Of a stretch of 64,000 bases of DNA, positions 1-64,000 are shown piece after piece (positions within the stretch are counted from its first letter, which is position 1; every line of letters begins with the position of its first letter). The notes under the pieces were generated by a model. The model had not been told where the DNA came from. It did no database searches and was given only the letters and a program-made list of their open reading frames with translations. Origin of the DNA: Burkholderiaceae bacterium (GTDB lineage: Bacteria; Pseudomonadota; Gammaproteobacteria; Burkholderiales; Burkholderiaceae_A). The stretch is taken from positions 11,811 to 75,810 of the forward strand of contig VERI01000006.1 in assembly GCA_018882785.1 (NCBI GenBank), in the 5' to 3' direction. The position numbers and the translations under genes were made by a program.

Positions 1-1586
1 ATATTGATGTCGCTGGCGTGCCGACGACAGCCGCCTGCCCAGACTTCGCATTTACGCCATCCACCCATGCAACTGTGGTGGATCGGCTGCTCGGGGCAGG
101 GGCACACCTGGTCGGTAAAACGAATCTTGACCAGTTCGCCTGCGGTCTGAATGGGACACGCTCGCCCTTTGGTCCGGTTCCGAACGCGGTGAATGCCGCC
201 TATGTTAGTGGTGGGTCGAGTTCCGGATCGGCATTTACAGTGGCCTCTGGACAGGTAGATTTCGCGCTTGGCACCGACACCGCCGGATCCGGCCGTGTTC
301 CAGCGGGGCTCAATGGCATCGTCGGGCTTAAGCCCACCAAAGGGCTCATCAGTACGCACGGTGTGCTGCCCGCCTCTCGTAGTGTGGATTGCGTATCGAT
401 CTTTGCGCGCAACGTGCAGACCGCATGGCGCGTTCTGTCTTCGGCGATGGGATTTGATGCACAGGATCCCTACTCCCGTGAGATTCAGCTAAAGACCAAA
501 CCATTTGGAAAGTCTTTTCGATTCGGAGTCCCCCAACAGCTCGAATGGTATGGAGACACCCTCTCCGAAAACGCATTTACACAGTCGATTGCTCAGATGA
601 AGGCCATCGGCGGCCAAGAGGTGAGGATCGACTACCGCCCATTTCTTGAAGTCGCCAATATGCTCTACGGCAGTGCCCTGCTGGCAGAGCGGCTCGAAGC
701 GCTTGATGAGTTTTTCCAAAGCCAGCCAGAATCGGTGATTGAGCCTGTGAAAACGCTGCTTGAACCGGGACTGAAATTTTCCGGTGTAGACGTTTTCAAG
801 GCACTCACAAAGCTGAAGTCGCTCTCTCAGGTCACCTCTACGATCTGGGCTGATATTGATGTGATGCTCGTGCCCACGGCACCCTCCCACTATCGCATCT
901 CGGACATGCTGGCTGATCCCATCGAACTCAATCGGCGATTGGGCTACTACACAAACTTCGTCAATCTCCTGGACTATGCCGCTCTGTCTATTCCCTCCAC
1001 CATACGGCCAGACGGGCTGCCATTTGGGCTCACGCTAATCGCGCCGGCTGGCAGTGATTGGCAATTGGCAGAGCTGGGCATGCGTCATCAGGCAGCCCTC
1101 GCCCATCACTCAACGGAAGTTTCGAACACGCCCAAGGGCCATCCAAACCCCTGGTCTGCCTTGCCCATCCCTCAACAACAGAATGATGCGGTTCAGGTTG
1201 CCGTGGTCGGCGCCCATCTATCGGGCATGCCATTAAACGGGCAGCTCACCGAGCGCGGTGCCCAGCTGGTAAAAACAACCACCACCGCAGACTGCTATCG
1301 GCTCTACGCGCTCGCCGAGACTCAGCCACCCAAGCCAGGCCTGATTCGTGTCAGCACCGACGGTGCCCCGATCGAGATCGAGATCTGGCGTATCCCAGTT
1401 GCCGAGTACGGCAGCTTTGTCTCAATGATTCCCCGCCCCTTGGGCATTTCCCAGATTCAGACCCGAGATGGAGAACTGGTGCAGGGATTCATCTGTGAGC
1501 CAACAGGTCTTGAGGGCGCTACAGATATCACCGAGTTTGGTGGCTGGCGGGCGTATATCTCTGCCCGGCAGCCCACCATCGCATAA
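1..1586 (+). CDS. allophanate hydrolase (amidase-signature family), 5'-partial, runs off the window start
   Basis: The reading frame is open to base 1. It carries the amidase signature GGSSSGSA...GTDTAGSGR and a C-terminal extension of about 120 aa typical of AtzF/DUR1,2-type allophanate hydrolases. Confidence 0.8.
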   Translation, partial: IDVAGVPTTAACPDFAFTPSTHATVVDRLLGAGAHLVGKTNLDQFACGLNGTRSPFGPVPNAVNAAYVSGGSSSGSAFTVASGQVDFALGTDTAGSGRVPAGLNGIVGLKPTKGLISTHGVLPASRSVDCVSIFARNVQTAWRVLSSAMGFDAQDPYSREIQLKTKPFGKSFRFGVPQQLEWYGDTLSENAFTQSIAQMKAIGGQEVRIDYRPFLEVANMLYGSALLAERLEALDEFFQSQPESVIEPVKTLLEPGLKFSGVDVFKALTKLKSLSQVTSTIWADIDVMLVPTAPSHYRISDMLADPIELNRRLGYYTNFVNLLDYAALSIPSTIRPDGLPFGLTLIAPAGSDWQLAELGMRHQAALAHHSTEVSNTPKGHPNPWSALPIPQQQNDAVQVAVVGAHLSGMPLNGQLTERGAQLVKTTTTADCYRLYALAETQPPKPGLIRVSTDGAPIEIEIWRIPVAEYGSFVSMIPRPLGISQIQTRDGELVQGFICEPTGLEGATDITEFGGWRAYISARQPTIA

Positions 1587-1645
1587 GCAACGTACCCGAC
1601 GGCCACATCCGAGAACCCCTTTCCCCACCCCCCAAGGAGCGCACC

Positions 1646-2680
1646 ATGGCATCACCATCCCACCCCAAGAGCACAGACGTCCCTTCCTCAGCAGTTCATT
1701 GCTCTGCGCAGCGCCGCACATTGCTGAAGGCCTCTGCCGCAGCGGTCGTTGGCCTGGCAAGCCCAGCGATCCTTAAGGCCCAGAGTGGTCCAAAAATTCG
1801 CATCGGCTACTGGCCCGTCGCATCAGGAATTCCATTTTTCGCTGCAGTCGAGAGGGGATTTTTTAAAGAGGCTGGACTTGATGTCGAGGCAGTTCGATTT
1901 GCAAGTCCGCAGCAGGTGGCCGAGGCCATGCTGGCCGGCCGACTGGAGGGAAGCTCAAACGGCACCGCATCCGCAGCGCTCGGTATCGCAGAACTTGCAC
2001 AGCCGGGCTTACTGAAGATTTTCTGTACCAATCCGACCAATGCGAAATATGTGCTGGATGAATTCATCGTCGCCAAAGACAGTACATTGAAGTCAGTAGG
2101 TGAACTCTCCGGAAAAAAAGTGGGCTGTGGGCCAGGTGTGCAGAACGTCACCCTTGCGAGAACTGTTCTCGAACGCGCAGGCTCCAAGAACAACCAGATT
2201 ATTGAGCTACCGATTGCCCAGCATGTGGCTGCCATCGCCGCCGGCCAGGTCGATGCCTGCTACACACTCGAGCCGACCGGCACCATCGGCAGGCTTAATG
2301 GTACGACGCGTAACCTTGAAGTGGGTGTCATTGCCAAATACGTGCTCGGAGACCCGATGGCACCCTGGCACGGCGGCTCTGCAAGCCTGACATCCGAGTT
2401 CATTCAGAAAAATCCGGACATCACCAAGCGTTACATCGCTGCCTATAAAAAAGGTGTTGATCTGGTGAAGACTCGGCCTGCCGACGCCCGGCCCTTCTTA
2501 AAGGGCTATACCGCAATCGAAGGCGCACTCACCAACGAGGTTCCGATGGCGGATTACATGTTCTCGACCGAATTTAAAGCCTCCGATACCGCCGCATTCC
2601 AGAAATTCTTTGATCTGTTTTCAGATAAAGGCATTTTCAGCAAGCGGATCCTGATCGACTCCATTCTTTATAAGGGATAA
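1646..2680 (+). CDS. ABC transporter substrate-binding protein (NMT1/THI5-like, NitT/TauT family) with a Tat-type signal
   Basis: The N-terminus RRTLLKASAAAVVGLASPAILKA looks like a twin-arginine signal. Its size and position directly upstream of a permease and ATPase fit an SBP. Confidence 0.8.
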   Translation: MASPSHPKSTDVPSSAVHCSAQRRTLLKASAAAVVGLASPAILKAQSGPKIRIGYWPVASGIPFFAAVERGFFKEAGLDVEAVRFASPQQVAEAMLAGRLEGSSNGTASAALGIAELAQPGLLKIFCTNPTNAKYVLDEFIVAKDSTLKSVGELSGKKVGCGPGVQNVTLARTVLERAGSKNNQIIELPIAQHVAAIAAGQVDACYTLEPTGTIGRLNGTTRNLEVGVIAKYVLGDPMAPWHGGSASLTSEFIQKNPDITKRYIAAYKKGVDLVKTRPADARPFLKGYTAIEGALTNEVPMADYMFSTEFKASDTAAFQKFFDLFSDKGIFSKRILIDSILYKG

Positions 2681-2682
2681 GC

Positions 2683-3519
2683 ATGGCCCAAGAAGCCGCC
2701 AGTAACACCGCCGCAGGCGCCTGGTCAGGCGCAGCATCCGGACCACCGGCATCCGTCAGCAAGGCGGGGGATCTCACCCGTCTATTGCCGGCTGCCGGGC
2801 CGCTTGTGCTGCTGATCATCTGGGATATCGTGGTCCGGTTCGGGCTCATCAAGGCAATCCTGCTACCACCGCCCCTTGAGACCATGCAGACGCTGATCTC
2901 GGGCATGCTCGGCGGGGCGTTGCTGCATGACTTCTGGGTCACGCTTTATCGCACCCTGGTCGCCTTTGCGGTGGCCGTCGCCCTTGGCATGCCCCTTGGT
3001 ATCGCCTTGGGCAGCAACGAACGGGCCTACCAGAGTGTCGAGTTCGTGGTGGACTTTTTTCGCTCCACCCCCGCTTCGGCACTGATTCCGCTATTTTTGC
3101 TGATATTCGGCACGTCCGATATCAATAAGATCGCGATCGCCTGTTTTGGCGCGTGGCTGCTGATTGTTTTTAATTGTGCCTATGGGGTCATTAACGCACG
3201 CAAGCAGAGAATCGCTGCTGCAAAAGTGATGGGCGCCTCGCGCTGGCAGATATTTAAAGATGTACTGATCTGGGAAAGTCTGCAGGCGTCATTTGTAGGG
3301 CTTCGATCAGCGGTATCCATGGCACTGGTGATTGTGGTGGTTGCCGAAATGTTTATCGGGTCTGAAAGCGGCCTGGGCCATAAGATCATTAATGCCCAGC
3401 AGGTGATGAACACCAAGATGATGTACGCCGCCATCATGTCTGCAGGCATTCTCGGCTATGCCTTGAATATCGCCTTTCTGGCAATCGAGAGAAAAATTGT
3501 CCACTGGAGCGGCCGATGA
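2683..3519 (+). CDS. ABC transporter permease (NitT/TauT family)
   Basis: Polytopic hydrophobic protein of 278 aa. It starts 3 nt after the SBP stop and overlaps the ATPase gene by 4 nt. Confidence 0.85.
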   Translation: MAQEAASNTAAGAWSGAASGPPASVSKAGDLTRLLPAAGPLVLLIIWDIVVRFGLIKAILLPPPLETMQTLISGMLGGALLHDFWVTLYRTLVAFAVAVALGMPLGIALGSNERAYQSVEFVVDFFRSTPASALIPLFLLIFGTSDINKIAIACFGAWLLIVFNCAYGVINARKQRIAAAKVMGASRWQIFKDVLIWESLQASFVGLRSAVSMALVIVVVAEMFIGSESGLGHKIINAQQVMNTKMMYAAIMSAGILGYALNIAFLAIERKIVHWSGR

Positions 3520-4337
3520 CCAAAGTAATTAATGCGCCCTTATTTATCGACGTTCCCCGGCCCCAGTTTCGACCGGGACCCCACGGCACCCACATCACGA
3601 TTCGAGGACTGACCAAGTACTTCGCGGGCTGGCCACTGTATGAAAACTTTGATCTCGATATTCCAAAGGGGAAAATCGTCTCAATTTTTGGGCCCAACGG
3701 ATGTGGCAAATCCACCCTGATCAATATGATCGCCGGCCTGATCCCGATCGATTCCGGTGAGATTCTGTTCGACGGCAAGTCGCTGAAAGACACCACGATT
3801 GGCTATGTATTTCAAAACTACCGCGAGGCCCTCTTTCCTTGGTGGAGAACGATTGACAATATCGCCTACCCCTTGAAACTGATGGGCAAATCAAAGGCCG
3901 AGGTCGACCATCGGCTCGAAGAACTCGTGGAGTCCTTCGATGTCAAGTTTGATCTGAACCGATATCCTTACGAGCTCTCGGGCGGCCAGCAGCAGACTGC
4001 CTCGATCATGCGGGCACTGGCGCCAAATCCTGAGGTACTGTTTCTCGATGAGCCCTTCTCGGCCCTGGATTTTGAGATGACGCTGTTTATCCGGGAAAAG
4101 CTGCAGGAGGTCTTCATGAAGACCCACACCACAATGATGCTGGTCTCCCATGATCTCGAAGAGGCTGTCTATCTGGCCGACCAGATTCTGCTGCTGACCA
4201 AGCGGCCGACCGCGATTGCGGATATCCTGCACTATGATGATGCCCGGCCCCGTACCACAGCGACCCTGTCCGAACCCAGCTTTATTGCCACCAAAAAGCA
4301 GAGCCTAGAGATATTCCAGCGCGAAGTCCGAAAATGA
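3516..4337 (+). CDS. ABC transporter ATP-binding protein
   Basis: Walker A GPNGCGKST, ABC signature LSGGQQQ and Walker B LFLDEPFSALD are all present. Confidence 0.9.
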   Translation: MTKVINAPLFIDVPRPQFRPGPHGTHITIRGLTKYFAGWPLYENFDLDIPKGKIVSIFGPNGCGKSTLINMIAGLIPIDSGEILFDGKSLKDTTIGYVFQNYREALFPWWRTIDNIAYPLKLMGKSKAEVDHRLEELVESFDVKFDLNRYPYELSGGQQQTASIMRALAPNPEVLFLDEPFSALDFEMTLFIREKLQEVFMKTHTTMMLVSHDLEEAVYLADQILLLTKRPTAIADILHYDDARPRTTATLSEPSFIATKKQSLEIFQREVRK

Positions 4338-5059
4338 GTTCAGTCCCCGTCTCAGATTCCTCCAGAGCCCTGTTAAGCGAGGAGGCCTATCAAAAGATTA
4401 AATCAGCGATCTCCAACTTTCTGCTCATTCCCGGAGACCGCTTCACCGAGGCTCAGCTCTGCGAGCTCTTAAATGTCTCTCGAACCCCGATCAGGACTGC
4501 CTTATTCCGTCTTCAACAAGAGGGCTTTGTCGAGGTGCTATTTCGCAATGGCTGGCGCGTCTTGCCCTTTGACTTTCAGCACTATGACGCCCTGTATGAC
4601 TTTCGAATCCTGATCGAAACCGAGGCTGTACAGCGTCTATGCGAGGGCCACAGTCCGGGCGGCCCGGCCAAGCGGCACCCTCTTTTAGCAAAGCTGTCCG
4701 AGGACTGGCTCGTGACAAAGAACCAGCGCAGTACAGATGGACATCGGGTGAGTCAGCTTGATGAGGCGTTTCATTGCACGATTGTGGATGCCTGTGGGAA
4801 TGCTGTCATCAGCCGAACCCACCGCGAGATCACCGAGAAAATTAGGGTGATCCGGCGGCTTGACTTTACCCGCAATCCCCGCATCGATGCGACCTATGAA
4901 GAGCACGGGAAAATTCTTCGGGCCATTCTCCAGCAACGCTCAGATCAGGCGCGAATGCTGATCAAGGCGCACATCGAGACCAGTCAGCTCGAGGTAAAAA
5001 AAATCACTCTCCATCAGCTGGAATCCGCCCGTACAGCCTCAGCTTTGCATCTTCGCTAG
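4334..5059 (+). CDS. GntR family transcriptional regulator (FadR/FCD subfamily)
   Basis: N-terminal winged-HTH (LNVSRTPIRTALFRLQQEGFVE) and a helical C-terminal domain. It overlaps the ATPase gene by 4 nt. Confidence 0.85.
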   Translation: MSSVPVSDSSRALLSEEAYQKIKSAISNFLLIPGDRFTEAQLCELLNVSRTPIRTALFRLQQEGFVEVLFRNGWRVLPFDFQHYDALYDFRILIETEAVQRLCEGHSPGGPAKRHPLLAKLSEDWLVTKNQRSTDGHRVSQLDEAFHCTIVDACGNAVISRTHREITEKIRVIRRLDFTRNPRIDATYEEHGKILRAILQQRSDQARMLIKAHIETSQLEVKKITLHQLESARTASALHLR

Positions 5060-6178
5060 CGCCTGGAGTGCCGTCTTTAAGTGGCCGACAGTCCGCTCTG
5101 GATTCTGAAGTTTCTCCAGACCAAATAGTCCGAGCCGAAAAGTCCTGAAGTCCGCAGGCTCGTCGCACTGCAAGGGTACTCCCGACGCAGTCTGAAGTCC
5201 CAGTTGAATAAACTTCTTGCCGGACTGAATTTCCGGATCCCGGGTGTAACTCACCACCACACAGGGTGCCTGCACCCCCGAGGCTGCAACACTCGGGTAG
5301 CCAAATGACTCGAGCAGCTGTCGGACTTGCCTGCCCAATTCAATCTGCTGTTGACGCGTTTTTTCAAATCCGCACGCCTCGGTCTCGCGCATGACATCGC
5401 GCAGTCGGCACAAAGCATCCGTTGGCATTGTGGTGTGATAGACATGAGATCCCGACTCGTAAGTCTCGATTACCTGAAGCCATTTACGGAGATCGCACGC
5501 ATAACTTGAGCTGGTAGTCTCATCAATCGCTATACGGGCACGTTCACTGAGCATCACCATCGCGCAACAGGGTGAGCTACTCCATCCCTTTTGCGGTGCC
5601 GAGATCAGTACATCCACGCCAGTTGAACGCATATCCACCCACATGGCACCCGACGCGACACAGTCAAGCACCAGTAATCCGCCGACCTCGTGCACCGCAT
5701 TGGCAAGACGAGATAGGTATTCATCCGGCAGGATCATGCCTGCGGAGGTCTCGACATGCGGCGCAAAGACCACCGCCGGACGTTCCCGGGCAATCACTGA
5801 CTCTACCGCCTCGATCGGATGGGGAACCCAAGCGGATTCCGATGCCTGGGCGACTCGCTGGGCCTTTAGCACCACCACCTGATCAGTAATTGCTCCCATT
5901 TCAATAATCTGGGACCAGCGATAACTGAACCAGCCATTACGAATAATGACCACCTTTTTCTTGGTCGCAAACTGGCGGGCAACCGCCTCCATACCAAAGG
6001 TGCCGCTGCCCGGCACCAGAATCGCCGAGCGCGCCGAATAAACTTCCTTGAGCATCGATGAGATGTCACAGACAACGCTCTGGAAGCGCTTTGACATATG
6101 ATTCAAAGCACGGTCTGTATACACAACAGAGAACTCTAAGAGTCCGTCTGGATCGACATCCGGTAGTAGGCCTGGCAT
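5039..6178 (-). CDS. class V (alanine-glyoxylate / serine-pyruvate type) PLP-dependent aminotransferase
   Basis: 379 aa with an SAPQKGW block containing the putative PLP lysine and GSGTFGMEA near the N-terminus. It is convergent with the GntR gene and the two 3' ends overlap by 21 nt. Confidence 0.7.
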   Translation of the reverse strand: MPGLLPDVDPDGLLEFSVVYTDRALNHMSKRFQSVVCDISSMLKEVYSARSAILVPGSGTFGMEAVARQFATKKKVVIIRNGWFSYRWSQIIEMGAITDQVVVLKAQRVAQASESAWVPHPIEAVESVIARERPAVVFAPHVETSAGMILPDEYLSRLANAVHEVGGLLVLDCVASGAMWVDMRSTGVDVLISAPQKGWSSSPCCAMVMLSERARIAIDETTSSSYACDLRKWLQVIETYESGSHVYHTTMPTDALCRLRDVMRETEACGFEKTRQQQIELGRQVRQLLESFGYPSVAASGVQAPCVVVSYTRDPEIQSGKKFIQLGLQTASGVPLQCDEPADFRTFRLGLFGLEKLQNPERTVGHLKTALQALAKMQS

Positions 6179-6422
6179 GTTTCCCCCCTTTTTTTACAGC
6201 TTATTGAGCTTATATAACGGGTGAATTTGAACACCAAACCCTGATGTTTTCAAACCCCTCCCACGAGGCCGCAAAACCCCTTACACTAGATGGCGTCTTA
6301 GACATTAGCTTACAGCGCATCATCACTGTCCTTAAAGCCTGAGGAATTTTTCAGCATTGTGAAAAAAACTGCCGGAAAAACCCAGGCATTCGCCGCAATA
6401 TTTTTCTAAGAAAGCGTTAATT

Positions 6423-7607
6423 TTGGTCATAACGGGCCGTCCATCCGGCATTCTTGTCGTGACACTCGCAGCATTTTGCAGCATGGTCTCGATGAGAATC
6501 TCCGATCCATTGCTGCCAGTGATCTCCGAAGAGTTTCAGATTCCCACCGGTGATGCATCGGTGATCGCGGGTGCATTTGCTATTTCCTATGGGATCAGCC
6601 AGTTCTTATTTGGCCCGCTTGCAGATCGTTTCGGTAAGCTCTACATCTTGGGATGGGCACTGCTTTTATCCGTAATCGCAAACTGCGGCGTGAGTTTTTC
6701 ACAGCAATTTGATGCGATTGTGTTCTGGCGGGCGGTCTCCGGCGCGACTACAGCGGGGATTGTGCCTCTATCTATGGCCTGGATCGGCGAGACGGTTGCC
6801 TATCAAGAACGTCAGCCTACCCTCGCAAAATTTCTATATGGCGTGCTTGGGGGCGTGATTGGCGGGCAGATTATTGGCGGTTTTTATGCCGATTTTGGCC
6901 AGTGGCGCGGAAGCTTTCTGGTGGTGGCCGCCCTTTACCTGACATGTCTCGCGCTTCTCATGGCCTCCGGCACAGCCCAACGGGTCATTCACCAGCCCGA
7001 AACGGGACCAGCTACCAAGGCACACCGCCATTTCATAAACGTCTTTTCGAATCGCTGGGCACTGTTCATTTTGTGCATCACAGGAATCGAGGGGGTATTT
7101 CTTTATGGTGCCATGGTGTTTATTCCCGCCTATCTGCACCTGGAGCTTGATATTCCATTAAGCCTTGCGGGCCTGATGATGTCCGGATTCGGCCTTGGCG
7201 GGCTGTTATATGCCAGCACGGCACGCATGATGCTCAGCCGGCTCAAAGAAACCGGACTTGTCTGGGCGGGTGGGGTGCTCCTGGGAATCGCCTTTTTGCT
7301 GATACTGGTTCAGGTCCACTGGATCATTCCCGCAACAGGAATTTTTGCAATGGGACTCGGCCTTTACATGTTGCACAACACACTACAGACCCACGCCACA
7401 CAGATGGCCCCTGCATCCCGCGGTACGGCGGTATCACTGTTTGCATGCTCTCTGTTTATCGGACAATCAATAGGCATCAGCGCGGCTGGAGTTCTGGTCA
7501 ATTTTGCTGGGTTTACCCCGCTGTTCTGGATTTCAGCGATTGCACTGCCACTACTCTCACTCTGGTTTGCCCACTTCCTGCGTCGTCACCCGCTTAATCA
7601 GCGGTAA
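6423..7607 (+). CDS. MFS transporter
   Basis: About 12 predicted TM segments and the MFS loop motif GPLADRFGK. The start is a TTG and is uncertain. Confidence 0.75.
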   Translation: MVITGRPSGILVVTLAAFCSMVSMRISDPLLPVISEEFQIPTGDASVIAGAFAISYGISQFLFGPLADRFGKLYILGWALLLSVIANCGVSFSQQFDAIVFWRAVSGATTAGIVPLSMAWIGETVAYQERQPTLAKFLYGVLGGVIGGQIIGGFYADFGQWRGSFLVVAALYLTCLALLMASGTAQRVIHQPETGPATKAHRHFINVFSNRWALFILCITGIEGVFLYGAMVFIPAYLHLELDIPLSLAGLMMSGFGLGGLLYASTARMMLSRLKETGLVWAGGVLLGIAFLLILVQVHWIIPATGIFAMGLGLYMLHNTLQTHATQMAPASRGTAVSLFACSLFIGQSIGISAAGVLVNFAGFTPLFWISAIALPLLSLWFAHFLRRHPLNQR

Positions 7608-7643
7608 ACTTTCAGTTATCGACATCGCCGGTATCAGGCGCTG

Positions 7644-8852
7644 ATGCAACCCGGCCAAAGGAGTCGTGTGCACCCATCCCGAATCATTCTGCTTGCCGCC
7701 GGACTATCGCTCGGCCCGACGGTCTCGAACTCATTTGCCCGGTTCGCCTATGCCCTGGTGCTTCCCGCGATGCGGGAGGATCTGGCATTTAATTTCTCAC
7801 AGGCAGGCTTACTGAATACTGCCAATGCGCTGGGCTATCTTTTGGGCGCAATTCTGACCCGGCTGCTTGTGAACCATTGGGGAAACAAGGTGTTGTTTCG
7901 TCAGGGGATGATACTGACCGCAGCCGCCCTAATCGTCACAGGGTTGGTCCATGACCTTTGGTCACTCGCAGCCTGCCGTATCGCGGGTGGTATTGGCGGA
8001 GCCGCGGCCTTTATCTGTGGCGGCGCTTTGGCCGGAAATATTGTCGCCCAAGACCCCAAATGGAGCGCCCGCTGCATCACCATTTATTTCGGTGGCGCTG
8101 GGCTCGGACTTATTCTCTGCGGGGCCTTTGTTCCGCTGTGGCTCGATGCCGAAGGCGCTGCAGGATGGCCAAGCATCTGGATTGCTATGGGAGTTGCCGC
8201 CGCAATCATGACCGCGATCTCACAGACCTGTGTGAACCAGATTGAAGAGCCAAGCCACGCTGCCGGAAGTGCAGCATGGCCGCTCTCTCCGATGCTGGCG
8301 GCGTTTCTGTCCTATATCTGCTTTGGGCTTGGCTATATCGTCTATATGACCTTCATCATTGCCTGGCTAAGAATCCAGGGCGCAACAAGCGGTGATGTCG
8401 CCATCATGTGGTCCATGCTTGGACTTACAACCATTCTCTCCCCATTGGTGTGGTCCGGCCCGCTTGAACGTTGGCGGGGTGGCCGGCCCATGGCTGCCAT
8501 CATGCTAACGCTCGGGATCGGAGCGGGGCTACCCGTCTTGCCGGTGGATCCGTCATGGCAACTTTTTACGATGCAGTGCTCGGCAGCGCTCTTTGGCCTT
8601 GGGATGTTTAACGTACCCGCATCGGTAAGCGCACTGATTAAACACTCATTACCCCGGCCCGCATGGGGGTCTGCCATGGCCACCTTCACGATTGCCTTTG
8701 GCCTGAGTCAGGTGATCGCACCGCTGACCAGCGGATGGATGGCAGATATCAGCGGATCATTACGAGGGGGGCTCACGCTTTCATCTGCAATTATTCTTCT
8801 GGGTGCGGTCCTGGCCTTGGCCCAGCGCCCGCTCCATCGGCAGCAGCACTAG
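7644..8852 (+). CDS. YbfB/YjiJ family MFS transporter
   Basis: 402-aa polytopic protein. The N-terminal FARFAYALVLPAMREDL block is typical of the YbfB/YjiJ family. Confidence 0.75.
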   Translation: MQPGQRSRVHPSRIILLAAGLSLGPTVSNSFARFAYALVLPAMREDLAFNFSQAGLLNTANALGYLLGAILTRLLVNHWGNKVLFRQGMILTAAALIVTGLVHDLWSLAACRIAGGIGGAAAFICGGALAGNIVAQDPKWSARCITIYFGGAGLGLILCGAFVPLWLDAEGAAGWPSIWIAMGVAAAIMTAISQTCVNQIEEPSHAAGSAAWPLSPMLAAFLSYICFGLGYIVYMTFIIAWLRIQGATSGDVAIMWSMLGLTTILSPLVWSGPLERWRGGRPMAAIMLTLGIGAGLPVLPVDPSWQLFTMQCSAALFGLGMFNVPASVSALIKHSLPRPAWGSAMATFTIAFGLSQVIAPLTSGWMADISGSLRGGLTLSSAIILLGAVLALAQRPLHRQQH

Positions 8853-9850
8853 CGATCCAGAAACTGTTCGGTGTCGATTTCCTCTTGGGTCGGCTGGTTA
8901 TATCGCTCACCAGAAACCGTCTGACGATTGACCAATTGGTCTAACGTTGTCATGACACTCGTATCAAGCACAATACTCGCCGCCGCTACGTTATCCCTCA
9001 AGTGATCTATCGATCGTGTCCCGGGAATCACCAGCATCTCGGGATAACGGTTAAGAATCCAGGCCAAGGCAAGCTGGGCCATGGTGCAGCCAGCCTGATC
9101 TGCAATCGACCCTAGCTGGGGTAACAACCGACGATTGTGCGGATAATTCTCTGCCATGAATCTCGGCATCTGCAGCCGAATATCACCGCGCTGAAGTTGC
9201 GATTCTGGATCGGTGAGCTCACCGCCGAAAAAACCACGTCCGAGTGGACTAAAGGCGACAAACGCAGCCCCAATATCACGGCAGGCCTGGATGACAGCAA
9301 TCTCCGGCTCCCGTGTCCATAAGGAATACTCGCTCTGTACTGCCATGATGGGATGCACAGCGTGGGCCTTGCGAATGGTCTCTGCGGATACCTCGGACAG
9401 CCCCACTCCACGAATCTTTCCGGCCTTCACCAGATCAGAGAGGGCACCGACGCTTTCTTCAATGGGCACAGCAAAGTCAAGGCGATGCAGGTAATAAAGA
9501 TCAATGACATCGGTCTGCAGACGTGCCAGTGCCTGATCACAGGTGGCCTTAATAGTCTCCGGCCGGCCATCAATCACACGTTTTCCGTTAACCCCCGTCA
9601 TGCCGCACTTGCTGGCCAGCATAAAACGATGTCGATGGCTCTTCAGAAACCGGCCCAGAAGTTTTTCATTTTCACCGAATCCGTAGAGGGCGGCGGTATC
9701 AAAAAAATCTACGCCCTGATCGATCGCCGCAAGAAAAAGCCGTCCGGCTGACTCCGCATCGGGCAGATCGCCATAGGCATGACTCACATTCATGCAGCCG
9801 AGACCCACCGAAAATACTGAACCATCCCCCAGGGCGCGCCGTTGATTCAC
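8849..9850 (-). CDS. aldo/keto reductase
   Basis: AKR blocks GLGCM...YG, FFDTAALYG, YYLHRLD and VQSEYSLW. I trimmed the ORF to the GTG at 9850 because the longer ORF would overlap ligC. Confidence 0.8.
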   Translation of the reverse strand: MNQRRALGDGSVFSVGLGCMNVSHAYGDLPDAESAGRLFLAAIDQGVDFFDTAALYGFGENEKLLGRFLKSHRHRFMLASKCGMTGVNGKRVIDGRPETIKATCDQALARLQTDVIDLYYLHRLDFAVPIEESVGALSDLVKAGKIRGVGLSEVSAETIRKAHAVHPIMAVQSEYSLWTREPEIAVIQACRDIGAAFVAFSPLGRGFFGGELTDPESQLQRGDIRLQMPRFMAENYPHNRRLLPQLGSIADQAGCTMAQLALAWILNRYPEMLVIPGTRSIDHLRDNVAAASIVLDTSVMTTLDQLVNRQTVSGERYNQPTQEEIDTEQFLDR

Positions 9851-9866
9851 CGTCAGATCTCCCCGA

Positions 9867-11677
<1,811 letters not shown>

Positions 11678-12130
11678 CTAGGCACTCCCTTTTTGCTCTG
11701 ATCGAGCGGCACTGCCCTGCGGCTGCCGATGCGGCTGGGCATCTCCGTCTTCGCCAAGATACCGATTGCCGTCCACGGAGCGTCCACCGCGGATCATCAT
11801 GTCGCGATACTCCTGCTCGGTCATGCCAGTCATGCTGCCGGCCATCTGCTGAAAACTTAACCCATCGGTCGCGCCGACCTTGGCAAGAAAATAAATGTTT
11901 CCCCCAAGCCGCATACACCAGTTCAGATCACGCGCCAGTACCGCCTGCTTCTGTTCTTCGGTCATGGGCCATTCGTCCAGATACGCCCGTTCGTTGGCCT
12001 TAAAACGTGCACGATTATCTGACTTCATCAAGGACATGCAGAACTGATTTAGCCAATAGCCCTTACGGGATTGGTCTGCATCAAAAATGATGGTTCCCGG
12101 TATATCCAGATAGGGTTTATCTAACGCCAT
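11678..12130 (-). CDS. ligA: protocatechuate 4,5-dioxygenase alpha subunit
   Basis: LigA blocks RKGYWLNQFCMSLMK, RFKANERAYLDEW and GSMTGMTEQEY. The gene abuts the ligB start. Confidence 0.92.
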   Translation of the reverse strand: MALDKPYLDIPGTIIFDADQSRKGYWLNQFCMSLMKSDNRARFKANERAYLDEWPMTEEQKQAVLARDLNWCMRLGGNIYFLAKVGATDGLSFQQMAGSMTGMTEQEYRDMMIRGGRSVDGNRYLGEDGDAQPHRQPQGSAARSEQKGSA

Positions 12131-12133
12131 GGT

Positions 12134-13066
12134 CTAACACTCCTCGGGCCAGTAAAGCCGCATGGGGTTGTCAACAAGCAGTCGCCTCTGCAATTCAAGG
12201 GTTGGGGCGATATGCGGAATGAAGTCGACCAGCAGACCATCATCGGGCATGTGGTCCTTGAGATTGGGATGTGGCCAGTCCGTACCCCAGAGTACGCGAT
12301 CGGAGAATTCTTCAACAACCGTGCGCGCAAAAGGAACTACATCCTGGTAAGCCGATTGTTCGCCGTGTAATGCGGGAGGCCCCGAGACCGAGAGCCGCTC
12401 GGGACAACTGACCTTGCTCCAGACGTTCGGGTGTTCGCGCATAAACCTGAGAAAGAGGCCAAATTCCGGGCCATCAAGAGGCTTGCGGACATCGGGCCGG
12501 CCCATATGATCGACCACCACCGTGGTCGGCAGGGCTGTAAAGAAATCCCAGAGCTCTGGCAGATCCACCGCCTCGAAGTAGATCACGACATGCCAGTTCC
12601 AATTTGCAATTCGGCCAGCGATCTCGAGCAGCTCATCCTTCGGGGTGAAATCTACGAGTCTTTTTACAAAATTAAAGCGCACACCCCGCACGCCGGCATC
12701 ATGCATGGCCTGGAGCTCAGCATCAGTAACGCTGCGACGAACGGTTGCCACACCCCGGGCACGGCCCTGGCTATGCAACAACGCATCGACCATCGCACGG
12801 TTATCCGCCCCATGACAGGTCGCCTGTACCACCACATTACGAGAAAAGCCAAGACGATCCCGCAGCGCAAAGAGCTGATCTTTTGATGCGTCACAGGGGG
12901 TGTATTTGCGCTCGGAGGCATAGGGGAAAAGGTGGCCTGGGCCAAAGACGTGGCAGTGGGCATCTACCGCGTTGGCAGGGACTTTTAACCGTGGAATAGA
13001 AGGACCAGAAAACCAGTCCAGCCATCCCGCAGTCTTCACAAACTCACCGGTGGTCGTCATGCTCAT
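12134..13066 (-). CDS. ligI: 2-pyrone-4,6-dicarboxylate lactonase (amidohydrolase_2 fold)
   Basis: LigI blocks VDAHCHVFGP, LFALRDRLGF, VVDHMGRPDV and WGTDWPHPN. Confidence 0.9.
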   Translation of the reverse strand: MSMTTTGEFVKTAGWLDWFSGPSIPRLKVPANAVDAHCHVFGPGHLFPYASERKYTPCDASKDQLFALRDRLGFSRNVVVQATCHGADNRAMVDALLHSQGRARGVATVRRSVTDAELQAMHDAGVRGVRFNFVKRLVDFTPKDELLEIAGRIANWNWHVVIYFEAVDLPELWDFFTALPTTVVVDHMGRPDVRKPLDGPEFGLFLRFMREHPNVWSKVSCPERLSVSGPPALHGEQSAYQDVVPFARTVVEEFSDRVLWGTDWPHPNLKDHMPDDGLLVDFIPHIAPTLELQRRLLVDNPMRLYWPEEC

Positions 13067-13076
13067 TAAGACATCC

Positions 13077-13760
13077 TTAGTCGATGTATTTCAGGCCTTT
13101 TTTCGCAAGCGGCTCGCGCATGCTGTACATATCCAGCCCCAATACGCCGCTGGCAAGCTTCTCCCGTTTGGCCCCCTCGTTGGCCTCGCGGGCACGCGCC
13201 GCATTCAGCGTCTCACCAGCAATGGCTTTTGGAACACAGACCACGCCATCATCGTCGGCCACGATGACATCGCCGGGGTTGACCAGCATGCCTGCACAGA
13301 CCACCGGAATATTCACAGACCCCAGCGTCTCTTTAATGCAGCCTTTACTTGAGATGCACTTACTCCAGACCGGAAACGCCATTTCATTTAATGTCTTGAC
13401 ATCTCGCACACCAGCATCAATCACCAACGCCCTTGCGCCACGGGCCTGAAAACTTGTGGCCAGCAGATCGCCAAAATAGCCGTCCGTGCACTCCGCCGTG
13501 ATGGCCGCAACCACAATGTCTCCCGGCTGAATCTGCTCGGCGGCCACATGCATCATCCAGTTGTCCCCTGGATGCAGCAGCACCGTGACCGCAGTGCCAG
13601 AGACCTGCACACCACGCTGGATTGGACGAATATAGGGCTGAAGCAGCCCGACCCTGCCCATGGCCTCGTGCACCGTCGCAGAGCCCAGACTCGCCAGGCC
13701 ATCGGCAGCCTGCCGATCAGCACGCGCGATATTCCGATAAACAACACCCAGTTCGTGCAT
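13077..13760 (-). CDS. ligK: 4-carboxy-4-hydroxy-2-oxoadipate aldolase / oxaloacetate decarboxylase (RraA-like fold)
   Basis: LigK/GalC blocks [29 protein letters not shown] and VRDV. Confidence 0.9.
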
Positions 13761-13761
13761 C

Positions 13762-14808
13762 TCAGAGTCCTTTCTTATTTAAGGCCACATCCAGCCGAGA
13801 GTAGACGCGCCGTGCGTTGGCCTCAAAAACTTTATAACGCTGCTCCTGGCTCAGATGGGGTGTGGCCAGAACATAGCGCTTGGTATCGTCATAGTAATGG
13901 CCAGTCTCCGGATCGATCCCGCGGACCGCCCCAATCATTTCGGATGCAAACAGGATATTGTCCACAGGGATCACCTTGGTGAGCAGATCAATACCCGGCT
14001 GGTGATAGACACAGGTATCAAAGAAGATATTTTTCAGCAGATGCTCAACCAAGAGCGGTTTCTTGAGCTCCTGGGCAAGGCCGCGATATCGGCCCCAGTG
14101 ATATGGCGCTGCCCCGCCCCCATGAGGAATCACAAATTTCAGCGTAGGAAAATCTCTGAACAGATCTCCCTGGATGAGCTGCATCACGGCGGTGGTATCG
14201 GCGTTAATGTAGTGGGCACCAGTGGTATGAAAGCAGGCATTACAGCTTGTGGAGACATGAATCATTGCCGGAATATCCAGCTCCACCATTTTTTCGTAGA
14301 TTGGATACCAGTGGCGGTCAGTCAGAGGCGGACTATTCCAATGACCCCCTGATGGATCAGGATTCAGATTGATTCCGACCATTCCATAGTCATGAACACA
14401 GCGATCGATCTCAGCCAGGCAGGTCTTGGGATCCACACCCGGAGACTGTGGCAGCATCGCTGCGCCAATAAAATGATCCGGAAAAAGCTGAGAGACCCGA
14501 TAGCAAAGCTCGTTGCAGATCGACGCCCATGTCGAGGATATATTCACATCCCCGATGTGATGGGCCATAAAACTCGCCCGGGGGCTGAAGATTGTGAGAT
14601 CGGATCCACGCTCTTTCATCTTGGTAAGCTGGTTTAACTCAATCGACTCACGCAGTTCGTCGTCGCTGATCTTCAGGTCCGCCACCTTGGGCATCACGGT
14701 CGGATCCTTGATCCCCGCAATCTGTTTATTTCTCCACTCTTCTAACGCCTTCGGGGCAGTGGTGTAGTGTCCATGGACATCGATGATTAGCGGTTTTTGA
14801 AGACTCAT
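13762..14808 (-). CDS. ligJ: 4-oxalomesaconate hydratase
   Basis: LigJ blocks [35 protein letters not shown] and [14 protein letters not shown]. Confidence 0.9.
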
Positions 14809-14829
14809 AATGATGTTCTCAGTAAGTAA

Positions 14830-15522
14830 TCAGACGGGCGTCATGCCATAGTGTGTAATCACCGGCCCCGCTTTAGCCGATGCCATGAACTCAAGCACAG
14901 CGGTCGCCTGGGCCTGTCGTTCTACGTCCCGGCAAGAGCGCGCGATAGCACCAGAAAAAACGGTGTCGATCTGAACGCTATCCGGTAAGGAGGCGACCAG
15001 AGTAATGCCCGCCAGACCCATGAGCTCGGATCGCTGCTGGAACCCGATCGCCACCCGGCCCTGGGCGACCAACTGGCCCACAGGAACACCCGCCGGTGCC
15101 TGGACCAGGCGATCCTTCAGAGTATCCACCACGCCCCAACGCTCAAAGAGGGCCAGTAAGGCCGATCCGCTCGGACCAGTCGAGTACCCAATCGAGGGCG
15201 CTGACAATACGGTCGATCTCAGGGCCTGCTCGGAAGAGATATCGGGCAGCGCATCTCCCTGGCGAACGGCAAGCGCGATCCCCGATCGCATCAGTGGTCG
15301 TAAGGATCTTGCTAAGACGAACCCCTCATCCTGCAGCGATACCAGTGCCTCATTTGCCAGGAACACCAGGTCGAATTCCTCTCCTGCGCGGATTCGTTTT
15401 GCTACATCGACCCCACCGGCTGCGATAAGCGACAGCGGCTGACCACCAAGCGTGCACCACTGCTCGGCCAACGCCGTCAGAATCTGTCGGGAGGCCATCG
15501 AGCAAACGCCTGTCAGCGGCAT
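14830..15522 (-). CDS. ModA-like periplasmic-binding-protein-fold protein without a signal peptide
   Basis: Type II PBP-like blocks (GGVDVAKRIRAGEEFDLVFLA, IGYSTGPSG, GFQQRSEL) and no hydrophobic leader. Its ATG overlaps the reductase TGA in a TGATG arrangement. No modB or modC is nearby. Confidence 0.6.
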   Translation of the reverse strand: MPLTGVCSMASRQILTALAEQWCTLGGQPLSLIAAGGVDVAKRIRAGEEFDLVFLANEALVSLQDEGFVLARSLRPLMRSGIALAVRQGDALPDISSEQALRSTVLSAPSIGYSTGPSGSALLALFERWGVVDTLKDRLVQAPAGVPVGQLVAQGRVAIGFQQRSELMGLAGITLVASLPDSVQIDTVFSGAIARSCRDVERQAQATAVLEFMASAKAGPVITHYGMTPV

Positions 15523-16748
15523 CACGATGTAGCCTGTTTCGGAAGTAGGCCGGCCAGAGCAACGCCCTCATCTGCAGCCTGCTCAGGCGTAGGGAAGACC
15601 TGCTGATCCAGCAGTCTGCGCCCGGCCATATGGTCCTGCGGCCGATTCAGGCTATCCAGTCCAATGAGAGTTGTGCCACGAAAATAAAAGATCGAACACT
15701 TATAGGTCGCCACATCACCACGAATCACCGACAGATCATGGTCTGCAGATGTGCCAACCATCTGAAGTTTCACATCGTACTGATCAGACCAAAACCAGGG
15801 TGCTGCTGAAAACGGACGTTCCTTGCCCATGATCGTGGCCGCGCATGCCTTGGCCTGTTCGATTGCATTTTGTACCGACTCAAGGCGCCGCAGACGTCCA
15901 TCTGCAAGCCGCATAGCGGTGCAGTCTCCGCAGGCAACAATAAATGGATCTGATGTACGGCCACTGGAATCGACCACTACACCTGACTCGCAGACTAGCC
16001 CCGCGGCATCGGCAAGTTCCTGATTGGGAATCACACCAACGCCGACGACGACCAGATCTGCGCTGATAATGCTGCCATCACTCAGAGTCACACCAGATAC
16101 CGCACCATTTGCCGATACAAATCCAGCGACTCCCGACCCCAACCGCACGGATACCCCTCGCTCGGCATGAAGCCGCGCATATATCTCGGAGATCTGGGCT
16201 GAGACTGCCCGTGCCATGAGGCGGTCGGCCGCCTCAATGACAGTGACTGATTTGCCTTTCTTTCGGGCGATTGCCGCAAACTCAAGGCCGATAAAACCAC
16301 CCCCAATCACAGCGATACTGCCCGCCGCTTCCAAGCCCTGAGCAATACGCGTGGCGTCATCCAGAGTACGCAGTGCGAATACACCCTGCAGGTCAGCGCC
16401 CGCCAGCTGACGGGCGCGGGCACCGGTGGCAAGCACCAGACGGTGATACGGCAGGCTGCTGCCGTGACTGAAATGTAGTGTTTTCTCTTCGCGGTCTATC
16501 CGCTCGACACGAATACCAGTACGCAGGGTAATTTGCTTTCGGGCCAGGGCATCGGGTCCGCGCATCGTGAGCTGCTCAGCAGAAGACTCCCCCGACAGAT
16601 AAGTCTTTGAAAGCGGCGGCCGGTGATAAGGCGCGTGGGTCTCGTCTCCCAGCAGGATGACATCACCCTGCCAGCCTTCGGCACGGATTGCCTCAGCAGC
16701 CTGCAGGCCAGCCTGGCCAGCACCGATGATGACAATGGGAAGATTCAT
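15522..16748 (-). CDS. FAD-dependent ferredoxin-NAD(P)+ reductase (putidaredoxin-reductase type)
   Basis: Two dinucleotide-binding motifs (VIIGAGQAG and VIGGGFIGLE) and a C-terminal reductase domain. The start is either ATG 16748 or TTG 16766. Confidence 0.85.
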   Translation of the reverse strand: MNLPIVIIGAGQAGLQAAEAIRAEGWQGDVILLGDETHAPYHRPPLSKTYLSGESSAEQLTMRGPDALARKQITLRTGIRVERIDREEKTLHFSHGSSLPYHRLVLATGARARQLAGADLQGVFALRTLDDATRIAQGLEAAGSIAVIGGGFIGLEFAAIARKKGKSVTVIEAADRLMARAVSAQISEIYARLHAERGVSVRLGSGVAGFVSANGAVSGVTLSDGSIISADLVVVGVGVIPNQELADAAGLVCESGVVVDSSGRTSDPFIVACGDCTAMRLADGRLRRLESVQNAIEQAKACAATIMGKERPFSAAPWFWSDQYDVKLQMVGTSADHDLSVIRGDVATYKCSIFYFRGTTLIGLDSLNRPQDHMAGRRLLDQQVFPTPEQAADEGVALAGLLPKQATS

Positions 16749-16778
16749 AGGCGCTTCGCGACTCAACGCAACGCTGAC

Positions 16779-17102
16779 CTAGATCTGAGTCTCGGGAAGT
16801 CTCACCACGAGACCCGCCAGATCCTCGGACATTTTGATCTGACACGACAGACGGCTATTGGCACGAATCTCCGCAACCGCGTTTTCGAGCATGTCACGCT
16901 CACCCTGCTCTGCCGCCGGCACCTGATCGGCATGAGATTCAATATAACAATGGCAGGTTGCACAGGCACAAGAGCCACCACACTCTGCCTCGATGCCCTC
17001 GACGCCATTGCTGGTTGCCGCCTGCATCAGGCTCCAGCCAACAGGAACATCAATGGTGACCTTGTTTCCAGAGGGTTCGATATACGTTACCTTGGGCATC
17101 AT
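16779..17102 (-). CDS. [2Fe-2S] ferredoxin (adrenodoxin/putidaredoxin type)
   Basis: 107 aa with the cluster motif CGGSCACATCHC plus a distal Cys (RLSCQ). Confidence 0.9.
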   Translation of the reverse strand: MMPKVTYIEPSGNKVTIDVPVGWSLMQAATSNGVEGIEAECGGSCACATCHCYIESHADQVPAAEQGERDMLENAVAEIRANSRLSCQIKMSEDLAGLVVRLPETQI

Positions 17103-17119
17103 ATTTCCTTCATTCGCTA

Positions 17120-18286
17120 TTAGTGAATCTTTACCAGGTCGAGCCGCATCGGGCTGCGGAACGTCGAAGACGGTATCCAGGGCAGTTGATCAGCGGCCCT
17201 TCGATAATCGGGCACGATCTTGTGAAACTCTTCCATTGCGGTCTTCACGGCAAGACGTGCAATCATCGTTCCAAGGCAGGCATGTACGCCACCGCCAAAT
17301 CCGAGATGGCCCCGAGGCTTACGGCCAATGTCATACACGTCTGCATTCGGAAACTGGCGCTCATCTCGATTACCCGCGCCATAGGCTAGGCAGACAAAAT
17401 CGCCCGCCTTCATCTTCTGCCCATGCAGTTCGAGATCTTTTTGCAGGCAGCGACGAAAGCGTTGCGCGGACGTGTTGTACCTCAGGGATTCTTCGATTGC
17501 ATCCGGCAATAAAGAAGGATTCGCTACACACTGACGTCGGGCCTCTGGGTGGTCGGCCAGGTTGTATACGAACATCGACATAAAGCCCGCCAAAGACTCC
17601 ACACCCGCCATAATCAGCGTGGTAGTTGTTAGCAATACCTCGCGCTCATCAAGCCGATCGCCATCAATCTCTGCCATCGAGAAATGAGAAATTAGATCGT
17701 CCTTGGGATTCTTGCGACGCTCTGCAATCACTTGCGCGGCGTAATCCTGCATCCATTGATAGGCCGCAAGATGCTCCGGCCCCTTGGTGCGTGTGGCGGG
17801 ATCGGACTGGACCATCAAGACGGCCTTTTCACGTGCAGTCGCCTCGTCGCCGGTCGGCAGACCGAGAACTGACCATAACACCTTCACGGTGAACTGTGAT
17901 GAGAACTCGGTAATGAAATCAAATTGATCCTGATCGGCAAGCGGCGCGGCCACCGAGCGTGCAATCTCGCGGATCGGTTCTGCGAGACTCTCCAGATTGC
18001 GACGCATAAAGGCATGCTGAATCAGGCCGCGCAGCCGATCGTGTCGGGGGGGATCTGTAGTGCCCAGCGTGTTGCCTGCCCGATTGGGCAGCTCGGTCAT
18101 GAGGTTGCCCTTTGCTGAGGAGAATGTCTGCCAGTCGTTAAGCGCTGTGACGATGTCTGTATACCGAGACAGGACCCACATATTGGCCTCTCGACTCCAG
18201 AAGGCGGGATGCTCATCTCGAAGCGTCTTATAAAACGGAAACGGATCTGCATCCACCGCTGGCGAATAGGGATCAAAGCTAAACAT
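17120..18286 (-). CDS. cytochrome P450 (class I, three-component)
   Basis: Heme-thiolate loop FGGGVHACLG, ExxR (EESLR) and I-helix AGVESL. Start set at MFSFDPY, which follows an AGGAGA Shine-Dalgarno; the longer ORF to 18376 is rejected. Confidence 0.9.
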   Translation of the reverse strand: MFSFDPYSPAVDADPFPFYKTLRDEHPAFWSREANMWVLSRYTDIVTALNDWQTFSSAKGNLMTELPNRAGNTLGTTDPPRHDRLRGLIQHAFMRRNLESLAEPIREIARSVAAPLADQDQFDFITEFSSQFTVKVLWSVLGLPTGDEATAREKAVLMVQSDPATRTKGPEHLAAYQWMQDYAAQVIAERRKNPKDDLISHFSMAEIDGDRLDEREVLLTTTTLIMAGVESLAGFMSMFVYNLADHPEARRQCVANPSLLPDAIEESLRYNTSAQRFRRCLQKDLELHGQKMKAGDFVCLAYGAGNRDERQFPNADVYDIGRKPRGHLGFGGGVHACLGTMIARLAVKTAMEEFHKIVPDYRRAADQLPWIPSSTFRSPMRLDLVKIH

Positions 18287-18464
18287 GACCGTGTCTCCTG
18301 TTTTGATCGTGATGTTTCGACCCGCCCGACCCGGCATTGACCGGGGCTGCTGGTGATGGCTAGAGGCTAGGCCCAATGGGAGGCCGAGCGAATGGACAAT
18401 TTAGTCAAAAACTTGTACTTTTTTTACAAATTAGGCCAAAAATCGAGGAAAACCAGGGACAGAA

Positions 18465-19397
18465 TTGCAAAAAAATCGCATCTCGAATGCTCCCAGCCCG
18501 GTTCTGGCGCCGACCTTCTCGCTCTACGGCGAGGCCCAGACCTCGGTCTCCCCCGAATTTATTCATATCGAAGAAATCTCGGCGCGCAGCGCTGCGCGAA
18601 ACTGGCAGATTGAATCTCACACCCATGAGGGCCTGCTCCAGTTCCTGTTTGTTTTTTCGGGCACCGCACGGATTCAGTTAGACGGCAGCGAGCAGGACTA
18701 TGAGTCGCCGCTGGCGGTGGTAATTCCGCCTCGGGTGATACATGCCTTTAAGTTTCTGCCACAGACCGAGGGCTATGTTCTGACGCTGGATGCGGACGGA
18801 CTTGCAGGCCAGTCTGAAGAGGCCAGTCGAATGTTTTCCGTACTGCGCACCGAAGCCGACGTGATTGGCCTGAATCGCACCAATCAGTCCATCCAACGAT
18901 TCCGCAGTCTTTTGGAACAGATCGATGTCGAGTTCCGTGCGCCAGGCGTCGCAAGCACACGGCTCTTTGTCTGGCTAATTCGTGCACTACTGCTGCTCCT
19001 GGTGCGTGAGCGGCTGCGATCCGAGCAGGAATCTCATGATCATGCCGCGGATCTTACAGATCAATTTCGTACTTTACTCGAGGCACACTTCACCGAGCAC
19101 TGGCCAGTGCAAGACTATGCACGCCAACTCAATCTCACAGAAAGCAGACTGAATCGACTCTGTCAGCACAGATTTCAGCAGACCGCATTTGGACTGATTC
19201 AGTCGCGCCTTCTGCTCGAGGCAAGACGAAAGCTGGTCTATACCGGCACCTCGATATCCCAGCTCTCTTATGAACTGGGATTTACTGATCCCGCTTATTT
19301 TTGCCGCTTCTTTAAAAAGCTCACTGGATATGCGCCAAGCCGCTTCCGCGCCGAGGTCTCAAGGCGCCCCTCTCAAATCAATGATTTCTTGATCTAA
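18465..19397 (+). CDS. AraC family transcriptional regulator (PobR-like cupin N-domain)
   Basis: N-terminal LYGE...HTHEGLLQFLFVFSG...VIPPRVIHAF cupin and a C-terminal double HTH (GFTDPAYFCRFFKK). It is divergent from the P450 operon. Confidence 0.85.
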   Translation: MQKNRISNAPSPVLAPTFSLYGEAQTSVSPEFIHIEEISARSAARNWQIESHTHEGLLQFLFVFSGTARIQLDGSEQDYESPLAVVIPPRVIHAFKFLPQTEGYVLTLDADGLAGQSEEASRMFSVLRTEADVIGLNRTNQSIQRFRSLLEQIDVEFRAPGVASTRLFVWLIRALLLLLVRERLRSEQESHDHAADLTDQFRTLLEAHFTEHWPVQDYARQLNLTESRLNRLCQHRFQQTAFGLIQSRLLLEARRKLVYTGTSISQLSYELGFTDPAYFCRFFKKLTGYAPSRFRAEVSRRPSQINDFLI

Positions 19398-19445
19398 GAC
19401 AGATCTGACGGATTGACACCCAAGGTGTAGTAGACCGCGTAAGAG

Positions 19446-20627
19446 CTATTTCACCCGTCGGGCTGATGCGATGAATCGGGGCACGATCCACCGGCCGGCA
19501 AGCACGAGCAATAGACACCAAAACGCGACGCCCCAGGCATAGGGCCGGATACCCCCATCAAGACTGACGGAAAGATATAAGCCCGTCATCACGCCGGCCA
19601 GGGCCATCAGTAGACCTACCCACGATGATGCAGTGCCAGCCTTCTCGGGGAAAAGGCCTGGGGCAGCCGCATTGCTGCAGGGCTGATGAAATCCGTGTGC
19701 AAATCCAAACAACATCTGCATCAGCAACACCGGTGCGACCGCGCGAATCTCCAACCATCCCACGACGATTGCCAGGACTGCTGTCACCAGCGAGATCGTA
19801 CAGGCCGCCTGCATGGTACCCAGAAGCCCCCGCTTCGGAATCATTCGTCGGCAGACCAAGGTACCCACCAAATAGCTTGATGAGCCCATCGCAATCGCCG
19901 CTCCAAACTCCGTGGCAGACGCCTCGAGAAAACGCAGAAAAATAAATGGTCCACCGGAGAGCACCACAAACAAACCACCATACGTGCTTAACGCCACCAA
20001 GGACCAGGACAGAAAACCACGATGGGTCAGAATATCGATGTAGTTGGCTTTGAGTCCCTGCCACTGCGTGGCCTGGACACTTTTACTTGCGATCGTCTCC
20101 GGTACATATCGCCAGACCATCACCAAACCAATCAGACCCGCACAGGCAATCGCAACAATATTGGCGCGCCATCCCCAGATATCCATGAGCACGCCACCAA
20201 GCAGCGGACTGATAATGGCAATAACCCCGAGTCCCGACAGGCCCCGCGCAAGCACCTGCGCACCTTCACCGGTCTCATACAGATCCCGCACCATGGCGCG
20301 CCCGCATACCACCGAGGCCCCAAGCGCAGCACCCTGCACCATTCGCGATAGCAATAGCGCCTCCATGCTCACCGCCAACGCCCCCGCCAATCCGGTCGCC
20401 ACATATAGAAGGAGCCCCCAGAGCAACACAGGCTTTCTGCCCACCCGATCAGAAAGCGCACCCCAGATCAACTGCCCCAGGCCAAAGGCAATCATCGCTC
20501 CAAACATCGTGGCCTGGATCATGATGCTCGGCGCAGAAAACTCCTGACGAATGGCAGGCATCGCCGGGATGAAGAGATCGGTCAATACCGGCTGCAGTCC
20601 GAGCAGCACGGCAAGAAAAAGCGCCAC
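19446..20627 (-). CDS. MFS transporter (Bcr/CflA drug-resistance subfamily)
   Basis: Polytopic protein with the SDRVGRKPVL loop motif. The frame stays open upstream of the GTG, so the true start is uncertain. Confidence 0.75.
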   Translation of the reverse strand: MALFLAVLLGLQPVLTDLFIPAMPAIRQEFSAPSIMIQATMFGAMIAFGLGQLIWGALSDRVGRKPVLLWGLLLYVATGLAGALAVSMEALLLSRMVQGAALGASVVCGRAMVRDLYETGEGAQVLARGLSGLGVIAIISPLLGGVLMDIWGWRANIVAIACAGLIGLVMVWRYVPETIASKSVQATQWQGLKANYIDILTHRGFLSWSLVALSTYGGLFVVLSGGPFIFLRFLEASATEFGAAIAMGSSSYLVGTLVCRRMIPKRGLLGTMQAACTISLVTAVLAIVVGWLEIRAVAPVLLMQMLFGFAHGFHQPCSNAAAPGLFPEKAGTASSWVGLLMALAGVMTGLYLSVSLDGGIRPYAWGVAFWCLLLVLAGRWIVPRFIASARRVK

Positions 20628-20681
20628 TCTGGCCGCGCTCAGACCATGATGGACGCTAACGACATTCCCCTGTGTAATCGC

Positions 20682-21476
20682 TCACGCTGCTGAGCGGCCC
20701 AAGGCGTGGCCCAGCCGATGTGAAATCTGGTCGGCCGCATGCTTTAGGTCCCGGGCAATCGGTCCATCGAGATCGGCATCAAAAGTCTCAGCAGGGCCGA
20801 GCGCGGTGATGGCCAAGGCCAGCGCACCAAACTGATCAAACACTGCTGCGCTTAACGCATGAATACCCGGAATTGGCTGGCCGATTGCCTGAGCCATGGC
20901 ATGGCGCCGAATACGGGCCAGTTCCCCTGCCGGCAGGGCAACGTCGACAACTTTCTGGCCTTGGGCAACACGATCACCCAGGGCGATACCTTTTAAAGTC
21001 TCGAGTTTTTCCTCTGGCATGAATGCCGCAAAAATCTTGCCGGTCGCCGTTCGATTAACCGACATCACGGTACCGACCCGCATGTTGACGTGAATCGGCT
21101 GATGAGACTCAATCATTCGAACGACGGTCGGCCCAAGATTTCCCCACACCGCAATCACCACGGACTGATGAATTCTTTCGGCCAACTCCTCCATCAAGGG
21201 CCCGGCAATTTTCAACGGATCCAGCTGTCGCAGGCAGCTCAGGCCAAGCTGCAAGGCGGCTGGCCCAAGACGATACTGACCTGACTCTCGCTCCCGTTCG
21301 ATGAGTCCCAGCCGGCCGAAACTCACCAGATACGGATGGGCCTTGGAGGGAGTCATATCGGCGGCCTGGGCGAGCTCTTTAAGACCCATCGGCCCGGAAT
21401 GTAACGCCAGTGCATTGAGCAGCCGACCCCCAATCTCAATCGACTGTATCGAGCGTTGATTCTCGAATTCACTCAT
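20682..21476 (-). CDS. IclR family transcriptional regulator
   Basis: N-terminal HTH (SIQSIEIGGRLLNALA...MGLKELAQAADMTPSKAHPYLVSF) and a C-terminal effector domain. Start trimmed to MSEFENQ so that it does not overlap fahA. Confidence 0.85.
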   Translation of the reverse strand: MSEFENQRSIQSIEIGGRLLNALALHSGPMGLKELAQAADMTPSKAHPYLVSFGRLGLIERERESGQYRLGPAALQLGLSCLRQLDPLKIAGPLMEELAERIHQSVVIAVWGNLGPTVVRMIESHQPIHVNMRVGTVMSVNRTATGKIFAAFMPEEKLETLKGIALGDRVAQGQKVVDVALPAGELARIRRHAMAQAIGQPIPGIHALSAAVFDQFGALALAITALGPAETFDADLDGPIARDLKHAADQISHRLGHALGRSAA

Positions 21477-21486
21477 GGGGATCAAT

Positions 21487-22776
21487 TCAGTGTCGCGCCG
21501 CAAGAATCTGGCCGACGCACTCACCCAGTCCGATACGTACCGCATCTGACGATTCACAGTACGCTTTTAACACCACCACATCGCCGTCTTGCAAAAATGT
21601 ACGCGACTCTCCATTGGCAAGGGTGATCGGTACTTTGCCGCCGGATGTGAGCTCCAATAGCGAGCCTGCCTCGGATGGCGCGGGACCCGACATGGTGCCG
21701 CTGCCGAACAAATCGCCCGCCTGAAGGTTGCAGCCATTACTGCTGTGGTGGGTCACCATCTGGGCAAATGTCCAATAGGCGTAGCGCAGATTGCTCTTCG
21801 CAAGGCGCTGGGGCGGCTGACCGTCATGACGCATTTTTTCGGTCTGTAACGAAAACTCAAGCACCATATCGATGCCACCACGGCTACGGTCCTGGGGACT
21901 GCTGATATATGGCAAAGGCTGGGGATCATCGGCGGACCGCTCGGCAGGAACTCGAAAAGGCTCAAGGGCCTCCATGGTGACGATCCACGGTGAAATTGTT
22001 GATGCGAAATTCTTGGCAAGAAACGGTCCTAAGGGCTGGTACTCCCAGGCCTGGATATCCCTGGCAGACCAATCATTGAGTACACACAGGCCAAACAGAT
22101 GGTCTTCTGCGTGCGCAATCGGAATCGGATCACCCAGGGCATTTCCTGCGCCGATGAATGCGCCAACCTCGAGCTCAATATCGAGCCGCCTGCAGGCGCC
22201 AAACTCCGGCGGCGCACCGTCTGCAGCGGCCTTGATCTGGCCGGTGGGCCGCACGATCTGCTGGCCGCTGACACCAATCGATGATCCACGGCCGTGGTAG
22301 CCAATCGGCACCCACTTGTAGTTAGGCAGAAGTGGTGCATCCGGCCGAAACAGCTTGCCAACCGCCGTGGCATGATGAATCGACGCATAAAAATCGGTGT
22401 AGTCACCAATCGCACAAGGTAGTTGCATCTGGACATCAGACTGCGGCACCAAGGCTGCACGCAACGCTGAGGCCTCGGCGGCACCCGGACTGAGCCAGCG
22501 CGTGACCTTCGCACGAAAGGCCTTTCGCACAGACGCTCCCTGCGCCATAAAGCCATTCAAATCTCCTTGCCTCAGAAAGCCCGGGACCGCATCGGCGCCT
22601 AGAATCTCTGCCGCCAGCGTGCAGTCCAACACCTGATTGCCAATCGCAATTCCAATCCGAGCGGATGTATCGCCCGTCTTGCGGGAAAACATTCCGTAGG
22701 GAAGATTTTCGATTGGGAAATCGGTCTCGGGATGATTGGCGCTTTCTACCCAGCTGCCTTGGGACTTTTTGCTCAC
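21487..22776 (-). CDS. fahA: fumarylacetoacetase (eukaryote-type, with N-terminal FAH domain)
   Basis: 429 aa with ENLPYGMF near the N-terminus, then GYHGRGSS, LNDWSARDIQAWEYQPLGPF and GDLFGSGT blocks. Confidence 0.88.
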   Translation of the reverse strand: MSKKSQGSWVESANHPETDFPIENLPYGMFSRKTGDTSARIGIAIGNQVLDCTLAAEILGADAVPGFLRQGDLNGFMAQGASVRKAFRAKVTRWLSPGAAEASALRAALVPQSDVQMQLPCAIGDYTDFYASIHHATAVGKLFRPDAPLLPNYKWVPIGYHGRGSSIGVSGQQIVRPTGQIKAAADGAPPEFGACRRLDIELEVGAFIGAGNALGDPIPIAHAEDHLFGLCVLNDWSARDIQAWEYQPLGPFLAKNFASTISPWIVTMEALEPFRVPAERSADDPQPLPYISSPQDRSRGGIDMVLEFSLQTEKMRHDGQPPQRLAKSNLRYAYWTFAQMVTHHSSNGCNLQAGDLFGSGTMSGPAPSEAGSLLELTSGGKVPITLANGESRTFLQDGDVVVLKAYCESSDAVRIGLGECVGQILAARH

Positions 22777-22791
22777 AGTCAGTGGCCCCAG

Positions 22792-23325
22792 TTATTGGAC
22801 AGAGCCGTCATGCATCCAGCGTGCATGATCGGGCGCCCGTTTGGTTTTGCTCCACTCATTGAGCATATCCCACTTCACGCGATCCAGATCCTGCATCATT
22901 TTTGGAGTGCCGGTGTTGACCGCGAGCTCTAATCGATGGCCATTGGGATCAAAAAAATAGATAGATTTAAAGATGGTGTGATTGGTTGGCCCAATTACCT
23001 CTATGCCATCCTGCTCCAGACGGGCTTTTGCCACCAGTAATGCATCCAGACTGTCGACCTCTAAAGCCAAATGCTGGACCCAGTTTGGGGTATTCAGATC
23101 ACGGGACATGTCGGGGCTATTGGGAAGTTCAAAGAACGCCAAAATATTTCCACCACCCGCATCTAGAAAAACATGCATATACGGATCAGGCGCCTTGGTC
23201 GATGGCACTTCATTTTCTGCAATCGCCAATACAAAGTTCATATTCAGGTACTTCTGATACCACTCTACGGTCTGCTTCGCATCTTTGCAGCGATAGGCGA
23301 CATGGTGGATTTTTGATAGCTTCAT
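22792..23325 (-). CDS. VOC (glyoxalase / extradiol dioxygenase) superfamily protein
   Basis: 177 aa with HHVAY, HLALEV and HRLEL, consistent with a 2-His-1-Glu metal site. Confidence 0.75.
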   Translation of the reverse strand: MKLSKIHHVAYRCKDAKQTVEWYQKYLNMNFVLAIAENEVPSTKAPDPYMHVFLDAGGGNILAFFELPNSPDMSRDLNTPNWVQHLALEVDSLDALLVAKARLEQDGIEVIGPTNHTIFKSIYFFDPNGHRLELAVNTGTPKMMQDLDRVKWDMLNEWSKTKRAPDHARWMHDGSVQ

Positions 23326-23343
23326 CAGTAGCTCCCTTCGTGT

Positions 23344-23577
23344 TTAGGACGGCATCACAGATTCACGGGCCAGTCGAAAGGCTTCGCGAAGAATACGCAG
23401 ATCGCCAATGTGATTGGATAAAAACAGCACCAACTTGGCGTTTAGTTCGTGGCTCTGGGCGTCGGTGAGCCCCTCATGGGTCTGTATCAATGCCTCGTAG
23501 AAGTCGTCGCCGGGGCTGAATTCGCGAAACACAGGCTTCTCAAGATCTTTGAAATTGGGCTCTGTAATTAACGGCAT
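23344..23577 (-). CDS. DUF2783-type small protein
   Basis: 77 aa. The LNAKLVLFLSNHIGD block matches my recollection of DUF2783 and the gene sits in an operon position. Confidence 0.55.
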   Translation of the reverse strand: MPLITEPNFKDLEKPVFREFSPGDDFYEALIQTHEGLTDAQSHELNAKLVLFLSNHIGDLRILREAFRLARESVMPS

Positions 23578-23594
23578 GGCGATATCCCTTTCAA

Positions 23595-25262
23595 TTAGTT
23601 ACAGGTGGCCCGAGCCAGCGCGGCCCGAAGAGCATCCATGGTGGGCTTACGCCAGCGGGCCGCAATGTGCTGATCCGGACGAACCAGATAGGCAGTGCCC
23701 TGCTCTGCGTCATACCGCTCTTTAAACCGGGACTTAAGATCAATCAGCACTTTTACACTGTCTGCGCAGGCAGCAGCCACGGTCGCGTTGGCAGCAATCA
23801 CAATCGGGGTGAGCCCAATTCCCCGGATACGACATGCCTTGATATCGGCAATCACGGCATCTGCAGGCGGTTCACGGTCGACATACAAAAGCACAATGAA
23901 TTGATTGGCCACATGACGCAGCAGCCAGCCCTGCTGGCCCTGATCGCTCACGGGAGCATCGTCCATTGGCGCTCCCGGAATCATCTTGCCGGAAAAAGGC
24001 TCCTGGTCCGGGGTATTGAGGCTAGACGTATAGAGAAACGATGGCACCGAGAGCCTGCCTGAATTCACCAGCGCGCGGGCAAATCGATACTGCCGCGCGA
24101 GATCCAAAACCGAATTCCGAAATAACTTGCTCACGGCGGATTTTGGCGTAATGAAGTCGGTAGACCGGGTGGAGTTCATAATGTTTTCATCCGCCGCGTA
24201 CGCCCGCTCTTCGTTATACGACTCCAGTAGCCGCTCGGGCGCATGACCATCCATGACCAGCTTTAACTTCCAGGCCAGATTATCGGAGTCCTGCAGACCG
24301 GAATTCGCGCCACGGGCACCAAAGGGAGAGACCTGATGGGCGGCATCGCCCACAAAAAATATCCGGTGGTGCCGAAAACTTTTCATTCTGCGGCACTGAA
24401 AGGTGTAGACACTGACCCACTCAAGATCGAACTCATGCTGCTCGCCAAGCATCGCCTTGATCCGAGGAATCACCTTTTCTGGTTTTTTCTCCTCTTCGGG
24501 ATCGGCATCCCAGCCGAGCTGAAAATCAATTCTCCAGACATTATCTGCCTCGCGGTGCAGAAGAACAGACTGATTCGGATGAAACGGCGGATCAAACCAG
24601 AACCAACGCTCTGCAGGAAAGTCCGCCTTCATCACGACATCAGCGATCAGAAAACGATCCTGAAATACCCGGCCTTCGATATCTAAGCCCAGCAGGCGGC
24701 GAATCCCGGAGCGGGCGCCATCACCCACGATCAGCCACTCGACATCCAGCATGTAATTGCCATCGGCAGTCTCCACGGTAATCGTGGAGTCGGCCTCGCG
24801 GGCATCGACTGCAACAACCTTGTTCTGCCACCGGATTTCGAGATTCGGCAGCGCATTGGCCCGTTTCAACAGGAACTCTTCAAGGTAGTACTGCTGCAGA
24901 TTGATCATGCCAGGCCGCTCATGATCGGGCTCGGGCGAGAGATTAAATGAGTAGACCTCGTCATTGCGATTAAAGGTGCGGCCAACATTCCATGACACCC
25001 CCTTATCGACCACCATCTGGCCAGCGCCGAGCCGATCCAGAATCTCAAGGGCGCGCTTGGCATAGCACAGGCCGCGCGAGCCAACCGACACCGTGTTGTC
25101 ATCATCGAGCAGGAGCACATCACATCCCTGCTGTGCCAGGTCAACCGCCGTGGCCAGACCCACTGGGCCCGCGCCCACCACAACAACACGGCGTGAGGAT
25201 CGCTGGCCGATCTCAGCAGGACAACGGTATTCGAACTTCGGATAGCGATAGGTCGACAACAT
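23595..25262 (-). CDS. FAD-dependent aromatic-ring monooxygenase (PheA/TfdB/MhpA-like, with C-terminal thioredoxin-like domain)
   Basis: Contains VVVVGAGPVGL, GDGARS and GDAAHQVSPFGARGANSGLQD. At 555 aa it is the long group A hydroxylase type. Confidence 0.85.
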   Translation of the reverse strand: MLSTYRYPKFEYRCPAEIGQRSSRRVVVVGAGPVGLATAVDLAQQGCDVLLLDDDNTVSVGSRGLCYAKRALEILDRLGAGQMVVDKGVSWNVGRTFNRNDEVYSFNLSPEPDHERPGMINLQQYYLEEFLLKRANALPNLEIRWQNKVVAVDAREADSTITVETADGNYMLDVEWLIVGDGARSGIRRLLGLDIEGRVFQDRFLIADVVMKADFPAERWFWFDPPFHPNQSVLLHREADNVWRIDFQLGWDADPEEEKKPEKVIPRIKAMLGEQHEFDLEWVSVYTFQCRRMKSFRHHRIFFVGDAAHQVSPFGARGANSGLQDSDNLAWKLKLVMDGHAPERLLESYNEERAYAADENIMNSTRSTDFITPKSAVSKLFRNSVLDLARQYRFARALVNSGRLSVPSFLYTSSLNTPDQEPFSGKMIPGAPMDDAPVSDQGQQGWLLRHVANQFIVLLYVDREPPADAVIADIKACRIRGIGLTPIVIAANATVAAACADSVKVLIDLKSRFKERYDAEQGTAYLVRPDQHIAARWRKPTMDALRAALARATCN

Positions 25263-25274
25263 CGCGCGGCCCCT

Positions 25275-26237
25275 TTACTGTTGCAATGCCTGCCACATTT
25301 CCTGATCCCGCTGTGCGGTCCAGATACGGGGGTGTTTGATGCCGCTGGCCTCATCAAAGGCACGGGTCACATCAAACGGCAGGCAGTGCTCATAAATAAA
25401 CACGCTTGCAAATTTTGGGTCCATCTTGGCGCGAACATGGGCCATGGTCGCTTTCAGATCCTTGCCGGCCTTCACGGCCTCCTGTGCAGATTCGTACAAC
25501 GTCGACACAAAATCACGGGTATAAGAAATTCCCGCCCGAACCTCTTCCGGAGTCTTTAACGCCGGGCCACGGCCGGGCACAAGCTTTGCGGCATTCAGCT
25601 TCGCAAGGCGCTCTAGCGTTGCTGGCCACTCGGCAAGATGCGCATCACCGGCATAACAGGCGGCGTCATACTCGACGAGATCTCCCGAGAACAGCACCTT
25701 TTCACCGGGCAGCCAGGCGATGGTGTCCCCCTTGGTATGGCCTGCACCAAGTTGCTTGATCTGCACTTCCAGCTTACCCATCCAAAGCGACATCTCACCG
25801 GTAAAGGTCATCGTTGGCCAGGTGAGCCCCGGCACGGATTCCACCGCCTGAAATAGCCTTGGAAAACGGCCGATTTCGGAGTCCATGTCCTGCTGGCCGC
25901 GCTCCACAATCAGATCGTAGGTGTCACGGCTGGCAATAATCTGCTCAAGTCCTGCATCGCGATAGCCAGATGCGCCCAGCACACGCACCGCGTGATAGTG
26001 GGTTAACAAAACGTATTTAATCGGCTTATCGGTAAGGCTGCGAACCCGATCGATGACCCCCTTGGCCATCACGGGCGTGGCAGTCGCATCGATGATCATC
26101 ACCGAGTCATCACCGATGATGATGCCCGTGTTCGGATCCCCTTCGGCGGTATACGCCCAGGCATGCTCCGAGAGCTGCTCAAAACTGACTTTTTTCTCTT
26201 CTAAATCGGCCTGGGATGCGAATGCTTTGGTCGTCAC
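25275..26237 (-). CDS. MBL-fold protein with a degenerate metal motif
   Basis: MBL blocks are present, but HxHxDH reads HYHAVR and the distal His reads Arg (VPGRGP). GTG start preceded by a GGAGGAG Shine-Dalgarno. Confidence 0.75.
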   Translation of the reverse strand: MTTKAFASQADLEEKKVSFEQLSEHAWAYTAEGDPNTGIIIGDDSVMIIDATATPVMAKGVIDRVRSLTDKPIKYVLLTHYHAVRVLGASGYRDAGLEQIIASRDTYDLIVERGQQDMDSEIGRFPRLFQAVESVPGLTWPTMTFTGEMSLWMGKLEVQIKQLGAGHTKGDTIAWLPGEKVLFSGDLVEYDAACYAGDAHLAEWPATLERLAKLNAAKLVPGRGPALKTPEEVRAGISYTRDFVSTLYESAQEAVKAGKDLKATMAHVRAKMDPKFASVFIYEHCLPFDVTRAFDEASGIKHPRIWTAQRDQEMWQALQQ

Positions 26238-26266
26238 GGTGGTCTCCTCCCCCTGTTTTGAAATTC

Positions 26267-26296
26267 AGTTTAGTCAAATTAGTTTGATATTGTCAA
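26267..26296 (-). promoter_or_regulatory. sigma70-type promoter of the MBL/monooxygenase/VOC/fahA operon
   Basis: The minus strand reads TTGACA, an 18-nt spacer, then TAAACT. A GGAGGAG Shine-Dalgarno and the GTG start at 26237 follow. Confidence 0.5.
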
Positions 26297-26298
26297 AC
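26282..26298. promoter_or_regulatory. perfect 6-5-6 palindrome overlapping the -35 (candidate IclR operator)
   Basis: GTTTGA-tattg-TCAAAC. Confidence 0.35.
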
Positions 26299-26342
26299 AA
26301 CATCAACTCTCGCTGAGCAACGGGGCTATCGGGACACCCTAT

Positions 26343-27368
26343 TTATCGGGCCAGGCCCACCCCCTGGTTGACGAACTGAAACACCGCTACCCGGGACAGG
26401 TCGACCTCGCCTGGCCGATACAGGCCCGCCCGAACCATCTGTTGATAGAAATCCTCAATCCGGCCTTGGTTCATGGCCCCAATCCCCTTGGTCTTGGCCT
26501 CCCCGGATTCCACCAGGCCCTGACGCTTGATCAGCAGCACCGAGGCTTCGATCTCCTGAATGGAGATATCGGGGTTGTCCTTCATGATCAGCGCATTGGC
26601 GGCAGTCCGATCGCCATTGAGAAAGCGTTGCCATCCCAGAATAGAGGCATTCACAAACCGCTGCACCAGGTCAGGATTGCTCTTGACCAGCTCAGTACGG
26701 GTCTCAATCAGCGTGCTGTATGTGGAGAACCCATGATCGGCCAGCAGATGCACCACGGGTGCAAAGCCACCCTGAGACTGAACATAAATCGGCTCTGCAA
26801 CCGAATACCCCTGCTGAATCGCCTTGGGATTACTTAAAAACGGCGCCAGATTAAAGTGATAGGGACGAAGCCGTTCATCCTGAAATCCATGAACGGCCTT
26901 TAGCCACTGCCACCACGTGAACTGCCCATCTTTTGCAATGAGGGCAACCGGCGCGTCTTTCATGCGTGCAAAAGACTCATAGCCCTGGCCAGGATGGGCG
27001 ATCAAGGCCTGCGGATCTTTTTGAAAGATTGCCGCCACAACGACAACAGGAATCTTGTTTTTGACATTGTCAAAACTGTGCAACAGATTGCCGGTCATTA
27101 GAAAATCGATTCGGCCTGCGGGCAGTAGGGGGCGATTGTTCACTTGCGGACCACCCTGACGAATCGTGACCTCCAGGCCATAGCGTCGATAGGTGCCATC
27201 CGCAAGCGCCTGATAAAACCCACCGTGCGCCGCCTGAGCCCGCCAGTTGGTTGCAAAGACAACCTTGTCTGCCGCCTGCGCCACTAACGCCGAGCCCATA
27301 ATGATGGGCCACGCAATTAGCCAAGAGGCAAAGGTTAGACGCTTCACGGGTTTAGATCTCCTGTTCAC
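26343..27368 (-). CDS. ABC transporter substrate-binding protein (NMT1/THI5-like)
   Basis: Signal peptide ending VAQA-AD and SBP size. It lies downstream of a matching permease and ATPase. Confidence 0.8.
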   Translation of the reverse strand: MNRRSKPVKRLTFASWLIAWPIIMGSALVAQAADKVVFATNWRAQAAHGGFYQALADGTYRRYGLEVTIRQGGPQVNNRPLLPAGRIDFLMTGNLLHSFDNVKNKIPVVVVAAIFQKDPQALIAHPGQGYESFARMKDAPVALIAKDGQFTWWQWLKAVHGFQDERLRPYHFNLAPFLSNPKAIQQGYSVAEPIYVQSQGGFAPVVHLLADHGFSTYSTLIETRTELVKSNPDLVQRFVNASILGWQRFLNGDRTAANALIMKDNPDISIQEIEASVLLIKRQGLVESGEAKTKGIGAMNQGRIEDFYQQMVRAGLYRPGEVDLSRVAVFQFVNQGVGLAR

Positions 27369-28137
27369 TCACCACCGGCCATCGCCGAAATGCCCACCGC
27401 GAGAGTTGCACAAAAATAAGGTTCAGCATCACACCGGTGAGCACTAAAAGTACGAGTGCAGCGAACATCTTAGGCGTCTCAGTGCGAAAGCTCGCCTCCA
27501 GAATCCGTGATGCAAGGCCCGTCTCGCGGCCGGCAGCACCCGCCACCATCTCGGCCGTTACCGCACCAATCAGACTCAATCCCGCCGAGATCTTCAGTCC
27601 GGCAAAAAAATACGGCAGCGCGCTGGGTAGCCGCAACAGCTGCAGCCGTTGCCATCCGGACGCCTGATAAAGCCGGAACAGATCGGAAAGATGCGGATCA
27701 ATGGTCCGCAGGCCAGTCATGGTGTTCGACAAAATTGGAAAAAACGCCACAATCCAGGCGCATAGCAGCAGTGCGGCCGTTGTACTGTCGAGATAAATCA
27801 GGATTAAGGGTGCGATGGCAACAATCGGTGTCACCTGAAGCATCACGGCAATCGGAAATAACGCCCGCTCGAAGAGAACAGACAGTGAAAACGCAGCGGC
27901 AATCACAACACCCCCCAGGGCTGCCAGGGTCAGCGCTCCCAGGGTAATTTTTAGGGTGGTCCACCAGCTCATGAGCAACGATTCACTATGCTGCGCGAGC
28001 GTCTGCAGCACAAGACTCGGCGCCGGAAGCGTGTAGGCCGGCAGTTCGAACAACCACACCAGACTCTCCCAGACAATGAAGAATGCGCCGACTGACATCA
28101 CCGCGCCGAGCGCAGACGGCTGACGAAGACTCATCAC
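27352..28137 (-). CDS. ABC transporter permease (NitT/TauT family)
   Basis: 261-aa polytopic protein in operon context, overlapping the ATPase gene by 4 nt. Confidence 0.85.
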   Translation of the reverse strand: MMSLRQPSALGAVMSVGAFFIVWESLVWLFELPAYTLPAPSLVLQTLAQHSESLLMSWWTTLKITLGALTLAALGGVVIAAAFSLSVLFERALFPIAVMLQVTPIVAIAPLILIYLDSTTAALLLCAWIVAFFPILSNTMTGLRTIDPHLSDLFRLYQASGWQRLQLLRLPSALPYFFAGLKISAGLSLIGAVTAEMVAGAAGRETGLASRILEASFRTETPKMFAALVLLVLTGVMLNLIFVQLSRWAFRRWPVVSEQEI

Positions 28138-28889
28138 ACACTCCCCTGACGGCTCTCGGCCTCGATGACATCGCTCAATCGATTCACCGTCTGAAGGAAA
28201 AAAGGACTGGACATGAATTCCTGGTCGCGGGTAGCAGGCTCAGGTACTTCAATTACGTCGATAATCCTGCCGGGGCGGGCACCCATTGCAATGACACGCT
28301 GCCCCAACAAAACGGCCTCCGAGAGCTGATGGGTCACCAACATGACGGACATCTTCTCTTGTCTCCACCAGCGCAGAAGATCCTGGCCAAGTCTCTTGCG
28401 CGTGAAGTCGTCCAGTGACCCAAAGGGCTCGTCCATGAGGAGTAGTCGCGGACGGGTCACCATGGCCCTTGCAATCGAGACCCGCATACGCATGCCGCCT
28501 GATAACTGTGCAGGCCGCAGCGTTGCCACATCGGCCAGTCCAACCACATCCAGCAGCGAGTGAATACGCGCAGCAGACTGCGCGCGCGACACTCCCGCCA
28601 GCCGCAGTGGCAGCCAGATATTGTCAAAAACACTCGCCCAGGGCATTAAGGTGGCATCCTGAAATACAAACGCAACCGACCCGGATACCCCCAGCGCGCC
28701 ATCTCGGGTGATGCGCCCCGATGTCGGCTGATCAAGTCCTGATGCAAGTTTTAAAAGTGTGCTCTTGCCACATCCGGAGGGGCCCACGATGGTGAGGAAT
28801 TCATTTGCATGCAGCGAAAAAGACACGTGTTCTAGCGCGGCGCGCTGTCCGGGAAACGTTCGGCTGACCTGCTCAAATTGCAGCAACAT
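28134..28889 (-). CDS. ABC transporter ATP-binding protein
   Basis: Walker [10 protein letters not shown], signature LSGGMRMR and Walker B LLMDEPFGSLD. Confidence 0.9.
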   Translation of the reverse strand: MLLQFEQVSRTFPGQRAALEHVSFSLHANEFLTIVGPSGCGKSTLLKLASGLDQPTSGRITRDGALGVSGSVAFVFQDATLMPWASVFDNIWLPLRLAGVSRAQSAARIHSLLDVVGLADVATLRPAQLSGGMRMRVSIARAMVTRPRLLLMDEPFGSLDDFTRKRLGQDLLRWWRQEKMSVMLVTHQLSEAVLLGQRVIAMGARPGRIIDVIEVPEPATRDQEFMSSPFFLQTVNRLSDVIEAESRQGSV

Positions 28890-28922
28890 CGAGGGGCAAT
28901 CCAGGACTGACGTGAGTAAATC

Positions 28923-29399
28923 TTATGCCGCAGGAATCAGCCCTGACAGCAGGCAGACGCAGGCGACAATCGATAGGTGCGCCCGTAGCCGGGGATACCA
29001 GGCGGGCAGAGAGATTCGATTTGCAAGCGCCGCATCCTGCCAGTAGGCCAGCGCAAACCCCGAGACCAACAAGGTGAGTGAGAGCGACGAATTCAGGCCG
29101 ATCGCAGCAATGCCGATCAGCGCAGGAATGACGCTCCAGATATAGCATTGGGTCCTGCGCGCACGATCTACGCCCGGGGCCATCATGGCAACCCCCCAAT
29201 GCAAGGCGCCAACAAAACTCAGAATCACCGCACCATAGGCAACCAGCAACAACAGCCACTGATCCGCACGGCCCAGAAGATTCAGCCATCGAAACGTCGC
29301 AAACGCAATAAACGGAATGAGTCCGCCATACCCCAATATGCCCACCACGGGTGGCGGGCGCATCGACGCATGGGGTGCAGCGGGGGGCTTCATGCCCAC
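28923..29399 (-). CDS. DUF3429-type integral membrane protein
   Basis: 158 aa with about 4 TM segments. Blocks GYGGLIPF and YGAVILSFVGALHWG are present. Confidence 0.6.
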   Translation of the reverse strand: MGMKPPAAPHASMRPPPVVGILGYGGLIPFIAFATFRWLNLLGRADQWLLLLVAYGAVILSFVGALHWGVAMMAPGVDRARRTQCYIWSVIPALIGIAAIGLNSSLSLTLLVSGFALAYWQDAALANRISLPAWYPRLRAHLSIVACVCLLSGLIPAA

Positions 29400-29403
29400 T
29401 AGA

Positions 29404-30405
29404 CTACAGACCCGCAGGCTTTTTGAAAAATTCTGTTCGATCGATAGATTCGATCAACATCGGAAATCGTCTTCCCTCTCGCTCCACCTCTACGGGGATC
29501 TGGGTTCCTGCGCCGCCAAGAGACCAGGCCTTGCGATACAGGTCAAGCAAAGTGCGCACCTCGCTGCCCGCTACAGCAGTGATGAAATCGCCCGTGCGCA
29601 TTCCTGCACGATACGCCGGACCATCCTGGCTGACCCGAAGCACGGCAACGTAGCCGCTGCTGTCATCGGTGGTCACGCCAAGCCAGGGGTTGACCCGAGT
29701 TGTGCGACGTCCCTGAGCGATTAGATCAGCCTGTATCGGCTTTAAAAGATCAATCGGCACAAAGAGATTTCCGGGTGAATACACTCCGGGGGCCACCGCA
29801 TCGCGTACAAATAAAGAGCCGATCCCGACAAGCTCACCCTTTTCATTGAGAAGTGCTGCACCAGCCCAGGCCGCGCTTGGCGGGAAGGTATAGATCGGCG
29901 ACTCCAATAAGTACTCCCAGCTTCCCGCAAAAGGCCTTCGGGACACCAATTGGGTTGCAGCTCCAGGGCCAAGGCCCTCGAAGGGCAAGACAATCATCAG
30001 CTCTTGATCTGCGAGGGCAGACGATGATCCGACGCTGATCGGTTTTAACTTAATCGGCAGTATTGGTTTTAGTAACGCGAACCCAGTGGCATGATCGAAT
30101 CCCACCACCTTGGCCGGGTAAGTGGCCCCTGTTGGCAGGGTCACATCGACCTGCTCGGACTCAATTACGAGGTAGCCGATCGTGAGAATGTGGCCATCCG
30201 TATCGATGACCACCCCAGACCCGAAGCGGTTTCTGCCCAGCGTGGCATTCGAGCGGGCATCCTCGACCGCACGGCTCTGCACTGCCACAACAGAATCGCG
30301 TAGCGCCATGAGGGGATCGACTGCCGCCGGCTGAGCCCGAAGCGGCAGCGCAATCACCTGAAGGCCCATCAGGGCCGTGAACATCAGCAATGCGGCGCGG
30401 CACAT
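29404..30405 (-). CDS. HtrA/DegS-like trypsin-fold plus PDZ protein with a substituted catalytic triad (predicted pseudoprotease)
   Basis: Signal peptide, S1C blocks and a C-terminal PDZ are present. The canonical His, Asp and Ser positions read Tyr, Gly and Ala (details in findings). Confidence 0.75.
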   Translation of the reverse strand: MCRAALLMFTALMGLQVIALPLRAQPAAVDPLMALRDSVVAVQSRAVEDARSNATLGRNRFGSGVVIDTDGHILTIGYLVIESEQVDVTLPTGATYPAKVVGFDHATGFALLKPILPIKLKPISVGSSSALADQELMIVLPFEGLGPGAATQLVSRRPFAGSWEYLLESPIYTFPPSAAWAGAALLNEKGELVGIGSLFVRDAVAPGVYSPGNLFVPIDLLKPIQADLIAQGRRTTRVNPWLGVTTDDSSGYVAVLRVSQDGPAYRAGMRTGDFITAVAGSEVRTLLDLYRKAWSLGGAGTQIPVEVEREGRRFPMLIESIDRTEFFKKPAGL

Positions 30406-30550
30406 GCCAGCTATTGTTCTCCGGCAGGACTTTTCAGGTCAAGGTCCCAGGCCTGAACCAGAGGAATCAGAAGAGTCAGAGCCACTGGCCAGGTAGGGAT
30501 ATCCGAGCACAGACTCGGCCATAGGGTCCATTGCGTAGTAATGTTCTCTC

Positions 30551-31558
30551 ATGGACAGCCCCCTCGTGCTCATTGCCCTCGCCGTGCTGCTGGTCGCCGC
30601 AGTGGCCATGGCCGTGCACCATGCAGAGGTCGTGGCCCTCAAAGTCGGTGAACCCTACGGCACCCTCATTCTTGCAGTCTGTGTAACGGTGATCGAGGTG
30701 GCGCTGATTGCCGCCGTGATGCTCTCCGGCAATGTGGGCAGCGAGACGATTGCCCGGGATGCGGTATTCGCTGCCATCATGATCGTGGCCAACGGGGTCG
30801 TGGGGATTTCGATTCTTGCCGGAGGCATCCGACATCACGAACTGGCCTTTCGAATCGAAGGCTCGAACTCGGCACTCACGGTGCTCATTGCCCTTGCAAC
30901 CCTGACACTTGTGCTGCCGGGATTCACCACCAGCTCGGCCGGGCCCACCTATATCAATAGCCAACTGATATTCGCCGGAATCTGCTCATTGGCGTTATAC
31001 GGAACGTTTGTATTTATTCAGACTGTTCGACACCGTGACTACTTCCTGCCCGTCGAGTCTACAGATCTGACCAATAAGGCTGTCCATGTGCCACCGCCCT
31101 CTCATCAGCGGGCAGCACGTAGCGGAGCGCTACTTCTCGGGTCTTTGATTGTAGTGGTCGTGCTTGCCAAGGCGCTCACTCCAGCAATCGAGCAGCTCGT
31201 GACTGGCCTGGGTGCCCCGAAGGCATTGGTAGGCGTGATGATTGCGGCCCTGGTACTGGCACCAGAGAGCATTGCAGCCATTCGCGCAGCGCTTGCAAAC
31301 CGGCTGCAGACGAGCCTGAACCTTGCGCTGGGGTCGGCCCTGGCCAGTATCGGGCTCACCATTCCGACCGTAGCCGTGCTCTCGATCGTTTTTGATCGGC
31401 CACTCACCCTGGGAATTGGTCCCGTCGACATTATTCTCTTGGTGCTCACCTTATTGGCCAGCATTACGACGATCGCAGGTGGCAAAACCGCTGTGCTTCA
31501 AGGGGCGGTGCACCTGATGATTTTTCTGGCGTATCTGTTTTTGACCATCGTCCCCTGA
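30551..31558 (+). CDS. chaA: calcium:proton antiporter (CaCA family, ChaA-like)
   Basis: Polytopic protein with two alpha-repeat-like blocks (GEPYGTLILAVCVTVIEVALI and LAPESIAAIRAA). The N-terminus may extend upstream. Confidence 0.7.
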   Translation: MDSPLVLIALAVLLVAAVAMAVHHAEVVALKVGEPYGTLILAVCVTVIEVALIAAVMLSGNVGSETIARDAVFAAIMIVANGVVGISILAGGIRHHELAFRIEGSNSALTVLIALATLTLVLPGFTTSSAGPTYINSQLIFAGICSLALYGTFVFIQTVRHRDYFLPVESTDLTNKAVHVPPPSHQRAARSGALLLGSLIVVVVLAKALTPAIEQLVTGLGAPKALVGVMIAALVLAPESIAAIRAALANRLQTSLNLALGSALASIGLTIPTVAVLSIVFDRPLTLGIGPVDIILLVLTLLASITTIAGGKTAVLQGAVHLMIFLAYLFLTIVP

Positions 31559-31591
31559 GCCCACAAGACTTCCGGATTCGCTTCACAACAG

Positions 31592-32323
31592 ATGGCGCAC
31601 ATTCTTATCACGGGACATAGCCGGGGGCTTGGCAGCGCGATTGCCGAGCAACTGCTTGATCTTGGCCACCATGTCTTGGGCCTTTCCCGAAACCCGCATC
31701 GCCGGCTCGGCAAACCTTATGGGCAACAGTTTCGCGAACTCTCTGTTGATCTCGGCCAGCCGCAGGCCTTAAGTGCGTTTCTGAGTACATCAATTCTGGA
31801 AGACTTTTTCAGATCAGCAGACCAGGCCCTACTCATTAACAACGCGGGATTGCTGACACCGATCGGGCCTGCAGGAACACTGGCTCAGGAGCGCATCCTT
31901 GAGTCCGTGACGGTCAATATCGCTGCAGCGCTCGGCCTGGCAAATCAGTTTATTGCGACCACAGCAGCGTGTGCAGATCGGCGTATCGCGCATATCTCCA
32001 GCGGCGCAGGCCGCAGCCCCTATGCCGGCTGGGGTGTCTATTGCGCCAGCAAGGCGGCCTTGGATCACCACGCACGCTGTCTCAATCTGGAGCTCCAAGG
32101 CCGTTGCCGCGTGGAGAGCATTGCCCCCGGCATCATTGACACTGGGATGCAGTCCCAGATCCGTGCCGCATCGTTAGAACAATTTCCGATGCGCCCAAAG
32201 TTTGATCAGCTCAAAGAAACAGGCAGCCTGGCGCCCGCCGAGGGCGTGGCAAAGAAACTCATCGGCCATCTGTTCAGTGATGCATATGGCGATTCGCCCT
32301 GCTCTGATCTAAGAGACTTTTAA
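31592..32323 (+). CDS. SDR family oxidoreductase
   Basis: ITGHSRGLG cofactor motif, NNAG, and a YxxxK catalytic pair (YCASK). Confidence 0.85.
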   Translation: MAHILITGHSRGLGSAIAEQLLDLGHHVLGLSRNPHRRLGKPYGQQFRELSVDLGQPQALSAFLSTSILEDFFRSADQALLINNAGLLTPIGPAGTLAQERILESVTVNIAAALGLANQFIATTAACADRRIAHISSGAGRSPYAGWGVYCASKAALDHHARCLNLELQGRCRVESIAPGIIDTGMQSQIRAASLEQFPMRPKFDQLKETGSLAPAEGVAKKLIGHLFSDAYGDSPCSDLRDF

Positions 32324-33250
32324 CACCGTGGATGACTGCTCCAGTATCAGTCGACGGGCGCGGGCAATCCCCTTGTAGTCGATGACCGATTCAGACATCG
32401 ATTGAAGGGCCTGAATCAGCAAATCCCGTCGTCCCGGCGCTGCAAGCACATCTGTCAGGCGGGCCACGAAGACTCGAATCAGAAATAAGCAGGCGAACCC
32501 CGCAAGCGGGACCGTCACCTGACGTTCACAGCGAAACCAGAGCTGATCAACGCGTGACACATCGGCAAGCGTATCGGCCCCTGGCTGCCGAGACAGCGCA
32601 TCATTTCCCGCAAGCGTCCAGACATAACGCACAAAGGGCCCTTTTTCGAGCATGGCCTCCGACATCGCAGGGGTTGCCCGTTGAAGCGCATCGTTTTCAG
32701 CGACTGGCTGATGAATCTGGATCATCGACTGGCCGAGCTTTTCCTCGGGAGACCAGCCGCTGGGAAAGGCTACCGACATCAGTACCGCATGCAGATCGCC
32801 GTTTGCCCCTGGCCGCATCAGAACAAAATCTTCTTGCACACTCAGCGTGAGGGCGGAAAAAAACTCCTCGGAATTCCGCGCCCTAAATCCACCAAGCCAG
32901 CGAAAACCGCCGTGATGGTCAATCGGCCCATGATCAGCCGCTACTGCATCCTGCACATGCCCGGCCAACTGCTCGAGCATCGATGCACCAAGCCCCGCAA
33001 TCGCAATGGGCAGCCTGGCCTGGCCCATCAGCCGATGTTTCTGCGCAATCCATTGTGGCCAGAGATGATCCTCGATCCATAACGGGGCTGGTCCTAATTT
33101 CACTAAGTCAGGCCGAACCCGAAATACGGACTCCACCGGAAAAGGAACTTCGGCCCGATGGGGCCAGCCGCCCAGATCGGCCGGGCCCGGCGGCGCCTGC
33201 GGAAAGCTTGCCAGAGGGGCAAAAGCTGAGATCTGGGTCGATATGGGCAT
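32309..33250 (-). CDS. DUF3445-type protein (fold of the heme-dependent oxidative N-demethylase alpha subunit)
   Basis: The block VQEDFVLM...AFPSGWSPEEKLGQSMIQIHQPV matches the DUF3445 core as I recall it. Confidence 0.6.
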   Translation of the reverse strand: MPISTQISAFAPLASFPQAPPGPADLGGWPHRAEVPFPVESVFRVRPDLVKLGPAPLWIEDHLWPQWIAQKHRLMGQARLPIAIAGLGASMLEQLAGHVQDAVAADHGPIDHHGGFRWLGGFRARNSEEFFSALTLSVQEDFVLMRPGANGDLHAVLMSVAFPSGWSPEEKLGQSMIQIHQPVAENDALQRATPAMSEAMLEKGPFVRYVWTLAGNDALSRQPGADTLADVSRVDQLWFRCERQVTVPLAGFACLFLIRVFVARLTDVLAAPGRRDLLIQALQSMSESVIDYKGIARARRLILEQSSTVLKVS

Positions 33251-33361
33251 AGTGCGCTGCGCCTCATTAGGGCAAATACGGAGGATGCCTCATGTTAAAA
33301 AGACACCTACACTTTGGCCTGAAAAATCCCCTCCATTTTTAACAAAAAAAGGCAAAAATTC

Positions 33362-34213
33362 ATGAGTAAACCCAGCCGCCTATTGTCCTGCCTGTTCGCG
33401 CTCTTGCTGGGCGCCACCACGGGCGTTGCCCTTGCTGATAGCCAGCTCGGCGATGATAAATACCGTCCGAATGTTGGCCAAGAGGGCAAAGATGTGATTT
33501 GGGTGCCCACAAACGATGAACTGGTCGGGAAGATGCTGGAGACAGCCAAAGTCACCGCGACCGACGTTGTGTACGACCTGGGCTCAGGTGATGGACGCAT
33601 TCCCGTGACGGCAGCCCGACAGTTTGGGGCGCGCTCAGTCGGCATCGAGTTCAACCCCGAGATGGCCGCGTTGGCCCGTCGTAATGCCCAGCGCGCCGGA
33701 GTTGCCGATAAGGTAAAGATCATCAACGGCGACATCTTTAAAGAAAATTTCACCGAGGCCACCGTGGTCACGATGTATCTTCTCCCTGATCTCAACCTTC
33801 GCCTGCGTCCGATTATTCTGAAAATGAGGCCAGGCACGCGTGTGGTTTCTCATGCCTTTGATATGGGCGATTGGGAACCTGATCAGAAAATTGAAACAAG
33901 CCGAGCCACCGGCTACTACTGGGTTGTGCCAGCCGATGTTGCCGGCGATTGGGCCATCGAGGGCCTTGAGGGAAATCCCAAGGCCACCTTAAAGCTTTCA
34001 CAGCGCTACCAGCGCGTGGGCGGCATTCTCACCATCGGCCAGACAAGTCAGCCGATTCTGGGGGCGCAGCTCGATGGCAGCCGACTCTCTTTCCGTTACC
34101 TCTCCGCTGGCGGCACACTGCATACCGTAAAGGCCGTGATTAAGGGCAACGCCCTAGAGGCGGAACATCAGAGCGGCTACTCGTATTCCCAGGTAAAGGG
34201 CACACGCCGCTAG
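33362..34213 (+). CDS. class I SAM-dependent methyltransferase with a cleavable-looking signal peptide and an extra C-terminal domain
   Basis: Leader MSKPSRLLSCLFALLLGATTGVALA-D and SAM motif I VYDLGSGDGRI. A beta-rich tail of about 100 aa follows. Confidence 0.7.
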   Translation: MSKPSRLLSCLFALLLGATTGVALADSQLGDDKYRPNVGQEGKDVIWVPTNDELVGKMLETAKVTATDVVYDLGSGDGRIPVTAARQFGARSVGIEFNPEMAALARRNAQRAGVADKVKIINGDIFKENFTEATVVTMYLLPDLNLRLRPIILKMRPGTRVVSHAFDMGDWEPDQKIETSRATGYYWVVPADVAGDWAIEGLEGNPKATLKLSQRYQRVGGILTIGQTSQPILGAQLDGSRLSFRYLSAGGTLHTVKAVIKGNALEAEHQSGYSYSQVKGTRR

Positions 34214-34216
34214 GCG

Positions 34217-35584
34217 TTGCCCACGCAAGTGAATTCAGCAGCAACGCCGCAGCGAATGCTGCGGCCCCTGGGGGCCGTTGCGATCATCGTCGGCATCGTT
34301 ATCGGTGCCGGGATCTTCAAGACACCGTCGATGGTGGCATCGGTCACCGGTGATATCGGCTGGCTTGTTCTCATCTGGTGTGCGGGAGCCATCATCTCTC
34401 TTGCCGGTGCGCTCTGCTATGCAGAGCTGTCCACTGCCTATCCCCATGCCGGTGGGGATTATCATTTTCTAAGCCTTGCCTACGGCAAAAATATTTCGTT
34501 TCTGTATGCCTGGGCAAAGGCCATGGTGATCAACACTGGGTCAATCGCACTATTGGCTTTTGTGTTTGGCGACTACATGAGCAAAGTCATTCCTTTAGGC
34601 GATGGATCTTCAGTGATCTGGGCGGCAGGAATCATCGTTACGCTCACATTGATCAATATTATTGGATTGCATATCTCTTCACATCTGCAATCTGTTCTGA
34701 CCGGACTCGAAGTCACCGGGCTTGTGGTAATTATCATTGCCGGCTTTTTCTTCACCGGCCCGGTCGGTCCCCAGCCGGATGCCTTCTCGGCAACACCACC
34801 GATTGGATTAATGGGGCTGGCCTTGGTCTTTGTGCTGCTAACATTTGGCGGCTGGAACGAAGCGGCCTACATCTCCTCAGAGGTCAAAGGCGGAGTGAAA
34901 ACAATTGTTCCGGTGATCATCGCGAGCCTGCTGCTCATCACCGTGATCTACCTTTTGGTGAATCTGGCCCTGCTTTCAGGCCTGGGTATCAAGGGGCTGG
35001 CGGACAGTAAAGCACCGGGTGCAGACCTGCTCAAGGCAGCCTTCGGTCCCTTGGGTGAAAAAGCGATTGGTGTCTTTGTCGCCGTCGCAACACTCACCAG
35101 CATCAATGCCACTCTGATCGTTGGCGCACGGGCCAACTATGCGCTCGGTAAGGACTGGCCGACGCTCAGGTTTCTTGGCAGTTGGCAGGCCCATCGCGGG
35201 TCGCCCACGGCCGCCTATGTCTCCCAGGGCGCGATCAGTCTGGCCTTGGTCGCGTTTGGTGCGCTCCAAACCAGTGGGTTTGAGTCGATGGTGGAATTCA
35301 CCGCCCCCGTGTTTTGGAGTTTTTTATGCCTTGTGGGCATTGCAGTCTTTGTACTTCGAGTCAGAGACCGTGGCGCCCATCGGCCGTTTCGTATTCCGCT
35401 GTATCCCCTGACCCCAATCGTATTTACGACAAGCTGCGGATATCTCGCCTATTCGAGCGTGACCTATGCGCAAAGCAAAGGCGCCCTGCACATATCACTT
35501 GGGGTCATGCTCTTCGGTGTGGCCGCCTTGGTCATCATGATGCTTGGTGCGCGGGGCGCACGGGCATCTTCTGACCAGACATAA
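34217..35584 (+). CDS. APC family amino acid/polyamine permease
   Basis: 455 aa with about 12 TM segments and the N-terminal IVGIVIGAGIFKTP motif. The start is a TTG. Confidence 0.8.
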   Translation: MPTQVNSAATPQRMLRPLGAVAIIVGIVIGAGIFKTPSMVASVTGDIGWLVLIWCAGAIISLAGALCYAELSTAYPHAGGDYHFLSLAYGKNISFLYAWAKAMVINTGSIALLAFVFGDYMSKVIPLGDGSSVIWAAGIIVTLTLINIIGLHISSHLQSVLTGLEVTGLVVIIIAGFFFTGPVGPQPDAFSATPPIGLMGLALVFVLLTFGGWNEAAYISSEVKGGVKTIVPVIIASLLLITVIYLLVNLALLSGLGIKGLADSKAPGADLLKAAFGPLGEKAIGVFVAVATLTSINATLIVGARANYALGKDWPTLRFLGSWQAHRGSPTAAYVSQGAISLALVAFGALQTSGFESMVEFTAPVFWSFLCLVGIAVFVLRVRDRGAHRPFRIPLYPLTPIVFTTSCGYLAYSSVTYAQSKGALHISLGVMLFGVAALVIMMLGARGARASSDQT

Positions 35585-35592
35585 GTCGTTGC

Positions 35593-35617
35593 GGCAAGGG
35601 CCGCGATGGGCCCTGCC
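35593..35617. terminator. GC-rich hairpin between convergent genes (possible bidirectional terminator)
   Basis: GGCAAGGGCC-gcgatg-GGCCCTGCC forms a 9-bp stem with one bulge. Neither strand has a U-tract after it. Confidence 0.3.
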
Positions 35618-35632
35618 CCAACCTATTGATCC

Positions 35633-36625
35633 TTAGTCGATTTTTGCGCCAGAGTCTTTTACAACCTTGGCCCATTTGGTCACCTCGGCGTTAACGAGTC
35701 GACCAAAGTCTTCCGGAGACTGCCCGCCGGCTTCTGCGCCCAGCGCCTTCCAGGCATCCTGCAGTTCTTTTGTCTGCAGTGCTTTCGCAACTTCTTGCTG
35801 CATCCGAACCACGATCTCTCTCGGCGTGCCCGCAGGTGCCCAGAGGGCATACCAGGTCTTGCCATCAAAACCCTTCAGGCCTAGTTCCGCCAACGAGGGC
35901 ACATCGGGCAGCGCAAAAGAGCGTTTCTCGGTTGTGACGGCGATCGGCGTGAGTTTGCCCGACTTAATCTGCGGCACCGATGAGCCCAGACCATCAAACA
36001 CCATGTCAATCTGGCCCGCCAAAAGATCTGCCATGGCAGGGCCCGCGCCACGGTACGGGATATGGGTGATAAATGTCCCCGTTGCGCCTTTAAACATCTC
36101 ACCAATGAGGTGATGGGTTGTGCCGCTGCCCGCAGAGCCGAAATTCAGCTTGCCAGGACGGGCCTTCACGAAGCTTAAAAACTCAGCGTAGTTCTTGACT
36201 GGAACTCTGGAGGGATTCACAACAATGACATTGGGAACCGCAGCGACCATGGTCACAGGAACAAGATCTTTTTGAAGATCGTAGCCGAGCTTGGGGTACA
36301 GAGAAACGGCAATGGTGTGATGGACTGCACCGACAAGAAATGTGTAGCCGTCTGCAGCAGACTTTGCTGCCGCCTCAGCACCGATCGTGCCGCCACCGCC
36401 ACCGCGATTGTCAATCACGATTGTCTGACCGAGTTGAGACGTCAACACCTTGCCCAATGGTCGGGCAAACGCGTCCGTACCACCCCCGGCCGGGAAGGGA
36501 ACAATTAACTTGACTGGCTTATTCGGCCATCCGGCCTGCGCAAAGGCGGGCGCGACTGACGATGACAGCAGGGCTCCCGCGCCAACAGCACCCAGGAATT
36601 TACGACGTGACACGATCGACATCAT
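35633..36625 (-). CDS. Bug family tripartite tricarboxylate transporter substrate-binding protein
   Basis: Tat-like leader RRKFLGAVGAGALL and the blocks WPNKPVKLIVPFPAGGGTD and GSAGSGTTHHL. Confidence 0.88.
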   Translation of the reverse strand: MMSIVSRRKFLGAVGAGALLSSSVAPAFAQAGWPNKPVKLIVPFPAGGGTDAFARPLGKVLTSQLGQTIVIDNRGGGGGTIGAEAAAKSAADGYTFLVGAVHHTIAVSLYPKLGYDLQKDLVPVTMVAAVPNVIVVNPSRVPVKNYAEFLSFVKARPGKLNFGSAGSGTTHHLIGEMFKGATGTFITHIPYRGAGPAMADLLAGQIDMVFDGLGSSVPQIKSGKLTPIAVTTEKRSFALPDVPSLAELGLKGFDGKTWYALWAPAGTPREIVVRMQQEVAKALQTKELQDAWKALGAEAGGQSPEDFGRLVNAEVTKWAKVVKDSGAKID

Positions 36626-36763
36626 TTCTCCTCAAGCAATCAGACTGCGGTCGACGATCTCAGAAAAGGCTGGCCTTGTGCCCCCGGGAAATCCCCCGTT
36701 CAGGCCGGTGCTATGACGTGAGGCCGGACGGGTAGCGGCGCCCTGCATGGCATAATTTGGCCC

Positions 36764-37036
36764 ATGTCGCGAACCGTGCAATGCATCAAACTTGGTAAAG
36801 AAGCCGAGGGCCTGGATTTTCCGCCGGTACCCGGTGATCTTGGAAAGAAAATCTGGCAGTCAGTGTCCAAGCAGGCCTGGCAGGACTGGATTCGACATCA
36901 GACCATGCTGGTGAATGAATACCGGCTAAATCTCTCCGACCCGAAGGCGCGCAAATACCTGAGCCAACAGATGGAACAGCACTTTTTCGGAAGTGGTGCC
37001 GAGGTCGCGTCTGGCTACGTACCGCCAAGCAATTAA
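36764..37036 (+). CDS. yggX: oxidative damage protection / Fe(2+)-trafficking protein
   Basis: 90 aa. [21 protein letters not shown]...[15 protein letters not shown] is diagnostic for YggX. Confidence 0.9.
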
Positions 37037-37131
37037 CCCATCGGCATAGCCTTCGCCATGCCGTGACGCGCCGCCCGCGCTATAGCTAACGAGATTCCCA
37101 GGCGGGCCGCTCGGCCCCGACCGATGCTGCC

Positions 37132-37824
37132 TTAGACCTGCTTTTCGACGTCTTCAATGTCCTGGTGCCGGACATCACGGCCCTTCACCATATAGACCAC
37201 ATGCTCTGACATGTTCTTGGAATGGTCGCCAATCCGCTCCAGCGCCTTGGCCACAAACAACAGGTCAATGGAACGGGAGATGGTGCGGGAGTCCTCGATC
37301 ATGTAGCTGATCAGAAGCCTTAAGGTGTTTCTAAACTGATCATCCACCGCAATATCTTCGCGGATGACTTCCGCTAAAGACGATGAGTCATTGCGTGCAA
37401 AGCCATCCAACGACTGGTGCATCATTTTCATGACCAGATCAAACATGGCTGACAGCTCCACTCGCGGCGTGAATCGGGCATTGCTTTCATGGATGAATAA
37501 CGCCATCCGAGCGATCTTCTCGGCCTCGTCCCCGATCCGTTCAAGGTCACGAATCATTTTCATGCATGTGAGCACAAATCGCAGGTCATAAGCAGTGGGC
37601 TGACGCCGCGCAATCACATGGTTGCAACGGTCATCGATATCGACCTCCATGCGATTGACCTGCTTTTCTCTGTGCAGCACATCCCGCAGTAGGGCGATAT
37701 TGCCGTCATCCAGGCCAGAGATCGCACTGCGGATCATGCCCTCGACCAGACCTCCCAGCTCAAGCACGCTGGTGCGGATGGCTTCAAGCTCCTTATCGAA
37801 TTCCTTGGAGGTGTGCTGGGGCAT
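37132..37824 (-). CDS. phoU: phosphate signalling complex protein PhoU
   Basis: Duplicated PhoU repeats (DLERIGDEAEKIA and ALERIGDHSKNMSE). Start set at the ATG that follows an AAGGA Shine-Dalgarno. Confidence 0.92.
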   Translation of the reverse strand: MPQHTSKEFDKELEAIRTSVLELGGLVEGMIRSAISGLDDGNIALLRDVLHREKQVNRMEVDIDDRCNHVIARRQPTAYDLRFVLTCMKMIRDLERIGDEAEKIARMALFIHESNARFTPRVELSAMFDLVMKMMHQSLDGFARNDSSSLAEVIREDIAVDDQFRNTLRLLISYMIEDSRTISRSIDLLFVAKALERIGDHSKNMSEHVVYMVKGRDVRHQDIEDVEKQV

Positions 37825-37871
37825 CGGCTGTCCTTTGGGTGTCAACAGGAGGAGTCTAGATCAATCTTGTT

Positions 37872-38546
37872 TCAGTTATGTTGCAGCCGAACCACGCCCG
37901 CCGGGGAGGCCACCAAGGCCAGATCCGCCCTGCGGAGGGCAAAGATCCCATTGGTCACAATCCCTGGAATCTGATTTAAGGTGCGCTCCATAGCCTCCGG
38001 ATCCTCGATCTGCAGGCCCCGGACGTCCAGAATTGGATGGCCGTTATCGGTCAGCACCCCTGACCGCAGCACTGGCTCACCGCCAAGCGCCCGAATGGCC
38101 CAGCTGACGGGTGTGATCGCGGACGCGATGACCTCGCACGGCAGAGGAAACCGGCCCAGGATCTCCACCCGCTTAGAGGCATCGACAATACAAATAAACC
38201 GCCGTGCAGCGCTCGCGACGATCTTCTCCTGCGTGAGGGCACCCCCACCGCCCTTAATCATGCACAGACGGGCATCGATTTCATCCGCGCCGTCGATGTA
38301 CAGATCCATGGGCTCCTTGAGCGCCTCCAGCCCGATGACCCGTACGCCCAAAGACTCCAGGCGGGTAGATGTCCGGCGTGAGCTGGACACAGCTGCCGCC
38401 AGCCGAACCCCCGCACGCGCCAATTCATCAATAAAACAATCGACCGTAGAGCCCGTGCCGACCCCCAGTATGGTTCCCTCCCGTACCTCGGCCACAGCCG
38501 CCTTCGCTACCGCAATCTTCAACGCCTGTTGGTCCGGGATCGTCAT
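37872..38546 (-). CDS. rpiA: ribose-5-phosphate isomerase A
   Basis: Blocks GVGTGSTV, YIDGADEID and KGGGGALTQEK. Confidence 0.92.
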   Translation of the reverse strand: MTIPDQQALKIAVAKAAVAEVREGTILGVGTGSTVDCFIDELARAGVRLAAAVSSSRRTSTRLESLGVRVIGLEALKEPMDLYIDGADEIDARLCMIKGGGGALTQEKIVASAARRFICIVDASKRVEILGRFPLPCEVIASAITPVSWAIRALGGEPVLRSGVLTDNGHPILDVRGLQIEDPEAMERTLNQIPGIVTNGIFALRRADLALVASPAGVVRLQHN

Positions 38547-38581
38547 ACAATGCCTTGGGTCAAAAGTAGAGGAATTGTGCC

Positions 38582-38968
38582 ATGTCTAAAGTGAAGTACG
38601 ACTGCAGCAAATGCCCGGGATACTGCTGTAGTTACCCCCGAATCTCTGTCACTAAAAAAGATGTCCGCCGGCTGGCAAAGCACTTCGGCATCACAGAGGC
38701 GGCCGCCTGGAAAAAATATATTGAGCGCTATGTGGTCGAAGACGGGGAAGACAAAGGCGAAGTCGAACATATCCTGAAGCATAAAAAAGACCATATCTAC
38801 GCCACGATCTGCCAATTCTTTGATCGTGATGAGCGACGCTGCACCATCTACGAAGCCCGCCCAGGCGTCTGTCGTGAGTATCCGGATGGCAAAGTCTGTG
38901 GCTATTACAACTTCCTGAAGTTTGAGCGCAAACACCAGGGCGATAAGGAATTCATTCCCAGCGCGTAA
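38582..38968 (+). CDS. YkgJ family cysteine-cluster protein
   Basis: CSKCPGYCC at the N-terminus and C-x-IY...PGVCREYP near the C-terminus. Confidence 0.75.
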   Translation: MSKVKYDCSKCPGYCCSYPRISVTKKDVRRLAKHFGITEAAAWKKYIERYVVEDGEDKGEVEHILKHKKDHIYATICQFFDRDERRCTIYEARPGVCREYPDGKVCGYYNFLKFERKHQGDKEFIPSA

Positions 38969-38987
38969 GCCGTGATGTCAGGCCCAC

Positions 38988-41900
38988 TTAATGGGCCGGC
39001 ATGACATCCCCGCTGGTCAGCCACTTCGGCCAGCGCTGGGCAACCCAGGCATAGAGCACAGGCAGCACGATTAGCGTCAGAACGGTTGCACTGACCAGAC
39101 CACCGATCACCACGACTGCCAGCGGCCGCTGTGTCTCGGCGCCAATGCCGCGCGATAGCGCCATAGGCAGCAGCCCAAGCATTGCCAGTAGCGATGTCAT
39201 CAACACGGTGCGCAGTCGGGTCAGCGCACCCTCGCGAACGGCCTCTAGTGCCGCAACCCCAGACGCAAGTCGGCCATTAAAATCCGAAACAATCACCACC
39301 CCGTTTAAGACCGCCTGGCCAAACAGGGCGATAAAGCCGATCGCCGCCGAAACCGATAGCGGAATGCCTGTCAGCATCAGCGCAAGAATGCCGCCAATCA
39401 TCGCCAACGGGATGTTCACAATAATCAAGGCCGCACTTGCCACAGAGCCAAACGCATTAAAAAGCAGCAGAAAAATCAACAGTATCGATAAAGGAACCAC
39501 CCACGACAGTCTCGCCATCGCACGCTGCTGGTTCTCAAACTCCCCTGACCAAATAATCGAATAGCCCGCAGGAAGCACCACCCGTTCCGCCACCCGATCC
39601 TGCATGTCCGCCACGACACTGCCCATATCACGATCACGGATGAATACCCCGATTGCTGCTACACGCTGGCCGTTTTCCCGGCTAATGTTCATCGCGCCCT
39701 CGGTCATATGAAAGCGCGAAAATTCCGCTAGAGAAATCTGACCGCCACTACTGGAGGGGACCAGTACCCGATCCAGACTCGGCAGATCACGGGCCTCTGG
39801 CTTAAGCCGAACAACCACACTAAATTTTCGCTCTCCCTCCCAGAGTTCGGTGGCCGCCTTACCCGCCAGTGATGCCTCGACCACATCCTGGACATCGGTG
39901 ATGTTGATGCCATAACGGGCGGCAGCGAGCCGGTCAATTTCAAGGCGAAACTGCGGCAAATTGCCATCGCGATCGATAAAACTCCTTCTCACGCCCTCGA
40001 CGTTTGCAACCTGCTCACGCACCTGACGGGCCAACTCCTTTAACTTCAGTGTGTCATCGCCCTGCAGCTTAATCACGATCTGGCCATCAATCTGGGAGAT
40101 GCTCTCGAGTACGTTATCTCGAATCGGCTGGGAAAATGTCGGCTCAATACCAGGAATGTGCGCGAGCGCAGATTCCATTTCTCGAATCAAACCGTCTTTA
40201 TTTAGCCCCGAACGCCACTGCTGTGCGGGCCTCATCTCGACATAAAACTCTGCCGAACTGAAAATCTTTGGATCAGTGCCATCATCCGGCCGCCCCACCT
40301 TCGAGATCACGGTGGCTACCTCGGGCACCTGCTTAAGTGTTTCGCGGATCATGCGCGCGGATCGTGCTGATTCCTCGGGCGATACCGAGGGTGGTAGCGA
40401 CACATTCACCCAGATCGACCCCTCGTTGAGCTCTGGCAGAAACTCACTTCCCAGCTGCGAGGCGACCACAGCCGCCATGAGAATCGCGCCGATTGCAAGA
40501 CCAAATACCTTCTTGCTCTGACTCAGGCTCCAGTCAAGTGCCCGGGCGTAATGCTTTTTAAACCACTCAACAACGCGGTTGTCATGCTCTGGAACCTTGC
40601 GCAAAAACCAGAAACACGCCAACGGCACGAGTGTGAGCGAAAGAATCAGTGAGCCCACCAGCGCAGAACTCACTGTCCAGGCCATGGGGGAGAAAATCCG
40701 GCCCTCGTGTCGCTGGAGCGTGAAAATAGGAATATGGGCGACGATGATAATCAGCATGGAAAACAAGGTGGGCCGGCCCACCTCTGTGGCCGCCTTCAAG
40801 ACCGCAAAGCGTCTTAGCCGGGAGATCTCAATTCGCCTTTTTCCAAGCTCGCCGAGCCGCCGAAAAATGTTCTCCACCACAATGACAGCCCCATCGATGA
40901 TGATGCCGAAATCCATTGCACCGAGCGAGAGCAGGTTGGCAGGAATTCCCACAAAGGTGAGCCCAAGAAAAGTGGATAGCAGTGCCAGGGGGATGATCGA
41001 GGCAACAATCAAAGCTGCACGAAGATTGGTTAGAAAGAGCAGCAACACCACAACCACCAGGACTGCACCTTCAGTCAGATTGGTAAACACCGTGGTCAGG
41101 GTCTTATCAATCAGCCACGAACGGTCGTAGTACGGCTGGATCTCCACCCCCTTGGGCAGCTGCATACGATTAATAAATTCAATTTTTTCCTTAATTCCCG
41201 CAAGCACCATCGATGGGTTCTCGCCCTTTCGCATCACGACAATTCCATTGACCATGTCATCGAGATTGCCGTCAGGGCCCGTCTGACCCACCACACCTTG
41301 AGCAGGTGCCCCCCCTTGCCGAACGGACGCGATATCTCTGACCAATACCGGTGTTCCCCTATTGGCAAGGACGACGATATTGGCAATGTCTGCCGAGGAC
41401 CGAAGTTCGCCTAGAGATCGAATCAGGTATTGCTGGTTACCGTGGCTGACCGCACCACCACCGACGTTTGCACTCGCCCGAGACAGGGCCTCGAACAGCT
41501 GCGGCAGAGTGATCTTGTAGTCCCGCATCTTTGCAAGATCAGGATTGACCTCGTACTGCTTGACGGTACCGCCCATGGTGACCACATCCGCCACGCCCGG
41601 CACTCGGCGTAGATGCCGCTCCACCACCCAATCCTGGAGCGTCCGCAGATGCTGCGTGGAGTAGCCTTCGCCCACCAAACGAAAACGAAAAATCTCTCCA
41701 ATTGCAGTCTGGGGAGGCTGGATTCTGATCTCAGCTCCTCGGGGCAGGCTGACGTTTTGTAGCCGTTCATTTACACGCTGCCGGGCCAGCTGATCGGAAG
41801 GCCGATCGTTGAAGGTCATAACGGTGTAGGACAGGCCAAACTGGGTATGGGAAAACAGTCGAACCGAATCAGGTAGCCCGGAGAGCGCGACCTCGATGGG

Positions 41901-42101
41901 CAGGGTCACCTGACGCTCCACTTCCTCGGCCGCACGTCCCGGATACAGCCCGATCACGGTCACCTGGGTATCCGAGACATCCGGAAAGGCCTCAATCGGC
42001 AGATTCTTAAATGCAATCAGCCCCGATACCACGAGGACCAAAAGCCCAAGCAAGACCAGCAGCGGCTGATGAAGCGCGACAAATACGATGCGTCGAATCA
42101 A
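38988..42101 (-). CDS. czcA: CusA/CzcA-family heavy-metal efflux RND permease
   Basis: 1037 aa. The N-terminus NLPIEAFPDVSDTQVTVI is typical of the HME-RND family, and the gene sits in CBA operon order. Confidence 0.85.
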   Translation of the reverse strand: MIRRIVFVALHQPLLVLLGLLVLVVSGLIAFKNLPIEAFPDVSDTQVTVIGLYPGRAAEEVERQVTLPIEVALSGLPDSVRLFSHTQFGLSYTVMTFNDRPSDQLARQRVNERLQNVSLPRGAEIRIQPPQTAIGEIFRFRLVGEGYSTQHLRTLQDWVVERHLRRVPGVADVVTMGGTVKQYEVNPDLAKMRDYKITLPQLFEALSRASANVGGGAVSHGNQQYLIRSLGELRSSADIANIVVLANRGTPVLVRDIASVRQGGAPAQGVVGQTGPDGNLDDMVNGIVVMRKGENPSMVLAGIKEKIEFINRMQLPKGVEIQPYYDRSWLIDKTLTTVFTNLTEGAVLVVVVLLLFLTNLRAALIVASIIPLALLSTFLGLTFVGIPANLLSLGAMDFGIIIDGAVIVVENIFRRLGELGKRRIEISRLRRFAVLKAATEVGRPTLFSMLIIIVAHIPIFTLQRHEGRIFSPMAWTVSSALVGSLILSLTLVPLACFWFLRKVPEHDNRVVEWFKKHYARALDWSLSQSKKVFGLAIGAILMAAVVASQLGSEFLPELNEGSIWVNVSLPPSVSPEESARSARMIRETLKQVPEVATVISKVGRPDDGTDPKIFSSAEFYVEMRPAQQWRSGLNKDGLIREMESALAHIPGIEPTFSQPIRDNVLESISQIDGQIVIKLQGDDTLKLKELARQVREQVANVEGVRRSFIDRDGNLPQFRLEIDRLAAARYGINITDVQDVVEASLAGKAATELWEGERKFSVVVRLKPEARDLPSLDRVLVPSSSGGQISLAEFSRFHMTEGAMNISRENGQRVAAIGVFIRDRDMGSVVADMQDRVAERVVLPAGYSIIWSGEFENQQRAMARLSWVVPLSILLIFLLLFNAFGSVASAALIIVNIPLAMIGGILALMLTGIPLSVSAAIGFIALFGQAVLNGVVIVSDFNGRLASGVAALEAVREGALTRLRTVLMTSLLAMLGLLPMALSRGIGAETQRPLAVVVIGGLVSATVLTLIVLPVLYAWVAQRWPKWLTSGDVMPAH

Positions 42102-43336
42102 GGCTTGCTTCCCTGGGGCGTGCCGGATTCAGGGCGCGCACTCGCGGAACGCAGCAAGATCTGCTGCATATACAGATTGCCATCCGTTACGACGCGCTGA
42201 TTGATCTCCAGCCCCATGACAATCGTGCGGCCCGCAATCTCGCGGATGACTCGAATTTCCTGCCGCGTGTATTTAGTCTCAGAATTCTGAATGAACACAT
42301 AGCGTTTCTCGCCCACCAGAAACACAGCAGTGGAGGGAATTGAAAATAGCCGATCGGCGGCTCCGGATTCCAGTCCGACAGGAAGACTAACCGTGACAAA
42401 CATCTCCCCTTTTAACTGTCGGTTCTGGTTCGGAACGATTCCTCTTAGGCGAAACGTTCGTGTCACCGGATCTAATGACTCAGCGAACTGCACTACTGAT
42501 CCCGAAAACGGCTGATCAGGAAATACCAGTGAGCTCACGCTGATAGGAAAAGGCACCCGTACGGGCATGATCTGTCGAAGATCCAGTTCTCCCAGATCGA
42601 TCCATACCCACAGCTGCGACGGATCTGTCACCAGAAACAAGGCGGTCGATGACTCCTGATCCGCACGAATCTCCTGCCCGGGATTAATGGACATCTCCGC
42701 CACCACACCAGCAATCGGCGAGCGCAGAAGAAAAAGCCCCCCTGCGCTGTCCGTTGGATCATCGCTGGCAGGCTGCGACCGCATAAATTCCGCCTTCGCG
42801 CGTTTATGCTCATTCTCGGAAATTTGTAATTCACGCTGGGACAAGATGCCGGCCTTAAACAACAACCTGGCCCGCTGAAGACTCGACTCTGCAAGCTGAT
42901 AATCCGCCTCGGCCCGGGCGTATTCGCTGGACTGAATTTCTGCTAAAGGCTGGCCCATCTGTACCCGATCGCCGACTTTCACCAGAGAACGAATGACACG
43001 GCCATTAAAGGGGGATCGAACACGACTGGTGCGGTCCTCCGCCCAGGCAAGGCGGCCAGGAAACCCAGTCTCAATGAGGGCTGCCGCATCAACCGATTCT
43101 GTCCGAATGCCATCTGGTCGCTGATGAAAAGTAATAGCGCTCTCATTGACGGTCGGCGGAATACCCGGCCGGACCCGCTTATCTTCCTGTTTGAGCCAGA
43201 AGATTCCGCCGACCAGAATTACTGCAAAAATCGACCACGAGAGCATCAGGCGCCAGCGTAGCTTCAGTACCTGAGATAAGGGTGTAAATGGGTTTGAATG
43301 TGGGTCCACGATCGGGTTCTCGCCAGGCAAGGTCAC
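42098..43336 (-). CDS. czcB: efflux RND periplasmic adaptor subunit
   Basis: Single N-terminal TM, then coiled-coil/lipoyl/beta-barrel layout. It overlaps both neighbouring genes by 4 nt. Confidence 0.8.
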   Translation of the reverse strand: MTLPGENPIVDPHSNPFTPLSQVLKLRWRLMLSWSIFAVILVGGIFWLKQEDKRVRPGIPPTVNESAITFHQRPDGIRTESVDAAALIETGFPGRLAWAEDRTSRVRSPFNGRVIRSLVKVGDRVQMGQPLAEIQSSEYARAEADYQLAESSLQRARLLFKAGILSQRELQISENEHKRAKAEFMRSQPASDDPTDSAGGLFLLRSPIAGVVAEMSINPGQEIRADQESSTALFLVTDPSQLWVWIDLGELDLRQIMPVRVPFPISVSSLVFPDQPFSGSVVQFAESLDPVTRTFRLRGIVPNQNRQLKGEMFVTVSLPVGLESGAADRLFSIPSTAVFLVGEKRYVFIQNSETKYTRQEIRVIREIAGRTIVMGLEINQRVVTDGNLYMQQILLRSASARPESGTPQGSKP

Positions 43337-44676
43337 GGCTGAGTTTCAGGAATGCCAACAAACCGGAATACCGGGTCATCGGCCTGGGGGGAAATTCGCA
43401 GCAGGGCCCTGGCCAGGGCATCTGATTTTTCATACTGAAGACGCGCCTCAAGCGTATCGATCTGAAGTAAACGATAAACGCGCAACGAATCCAACATATC
43501 GAGCAGGCTAATGGCCCGCTGCTCATAAGCCAGACGAATGCTGGACGATAATCGTTCGCCCAAGGGCACGGCATGGTCACGCAGGCGCCGCCAACGGTTG
43601 AGTGCAATGCTTCGCTCTTCTAAAAGTGTTGTCTGCTGAGTGTTGGCCTGCTGCTCTAAACGTTCTCGCTGCAGCAAGGCCGCTGCAAACTCGGCCTCTG
43701 CCCTTGCAAGCTCACCCTCATGCCGATGCCAGGCATAGAGCGGGATCGATATCGAAAGGCCATAGGTATTTCCATCGCCAGCAGGCGCAGGGTATCGATC
43801 GGCCTGAACACCAACAGATACATCGCGTGTGCCCAGCTGGCGGGCGAGTTCACGTGCGGACTTGGCCTGCTCGACCTGGGCCTGGGCAGCCGCAATTTCC
43901 GGTCGGATCGCCAGGACATCGGGCGAGGGGAAATCGCCCTGCAATGCCGGCCAGGGACCCTCGATAGCGAGATCTGTTGGCGGACTCGGAATCGCCAAGA
44001 CAAAAGACAGTAACTGCTGTACTCGGATTCGGTCGGCGCGTGCCTGTGCCTGGTCGTTTTCGATACGCTGTAGATCAATTACCACCCGGCTGTAATCTGC
44101 CTGGGCAATGTCACCCGCCTCGAGTCGAATTCTTGACACCTCCTCGATCCTTCGAAAGTCGACCAGTACCGACTCCAGTAACGATTCGCGCTGGCGGGCA
44201 GCCCAAAGCTCACTCCAGGCATGGGAGAGTGCCAATAACGCCAGGCGGCGCGTATCAGCGGCCTGCCAACGGCTCGCCAGTAAGCCGCTCTCGGCGCGTG
44301 AGATACGCAGACCACGTTTGCCGCCCCGCTCAATCAACTGATCGATCCGCGCCAGCCAATCAATCTGATAGTCCTGGTTCGGCCCCCTGACACCCCGCTG
44401 CGGATTAATGCTGGCCGCACCAAAGGAAGCCTGGGGATTCGGGATCTGGCCGGCGATCACCCGGTCGGCACGGGCTGCATCAAGGGCAGCTGTTGCAAGC
44501 CTGATCTCAGGATTGCAGCGCACCAGACGCTCAACCGCGCCCGCCCACTGAATTGGGCCGGATACGGGCGAACCGCAGCCGGGCTCAGCCTGAACGGACC
44601 CCGCCCCCACCGCTGTGCAGAGCCCCAGCCATAACGACAATCGCCGTGCAGTCGCACCGAGGCGCTTAATCTCCAT
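43333..44676 (-). CDS. czcC: TolC-family outer membrane efflux protein
   Basis: Signal peptide and duplicated OEP repeats. It is the first gene of the CBA operon. Confidence 0.8.
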   Translation of the reverse strand: MEIKRLGATARRLSLWLGLCTAVGAGSVQAEPGCGSPVSGPIQWAGAVERLVRCNPEIRLATAALDAARADRVIAGQIPNPQASFGAASINPQRGVRGPNQDYQIDWLARIDQLIERGGKRGLRISRAESGLLASRWQAADTRRLALLALSHAWSELWAARQRESLLESVLVDFRRIEEVSRIRLEAGDIAQADYSRVVIDLQRIENDQAQARADRIRVQQLLSFVLAIPSPPTDLAIEGPWPALQGDFPSPDVLAIRPEIAAAQAQVEQAKSARELARQLGTRDVSVGVQADRYPAPAGDGNTYGLSISIPLYAWHRHEGELARAEAEFAAALLQRERLEQQANTQQTTLLEERSIALNRWRRLRDHAVPLGERLSSSIRLAYEQRAISLLDMLDSLRVYRLLQIDTLEARLQYEKSDALARALLRISPQADDPVFRFVGIPETQP

Positions 44677-44761
44677 TCGGCAACCCTAAGCCGTTAAACT
44701 TTCAAACTCCTTTCAGCATGAGTCAAATCCCACCACCTCGACCGCCTTTTGGCGTGCAACC

Positions 44762-45481
44762 ATGCCTGGCGAAACCATACTAGTCATTGAAGACGATCCC
44801 CAGATTGCACAGGCAATGGGCTATCGGCTATCCGCAGAGGGGTTCTCCGTGATTGCCGCCTCCGACACGGTAAGCGCCGACCGCCAGCTTGAGTTGGTGA
44901 CCCCCGATCTGGCCATTCTGGACGTGGGACTTCCGGGAGAGGATGGTTTTAGCTGGCTAGATCGACACGCGTTGCTCACCAAGACACTGCCAGTGCTCAT
45001 GCTGACCGCACGCGGCAAGACAGAGGACAAAGTCAAGGGACTGCGGCTCGGTGCGGATGACTATCTCACCAAGCCGTTTGAGTTCGCCGAGCTCCTGGCG
45101 CGCATTGACGCCATTTTGCGACGGCGGCCCAGTCAATCTCATCCGACCACCCAATACGGCAATCTCATCATTCGACACGACGCAAAACGGGTATTCATTA
45201 ATGATCTGGATATCGATCTATCCCCACGGGAATACCATGTGCTGACAGTCTTGGCCGAACAGCCCCAACGGGTCATGAGCAAATCTCAGATTCTTCAGCG
45301 GCTTGCCGATCAGGATTTGAAAGCTGCGGATCTGAATGACTCAACCATTGAAGTCATTGTTCACCGGATCCGTAAAAAATTAGAGTTGGCCAGCGTCGAG
45401 ATTGAGACCGCCAGAGGTTTTGGCTACCTTTTAAAGCCTGCCGCGTTGCCCTCTTCACACTCACCCACGCCATCTTCCTAA
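44762..45481 (+). CDS. OmpR/PhoB-family response regulator
   Basis: Receiver domain (DLAILDVGLPGEDG, DDYLTKPF) and a winged-helix C-terminus. It is divergent from the RND operon. Confidence 0.9.
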   Translation: MPGETILVIEDDPQIAQAMGYRLSAEGFSVIAASDTVSADRQLELVTPDLAILDVGLPGEDGFSWLDRHALLTKTLPVLMLTARGKTEDKVKGLRLGADDYLTKPFEFAELLARIDAILRRRPSQSHPTTQYGNLIIRHDAKRVFINDLDIDLSPREYHVLTVLAEQPQRVMSKSQILQRLADQDLKAADLNDSTIEVIVHRIRKKLELASVEIETARGFGYLLKPAALPSSHSPTPSS

Positions 45482-45482
45482 C

Positions 45483-46904
45483 GTGCGCTCTGCCCCTAGT
45501 CTGAGATCCCTGCTGCTTCTAAGGCTGCTGCCGATCCTGCTCGGCGCCATGCTGATCTCAGGTGCGCTGTCTTATTTTGGCGCAAAGTATTACGTGAACC
45601 AGGCGTTTGATCGGGTTCTGGTCGATACGCTCAATGGCATCTCGAGCCGAATCCTGATCAAAGACCGTCGGCTTGTCTTTGATTTTCCAGAGGCGGCACA
45701 GAAGATATTTGAGTGGGACATTGACGACGCAGCCTATTTCCGAATTGAAAGCCGAAAATCCGGCCATATCGCTGGCCAGACTGATCTGGAATTAACGCTG
45801 CCTGCAATCTCATCACAGGCGACAGCCACCACGATGAGGGACAGTACCTATCGGCAACGAAAAATTCGTGTGGCCATGACGACTGTCACGCCGGCGGGTT
45901 TGGACGACCAGATCCGTGTTGTCGTCGCTGAAACCACAATCTCCAGGGATGTAATGACCCGCGAGATTGCCCTGACTGTGCTGATTGCCCAGCTGGTGCT
46001 CATTGGACTGGCCGTGCTCGTGGTCTGGGTGACCATGCGCCGGGCGATCACCCCAATCTCTCAGGCCGCCCGAGATCTTGAGCAAAGAACACAGCACACT
46101 CAGGAGCCGTTAGATGACTCGCAGATTCCCGAGGAGATTCGTCCCCTGACATCAGCACTCAATGCCCTGCTGTCAAGACTTCATCAGGCACTCGCCCTTC
46201 AACGGCAGTTTGTCGCCGATGCAGCCCATCAGCTGCGTACACCTCTTACCGCACTGCGGCTGCACCTGGAGAATGCCCAGCTCGCCAAGGACCAGGCCGA
46301 TATTCAGCCCATGCTCGCCCAGGTACAGATCGCCGCCAATCGCGCAATCCGAGTTGCCCAGCAGTTGCTTACGCTGGCCGAATCTGAGGAACGGCTGCTA
46401 AGGGGGGACAAAGATACATTCAACGTATCTGCCCTACTGACCGAGATCAAAAATCTCTGGGAGCCGCAGATCTTAAAAAATGGCATGCAGATTTTGATTG
46501 ATTCAAGGCATGCGGACGCCCTTCCCGGACAGGATATCTGGCTGAGCAGCAGCCGAGATCTGGTCGTCCAGATTCTGGATAACCTGATCGATAATGCGCT
46601 GCGTTACTGCCCAAGTGGCTCGACGATCAAATTGTCTGCAGAACAACTATCAGACGCCAGTATTCAAATTGTTGTGGAAGACAATGGCCCAGGAATTCCT
46701 GAATCCGAACGAGCCATGGTGATTCGGCGCTTCTACCGTGGCGACCAATCCCCCAACAATGCACAGCAGCCGCAGAGCCCGGGCAGCGGGCTGGGGCTTG
46801 CGATTGCCCATGAGATCATGATGCGTCTGGGTGGCAAGCTTCAGATAACGACTGCATCATCGGGCCAAGGAACTCAAATCATGCTGACATGTCCACATCA
46901 CTAA
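45483..46904 (+). CDS. sensor histidine kinase
   Basis: Two TM segments flank a periplasmic domain. H-box ADAAHQLRTPLTAL is present, with N, G1 and G2 boxes (DNALRY, DNGPGIP, GSGLGLAI). Confidence 0.9.
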   Translation: MRSAPSLRSLLLLRLLPILLGAMLISGALSYFGAKYYVNQAFDRVLVDTLNGISSRILIKDRRLVFDFPEAAQKIFEWDIDDAAYFRIESRKSGHIAGQTDLELTLPAISSQATATTMRDSTYRQRKIRVAMTTVTPAGLDDQIRVVVAETTISRDVMTREIALTVLIAQLVLIGLAVLVVWVTMRRAITPISQAARDLEQRTQHTQEPLDDSQIPEEIRPLTSALNALLSRLHQALALQRQFVADAAHQLRTPLTALRLHLENAQLAKDQADIQPMLAQVQIAANRAIRVAQQLLTLAESEERLLRGDKDTFNVSALLTEIKNLWEPQILKNGMQILIDSRHADALPGQDIWLSSSRDLVVQILDNLIDNALRYCPSGSTIKLSAEQLSDASIQIVVEDNGPGIPESERAMVIRRFYRGDQSPNNAQQPQSPGSGLGLAIAHEIMMRLGGKLQITTASSGQGTQIMLTCPHH

Positions 46905-47740
46905 TTTGATGAAATTAACTCGCAGAGCCCAAAATGCCTTGCATAGCGGGGATGGAGCTTGGCGAGATCAAGCAACATGAGAAAATCTGCGGTATTGAAG
47001 TCCGGATCCCAGCTGGGCTCAGAGCAAATCACCGCACCCATGCTCAGATACGCTTTTAGTAATGGAGGCTCATTGAAATGTTCCAGCGGCGAAATGGACT
47101 CCAATGGCAATCTAGTTCGAGGATATGCCTGTAAGGCGGGATCAATCTCTGCCTTACGCTGAACATGTTGCCACAAACTTACTGCCTGAGCACCACCATC
47201 CCGCATGCTGACACTTGCGCACCCAACCAGATAACGACAGTGATGTCGCCGCATATACTGGGCGATTGCCTTCCATAACAGCATAATGACCGCACCGGTC
47301 CGGTGATCCGGGTGTACACAGGAGCGGCCTAGCTCGACAAGATCTGGAGCAAACCGTTGCAGCCGGATCAGTGAGAACTCACGCTGACTGTAGTACCCAC
47401 CTATCTTCCTCGCCTGCTCCGGCAACAGAATGCGGTAGGTCCCCACAACCCGCATCGAGCTCCGATCTCGCACGATGATGTGATCACAATAGTCATCAAA
47501 TTCATCCTGGTCGAGACCCTTTTCCGGCCCGTGAAAAACGGCTCCATATTCCTCGGAAAAAACCTGAAATCGAAGCTGCTGAGCATCTCGAACCTCATCC
47601 ACAGAGGATGCAAGCGAGACCCGATACGATTCCGTTTCAATCGCAAAGGAAAGATCAGTCGGCGAAGTCCCCACCCAGGCAGGTACAAAAAAATGCGCTT
47701 CCGCCTTTGTCAGATACCGTTGAATCAACATTTCGGTCAT
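46901..47740 (-). CDS. olsB: OlsB-like N-acyltransferase (ornithine/amino-acid lipid synthase family)
   Basis: Blocks AQQLRFQVFSEE, CDHIIV, VVGTYRIL, ELGRSCVHPDHR and PPLLKAYLSMGA match OlsB as recalled. Confidence 0.75.
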   Translation of the reverse strand: MTEMLIQRYLTKAEAHFFVPAWVGTSPTDLSFAIETESYRVSLASSVDEVRDAQQLRFQVFSEEYGAVFHGPEKGLDQDEFDDYCDHIIVRDRSSMRVVGTYRILLPEQARKIGGYYSQREFSLIRLQRFAPDLVELGRSCVHPDHRTGAVIMLLWKAIAQYMRRHHCRYLVGCASVSMRDGGAQAVSLWQHVQRKAEIDPALQAYPRTRLPLESISPLEHFNEPPLLKAYLSMGAVICSEPSWDPDFNTADFLMLLDLAKLHPRYARHFGLCELISSN

Positions 47741-47747
47741 TGGTTGA

Positions 47748-48824
47748 TTACCTCGTTAGTGGAGTTAAGCTCTCTGATTGACGCTCTTGGGCCTCGAGTG
47801 GTGACCTTAAAGGGACTAATGAGTCGTAAAACTGCTGTGTCGCCAACTCCCAAGTAAATGTCTGTGCGTGAGATATCGCCTTGACACGCGGGATCTTCAA
47901 GGCAGAAAGACATGCCTGACGCAGATCCGGATCCAACGCACCCGCCCCGCCATCACCAATAACGTCGATCGGCCCGACAACGGGATATGCAGCAACTGGG
48001 AGCCCACATGCCATTGCCTCAACCATGACAAGTCCAAAGGTATCAGTCTTACTCGGGAACACGAATACATCGGCGCGACTATAGAGTTCCGCAAGGTCCG
48101 GCTGTGAGAGCACACCCGTCCAGCGCACGTCTGGGTACCGACGTCTTAATTCGTCGCCCAACGGCCCCTCGCCTGCAACCCATTTGACTCCGGGGAGATC
48201 AAGCTCAAGAAACGCTTCGATATTCTTTTCTACAGCAAGCCGACCCACGTAGATAAAGATCGGACTCACCGGATTTGGCGACTGTTGGGGACATCTCGGA
48301 AAGAAAATGTCATGGCTTACACCCCGCGTCCAATAGGTTAGATTTCCAAAGCCTCGGGCGTCGAGCTCCTTCATCAGGGTCTCGGTAGGCACCAACACAG
48401 CAGAGGATGGCCTGTGAAAGGCCTGAAATAATCGATAGAGCCAGCTGACGGGGATTCCGATCCGGGCGTTCACATACTCCGGAAATCGCGTGTGATAGGC
48501 GGTGGTAAACCCCCAGCCCTGACGAATGGCTGCCCTGCGGGCAGCCCATCCTAAGGGGCCCTCTGTTGCGATATGCAATGCATCCGGCTTGATTTCAGCA
48601 ATACAGCGCTCCACTCTTCGAGCGGTCGTGATTGCGAGGCGAATCTCCGGATAGCTGGGACATGGAATCGTCTTGAAAAGAGCGGGTGACACTATCTCTA
48701 CCTGAACCCCCATTCGGCGAAGTTGGCTGGCCGTATTCAATAAGGTTCTCACGACACCATTTACTTGTGGATGCCAGGCGTCTGTAACGATTGCAATGCG
48801 ATGGGGCTTAAATTGAGAGGGCAT
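47748..48824 (-). CDS. GT4-family glycosyltransferase (Agt-like glycolipid synthase candidate)
   Basis: N-terminus HRIAIVTDAWHPQVNGVVRT, plus a C-terminal E-x7-E type block (FPSKTDTFGLVMVEAMACGLPV). Start trimmed to ATG 48824. Confidence 0.8.
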   Translation of the reverse strand: MPSQFKPHRIAIVTDAWHPQVNGVVRTLLNTASQLRRMGVQVEIVSPALFKTIPCPSYPEIRLAITTARRVERCIAEIKPDALHIATEGPLGWAARRAAIRQGWGFTTAYHTRFPEYVNARIGIPVSWLYRLFQAFHRPSSAVLVPTETLMKELDARGFGNLTYWTRGVSHDIFFPRCPQQSPNPVSPIFIYVGRLAVEKNIEAFLELDLPGVKWVAGEGPLGDELRRRYPDVRWTGVLSQPDLAELYSRADVFVFPSKTDTFGLVMVEAMACGLPVAAYPVVGPIDVIGDGGAGALDPDLRQACLSALKIPRVKAISHAQTFTWELATQQFYDSLVPLRSPLEAQERQSESLTPLTR

Positions 48825-49620
48825 GCTCTTCGATCTCCATCTGTTGAGACTGGCGATAGGGCCAATAAACGATCTTGAGTTCTCCAGAGTGCGTCTCGAC
48901 AAGCGCGGAGAGACTCTCAACCCAATCACCGTCGTTGCAATACAAAACCCCGTTGATATCCCGGATCTGGGGCTTGTGAATATGGCCACACACCACACCG
49001 TCATAGCCGCGTCGACTTGCTTCCGCGGTCACAATCTCCTCAAACGAATTGATGAAAGCAACTGCGTTCTTCACTTTATGCTTTAGAAACTGCGACAAAG
49101 ACCAATACGACAGACCGAGTCGGTGCCTCACCTGATTAAAGTGGTGATTCAGTCTGAGTATTAGCGTATAGAGACCATCCCCGAAATGAGCCAGCCAGCG
49201 TGCGTGTTGGATGACGCCATCAAACATATCCCCGTGCATCACCCACAGCCGGCGGCCATCCGCCATCTCATGGACGGCCTCGTCGGCAATCTGAATATCG
49301 CCAAAGGCCAATCCAAGAAACTGCCGAAGCGCTTCATCGTGATTACCTGCAATATAGGTCACTTGCGTTCCTTTACGGGCCTTACGCAAGATCTTCTGAA
49401 TCACATCATTGTGGCTCTGCTTCCAGAACCATCCCTTCTTAAGCTGCCATCCATCGATAATGTCTCCAACAAGATAGAGATACTTCGACTCGTTAGCACG
49501 CAGGAAATCAAGCAGGAACTCCGCTTTACAGCCGGCTGTTCCAAGATGTATATCCGAGATGAAAATTGCCCTGTAGCGATACGGGGCTGGGTCAACGCCA
49601 ATAGGCTCCTGAGGCTTCAT
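48808..49620 (-). CDS. LpxH-family metallophosphoesterase, PlcP-like phospholipase C candidate
   Basis: Blocks FISDIHLG, LVGDIIDGW, AGNHDE and VCGHIH. At 270 aa it is longer than a true LpxH, and it is operonic with the GT4 and olsB genes. Confidence 0.7.
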   Translation of the reverse strand: MKPQEPIGVDPAPYRYRAIFISDIHLGTAGCKAEFLLDFLRANESKYLYLVGDIIDGWQLKKGWFWKQSHNDVIQKILRKARKGTQVTYIAGNHDEALRQFLGLAFGDIQIADEAVHEMADGRRLWVMHGDMFDGVIQHARWLAHFGDGLYTLILRLNHHFNQVRHRLGLSYWSLSQFLKHKVKNAVAFINSFEEIVTAEASRRGYDGVVCGHIHKPQIRDINGVLYCNDGDWVESLSALVETHSGELKIVYWPYRQSQQMEIEEHALSI

Positions 49621-49720
49621 GAGCGCCCACTGTCACATGAAGTGGTTACAACCCCATTACAGTTTTGTGAAGAATTTTTTAAGCTTCGGGTATCTTGGAA
49701 AATAACCGTAAAATTCGCTC

Positions 49721-50455
49721 ATGACATCAAACAAAAAACAGGCCGCACGAATAAGTGCTATGAGCCTGATCTTCGGCCTGATTTGTATCGGTTCCGATCC
49801 AGCAATGGCGGCCCGGCCTTTCGTGACTGATGATGCCCGCCTGACGCAAGCGGGGAGTTGCCAAATAGAATCCTGGTCTCGGTTCTATCGGTCAACTAAC
49901 GAGCTCTGGGCTCTGCCCGCCTGTAATCCAACCGGAGGATTTGAACTGACCATCGGTGCGGGCCGGGCGTTTTACCGCGGATTTGAGACAAACGATTACA
50001 TCATCCAGGGCAAGACCTTATTTCGAACACTGGAAGCGGGTGGCTTTGGCTGGGGAATCGCTGCAGGCAAGATCGCCCACCCCGCAGTAAACCCAGGCCC
50101 GAATTTACTCGGAAATCACTATATTTACATTCCCTTTTCGGCGGCAAGTCAGGACTCCAAACAAGTCCTTCACATCAATCTCGGAGCACTCAGAAATCAA
50201 TCTGCCGGAGACGCAAGAGGTACATGGGGGCTGGGACTCGAACTGAATCAAACCGACCGACTTCAATGGATTGCGGAAGCGTTCGGTGATCACACCAGCC
50301 GGCCCTTTATTCAGGCTGGGGCGAGATACGCGATCCAGAAAAATCTTCTGCAGATCGATATGACTTTCGGGGGGCAGTCGTATGGGCCCGTCTCCAGTCG
50401 ATGGCTAAGCCTTGGGCTTCGTTATACTCCGGACGACATCTTAAAATCCCGTTAA
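49721..50455 (+). CDS. outer-membrane beta-barrel protein (MetA-pathway / transporter-like family)
   Basis: Signal peptide ending AMA-A is followed by RPFVTDDA. The rest shows an alternating beta-strand pattern. Confidence 0.55.
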   Translation: MTSNKKQAARISAMSLIFGLICIGSDPAMAARPFVTDDARLTQAGSCQIESWSRFYRSTNELWALPACNPTGGFELTIGAGRAFYRGFETNDYIIQGKTLFRTLEAGGFGWGIAAGKIAHPAVNPGPNLLGNHYIYIPFSAASQDSKQVLHINLGALRNQSAGDARGTWGLGLELNQTDRLQWIAEAFGDHTSRPFIQAGARYAIQKNLLQIDMTFGGQSYGPVSSRWLSLGLRYTPDDILKSR

Positions 50456-50473
50456 GCGCCCGTTCCCGCCTCC

Positions 50474-50836
50474 ATGCTGAGAAATCTCCTGCAACTAGCG
50501 CGTCGACGCCTGATTTCAGCCTTCCTCTACTCGTTAGAGGGGTTCGGCGCAGCCTGGAAATCTGAGGAGGCAATTAAAGTCGAGGCTTTTTTGCTGCCTT
50601 GGCTGATTGCAGCGGCGCTTTATCTCGGCGACTCCGGGACTGAGCAGGCCGTTCTGATCAGCTGCTTATTTCTGGTACTCATCGTTGAGCTTCTAAATAC
50701 AGCTATCGAAAAAACAATAGACCGTATCTCAACCGAACACCACACCCTATCCAAAACCGTAAAGGATATGGGTAGTGCTGCGGTTCTCGGCGCAATTTTG
50801 AATACGGTTGTTGTCTGGGTATTGATACTCCTCTGA
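50474..50836 (+). CDS. dgkA: diacylglycerol kinase
   Basis: 120 aa with 3 TM segments and the block VELLNTAIEKTIDRIS. Confidence 0.88.
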   Translation: MLRNLLQLARRRLISAFLYSLEGFGAAWKSEEAIKVEAFLLPWLIAAALYLGDSGTEQAVLISCLFLVLIVELLNTAIEKTIDRISTEHHTLSKTVKDMGSAAVLGAILNTVVVWVLILL

Positions 50837-50877
50837 TTCGAAACTATGATGCCGATCAAGGCAAATGGTCTCCGGAT

Positions 50878-50906
50878 TTGACAGCATACTTTGCTTCCAC
50901 TATATT
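50878..50906 (+). promoter_or_regulatory. sigma70-type promoter of the ars operon
   Basis: TTGACA (50878-50883), a 17-nt spacer, then TATATT (50901-50906). The -10 ends 27 nt upstream of the arsR ATG. Confidence 0.55.
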
Positions 50907-50928
50907 TCGATAATATTAGAAAAATAGT
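50899..50928. promoter_or_regulatory. imperfect inverted repeat overlapping the ars -10 (candidate ArsR operator)
   Basis: ACTATATTT-N12-AAAAATAGT, with 8 of 9 arm positions complementary. Confidence 0.35.
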
Positions 50929-50933
50929 ATGAT

Positions 50934-51272
50934 ATGTTGATGAATAACACGCACGCCATCACTGCCTTTATCGCGCTGGGACAGGAGTCCCGACTGAATA
51001 TTTTTCGCCTAATTGTCCAACGGGGTCCGAATGGCCTTACACCTGCGGAGATCATTGAGAAGTTAGGCATCGCAAACGCCACACTGAGCTTTCATCTCAA
51101 AGAACTCCACCGGGCCGGTCTTATTTTTGTGGAGCGACAAAGTCGGCATCTCTTTTACAGACCGAATCCGGAGCTGATTCAACAACTTAGTGACTTCCTT
51201 CTTGAGAACTGCTGCGCCGGAAAGCCATGCCTTCCCGCAACGGCCTCCAGGAAGGTAAAGGTATCAAAATGA
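50934..51272 (+). CDS. arsR: ArsR/SmtB family transcriptional repressor
   Basis: HTH block ALGQESRLNIFRLIV...GLTPAEIIEKLGIANATLSFHLKEL and a C-terminal Cys pair (ENCCAGKPC). Confidence 0.88.
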   Translation: MLMNNTHAITAFIALGQESRLNIFRLIVQRGPNGLTPAEIIEKLGIANATLSFHLKELHRAGLIFVERQSRHLFYRPNPELIQQLSDFLLENCCAGKPCLPATASRKVKVSK

Positions 51273-51757
51273 AAAAGTACAACATCCTGTTTATTTGCAC
51301 ACATAACTCATCTCGCTCCATCATCGCCGAAGCCTTGGCCAGTACGCACACCAGCGGTCGATTTGAGGGGTACTCAGCGGGATCCTCTCCATCACATGCC
51401 GTCAATCCTTTTGCAAAAGAAATTGCGCTTACACTCGGATACCCAGAATCGAAATGTCGCAGCAAGAGCTGGGATGAATATGCTGTATCGTCAGCTCCGC
51501 AGATGGATTTCATCATTACAGTCTGCGATAACGCGGCCGGAGAGGTCTGTCCAATATGGCCAGGTGCGCCTGTGACAGCCCACTGGGGGTTTCCCGATCC
51601 GTCCCGGGCGGAGGGTTCTGACGACGTAAAACGTCGAGCTTTTCGCGAAGTGATGCAGGGGCTGCAGAGAAGAATCGATGCGCTCGCGGCCCTTCCACTT
51701 GACAACCTGGATCAGATCAGTATCCAGTCGCAAGTCAGAAAACTTGCCGGCGTATGA
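51269..51757 (+). CDS. arsC: arsenate reductase (LMW-PTPase / thioredoxin-coupled type)
   Basis: P-loop CTHNSSRS. Start set at MKKYNILFI, giving an ATGA overlap with the arsR stop. Confidence 0.88.
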   Translation: MKKYNILFICTHNSSRSIIAEALASTHTSGRFEGYSAGSSPSHAVNPFAKEIALTLGYPESKCRSKSWDEYAVSSAPQMDFIITVCDNAAGEVCPIWPGAPVTAHWGFPDPSRAEGSDDVKRRAFREVMQGLQRRIDALAALPLDNLDQISIQSQVRKLAGV

Positions 51758-52785
51758 GTCGATTCGAACGATACCTCAGCGTCTGGGTTGCACTGTGCAT
51801 CCTTGCTGGAATTAGCCTTGGACAGGTTTTTCCAGATTTGTTCAGGACCGCCGGGGCAATGGAGTTCGCGCAGATCAATCTACCTGTCGGAGTATTGATC
51901 TGGGTAATGATCATACCGATGCTAATTCGAGTTGATTTTAGGGCGCTCAGCGAATTGCGGCAGCATGTGCGCGGGGTCGGCGTTACGTTATTCGTTAACT
52001 GGTTTATGAAGCCATTTTCAATGGCTCTTCTTGGCTGGATCTTCATTGAACAGCTTTTCGCGCCCCTGCTTCCAGCAGAACAGATCGAGAGTTATATCGC
52101 AGGTCTCATTCTGCTGGCAGCGGCACCATGCACAGCGATGGTATTTGTATGGAGTCGGCTTACGAATGGCGATCCTTTATTTACGCTATCTCAGGTCGCA
52201 CTCAACGATGTGATCATGATCTTTGCATTTGGGCCGATCGTGGCGATCTTGCTGGGGCTCTCGTCAATCAGCATTCCATGGGCCACTCTGGTCACCTCCG
52301 TTGTACTCTACATCGTGATTCCAGTAGTTATCGCCCAGATCTGGCGTCATGCCCTGATCGCCCGGGGAGAGGCGGTGTTAGCCCGTACGCTCGACCGAAT
52401 GGGACCCTGGTCAATTACTGCACTTTTAGTCACGCTTGTTCTGCTATTCGGATTTCAAGGCCAGGCAATTCTCCATCAGCCCGTAATCATCGGCCTGCTG
52501 GCGGTGCCCATCTTCATTCAAGTAGTTCTAAATGCGGGCCTTGCCTATTGGCTAAATCGCAGGCTTGGGGAAAAACACGAGGTAGCCTGCCCTTCGGCCC
52601 TGATTGGAGCATCCAATTTTTTCGAACTAGCGGTCGCCACAGCAATCGGTTTATTTGGATTTGAGTCTGGCGCCGCGCTTGCCACAGTTGTCGGAGTATT
52701 AGTCGAAGTCCCTCTAATGCTACTGGTGGTTCGCGTAGTCAATCATTCAAAGGGATGGTACGAACGGACTTCAGCAAATCCGTAA
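51754..52785 (+). CDS. acr3: ACR3 family arsenite efflux transporter
   Basis: 343-aa polytopic protein with MSRFERYLSVWV at the N-terminus and the LAAAPCTAMV block. It overlaps arsC by 4 nt. Confidence 0.9.
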   Translation: MSRFERYLSVWVALCILAGISLGQVFPDLFRTAGAMEFAQINLPVGVLIWVMIIPMLIRVDFRALSELRQHVRGVGVTLFVNWFMKPFSMALLGWIFIEQLFAPLLPAEQIESYIAGLILLAAAPCTAMVFVWSRLTNGDPLFTLSQVALNDVIMIFAFGPIVAILLGLSSISIPWATLVTSVVLYIVIPVVIAQIWRHALIARGEAVLARTLDRMGPWSITALLVTLVLLFGFQGQAILHQPVIIGLLAVPIFIQVVLNAGLAYWLNRRLGEKHEVACPSALIGASNFFELAVATAIGLFGFESGAALATVVGVLVEVPLMLLVVRVVNHSKGWYERTSANP

Positions 52786-52839
52786 GTGTGGCCGGGGCAG
52801 GACCTCGGCATTCGTTTACAGAGCGTACCCGAGTGGTGA

Positions 52840-52916
52840 TGGGGTGACCGATGGGACTCGAACCCACGACGACCGGAATCACAATCCGGGACTCTACCAA
52901 CTGAGCTACGGTCACC
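52840..52916 (-). tRNA. tRNA-His (GTG)
   Basis: Hand-folded cloverleaf with anticodon arm CCGGA-TTGTGAT-TCCGG. It has an extra 5' G(-1) opposite C73 and an encoded CCA. Confidence 0.9.
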
Positions 52917-52952
52917 ACTGAACTGCACGTATTCGACACCTGCCACCAGGAC

Positions 52953-53029
52953 TGGCCTGCCGGGAGGGAATCGAACCCCCGACCTACAGCTTAGAAGGCT
53001 GTTGCTCTATCCAACTGAGCTACCGGCAG
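52953..53029 (-). tRNA. tRNA-Arg (TCT)
   Basis: Acceptor stem CTGCCGG/CCGGCAG and anticodon arm ACAGC-CTTCTAA-GCTGT. The T-loop is TTCGATT and CCA is encoded. Confidence 0.9.
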
Positions 53030-53069
53030 GTGGTCGAGGCTTGCCCCAGGATGAACACATGAGACACCC

Positions 53070-53146
53070 TGGTCGGGGTGGAGAGATTCGAACTCCCGAC
53101 CCTCTGCTCCCAAAGCAGATGCGCTACCAGACTGCGCTACACCCCG
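53070..53146 (-). tRNA. tRNA-Pro (TGG)
   Basis: Acceptor stem CGGGGTG/CACCCCG and anticodon arm TCTGC-TTTGGGA-GCAGA. The T-loop is TTCGAAT and CCA is encoded. Confidence 0.9.
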
Positions 53147-53178
53147 AGGAGCGGCCGATTATATCAGCGGGTAGAAGG

Positions 53179-53958
53179 TCAGCCAAAACGGCCGGTGATG
53201 TAGTCCTCAGTCTCTTGTTTCTTCGGCTTGATGAAGATCTCGTCTGTCTTGCCGAACTCGACCATCTCGCCAAGATACATGTAGGCGGTGAAGTCTGAGA
53301 CCCGGGCTGCCTGCTGCATGTTGTGGGTCACGATCGCCACCGTGTAGTCGGCCTTGAGCTCGTGGACAAGCTCCTCCACTTTTGCGGTGGAGATGGGATC
53401 AAGGGCTGAGGTAGGCTCATCCAAGAGGATCACCGAGGGCCGCACGGCCACCGAACGGGCAATGCAGAGCCGCTGCTGCTGGCCCCCAGAAAGCGCAAGG
53501 CCGCTCTGCTGGAGTTTGTCTTTGACTTCACCCCAGAGGGCCGTCTTGGTAAGGGCCCACTCAACGCGGGCGTCCATTTCACCCTTTGATAACGACTCAT
53601 ATAGACGGACGCCGAAGGCAATGTTCTCGTAAATCGTCATCGGAAATGGTGTTGGCTTCTGAAAGACCATTCCAATACGAGCGCGCAAAAGATTGAGATC
53701 CTGCTTCGGGTCAAGAATATTCTGGCCGTAGAAATTAATCTCCCCCTCTGCCCGCTGCCCAGGGTAGAGGCTATACATCCGATTCAAGGTTCTCAGCAGC
53801 GTGGATTTTCCGCAGCCCGAGGGGCCAATAAAGGCGGTGACCCGACGTTCCGCAATGTCGAGGTTTACATTCTTCAGCCCCTGGAATTTCCCGTAAAAGA
53901 AATTCAGATTACGAATCTGAAGTGCAGTTGTTAATTCGCTTGCGTGATCATCAGTCAT
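53179..53958 (-). CDS. pstB: phosphate ABC transporter ATP-binding protein
   Basis: Walker [10 protein letters not shown], signature [13 protein letters not shown], and a PstB-typical N-terminus and length. Confidence 0.93.
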
Positions 53959-53997
53959 GAATGAAATACTCCGTAAGAATCAGCCCGCCAGAAGACG

Positions 53998-54849
53998 CTA
54001 GCGCTGACCACCCTTGTCTCTGAAATACACCCTGGCAATGATGTTGAGCGTCAAGACCGCCAGGGTGATGAGCAGCGCACCGCCCCATGCAAGGCGGACC
54101 CAATTGTCATAAGGACTCATCGCAAACTGGAAAATCACCACCGGCAGGTTGGCCATGGGCTTTTCCATATCGACAGAGAAAAACTGATTGTTCAAAGCAG
54201 TGAATAACAGCGGCGCAGTCTCGCCACTGATGCGGGCTACTGCCAGCAAGACGCCCGTCACCACCCCGCTCTGGGCGGCACGCAGGGTCACCATGGTGGT
54301 GACCTTCCACTGCGGAGCACCAAGAGCAAATGCCGCCTCCCGTAGACTGCCCGGAACCAGTCGCAGCATGTTTTCGGTTGTCCTTAGAACCACCGGGATG
54401 GCGATGAGAGATAAGGCAACCGTCCCGGCCCACCCGGAGAACTGCTTGGTCTGCGCCACGATAATGGCGTAGACAAAAAGCCCCAGCACGATCGAGGGGG
54501 CACTCAGCATGATGTCGGTGACAAAGCGGGTTACCTGGGCAATCCTGCTGCGGTCGCCAAATTCGGCAAGATAAATTCCCGCCAGAATTCCGATTGGGGT
54601 GCTAAATAGTGTGGAGATCCCTACGATTAAGAGGCTGCCAACGATCGCGTTGGCCAGACCACCGCCCTCCGAACCCGGGGCTGGAGTCGACTGCGTAAAT
54701 AAATTCCAATCCAATGCAGCGACGCCATTTTTGAACAGAATGAACAAGATCCACAGCAGGACGAACAGCCCCAGGGCCATCGCCGTCATCGATAACGTTA
54801 GCCCAATCACATTGGCCCTGACCCGTCGGCGGTAGAGTTTTTCATTCAT
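53998..54849 (-). CDS. pstA: phosphate ABC transporter permease PstA
   Basis: 283-aa permease in the pst operon with the EAAxALG block [12 protein letters not shown]. Confidence 0.9.
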
Positions 54850-54870
54850 GATGTCACGCTCGGCCCAGGA

Positions 54871-55851
54871 TTAAGTTTTCGCACCCTTGGCGCGCTCGGT
54901 TCGAATAATCAGAATTTTGGCCAGCGCTAGCACAAAGAAGGTAATTACAAAAAGCAGGAATCCCAAGGCATAGAGGGTCGATAGATGAAAATCCGCAGCC
55001 TCGCCAAACTCATTGGCCAGTGTCGAGGCAATTGATGATCCAGGAGCAAATAATGAACTGCTGATCCGCTGAGAGTTGCCAATCACAAAGGTAACAGCCA
55101 TGGTCTCGCCCAGGGCCCTTCCGAGGCCGAGCATGACACCGCCAATCACACCCTGCTGGGTATAGGGCAGAACCACATAACGGACTACCTCCCAGGTGGT
55201 GCAGCCAACACCATAGGCCGACTCACGAAGAATCGGGGGAACAATTTCGAACACATCCCGCATCACGGCTGCAATAAACGGCAGAATCATGAATGCTAAA
55301 ACGAGCCCAGCAGCAAAAATCCCAATGCCATTGGTCGCACCGCCAAATAGCGGCCCAATCAATGGCATCTGCCCAAGGGTGGACTGAAGCGCGGGCTGTC
55401 CATATTCCGCAAATAGTGGCGCAAAAATAAATAGGCCAAACATGCCGTAGATGATCGACGGCACTGCCGCAAGTAGCTCTACCGCGGTTCCCAGCGGCCG
55501 GCGTAGCCATACAGGACAAGTTTCGGTTAGAAATAACGCAATACCAAAACTGAGGGGTACCGCGATCAGCAGGGCAATGCCAGAACTCACCAGAGTACCA
55601 AAGATAGCGATGGCGGCCCCGAACTCATCGTTCACAATATCCCATTCCACCCGCCAGAGAAATTCAATACCGAATTTCTTAAATGTCGGCCAGGCGCTCA
55701 CCAGCAAGGAGAGCAGGATTCCGACTAAAGCTACCAGAACAATCAGAGAGAAACTGAGGGTAACCTTATGAAATAAAAAATCCTGCAACCTCTGACGACG
55801 GACTACTTCCAGCCGTTGTTGGTCGAGTAGTCCGCTATCTGAGGTTGCCAT
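54871..55851 (-). CDS. pstC: phosphate ABC transporter permease PstC
   Basis: 326-aa permease in the pst operon with the block [13 protein letters not shown]. Confidence 0.9.
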
Positions 55852-55865
55852 ATTTTTCTGAATGC

Positions 55866-56891
55866 TTACCGAGCGATCTGGGTCCAGACCTTCTCGGTGA
55901 TTGCTTTTGTCAGGCTGTCGGGTAACGGCACGTAGTCTAGCTCTTCAGCCATTTTCTTGCCGTTTTTAAATGCCCAGTCAAAAAACTTCAGGGCATCATT
56001 CGAGGCGGCCTTGTCCGCGGGCGCTTTATACATCAACACAAAGGTTGCGCCCGTAATTGGCCAGGCCGTAGCGCCCCGCTGATTCACCAGGGAAATGCCC
56101 ATTCCAGGTGTACCGAACCAGTCTGCGTTCGCGGCGGCTGCAGCAAACGTTGAATCATCCGGATCCACATATAACCCGTTGCGGTTCTCCAACTTGGTAT
56201 GAGGAATCTTGTTCTTCTTGGCATAGGCAAACTCTACATAGCCGATTGCGCCCTTAACCCGGGCAACGTTGGCTGCAACGCCTTCGTTGCCTTTTCCGCC
56301 CACCGAGCTCGCTGCTGGCCACTTCACCGATGCCCCTTTACCGACTTTTTCTGCCCACGGTTTACTCACTTCATTAAGGTAGTCAGTGAAAATGAATGTC
56401 GTGCCTGATCCGTCTGCACGATGCACAACCGTAACGGCCTGATTCGGCAATGTCTTGCCGGGATTAAGTGCGGCAATCTTCGCGTCGTTCCACTTGCTGA
56501 TCGTACCCATGAAGATCTCGGCAAGCACAGGGCCCGTGAGACGTAACTCACCCGGCTTGAAACCGTCCAGATTGATGACTGGCACCACGCCACCGAGTAC
56601 GGTCGGAAACTGAACCATGCCGTCTTTCTCCAGCTCGGCCCCAGATAGCGGAGCGTCCGTACCACCAAATGTCACCGTCTTGGCGCGGATCTGTCGGATA
56701 CCGCCGGAGGAACCAATGGACTGATAGTTCAAACCAACGTTAGAGACTTTTTTGTAGGCCTCGGCCCACTTTGCATAAATCGGATACGGAAAAGTTGCGC
56801 CAGCGCCAGTAATGTCGGCGGCGGTCGCGGTCGACGAGACACCGAACGCAAGGGCAGCAATCATCAGCAGTTTTTTGAACGAGAACATCAT
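55866..56891 (-). CDS. pstS: phosphate ABC transporter substrate-binding protein
   Basis: Signal peptide followed by [17 protein letters not shown], then the SGGG and DGSGTT blocks. Confidence 0.93.
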
Positions 56892-56953
56892 GGGGATTTC
56901 CTATGAGGTAAAAGTTGTGTGGGGCAAGTGATCTTCAAACAGCTATGCGACGG

Positions 56954-56987
56954 AGTCTACCCAGGCAATGTTGCAGCCAGATGACAT
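56954..56987 (-). promoter_or_regulatory. candidate Pho box plus -10 upstream of pstS
   Basis: The minus strand reads ATGTCAT-ctgg-CTGCAAC, two 7-mers at 11-bp phasing resembling CTGTCAT. A 10-nt spacer and TAGACT follow. Confidence 0.4.
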
Positions 56988-57025
56988 GGGCCTGCCCAGG
57001 CTCAGACCTAAGGGGGAGCCCGGGC

Positions 57026-58387
57026 CTAGAGCCCGCGTAGGGCCTGGGCAACAGACTGAGCGGTGCTCTCGGCCAAGGTGGCATCTCTGGCCTCGACCAT
57101 GACCCTTACAACCGGCTCGGTTCCCGAGGCACGGATCAGTAGCCTGCCCTGTTCGGTCAGACGCTGTTGCGCCTGGGCGCAGGCCTGAGAGACCGCCGGG
57201 GACTTTTGCCAATCCACAGCGGTCGGCATCGGAACATTGATCAGGGTCTGGGGATAACGCTCAAACTCGCCCACCAACTGGGCAAGCGGCTGATTGAATC
57301 GAACGATCGCCGCCAGGACCTGCAGCGCGCTGACAATGCCATCGCCGGTCGTGTGCTGGTCCAGACACAAAATATGTCCAGACGATTCGCCCCCAAGCGA
57401 CCAGCCCGTCTCTTTGAGCATTTCCATGACATAGCGATCCCCCACCTTAGAGCGACGGAAATCGATATGCATGCGGTGCATTGCATGCTCGAACCCAAGA
57501 TTGGTCATGAGGGTGCCGACAACGCCAGGGACCATATCAATATTCACATGGCGCACGCGATCCTTCACTATCGCAAATAGCAACTGATCACCATCGAATA
57601 CGGTCCCCGCATGATCGACCATGATGAGCCGGTCACCGTCGCCATCCAGAGCAATCCCGTAATCGGCTTTTTCTTCAATGACACGCTGGGCAAGCCCCTT
57701 GGGGTGGGTCGCGCCCACGCCGGCATTGATATTGAATCCATCGGGCTCATGGCCCATCACGACAATCTCAGCGCCGAGTTCATGAAATACCGGCGGGGCT
57801 ACATGATAGGCAGCCCCATGGGCGCAGTCCACTACCAGTCTCAGCCCCCGAAGGGACAGGCTCGGGGGAAAGGTGTTTTTACAGAACTCAATATATCGGC
57901 CGCTGGCATCGTCGAGTCGGCGAGCCTTGCCCAGCGCTGCGGAGGTAACGCACTGCATCGGCTCATCCATTGCCCGTTCTATTTCCAGCTCGATAGCATC
58001 GGAGAGTTTTTCGCCACGGCCATCAAAAAACTTAATGCCGTTATCGTCAAATGGATTGTGCGAAGCGCTGATGACGATTCCGGCCGACAGGCGCATGGCA
58101 CGGGTCAGGTAGGCCACCGCAGGGGTCGGCATCGGGCCCACCAGCAGCACATTGACGCCTGCAGCGCTGAATCCCGACTCTAAAGCCGACTCCAGCATGT
58201 ATCCCGATATTCGAGTGTCTTTACCAATCAGCACCGTCGGATGATTCGAACGCCCCCCATCGGCCTGGGCCGAGGAGGACAAGACGCGGCCTGCCGCAAA
58301 CCCAAGCTTCAGCACAAAGTCAGGCGTGATGGGGGCGGCGCCTACGGTGCCGCGAATGCCATCGGTACCAAAGTATTTTCTGCTCAT
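57026..58387 (-). CDS. glmM: phosphoglucosamine mutase
   Basis: N-terminus [10 protein letters not shown], active-site block [16 protein letters not shown] and the GDGDR loop. Confidence 0.95.
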
Positions 58388-58388
58388 T

Positions 58389-59261
58389 TCAGGATTCTAA
58401 TGCGGCCCACACCTTGAGCGACTCAGCAGTCTCGCGAACATCGTGCACCCGCAGGATCGCCGCTCCATGTGCGCCAGCCCAGATGGCAGCCGCCACACTG
58501 CCGAATATCCGCTCTGCGGGGATTTTCTGCCCGGTAATTCCGCCGATCATACTTTTTCGAGATACGCCCACAAGAACAGGCTGCATGTCAGACAAGCGCT
58601 CGATAGACCGCATCAGCGCGAGATTGTGTTGAAGATTTTTTCCAAACCCAAAGCCCGGGTCCACCACAATCCGTCGGGAATCAATGCCGCGTGCCTGCAT
58701 GGCATCGCGCTGACCAATTAGAAAATCATGCACCTCGCGCACGACATCGTCGTAGACCGGATTGGCCTGCATGGTGGCAGGCTCTCCCTTCATATGCATG
58801 ATGCACAGACCACATGTTGCGTCTGCCACTGCATCGATTGCCTGAGGATCTCGAAAACCGTTTACGTCATTGATCAGATCGACGCCCGCATGGATCACAG
58901 TCCGCATTACCTCCGGCCGGCGGGTATCCACCGATACTGGCACACCGAACGTCAGGGCCTGCTCGACCACCGGCATGATCCGATCCAGCTCCTGCTGAAT
59001 AGATACGACGTCAGCCCCCGGGCGCGTCGACTCGCCGCCGATATCCAAAATGTCGGCGCCCTCGTCAACAAGCCGTTGGGCATGGACAATCGCCTGCTGG
59101 GTATTGGGCTGGCCACCCCGCTCAAAGAACTGGCCGCCATCAGAAAACGAGTCAGGCGTGACATTCACAATGCCCATGAGCAATGGACGATCCAACGCCA
59201 GCTCATAGCGGCCACAAATGAAAACCGGCGGGGATGCCGCCGGTCTGGGTGAAGCGCTCAA
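58389..59261 (-). CDS. folP: dihydropteroate synthase
   Basis: Blocks [24 protein letters not shown] and DPGFGFGK. Confidence 0.95.
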
Positions 59262-59264
59262 GGC

Positions 59265-61148
59265 CTAGGCCGCCGCAGGAGCAGTCGGTGCAACGCCGGT
59301 CGGACCGGGGCCGCCAGAGTTGGAAGCGCCCGAGCCCGTCTGCTTGGGCGGACGGGGCGGTTTGCCCTCGATGATGTCATTGATCTGATCCGCATCAATG
59401 GTTTCCCACTCCAAGAGCGCAGTGGCCATGGAGTGCATCTTCTCTTTGTTGTCCTCGATGAGCTTTCGGGCTACCGCATACTGCTCATCAATAATGCGGC
59501 GGATCTCTTTATCGACCTGCTGCATGGTGGACTCTGAGACATGGGTCGTTTTGGTGATCGAACGGCCCAGGAATACTTCGCCTTCGTTTTCGGCATAGAC
59601 CATCGGTCCCAGCTCATCACTCATGCCGTAACGGGTCACCATGTCGCGGGCCAAGGCGGTCGCACGCTCGAAGTCGTTCGAGGCGCCGGTCGTCATCTGA
59701 TTCATGAAGACCTCTTCAGCGATTCGGCCACCGAACAATACTGAAATGGTATTGAGCATGCGCTCTTTGTCCATGCTGTAACGATCGCCTTCGGGCAGCT
59801 GCATGGTCACCCCGAGCGCGCGGCCCCGGGGAATAATAGTGACTTTGTGCACAGGATCGGTTTTCGGAAGCATCCGCGCCACCAGGGCATGGCCCGATTC
59901 GTGATAGGCGGTGTTCTTGCGCTCTTCCTCGGGCATCACGATGGACTTGCGTTCTGCGCCCATCATGATCTTGTCTTTGGCCTTCTCGAAATCGGCCATC
60001 TCAACCACCCGGCCATTGCGACGGGCGGCAAACAGCGCGGCCTCGTTGACCAGATTGGCCAGATCAGCGCCCGAAAAGCCTGGCGTTCCGCGGGCCAAGA
60101 TATCGGCGCGGACATCCGGTGCAATCGGCACCTTGCGCATATGGACATTCAGAATCTGTTCACGGCCACGGACATCCGGCAGGCTGACCACGACCTGTCG
60201 ATCAAATCGGCCCGGGCGCAGCAGTGCGGGATCAAGCACATCCGGACGGTTGGTGGCTGCAATCACGATGATGCCCTGGCCGGTTTCAAACCCATCCATT
60301 TCGACAAGCATTTGATTTAAGGTCTGCTCACGCTCGTCGTTTCCGCCACCAAGGCCAGCACCACGCTGACGGCCCACCGCATCGATCTCATCGATGAAGA
60401 TAATGCAAGGTGCATGTTTTTTCGCCTGCTCAAACATATCGCGCACACGGGCCGCACCCACACCCACAAACATCTCGACAAAGTCCGACCCGGAGATTGA
60501 GAAAAATGGCACCTTCGCCTCGCCTGCGATCGCCTTCGCGAGCAGGGTCTTACCGGTACCGGGCTGGCCGACCATCAGCACGCCCCGCGGGATTCGGCCG
60601 CCGAGCTTTTGGAATTTGGAGGGGTCGCGCAGGAACTCCACCAGCTCCTGCACTTCTTCTTTGGCCTCGTCGCAGCCAGCGACGTCGGCAAACGTCACCG
60701 CATTGGTGTTCTCATCCAACATGCGGGCGCGGGACTTACCAAACGAGAACGCACCGCCCTTGCCGCCCCCCTGCATCTGGCGCATAAAAAATACCCAGAC
60801 AGCGATCAGCAACAGCATGGGGAACCAGGACACAAAAATACTCATCAGTACCGATGGCTCTTCCTCAGCCTTGGCCGAGACCCGCACGCCGTACTTCATC
60901 AGATCCGAGACCATCCACAGGTCTTGCGGCGCGTTGATGATGAGCTGACGCTCATCGCTGGTCATTGCCCGAACGGTGCGACCTTCCACCATGGCGGACT
61001 TAATCCGGCCCTGGCGAGCCTCTTCCATGAACTGCGAATAAGGCATCTCCGGACCGCGGCTCTGACGGGTATCGAACTGCCGGAAAACCGTGAACAAGAC
61101 CAAAGCGATCACCATCCAGATGGCGGCTTTGGGAATCATGTTGTTCAA
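59265..61148 (-). CDS. ftsH: ATP-dependent zinc metalloprotease FtsH
   Basis: Two N-terminal TM segments, AAA+ Walker [12 protein letters not shown], and zinc motif HESGHAL. Confidence 0.97.
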
Positions 61149-61281
61149 GGCATTACTCCTCTGATAGACAAAATTTATCGGGCCCGGGAAAAAATCCTAG
61201 TAAGTTCCTTGGATTCTATGCCCCGCATTAAGTTTCCTCAATGGCAGTTTCTCGTGGACACACCCAGAAAGTGGTGACTTT

Positions 61282-61977
61282 TCAGGGTTTTTCAAGGTCT
61301 TTACTGGTTTTCAGGCGCCTGCCGAGCAAAAAAGTCTCGCTGGACTGTGCCCGCGAGGCGGGGGGCTTTCGGGGGGCTACCGTGACAAAGTGCCTTTTGA
61401 ACTCGGTGACCAGCTGGCTGTAGCCACTGCCCTGAAAGGTTTTGACCAATAACGCCCCTTCTGGCTTCAGATGGGACATCGAAAACTCAAGGGCAAGTTC
61501 ACAGACATGCATGACCCGGGCCGCATCGGCGGCCCCCACCCCAGAGAGATTCGGGGCCATATCGGAGACCACCAGATCCACCTTCTCGCCATGCAGCCGA
61601 CTCGCGAGCTCGTTGGCGACGGACTCCTCACGGAAATCCCCTTCGATGAACTCCACATCGGCGATGGGCTCCATGGGCAGCATGTCCAGCGCAATGATTC
61701 GACCATGCACGCGGCGCCCACTATCGGCTGGCCCCTTCACAGAGAGCAGCTCGCGACAGACCTGAGACCAGCTGCCCGGTGCACTGCCAAGATCCACGAT
61801 CGTCATGCCCGGCCGAATCAGCCGGTCACGTTCTTGGATACCCAGCAGCTTAAAGGCCGCCCGCGAACGATAGCCCTTGGCCTGCGCCTCCCGAACATAC
61901 GGATCGGTGAGGTGCATGTGCATCCACTGGGGGTTAAATTTGTTTTTCTTATTCGTAACGAACGTCCAGAATCTCAA
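61282..61977 (-). CDS. rlmE: 23S rRNA (uridine2552-2'-O)-methyltransferase
   Basis: Blocks [32 protein letters not shown] and VVSDMAPN. The conserved KKNKFNPQW block lies upstream of the first ATG (61923), so I chose the TTG at 61977; this start is uncertain. Confidence 0.85.
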
Positions 61978-62425
61978 CCTGGCGGGCACCGCCGGGGGCA
62001 TGCACCACCGCCACATCTCCGACCGACTTGCCAATCAATGCGCGGGCGATCGGGCTTGATATCGATATCTTGTTTTCTTTCAGATCAGCCTCATCGTCGC
62101 CCACGATCTGATAGGTCACACGCTTATCGGACTCAATATCGACCAGGTCAACGGTGGTACCAAATACAACGCGGCCATCCTGCTCGATCTGCGATGGGTC
62201 GATGATCTGGGCCTGTGCAAGCTTGGACTCAAGCTCGGCGATGCGGCCCTCGATAAAGCCCTGACGCTCTTTAGCCGCGTCATATTCTGCGTTTTCGGAC
62301 AGATCGCCCTGCGCACGGGCCTCTGCAATCGCGTTAATCACGGACGGGCGCTCGACATGCTTGAGACGATTCAATTCCTCTTTCAGCAGTTCGGCGCCCC
62401 GAATGGTCAAGGGTGTGGTGCTCAT
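61949..62425 (-). CDS. greA: transcription elongation factor GreA
   Basis: 158 aa with the blocks [27 protein letters not shown] and [14 protein letters not shown]. Confidence 0.95.
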
Positions 62426-62439
62426 TTCAAAAAACCTTT

Positions 62440-64000
62440 TTACTTTGCGGCGATCTGCCGGTGCATGCTCTGCACATCAATCACGGTTAGGGAGGCATCC
62501 AGAAGATGCCGGATTCCCTCCACGGCGGCCTTCGCACCGGCAATTGTGGTGTAGGTCGTGACCCGGGAGGCCAAGGCGGTGGTGCGAATCGAACGGGAAT
62601 CCGCGATCGCCGTGCGTTTCTCTTCCACCGTATTCACCACAAACTGTACATCACCATTTTTGATCATGTCCACCACATGCGGGCGACCCTCGGTGACCTT
62701 GTTGACCATGGCCACCTCGATGCCGGCCGCCGATATCGCCGCCGCAGTGCCACGTGTCGCGAAAAGCTTGAATCCCAGATCGGACAGCATTCTCGCAATC
62801 TCGACCATGGCCGGCTTATCGCTATTTTTCACGCTCACAAAGGCTGCGCCGGAGGTGGGAAGCCGCACCCCTGCGCCCAGCTGAGACTTCACAAAGGCTT
62901 CGGCAAAGGTTTCGCCAACACCCATGACCTCGCCGGTCGACTTCATCTCAGGGCCAAGAATCGTGTCCACACCAGGAAACTTCACAAACGGAAAGACCGC
63001 TTCTTTTACAGAGAAATATGGCGGTACTACCTCAGCCCCAATGGCCTGGTCATCCAGCGACCGGCCGAGCATGGCCCGCGCGGCAACCTTGGCCAACGGG
63101 ATGCCGGTTGCCTTTGATACATAGGGCACGGTTCGGGATGCACGTGGATTGACCTCCAGCACAAACACTGTGCCGTTTTGAATGGCGAACTGCACGTTCA
63201 TCAGGCCCACCACATTTAATGCCCGCGACATCAGTGCGGTCTGGCGCTTGAGCTCGTCGATCAGGTCAGCCGATAACGAGAATGGCGGCAGACTACATGC
63301 CGAATCGCCTGAATGCACACCCGCCTGCTCAATGTGCTCCATCACGCCGCCGATGAATACCCGTTTGCCATCGGATAGGCAGTCGACATCGACCTCGATC
63401 GCATCATTGAGAAAACGGTCCAGCAGAACCGGCGAGTCGTTGGAGACCTTCACGGCCTCGCGCATGTAGCGCTCGAGATCACGCTGCTCATGCACGATCT
63501 CCATCGCCCTGCCCCCGAGCACATAACTGGGCCGTACCACCAGGGGATAGCCGATTTCCTGGGCCAAACGGATCGCCTCTTCCTCGTTGCGGGCGGTGCG
63601 ATTCGGGGGCTGACGCAGCTCGAGCTTCATGAGCAGTTTCTGGAACCGCTCGCGATCTTCAGCGATATCAATCGATTCCGGTGACGTGCCCACAATCGGA
63701 ACGCCTGCGGCCTCGAGCGCTTTCGCGAGTTTCAGTGGTGTCTGGCCGCCATACTGAACAATGACGCCGACCGGTTTTTCTTTATCGACAATCTCCAGCA
63801 CATCCTCGAGGGTGAGCGGCTCAAAATAAAGCCGATCAGACGTGTCGTAGTCGGTGGAGACGGTCTCGGGATTACAGTTGACCATGATGGTCTCAAATCC
63901 GTCATCGCGCAGGGCCATGGCGGCGTGCACACAGCAGTAATCGAATTCAATGCCCTGTCCGATCCGATTGGGGCCGCCCCCCAGCACAATGACTTTTTGT
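62440..64000 (-). CDS. carB: carbamoyl-phosphate synthase large subunit, 3' portion (gene continues beyond the window end)
   Basis: The frame is open to base 64000. It encodes the second ATP-grasp half ([19 protein letters not shown]...) and the C-terminal allosteric MGS-like domain. Confidence 0.95.

Follow-up and report, generated by a model that had tools for sequence, protein, structure and literature searches.

What does a cytochrome P450 do at the head of a set of protocatechuate 4,5-cleavage genes, how is it controlled, and how did it come to stand there? In the window (the whole 64,000-nt stretch of DNA analysed), a string of about 12 genes on the minus strand spans 18286 to 8849, with a regulatory gene diverging from it.

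The P450/lig gene string

The features, listed from the flanking and regulatory genes through the string in its order, were:

19446..20627 (-), flanking MFS transporter, Bcr/CflA-like
18465..19397 (+), AraC/XylS-type regulator, PobR family by sequence (Pfam HTH_18, HTH_AraC, Cupin_2)
18392..18421 (-), bipartite operator-like motif AAAGTACAAG-N13-TGTCCAT in the AraC-P450 divergent intergenic region
17120..18286 (-), cytochrome P450, assigned to subfamily CYP203A, 388 aa (PF00067; PDB 8FBC match)
16779..17102 (-), [2Fe-2S] ferredoxin of adrenodoxin/putidaredoxin type, 107 aa (Pfam Fer2)
15522..16766 (-), FAD-dependent ferredoxin-NAD(+) reductase, 414 aa (Pyr_redox_2 + Reductase_C)
14830..15525 (-), SBP_bac_11 (SBP-fold) protein (PF13531, E 3e-35)
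13762..14808 (-), ligJ, 4-oxalomesaconate hydratase (PDB 2GWG, E 2.4e-200; 6DWV, E 8e-147)
13077..13760 (-), ligK, CHA aldolase/oxaloacetate decarboxylase (TIGR02798, 405 bits vs cut-off 304.5)
12134..13066 (-), ligI, 2-pyrone-4,6-dicarboxylate hydrolase (PDB 4D8L, E 2.4e-107)
11678..12130 (-), ligA, protocatechuate 4,5-dioxygenase alpha subunit (TIGR02792, 228.7 bits vs 108.6; PRK13377, 253 vs 173)
10817..11677 (-), ligB, protocatechuate 4,5-dioxygenase beta subunit (PRK13366, 584 bits vs 317)
9867..10820 (-), ligC/pmdC, CHMS dehydrogenase (PDB 9AZO, PmdC, E 1.4e-172)
8849..9850 (-), aldo/keto reductase (AKR) (PF00248)

The P450/lig operon of the original prediction was confirmed, every gene being found in the place and order first noted. 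From the P450 to the AKR gene, the intergenic gaps were 17, 12, -4, 21, 1, 10, 3, 0, -4 and 16 nt. The stop codon of the reductase gene overlapped the start codon of the SBP_bac_11 gene, and the ATG of ligC overlapped the stop of ligB (ATGA). The P450 ATG at 18286 was preceded by AGGAGA, and the AKR gene had a GTG start with a GGGGAG Shine-Dalgarno sequence. When the string region was scanned, terminator-like sites were about as frequent as expected from shuffles (10 vs 9.4) and none lay inside any intergenic gap, including those between the P450 module and ligJ. A convergent MFS gene (7644-8852) marked the 3' boundary. The string reads as a single transcription unit, whose co-transcription we infer; the earlier argument from close spacing was borne out, with gaps of -4 to 21 nt rather than up to ~30 nt. 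In the nearest MAGs the AraC gene was absent and the MFS gene stood directly upstream of the P450 gene on the same strand.

The SBP-fold (PBP-fold) and AKR genes had been listed with the P450 unit but were reassigned, since both also occurred in lig operons lacking a P450. The SBP_bac_11 gene was the first gene of such operons in Variovorax, Curvibacter and Pseudaquabacterium and lay between ligK and ligI in Bradyrhizobium (45-57% protein identity to these orthologues); no signal-peptide-like sequence was found at its N-terminus. In Burkholderiales, lig operons ended in a conserved AKR gene (loci L046-L048, L008, L017, L027 and L041), and LigB was 83-85% identical to those of Variovorax and Curvibacter. 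Judged by these relatives, both genes are members of the ancestral Burkholderiales lig operon, not of the P450 module, with the SBP_bac_11 gene as its first gene, in the pmdU position. The order SBP-ligJ-ligK-ligI-ligA-ligB-ligC agreed gene for gene with pmdUKEFDABC of Comamonas; ligJABC/ligK-ligU-ligI of Sphingobium SYK-6 are likewise protocatechuate 4,5-cleavage operons. Whereas the pmd and SYK-6 operons are under divergent LysR control and have no feeder oxygenase, in the window the LysR gene was gone and an AraC-P450-ferredoxin-reductase module stood in its place, which in this lineage has replaced the LysR regulator of the lig operon.

The P450, its redox partners and its regulator

The original prediction had held that a CYP family could not be named without a database search. 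Such a search, against the PDB, placed the P450 in CYP203A, a family with a published crystal structure: 289 of 383 residues (75.5%) were identical to those of P450-T2 (PDB 8FBC, E 5.6e-196). CYP199 was rejected (155 bits against 654 for P450-T2), as was CYP255/GcoA, no match so named appearing among the 60 PDB matches listed.

The P450 takes its place, like CYP199A2/A4 and GcoAB, among bacterial P450s for small lignin-type aromatics. CYP199A2/A4 with palustrisredoxin and its reductase form a class I three-component 4-methoxybenzoate O-demethylase acting on a para-substituted benzoate, and GcoAB (CYP255A) is a two-component guaiacol demethylase; to our knowledge, neither is fused to a ring-cleavage operon. 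The class I organization first proposed for the window system was upheld, the Fer2 ferredoxin and the Pyr_redox_2/Reductase_C reductase following the P450 in turn. The ferredoxin had the cysteine pattern CX5CX2C...C and a best NCBIfam match to fdx_isc, under its cut-off, and its gene directly followed that of the P450 in most loci; the best NCBIfam matches of the reductase were dioxygenase ferredoxin reductases.

The same subfamily includes CYP203A1 (Rhodopseudomonas palustris), CYP203A2 (Novosphingobium aromaticivorans) and P450-T2 (hot-spring metagenome), for none of which did the literature searched describe a redox partner, a substrate or product in nature, or a genomic role; for CYP203A as a whole, it yielded binding reports only and no paper assigning a function. 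The window gene, in contrast, is accompanied by genes for a ferredoxin, a reductase and a regulator and by a downstream pathway. According to PMC7780096, CYP203A1 is 73% identical to P450-T2 and its reported ligands include 4-hydroxybenzoic acid and other substituted aromatics, among them chlorophenols, chlorobenzenes and trichlorobenzoate; ligands reported for CYP203A also include chlorinated benzenes, L-mimosine and emodin. The closest characterised relatives of the window P450, CYP203A1 and P450-T2, have phenolic and benzoate-type ligands rather than terpenes or alkanes, and on this count the original prediction was not refuted. At each of the 17 pocket sites examined in PMC11334723, the window P450 had the same residue as P450-T2, and 13 of the 17 (including Asn61, Arg69, Thr73, Lys168 and Ser373) were invariant across 38 members of 51-100% identity, against only 24% of positions in the whole protein. 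Pocket changes (T375N and L66F or L62M) were carried by a subgroup at <=63% identity. A polar pocket that varies so little favours a single, specific substrate.

The start of the divergent AraC gene lay 178 nt from the P450 start codon. Its product was 35% identical over 296 aa, a full-length alignment that took in the effector domain, to the regulator divergent from pobA on a plasmid of P. putida YC-AE1. Five of six inspected plasmid homologues outside P450 loci adjoined pobA (P. putida YC-AE1, Azospirillum B510, Phyllobacterium, Novosphingobium P6W and Haematobacter); the sixth, in Burkholderia THE68, had no pobA within 6 kb. P. putida PobR was up to 43% identical to the P450-linked AraC proteins, the same level as among those proteins, which in a neighbour-joining tree mostly formed their own clade beside the pobA-linked ones, suggesting that the effector may have shifted.

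The pattern AAAGTRCA-N(12-22)-GTCCAT matched once in the 64 kb (0.01 expected), in the AraC-P450 intergenic region; across loci it occurred only in such regions and in the pobR-pobA intergenic region of Azospirillum B510. Of 26 P450-linked intergenic regions, 23 contained the first half-site exactly or with a single mismatch, and -10-like boxes (TAGCCT/TAGCCA, about 18357-18369) lay ~52-64 nt beyond the motif on the P450 side. Together with the identity and the pobA neighbours, this motif supports the PobR-like reading of the regulator, which on its sequence belongs to the AraC-type PobR family. The locus thus resembles the pobR-pobA divergon in its homologous regulator, divergent geometry, position upstream of protocatechuate degradation and an operator-like motif common to at least one true pobR-pobA pair. 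It differs in that the oxygenase is a three-component haem P450 system instead of a single-component FAD enzyme, the regulator is in a distinct clade, and the target promoter would drive the entire ring-cleavage pathway, not the feeder alone.

Recurrence of the module and distribution of pobA

No comparable P450-to-meta-cleavage arrangement had been known to the original prediction, but the window is not unique: lig genes also adjoined this module in Azoarcus, Azospirillum, Bradyrhizobium, Ideonella and others. Across Alpha-, Beta- and Gammaproteobacteria (Burkholderiales, Rhodocyclales (Azoarcus BH72), Azospirillum, Bradyrhizobium, Thiodiazotropha and Amphritea), it lay <=10 kb from LigAB-type genes, with four or more distinct architectures. 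In Bradyrhizobium it was inserted in the middle of the lig cluster, and the adjacent regulator was a LysR, not an AraC. The module-linked loci held two LigB lineages of only 43-48% mutual identity, and in many the module adjoined the second lineage with its own LysR. TRAP transporters flanked several modules. In L020, L024 and Novosphingobium EMRT-2 the module was solitary among unrelated genes.

The P450 had been proposed to occupy the position of pobA. No pobA was found in the window, nor in loci with a P450 >=68% identical to that of the window, which fits; however, in Novosphingobium PP1Y pobR diverged from pobA-ligA-ligB-CYP203 on one strand, an apparent operon whose cluster also contained a VanA-like Rieske ORF. 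A PobA-family gene also lay near the module in Amphritea. Such co-occurrence was confined to the divergent P450 subgroup at <=63% identity, and calls for caution against assuming a simple replacement of PobA. Among Azospirillum chromids (a plasmid collection, with main chromosomes outside it), 5 records had pobA and 10 had CYP203A, and the two sets shared no species. A. brasilense is described as having only the protocatechuate meta-cleavage pathway, and conversion of 4-hydroxybenzoate is placed in strains 4B and B510 (PMC3899980).

Candidate reactions and origin of the operon

Our leading candidate for the reaction, tentatively inferred, is 3-hydroxylation of 4-hydroxybenzoate to protocatechuate by the CYP203A system. 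In its favour count the ligands of the P450 family, the PobR-like regulator and its operator-like motif, the linkage to LigAB genes, the absence of pobA from the window and the closest loci, the conserved pocket and the compact gene string. The bacterial aromatic-acid P450s known to us are mostly O-demethylases, which counts against it, as do the separate clade of the P450-linked AraC proteins, the LysR beside the Bradyrhizobium module and the restriction of the Azospirillum comparison to plasmid records, and were the P450 a mere duplicate of PobA, the co-occurrence in PP1Y and Amphritea would be odd. Ring hydroxylation of a phenolic acid by a bacterial P450, with a central ring-cleavage substrate as product, has a precedent in the self-sufficient CYP116B of Cupriavidus pinatubonensis JMP134, which converts 2-hydroxyphenylacetate to homogentisate (PMC8449657), although its family, fused redox domain, substrate and pathway (homogentisate) are different. 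The main rival, possible but less probable, is that the system is an aromatic O-demethylase that forms protocatechuate and formaldehyde from vanillate, isovanillate or a related methoxybenzoate, with a role parallel to VanAB/LigM, chemistry like that of CYP199A/GcoA and a PobR-like regulator retuned to a methoxylated acid. The characterised bacterial P450 feeders for aromatic acids, CYP199A2/A4 and GcoA, are O-demethylases and give it precedent. If 4-hydroxybenzoate were held with C3 toward the haem, the 3-methoxy group of vanillate would lie at the iron; two enzymes making protocatechuate from different substrates would suit the pobA co-occurrence, the separate AraC clade is in keeping with it, and the linkage to LigAB clusters fits equally well. 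Against this, the operator and regulator family belong to the 4-hydroxybenzoate system, no formaldehyde-handling genes were found within the operon, the VanA-like ORF of PP1Y would leave a P450 that demethylates vanillate redundant in that strain as well, and the published CYP203A1 ligands cited in PMC7780096 include 4-hydroxybenzoic acid but no methoxybenzoate.

It is rather doubtful that the P450 feeds the pathway from some other substrate or step, such as 4-hydroxylation of 3-hydroxybenzoate, conversion of benzoate or 4-methoxybenzoate to 4-hydroxybenzoate (which needs pobA elsewhere), or O-demethylation or hydroxylation yielding gallate-type substrates for LigAB-type dioxygenases. Gallate and 3-O-methylgallate are further substrates of LigAB-type enzymes (Sphingobium SYK-6), and the association with the second LigAB lineage and its LysR, the flanking TRAP transporters and the coherent route that pobA-ligAB-P450 of PP1Y would give from benzoate or anisate through 4-hydroxybenzoate to protocatechuate all point this way. 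But in Azospirillum and Bradyrhizobium complete lig clusters have no LigB other than the second one, which is therefore most simply another protocatechuate 4,5-dioxygenase, the 64 kb hold no pobA to carry 4-hydroxybenzoate onward, and the regulator family indicates 4-hydroxybenzoate itself as the signal. Very improbable is an incidental adjacency, with the P450 a broad xenobiotic or detoxifying oxygenase, e.g. for chlorinated phenols or benzenes: the chlorinated ligands reported for CYP203A1 and the solitary modules would suit it, but LigAB linkage recurs in several classes and rearranged architectures, including the mid-cluster insertion, in the window the P450 and lig genes run on with gaps of only -4 to 21 nt, and the conserved pocket speaks for a single substrate.

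With 3-hydroxylation of 4-hydroxybenzoate as the preferred reaction, the PobR-family activator (18465-19397) would bind the bipartite direct-repeat operator in the 178-bp intergenic region, sense an aromatic-acid effector and activate the operon. Electrons would pass from NADH through the FAD reductase and the [2Fe-2S] ferredoxin to the CYP203A haem, and hydroxylation at C3 would let this haem-based system stand in for the flavoprotein PobA, to which it is not orthologous. The pmdU-position protein, LigJ, LigK, LigI, LigAB, LigC and AKR would then take protocatechuate to pyruvate and oxaloacetate. A portable AraC-P450-ferredoxin-reductase module would have joined a Comamonadaceae-type operon (SBP-ligJKIABC-AKR) at its head in place of the LysR regulator, thereby tying the entire ring-cleavage pathway to the inducer of the feeder in this lineage. 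New here are the CYP203A assignment, the PobR-family AraC, the shared operator-like motif, the recurrence of the module and the ancestral origin of the SBP-fold and AKR genes. The operon context gives the orphan CYP203A family a testable natural role.

Organisation of the P450-headed lig operon

Searches of Pfam, NCBIfam and PDB confirmed the gene string and positions of the original prediction. The genes are given below from the divergent regulator to the operon end, in window coordinates.

18465–19397, + strand: AraC regulator with an AraC/XylS HTH C-domain and a cupin-type effector N-domain (Pfam)
17120–18286, - strand: cytochrome P450 (PF00067, E 7e-27)
16779–17102, - strand: ferredoxin, Fdx (Fer2 domain)
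15522–16766, - strand: ferredoxin reductase, FdR (Pyr_redox_2 and Reductase_C)
14830–15525, - strand: SBP_bac_11 protein, here SBP (Pfam)
ligJ: 4-oxalomesaconate hydratase, 348 aa (PDB 2GWG, E 2e-200; Amidohydro_2)
ligK: LigK (NCBIfam score above cut-off)
ligI: PDC hydrolase, 310 aa (PDB 4D8L, E 2e-107; Amidohydro_2)
ligA and ligB: LigA and LigB (NCBIfam scores above cut-off)
start at 10820, - strand: ligC/PmdC, GFO/IDH/MocA protein (PDB 9AZO, E 1e-172)
8849–9850, - strand: aldo/keto reductase, AKR (GTG start at 9850)

The junctions were read, and the P450 start codon was ATG at 18286, preceded by AGGAGA. From the P450 gene to the AKR gene the successive gaps were 17, 12, -4, 21, 1, 10, 3, 0, -4 and 16 nt, with the start of ligC overlapping the stop of ligB, and the operon 3′ end abutted a convergent MFS gene. 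None of these gaps contained a terminator-like site, and the overall count of such sites was no higher than in shuffled sequences. An internal terminator or promoter between the P450 genes and ligJ was considered and rejected, as nothing beyond chance was found there and the FdR and SBP genes overlapped. The common strand, gaps of -4 to 21 nt and lack of terminator-like sites within them predicted a single transcription unit from P450 to AKR, in agreement with what had been claimed. The Fdx and FdR genes, directly downstream of the P450 gene (the gaps of 17 and 12 nt), were kept in most related loci. With a separate [2Fe-2S] ferredoxin and a FAD-dependent reductase encoded alongside, the P450 is classified from its gene context as a class I (three-component) system.

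Judged by homology, the window contains the protocatechuate 4,5-cleavage set LigAB (the dioxygenase), LigC, LigI, LigJ and LigK; no LigU homologue, i.e. a PrpF-type 4-oxalomesaconate tautomerase (LigU/GalD), was found in the window by tblastn. The window lig order is presumably that of Comamonas pmdUKEFDABC, with the SBP gene in the pmdU position. The pmdU gene has been grouped with ligU and galD as the step converting 4-oxalomesaconate (PMC12314914). PrpF-type ligU was found exactly at the loci that had no SBP gene. The SBP may replace LigU as a PmdU-type 4-oxalomesaconate tautomerase, in keeping with its place at pmdU and with the way the two genes complement each other across loci.

In Variovorax ureilyticus, Curvibacter and Pseudaquabacterium the layout was a divergent LysR gene, the SBP gene as first gene of the operon, optional transporter genes and ligJ-ligK-ligI-ligA-ligB-ligC-AKR, and the P450 was absent from all three lig operons. 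Their SBPs were 45–57% identical to that of the window, and none had a signal-peptide-like N-terminus. A role of the SBP as P450 accessory or as part of a periplasmic transporter was rejected, since it was without signal peptide and headed P450-less lig operons; the SBP and AKR genes are not P450 accessories. Signal-less SBP_bac_11 proteins of ~230 aa were conserved in lig/pmd operons of Burkholderiales and Bradyrhizobium (window 14830–15525, - strand; fetched comparison loci L044, 13523–14212, and L046–L048, 8001–8700). No NCBIfam equivalog model matched them, and some sources misname them molybdate-binding proteins. The AKR gene following ligC was a conserved last gene in lig operons of Burkholderiales and Rhodocyclales (window 8849–9850, - strand; L046 15302–16303; L048 15629–16666; L041, Azoarcus olearius BH72, 18064–19059); we know of no AKR role in the 4,5-cleavage pathway. 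Several Burkholderiales lig clusters carried a NAD_binding_2 and DUF1932 protein between ligK and ligI (L008 ~17925–18850; L023 ~1518–2480; L048 11486–12466), absent from the window.

Two other features of the window were seen. A second aromatic-looking block (20682–26237, - strand) comprised an IclR regulator, a fumarylacetoacetase (TIGR01266, above cut-off), a 177-aa glyoxalase-fold protein, a 555-aa FAD monooxygenase (PRK08132) and an MBL-fold protein, and may specify a gentisate- or homogentisate-type route. An ORF at 32309–33250 (- strand) matched the HODM_asu-like family (haem-dependent oxidative N-demethylase alpha-subunit-like) and adjoined a methyltransferase-domain gene and an amino-acid permease gene.

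Family of the P450 and its regulator

The window P450 translation contained FGGGVHACLG, matching the haem-thiolate motif FxxGxHxCxG, and AGVES as the acid-alcohol pair of the I-helix. In a PDB sequence search it matched 8FBC with E 5.6e-196 and 654 bits, 289 of 383 aligned residues (75.5%) being identical. 8FBC is P450-T2, an enzyme from a hot-spring metagenome placed in CYP203A by its authors and 73% identical to CYP203A1 of Rhodopseudomonas palustris (PMC11334723, PMC7780096). As more than 55% amino-acid identity to a named member defines a CYP subfamily under the P450 nomenclature rule, the window P450 is, through its identity to P450-T2, assigned to CYP203A. Membership of CYP199A or CYP255A was taken as at least 40% identity with the best match within that family. 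A CYP199 entry in PDB scored 155 bits against 654 for CYP203A, and no GcoA- or CYP255-named match was among the 60 PDB matches listed, so the comparison with CYP199, CYP255 and other named families, left to a database search by the original prediction, pointed to CYP203A and to neither demethylase family.

CYP203A has been an orphan family since 2006, its members having been purified, crystallised and evolved for carbene chemistry, and we know of no natural reaction for it. Neither a CYP203A reaction nor a P450-to-protocatechuate feeder was found in the open full-text literature covered. CYP203A1 is reported to bind 4-hydroxybenzoic acid and several chlorinated aromatics, and P450-T2 to bind L-mimosine and emodin, the published results being of binding and not of turnover (PMC7780096). 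All 17 pocket positions mutagenised in the 8FBC study were identical in the window P450, and 13 of the 17 were invariant in 38 family members spanning 51–100% identity (Asn61, Arg69, Thr73, Lys168 and Ser373 among them), compared with 24% of positions overall in the same set. Such a conserved pocket would fit one small, polar, probably anionic substrate.

The AraC gene started 178 nt from the P450 start, in divergent orientation. Its product was 35% identical over 296 aa, i.e. full length with the cupin effector domain included, to the pobA-divergent regulator of a Pseudomonas putida plasmid (pobA encodes PobA, the flavoprotein 4-hydroxybenzoate 3-monooxygenase, and PobR is its regulator). Five of six inspected plasmid homologues at 32–35% identity adjoined pobA (P. 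putida plasmid, Azospirillum B510, Phyllobacterium, Novosphingobium P6W and Haematobacter); the Burkholderia THE68 homologue had no pobA within 6 kb. The NCBIfam HpaA model matched the window AraC and a true PobR with similar sub-threshold scores. P450-linked AraCs were up to 43% identical to P. putida PobR, as close as they were among themselves, and in a neighbour-joining tree most of them formed their own clade beside the pobA-linked regulators.

The intergenic regions had a bipartite motif in common, AAAGTRCAAG, ~11 nt, then TGTCCA. This candidate operator resembled a direct repeat ~21 bp apart, with a TAnnnT box ~57 nt downstream; the window copy of the repeat was AAAGTACAAG...TGTCCAT, at 18392–18421. 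The strict motif occurred once in the 64-kb window (0.01 expected) and, over all fetched loci, only in AraC-P450 intergenic regions and the pobR-pobA intergenic region of Azospirillum B510; in three other pobR-pobA intergenic regions examined it was loosely present or absent. By its domains and full-length homology the window AraC is placed among the AraC-type PobR regulators. The PobR-like nature of the regulator was thus borne out by the homology to pobA-linked regulators, its pobA-adjacent homologues and the operator-like motif in common with Azospirillum B510. The window system is a relative of the AraC-type PobR systems but not a positional equivalent, its regulator being divergent from a P450 gene, not from pobA.

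Distribution of the module and origin of the window operon

A genome scan with the window P450 gave 31 loci, and synteny was determined by local tblastn. An AraC gene divergent from P450-Fdx-FdR (hereafter the module) was the conserved core. It was found in Burkholderiales (Rubrivivax, Ideonella, Piscinibacter, Ramlibacter), Rhodocyclaceae, Hyphomicrobiales and other Alphaproteobacteria, Steroidobacteraceae, Thiodiazotropha and Amphritea, with Azoarcus olearius BH72, Azoarcus sp. DD4, Azospirillum brasilense, A. argentinense and Bradyrhizobium sp. BR13661 as cultured carriers. The window arrangement is not unique, since many sequenced genomes carry the module, annotated there simply as "cytochrome P450".

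At least four distinct architectures placed the module beside LigAB-type genes: head-to-tail fusion to lig genes, only in the window lineage (L002–L005, L027, L031); a module convergent with a full lig cluster (Ideonella, Thiodiazotropha, Azospirillum); LigAB clusters on both sides (Azoarcus BH72); and, in Bradyrhizobium, whose gene context was taken as proxy for R. palustris, insertion in mid-cluster (LigBA, LysR, P450, Fdx, then LigC-LigI-SBP-LigK-LigJ). Two LigB lineages, 43–48% identical to each other, adjoined modules. The idea that the second LigAB paralogue points to a product other than protocatechuate was weakened, since the complete clusters of Azospirillum and Bradyrhizobium have no LigAB but this one, which is most simply another protocatechuate 4,5-dioxygenase. 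A compact unit of second-lineage LigBA, divergent LysR and the module recurred amid unrelated genes, as if a mobile block (L012, Rubrivivax albus, 5991–12655; L041 1140–12851); in Azoarcus a TRAP transporter was attached to it.

In the window lineage, the LysR gene and its promoter at the head of the lig operon would have been replaced by AraC-P450-Fdx-FdR, making the whole pathway dependent on the feeder's promoter. Such a LysR-to-AraC swap would clearly illustrate how the capture of a module can rewire regulation. In the nearest MAGs (L001 and L003–L005, P450 94–96% identical to that of the window) the AraC gene and operator were absent; an MFS gene on the same strand stopped 26 nt short of the P450 start, and an IclR gene lay upstream (locus positions ~8796–10001). 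The AraC gene has apparently since been lost there, so regulation differs between near-identical lineages.

Candidate reaction of the P450

We tentatively propose that CYP203A, Fdx and FdR form a haem-dependent 4-hydroxybenzoate 3-hydroxylase, a reading possible rather than probable on the genomic evidence. In its favour were the PobR family of the regulator with the operator-like motif in common with Azospirillum B510, and the reported binding of 4-hydroxybenzoate by CYP203A1 (PMC7780096). By locus-level tblastn, pobA was absent from the 64-kb window and from all loci with a P450 at least 68% identical. On Azospirillum chromids, five records carried pobA (B510, lipoferum, ramasamyi, oryzae, thermophilum) and ten carried CYP203A (brasilense, argentinense, TSH58), no species appearing in both groups, a split with which a genome comparison agrees (PMC3899980). 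Against it, Novosphingobium sp. PP1Y had pobR divergent from pobA-ligA-ligB-CYP203 on one strand, and Amphritea had a PobA-family gene near the module. The P450s of both belonged to a subgroup of at most 63% identity with pocket changes (T375N; L66F or L62M), and may differ in substrate. They still complicate the claim that the P450 occupies the place of pobA, as "P450 instead of PobA" is not universal. The PP1Y megaplasmid locus (L049 6429–18000; CYP203 60% identical) was the only one seen with true pobA and CYP203 in one apparent operon; ligI-ligU-ligK came next on the opposite strand, and beyond these ligJ and a Rieske ORF resembling VanA.

The obvious alternative is O-demethylation of vanillate or isovanillate, which poses little chemical difficulty for a P450; it is held to be somewhat less likely than hydroxylation, and another feeder reaction less likely again. 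That the P450 adjoins lig genes incidentally is very improbable; the repeated, rearranged linkage to LigAB would be difficult to account for if the P450 product did not enter the protocatechuate pathway. A P450 that ring-hydroxylates a phenolic acid into a central pathway has a precedent in Cupriavidus CYP116B, for the homogentisate route (PMC8449657).

Under the 4-hydroxybenzoate 3-hydroxylase reading, the window system would work like a pobR-pobA feeder with a pmd/lig operon, its oxygenase being a class I P450 of an orphan family. Context was newly supplied for CYP203A: a native redox chain, a PobR-type switch whose operator-like motif recurs at the Azospirillum B510 pobR-pobA pair, a recurrent LigAB link, and carriers that are in culture and amenable to genetics. 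With these, the candidates come down to a few benzoates, among which a simple assay could decide; the value lies in this functional prediction and in the straightforward, inexpensive tests that it opens up. For 4-hydroxybenzoate hydroxylation, PobA is the only enzyme given by textbooks and pathway-gap tools. If the prediction is true, the PobA step would have a second, unrelated enzyme solution, genomes with lig genes but without pobA would be explained, and lignin-funnelling strains would gain a new part. A haem enzyme may, though we hold this tentatively, replace PobA under a PobR-type switch in many 4,5-cleavage Alpha- and Betaproteobacteria, and have captured control of the whole pathway in the freshwater Burkholderiaceae lineage of the window.

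Follow-up and report, generated by a model that had tools for sequence, protein, structure and literature searches.

Homogentisate-forming hydroxylases acting on hydroxyphenylacetates have been described in several bacteria. The 3-hydroxyphenylacetate (3-HPA) 6-hydroxylase MhaAB was reported from Pseudomonas putida U (Arias-Barrau et al. 2005, as described in PMC3053370), and the homologous pair of Burkholderia xenovorans LB400 owes the name MhaAB to 47% and 35% identity with its P. putida U counterparts; MhaAB is reportedly highly specific for 3-HPA (PMC3053370). The 4-hydroxyphenylacetate (4-HPA) 1-hydroxylase of Delftia (Pseudomonas) acidovorans, HPAH/HPAC (EC 1.14.13.18; patent US8124846B2; Raspail et al. 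2011, J Biol Chem 286:26061, as described in PMC9338888), is attributed to hpaH, converting 4-HPA to "metabolite Z", and hpaC, converting metabolite Z to homogentisate, and two-gene clones of this enzyme gave no homogentisate (PMC9338888, PMC8058095). As for the cleavage of homogentisate, a VOC-type 1,2-dioxygenase from Acinetobacter has been deposited as PDB 9U42 (Seo, Hwangbo, Kim and Park 2025, Proteins 93:2150-2157, doi 10.1002/prot.70020). PMC13572102 (preprint 10.1101/2025.10.30.684093) cites that work and gives homogentisate 1,2-dioxygenase as the function of the A. baumannii homologue; the title of the paper, as cited there, describes a fold that mimics glyoxalase I with its function not shared.

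The window analyzed here, a 64,000-nucleotide stretch of contig VERI01000006.1 from a Burkholderiaceae bacterium, contains a cluster that is very probably an IclR-controlled catabolic operon converting a hydroxyphenylacetate via homogentisate to fumarate and acetoacetate. The features are as follows.

19446-20627, minus strand: MFS transporter, 393 aa (PF07690, Bcr/CflA-like; TIGR00710 at 194 bits, slightly under the cut-off)
20682-21476, minus strand: IclR-family regulator, 264 aa from ATG 21476 (PF09339 and PF01614)
21487-22776, minus strand: two-domain fumarylacetoacetase (FAH), 429 aa (PF09298 and PF01557; TIGR01266)
22792-23325, minus strand: VOC (glyoxalase-fold) protein, 177 aa (PF00903), homogentisate 1,2-dioxygenase by homology
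23344-23577, minus strand: DUF2783 protein, putative small partner of the hydroxylase, 77 aa (PF10932, 88 bits)
23595-25262, minus strand: group A FAD monooxygenase, 555 aa (PF01494, 198 bits; NF006002/PRK08132, 831 bits)
25275-26237, minus strand: MBL-fold protein, 320 aa (PF00753)
26267-26296, minus strand: promoter-like site TTGACA-18-TAAACT (consensus scan and direct sequence reading)
26283-26297, overlapping the -35 hexamer: imperfect palindrome TTTGACAATATCAAA, candidate IclR operator
26343-28889, minus strand: NitT/TauT-type ABC importer (binding protein 26343-27368, permease 27352-28137, ATPase 28134-28889)

A preliminary description of this DNA had reported seven co-directional minus-strand genes separated by 10-54 nt. 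ORF reading and the profile search of the window confirmed their coordinates, sizes and families, with gaps of 12, 17, 18, 15, 10 and 54 nt from the MBL gene to the MFS gene, as well as the ABC importer upstream on the same strand. The MBL gene has a GTG start with a GGAGG ribosome site ahead, and the most likely start of the IclR gene, judged from the sequence, is ATG 21476, 10 nt past the FAH stop codon. The "one good promoter" of the same description held in part. The TTGACA-18-TAAACT site matches the consensus at 10 of 12 positions and lies inside the 105-nt gap 5' of the MBL gene, but promoter-like sites across the region were no more frequent than in shuffled sequence (5 versus 6.6 expected), so that the promoter of the MBL gene is to be read as a consensus match only. 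In L030, the locus most closely related to this one, the GTTTGACAATATCAAA core was kept 5' of the MBL gene, and the sequence farther upstream differs.

The VOC protein matched the Acinetobacter enzyme 9U42 with E = 8e-76 and 63% identity, while the next matches, including weak ones to Fos and glyoxalase models, reached just 19-26% identity. The AF2 model (pLDDT 91) showed paired beta-alpha-beta-beta-beta modules with a C-terminal helix, and its comparison with the 9U42 structure gave TM-scores of 0.83/0.87 and an rmsd of 2.2 Å. The protein consists of a single PF00903 domain spanning residues 5-134. Three residues, H8, H85 and E133, did not vary among 18 family members with identities as low as 33%, and their positions in the VOC fold, rather than the 9U42 coordinates, suggest that they are the metal ligands. 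Databases name the protein lactoylglutathione lyase or VOC family protein. On the 63% identity to the Acinetobacter enzyme, the 177-aa protein is a predicted glyoxalase-fold homogentisate 1,2-dioxygenase that would replace the absent cupin HmgA.

The distribution of the family was surveyed in 301 genomes of the same order as the source organism. HPPD was found in 92 of them, accompanied by hmgA in 49 and by a divergent hmgA-like cupin in 12; among the 31 HPPD genomes having neither, 18 carried a VOC orthologue and five a relative with 39-48% identity. The VOC gene and hmgA can occur together: of all genomes with a VOC orthologue, 31 in number, 11 carried hmgA as well. In relatives, the VOC gene is flanked by HPPD and either maiA or phhA, or else precedes FAH. 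MaiA scored above its family cut-off in all five tested genomes having the VOC gene without hmgA.

The FAH gene product, with both the N- and C-terminal domains (PF09298 and PF01557) and 527 bits to the equivalog TIGR01266 against a cut-off of 375, is by this strong family assignment a bona fide fumarylacetoacetase. The absence of hmgA noted in the preliminary description extended from the window to the whole genome, as neither profile search for cupin hmgA (TIGR01015) nor tblastn with the HmgA of a relative detected it; as the genome is an 84-contig draft, this absence means that the gene was not found in a 98% complete assembly. The same two kinds of search found no other ring-cleavage candidate for the operon in the genome. 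The lack of maiA held for the contig of the window, which gave no match, but not for the organism: maiA is located on another contig (C57:24748-25374; TIGR01262, 268 bits against a cut-off of 171), beside paaABCDE and unlinked to the cluster. HPPD and phenylalanine hydroxylase were both absent from the genome, leaving the operon as the sole visible source of homogentisate.

The hydroxylase and its neighbor were examined in 80 related loci. The orthologous pair lies beside hmgA, an hmgA-like cupin gene or a VOC gene: orthologues of the FAD monooxygenase with 54-69% identity adjoin one of these three in many genomes, and the same pair adjoins canonical hmgA-fahA-maiA in relatives. The DUF2783 gene starts 17 nt 3' of the hydroxylase gene, this order being seen in 66 of the 80 loci. 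It invariably follows directly on the hydroxylase gene, and in two loci (L056 and L082) it is placed like mhaB, between mhaA and hmgA, as in the layout given in PMC3053370. Homology and this LB400-type layout, mhaA-mhaB-hmgA, point to the FAD monooxygenase as the large component of an MhaA/HPAH-type hydroxylase that would form homogentisate from a hydroxyphenylacetate, and the adjoining hmgA, cupin and VOC genes of its orthologues suggest homogentisate as the product. The modeled complex of the hydroxylase and the DUF2783 protein scored 0.73, against 0.00 for the best control. Of 80 solved complexes, 58 attained this mark, as did 2 of 110 mismatched pairs; these counts apply only approximately, since our own alignments were used. 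At least 87% of the contacts were common to three runs, with a partner pLDDT of at least 85. The model supports binding of the DUF2783 protein to the hydroxylase as a predicted MhaB-like coupling subunit.

The MBL gene accompanies this hydroxylase closely. It was found in 60 of the 301 sampled genomes overall and in all 43 of the sampled genomes carrying the hydroxylase, in 31 of which the two genes are adjacent, and it lies directly 5' of the hydroxylase gene in 66 of the 80 related loci. Other genomes have it directly ahead of hmgA-FAH or VOC-FAH. Among solved structures, the nearest relative is PDB 8D2Z (E = 5e-152), an MBL-superfamily protein from Burkholderia cenocepacia to which no function is assigned. 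In place of the HxHxDH motif the protein has THYHAVR, with Asp changed to Val and His to Arg, invariant in five orthologues, as are H80, H82, H167 and D186. Its second metal site is degenerate, which places the protein outside the binuclear MBL hydrolases as defined by HxHxDH and a complete second site. Co-occurrence and gene position suggest that it may be a candidate finishing enzyme of homogentisate formation similar to HPAC. A review terms the D. acidovorans HPAC "a peptide", by which the DUF2783 protein could be meant instead.

The operon would thus begin with ring hydroxylation by a complex of the FAD monooxygenase and the 77-aa DUF2783 protein, as homology and gene context suggest, and the MBL-fold protein would help deliver homogentisate. 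The VOC protein would cleave homogentisate to maleylacetoacetate, MaiA encoded on the other contig would isomerize the latter to fumarylacetoacetate, and FAH would complete the route by hydrolysis. The preliminary description had drawn much of this chain, from the monooxygenase via a para-diol similar to homogentisate to cleavage by the VOC protein and hydrolysis by FAH, and it gains support from the 63% identity to the 9U42 enzyme and from the hydroxylase/DUF2783 pair beside hmgA-fahA-maiA in relatives. Its further proposal of a variant route with an unknown substrate did not stand, because the route is already known in kind: two-component homogentisate-forming hydroxylases date from 2005, with a patent of 2008/2012, and the VOC-type dioxygenase was described in 2025. 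The substrate is narrowed, most likely, to a hydroxyphenylacetate, either 3- or 4-HPA.

For the first steps we prefer, at about an even chance, a reaction analogous to that reported for D. acidovorans, in which the hydroxylase would attack C1 of 4-HPA to give a quinol, whose side chain would then be moved in a 1,2-shift catalyzed by the MBL protein, the step reported for HPAC. The fuller proposal is more tentative and has slightly less than an even chance, namely that the degenerate MBL protein is a non-hydrolase rearranging the quinol (1-hydroxy-4-oxo-cyclohexadienyl acetate) to homogentisate, and that the MBL protein, the FAD hydroxylase and the DUF2783 protein form the complete 4-HPA 1-hydroxylase. 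Such a need for three genes would explain why the published two-gene clones gave no homogentisate. If this is true, an MBL gene lying ahead of hmgA or a VOC gene without the hydroxylase would feed in or recover this quinol where it arises in other ways, e.g., as an HPPD by-product or from plant jacaranone-type compounds.

The same pathway could also start with a true MhaAB-type 3-HPA 6-hydroxylase that makes homogentisate directly, leaving the MBL protein an accessory role, e.g., as a lactonase, esterase or thioesterase freeing the substrate or protecting the product. We consider this possible but rather unlikely. The assignment of the LB400 pair by identity to MhaA and MhaB of P. putida U and the reported high specificity of MhaAB for 3-HPA speak for it, and its hydrolytic helper would agree with the nearest relatives of known function, which are hydrolases (class B beta-lactamases and chlorothalonil dehalogenase). 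The Burkholderia MBL gene, moreover, has MFS transporter genes as its only partners, and this pairing would fit an enzyme that hydrolyzes an imported compound. However, a helper would be superfluous for direct 6-hydroxylation, and yet no hydroxylase-carrying genome of the sample lacked the MBL gene, which only a minority of all sampled genomes carries. The Asp of HxHxDH, used by hydrolytic MBL enzymes, is the residue replaced by Val here. In addition, 4-HPA 1-hydroxylase activity is reported for Azoarcus and Delftia relatives (PMC9338888, PMC8058095), and loci of Azoarcus, Thauera and Comamonas carry the MBL-hydroxylase-DUF2783 triad.

Departures from homogentisate itself appear much less probable. 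Group A flavin hydroxylases and VOC dioxygenases both differ widely in substrate, and some VOC-type enzymes, such as PcpA and LinE, are hydroquinone dioxygenases, so a different aromatic acid might be degraded through an analogue (gentisate, methyl- or chloro-hydroquinone) cleaved by the VOC protein, with FAH hydrolyzing the matching acylpyruvate. This is very unlikely, as FAH scored well above the fumarylacetoacetase equivalog cut-off, the VOC protein closely resembles 9U42, whose deposited name is homogentisate dioxygenase, and belongs to a family linked to HPPD, the only product of which is homogentisate, and the same hydroxylase triad feeds canonical hmgA in other genomes. Least probable of all, to the point of being nearly negligible, is that an unrecognized enzyme cleaves the ring and the VOC protein is a glyoxalase I, a resistance protein of the fosfomycin/bleomycin type or maleylacetoacetate isomerase. 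Its database names and the weak Fos/glyoxalase model matches would fit such roles, but those matches are far more distant than the one to homogentisate dioxygenase, the title of Seo et al. denies the fold mimic a glyoxalase I function, and the genome search offered no alternative enzyme for ring cleavage. The VOC gene and maiA occur in one operon in Thauera, Azoarcus and Aromatoleum, and the VOC protein is therefore not the isomerase.

An IclR gene accompanies most of the 80 related clusters, usually in divergent orientation. In Thauera aminoaromatica and a Comamonas MAG, the clusters end with homologues of the MFS transporter (39-43% identity); the transporter may serve in uptake or export. 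The ABC importer had no counterpart among the 80 related loci; in L030, a trypsin-PDZ gene (77% identical to window positions 29404-30405) directly adjoins the MBL operon on its 5' side, and ABC genes are absent from the interval. The importer is a possible uptake system and not a conserved member of the cluster.

The operon relates to the described systems as follows. Like the Acinetobacter 9U42 enzyme, as far as described, the VOC protein is made up of one VOC domain, about 180 aa long, with the same His/His/Glu positions, and its gene belongs to a homogentisate-pathway cluster with FAH and an IclR regulator in a genome without the cupin enzyme. The Acinetobacter gene is described with HPPD, maiA, fahA and scoAB in tyrosine breakdown (PMC13572102), whereas HPPD is absent here and homogentisate would come from a flavin hydroxylase instead. 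The P. putida U MhaAB and LB400 mhaAB-hmgABC systems share, by their published descriptions, an FAD hydroxylase of about 560 aa (555-566 aa) directly followed by a partner of 60-77 aa and linked to homogentisate cleavage and FAH; they differ in that the ring opener here is of the VOC type, not cupin HmgA, and an MBL-fold gene precedes the hydroxylase. The P. putida U cluster is not known to contain genes other than mhaA, mhaB and mhaC. The Burkholderia cenocepacia protein 8D2Z, a structural-genomics entry of 2023, is an orthologue of the MBL protein (about 64-69% identity in Foldseek alignments), although its gene is paired with MFS transporters and the present one with the hydroxylase. With the canonical hmgA-hmgB(fahA)-hmgC(maiA) system the operon would share intermediates and end products, and FAH and MaiA are of the canonical families, while cupin HmgA is absent and maiA is unlinked, on C57 beside the paa genes. 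D. acidovorans HPAH/HPAC resembles the proposed system, going by the published description, in combining a flavoprotein hydroxylase with a second protein, which acts on the hydroxylase product to yield homogentisate; the literature gives two components and the conserved gene set here comprises three, HPAC being compared by description only. D. acidovorans belongs to the same order as the source organism, and the MBL-hydroxylase-DUF2783 triad is widespread in that order.

The seven co-directional genes on the minus strand, and every family named for them in the preliminary description, were confirmed by Pfam and NCBIfam searches.

25275-26237, minus strand, MBL-fold protein (Pfam/NCBIfam)
23595-25262, minus strand, FAD monooxygenase, the hydroxylase (831 bits to NF006002)
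23344-23577, minus strand, DUF2783 protein (Pfam/NCBIfam)
22792-23325, minus strand, VOC protein (Pfam/NCBIfam)
21487-22776, minus strand, fumarylacetoacetase, FAH (equivalog model, 527 bits against a cut-off of 375)
20682-21476, minus strand, IclR regulator (Pfam/NCBIfam)
19446-20627, minus strand, MFS transporter (Pfam/NCBIfam)

The intergenic gaps were 12, 17, 18, 15, 10 and 54 nt. For IclR, the longest reading frame ran into the FAH gene, and translation probably begins at the ATG located 10 nt past the stop codon of FAH. 5' of the MBL gene, a GGAGG ribosome site was present together with a TTGACA-18-TAAACT consensus match, in agreement with the good promoter described earlier, although promoter-like sites in this region were no commoner than in shuffled sequence. 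A palindrome with 5-bp arms, TTTGACAATATCAAA, was spotted by eye as a candidate IclR operator, and a search with an inverted-repeat tool at seed 6 found none. Its core GTTTGACAATATCAAA, likewise a candidate IclR operator, overlaps the -35 hexamer and was kept in L030, where the sequence further upstream diverges. This closest related locus, from a Betaproteobacteria MAG, encodes an MBL protein 91% identical to that of the window, and its gene order agrees with that of the window, the downstream IclR gene included; a trypsin-PDZ gene stands directly before the MBL operon. Clusters of Thauera and Comamonas end in MFS homologues. The NitT/TauT-type ABC importer reported upstream of the cluster was indeed present, and no counterpart was found among 80 related loci, so the importer is not conserved with the cluster.

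Upstream of the cluster the window also carries genes for a trypsin-like peptidase with PDZ (29404-30405; also L030:7450-8454), a DUF3429 protein (28923-29399) and a protein like the alpha subunit of haem-dependent oxidative N-demethylase (PF11927; 32309-33250). In a genome of an unrelated family (G045), a lone VOC gene is directly preceded by a similar trypsin-PDZ gene (L015:9803-10777). On the other side, genes for a cytochrome P450 (17120-18376), a 2Fe-2S ferredoxin (16779-17102) and a ferredoxin reductase (15522-16766) occupy the minus strand, and a divergent AraC/cupin regulator (18465-19397) stands right beside the cluster; this set (15522-19397) is a separate oxidation module. Two Amidohydro_2 genes and the RraA-like aldolase gene between them (12134-14808) form a set that resembles LigJ/LigK-type steps in the gallate or protocatechuate 4,5-cleavage pathway.

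The cluster had been described as lacking hmgA and maiA. In the draft genome (2.17 Mb, 84 contigs, 98% complete), cupin hmgA was indeed not found by profile search or tblastn, whereas maiA was missing from the window only and was detected on another contig, C57 (268 bits against a cut-off of 171). There it adjoins a complete paaABCDE phenylacetyl-CoA oxygenase operon (C57 17000-36900, locus L007), far from fahA. Neither HPPD nor phenylalanine hydroxylase was found in this genome. None of the VOC, FAH, hydroxylase and MBL genes turned up in the seven genomes sampled from its genus (three) and its family (four), and the operon was therefore regarded as an accessory trait within a small 2.2-Mb genome. 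DNA-level identity to the same-genus genomes was only about 70%, which made synteny uninformative.

The earlier proposal that the monooxygenase product is cleaved or isomerised by the VOC protein and then hydrolysed by FAH is judged essentially right. The VOC protein matched PDB 9U42, a solved Acinetobacter VOC-type homogentisate 1,2-dioxygenase, with an E-value of 8e-76, and its AF2 model (pLDDT 91) showed 63% identity and TM-scores of 0.83/0.87 to this structure, the remaining structure matches being glyoxalase or Fos proteins at 19-26% identity. The residues H8, H85 and E133 were invariant in 18 family members with identity down to 33%. FAH exceeded its equivalog cut-off, and in many genomes orthologues of the hydroxylase (54-69% identity) adjoin hmgA, an hmgA-like cupin gene or the VOC gene. 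Thousands of VOC homologues exist, 78-82% identical across Betaproteobacteria and mostly labelled "VOC family protein" or "lactoylglutathione lyase". Our literature search retrieved nothing relevant linking homogentisate to VOC proteins and no paper matching 9U42; a 2026 paper on Acinetobacter sp. (PMC13572102) states that the A. baumannii homologue acts as homogentisate 1,2-dioxygenase and gives Seo et al. 2025 (Proteins 93:2150) as its source. Fused VOC forms, considered as a Rosetta-stone clue, showed no clear partner (P0136, P0241 and others).

The VOC protein stands in for HmgA and not for MaiA, because genomes carrying the VOC gene without hmgA have MaiA (five of the five tested) and VOC and maiA genes share one operon in Thauera, Azoarcus and Aromatoleum. 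In relatives, the VOC gene either has HPPD on one side and maiA or phhA on the other, or immediately precedes FAH; genes in GC-rich loci were identified by tblastn with a GC3 filter.

The distribution of these genes was surveyed across the order to which the genome belongs (Burkholderiales in GTDB, as inferred from named relatives), with one set of 301 genomes for every search. HPPD was present in 92 genomes, among which canonical hmgA occurred in 49 and a divergent hmgA-like cupin gene, mostly beside HPPD, in 12. The other 31 had neither; 18 of them possessed a VOC orthologue, five a relative at 39-48% identity and eight none, with completeness below 90% in four of these eight. The VOC family fills the gap in 23 of these 31 genomes. 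A genome-level anticorrelation between VOC and hmgA was not seen, hmgA being present also in 11 of the 31 genomes with VOC; the informative pattern is gap-filling among HPPD genomes and not mutual exclusion. An unpublished genome (G294) adds one count each to the hmgA, FAH, HPPD and MBL tallies, and no claim depends on it alone.

A strict bond between VOC and two-domain FAH was ruled out, as TIGR01266 was missing in 16 of the 31 VOC genomes. Pfam searches of three loci showed that the FAH encoded after the VOC gene there is a 340-aa protein with PF18288. In most VOC-type clusters the FAH is this 340-aa form with the N-terminal PF18288 domain (L011:9624-10646, L013:11272-12288 and in many other loci) and not the eukaryote-type TIGR01266 form, which the window shares with a few relatives (L030, L093, L103, L012). 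The divergent HmgA-like cupin (approximately 380-440 aa) aligns to TIGR01015 over positions 124-424 only, at 76-99 bits, and adjoins HPPD or an MhaA-like hydroxylase in many Burkholderiales (genomes G003, G034, G037, G089, G092, G104, G131, G136, G140, G146, G150, G159, G221, G231, G271 and G281). This cupin probably represents a third kind of homogentisate dioxygenase that has gone unannotated.

The motif of the MBL-fold partner, THYHAVR, has lost the Asp and the second His of HxHxDH, and H80, H82, H167 and D186 are invariant. It is an orthologue of 8D2Z, a Burkholderia cenocepacia structure without assigned function, and the ESM Atlas labels it only 'MBL fold metallo-hydrolase'. Its AF2 model, made from five sequences, was of low quality (pLDDT 63); apart from 8D2Z, the fold matches, for example to chlorothalonil dehalogenase (TM-score 0.62-0.65), are therefore no more than weak leads. 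In the 80 related loci, collected via this protein, the order MBL-hydroxylase-DUF2783 was found in 66, followed by VOC-FAH(PF18288)-maiA, VOC-FAH, hmgA-FAH(-maiA) or an MFS gene. The MBL protein occurred in all 43 hydroxylase genomes of the 301-genome sample, with the genes adjacent in 31, and in only 60 genomes overall. Some of the 17 without the hydroxylase have the MBL gene directly before hmgA-FAH or VOC-FAH, sometimes with genes for an FAD_binding_2 protein, an SDR and an EthD protein. These placements therefore put the MBL gene always just upstream of homogentisate consumption. The module without an MhaA-type hydroxylase (L019:6191-12322, L018, L016, L114:7454-14136) comprises FAD_binding_2 (586 aa, KstD-like), SDR, MBL, VOC or hmgA, FAH and EthD/MmlI genes, and this recurring module may supply homogentisate from another precursor or from one that is not aromatic.

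The 1-hydroxylation of 4-hydroxyphenylacetate (4-HPA) has been known since 1975. Two papers from one group described the enzyme of D. acidovorans as having two parts: hpaH turns 4-HPA into a "metabolite Z" that they leave unidentified, from which hpaC (HPAC, "1,4-dihydroxyphenylacetate mutase") makes homogentisate. They also reported that two-gene constructs gave no homogentisate (PMC9338888, PMC8058095). A need for three genes, MBL, hydroxylase and DUF2783, would explain this failure. We hypothesize that the MBL protein is HPAC, at chances a little short of even, the DUF2783 protein being the other candidate; a literature search on quinolacetate, mutase and 1-hydroxylase found no statement of the HPAC fold. 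If the MBL protein completes the side-chain shift, 4-HPA 1-hydroxylation would gain a gene and a solved structure (8D2Z), and cheap production of homogentisate or pyomelanin would become possible where the two-gene constructs failed.

The modelled complex of the hydroxylase and the DUF2783 protein scored 0.73, compared with 0.00 for the best control; 58 of 80 solved complexes attained this mark, as did 2 of 110 mismatched pairs, counts that are approximate as own alignments were used. Contact agreement between runs was at least 87%, pLDDT of the DUF2783 partner was at least 85, and the modelled interface covered hydroxylase residues 363-411. The model supports binding of the DUF2783 protein by the hydroxylase. 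Nothing relevant was found in the literature on DUF2783. The DUF2783 proteins fall into two length classes: in those of the window, Rhodocyclales and Comamonadaceae the conserved DDFYE is preceded by an insert of 11 residues (consensus KRYFRxFSPGD), whereas Cupriavidus, Paraburkholderia and hmgA-adjacent copies lack this insert.

The labels 'VOC family protein'/'lactoylglutathione lyase', 'DUF2783' and 'MBL fold metallo-hydrolase' are still attached to thousands of proteins, and because of them homogentisate pathways seem broken in many Betaproteobacteria. The route is not the unknown variant that the preliminary description had suggested, as VOC-type dioxygenase (2025) and two-component hydroxylases (2005; 2008-2012) were already described. 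The 3-hydroxyphenylacetate 6-hydroxylase of P. putida U, which yields homogentisate, consists of the 566-aa flavoprotein MhaA and the 60-aa coupling protein MhaB, and the gene order in B. xenovorans LB400 is mhaA-mhaB-hmgA-hmgB-hmgC (PMC3053370). The same order was found in the related loci L056, L082 and L092, with the DUF2783 gene at the position of mhaB.
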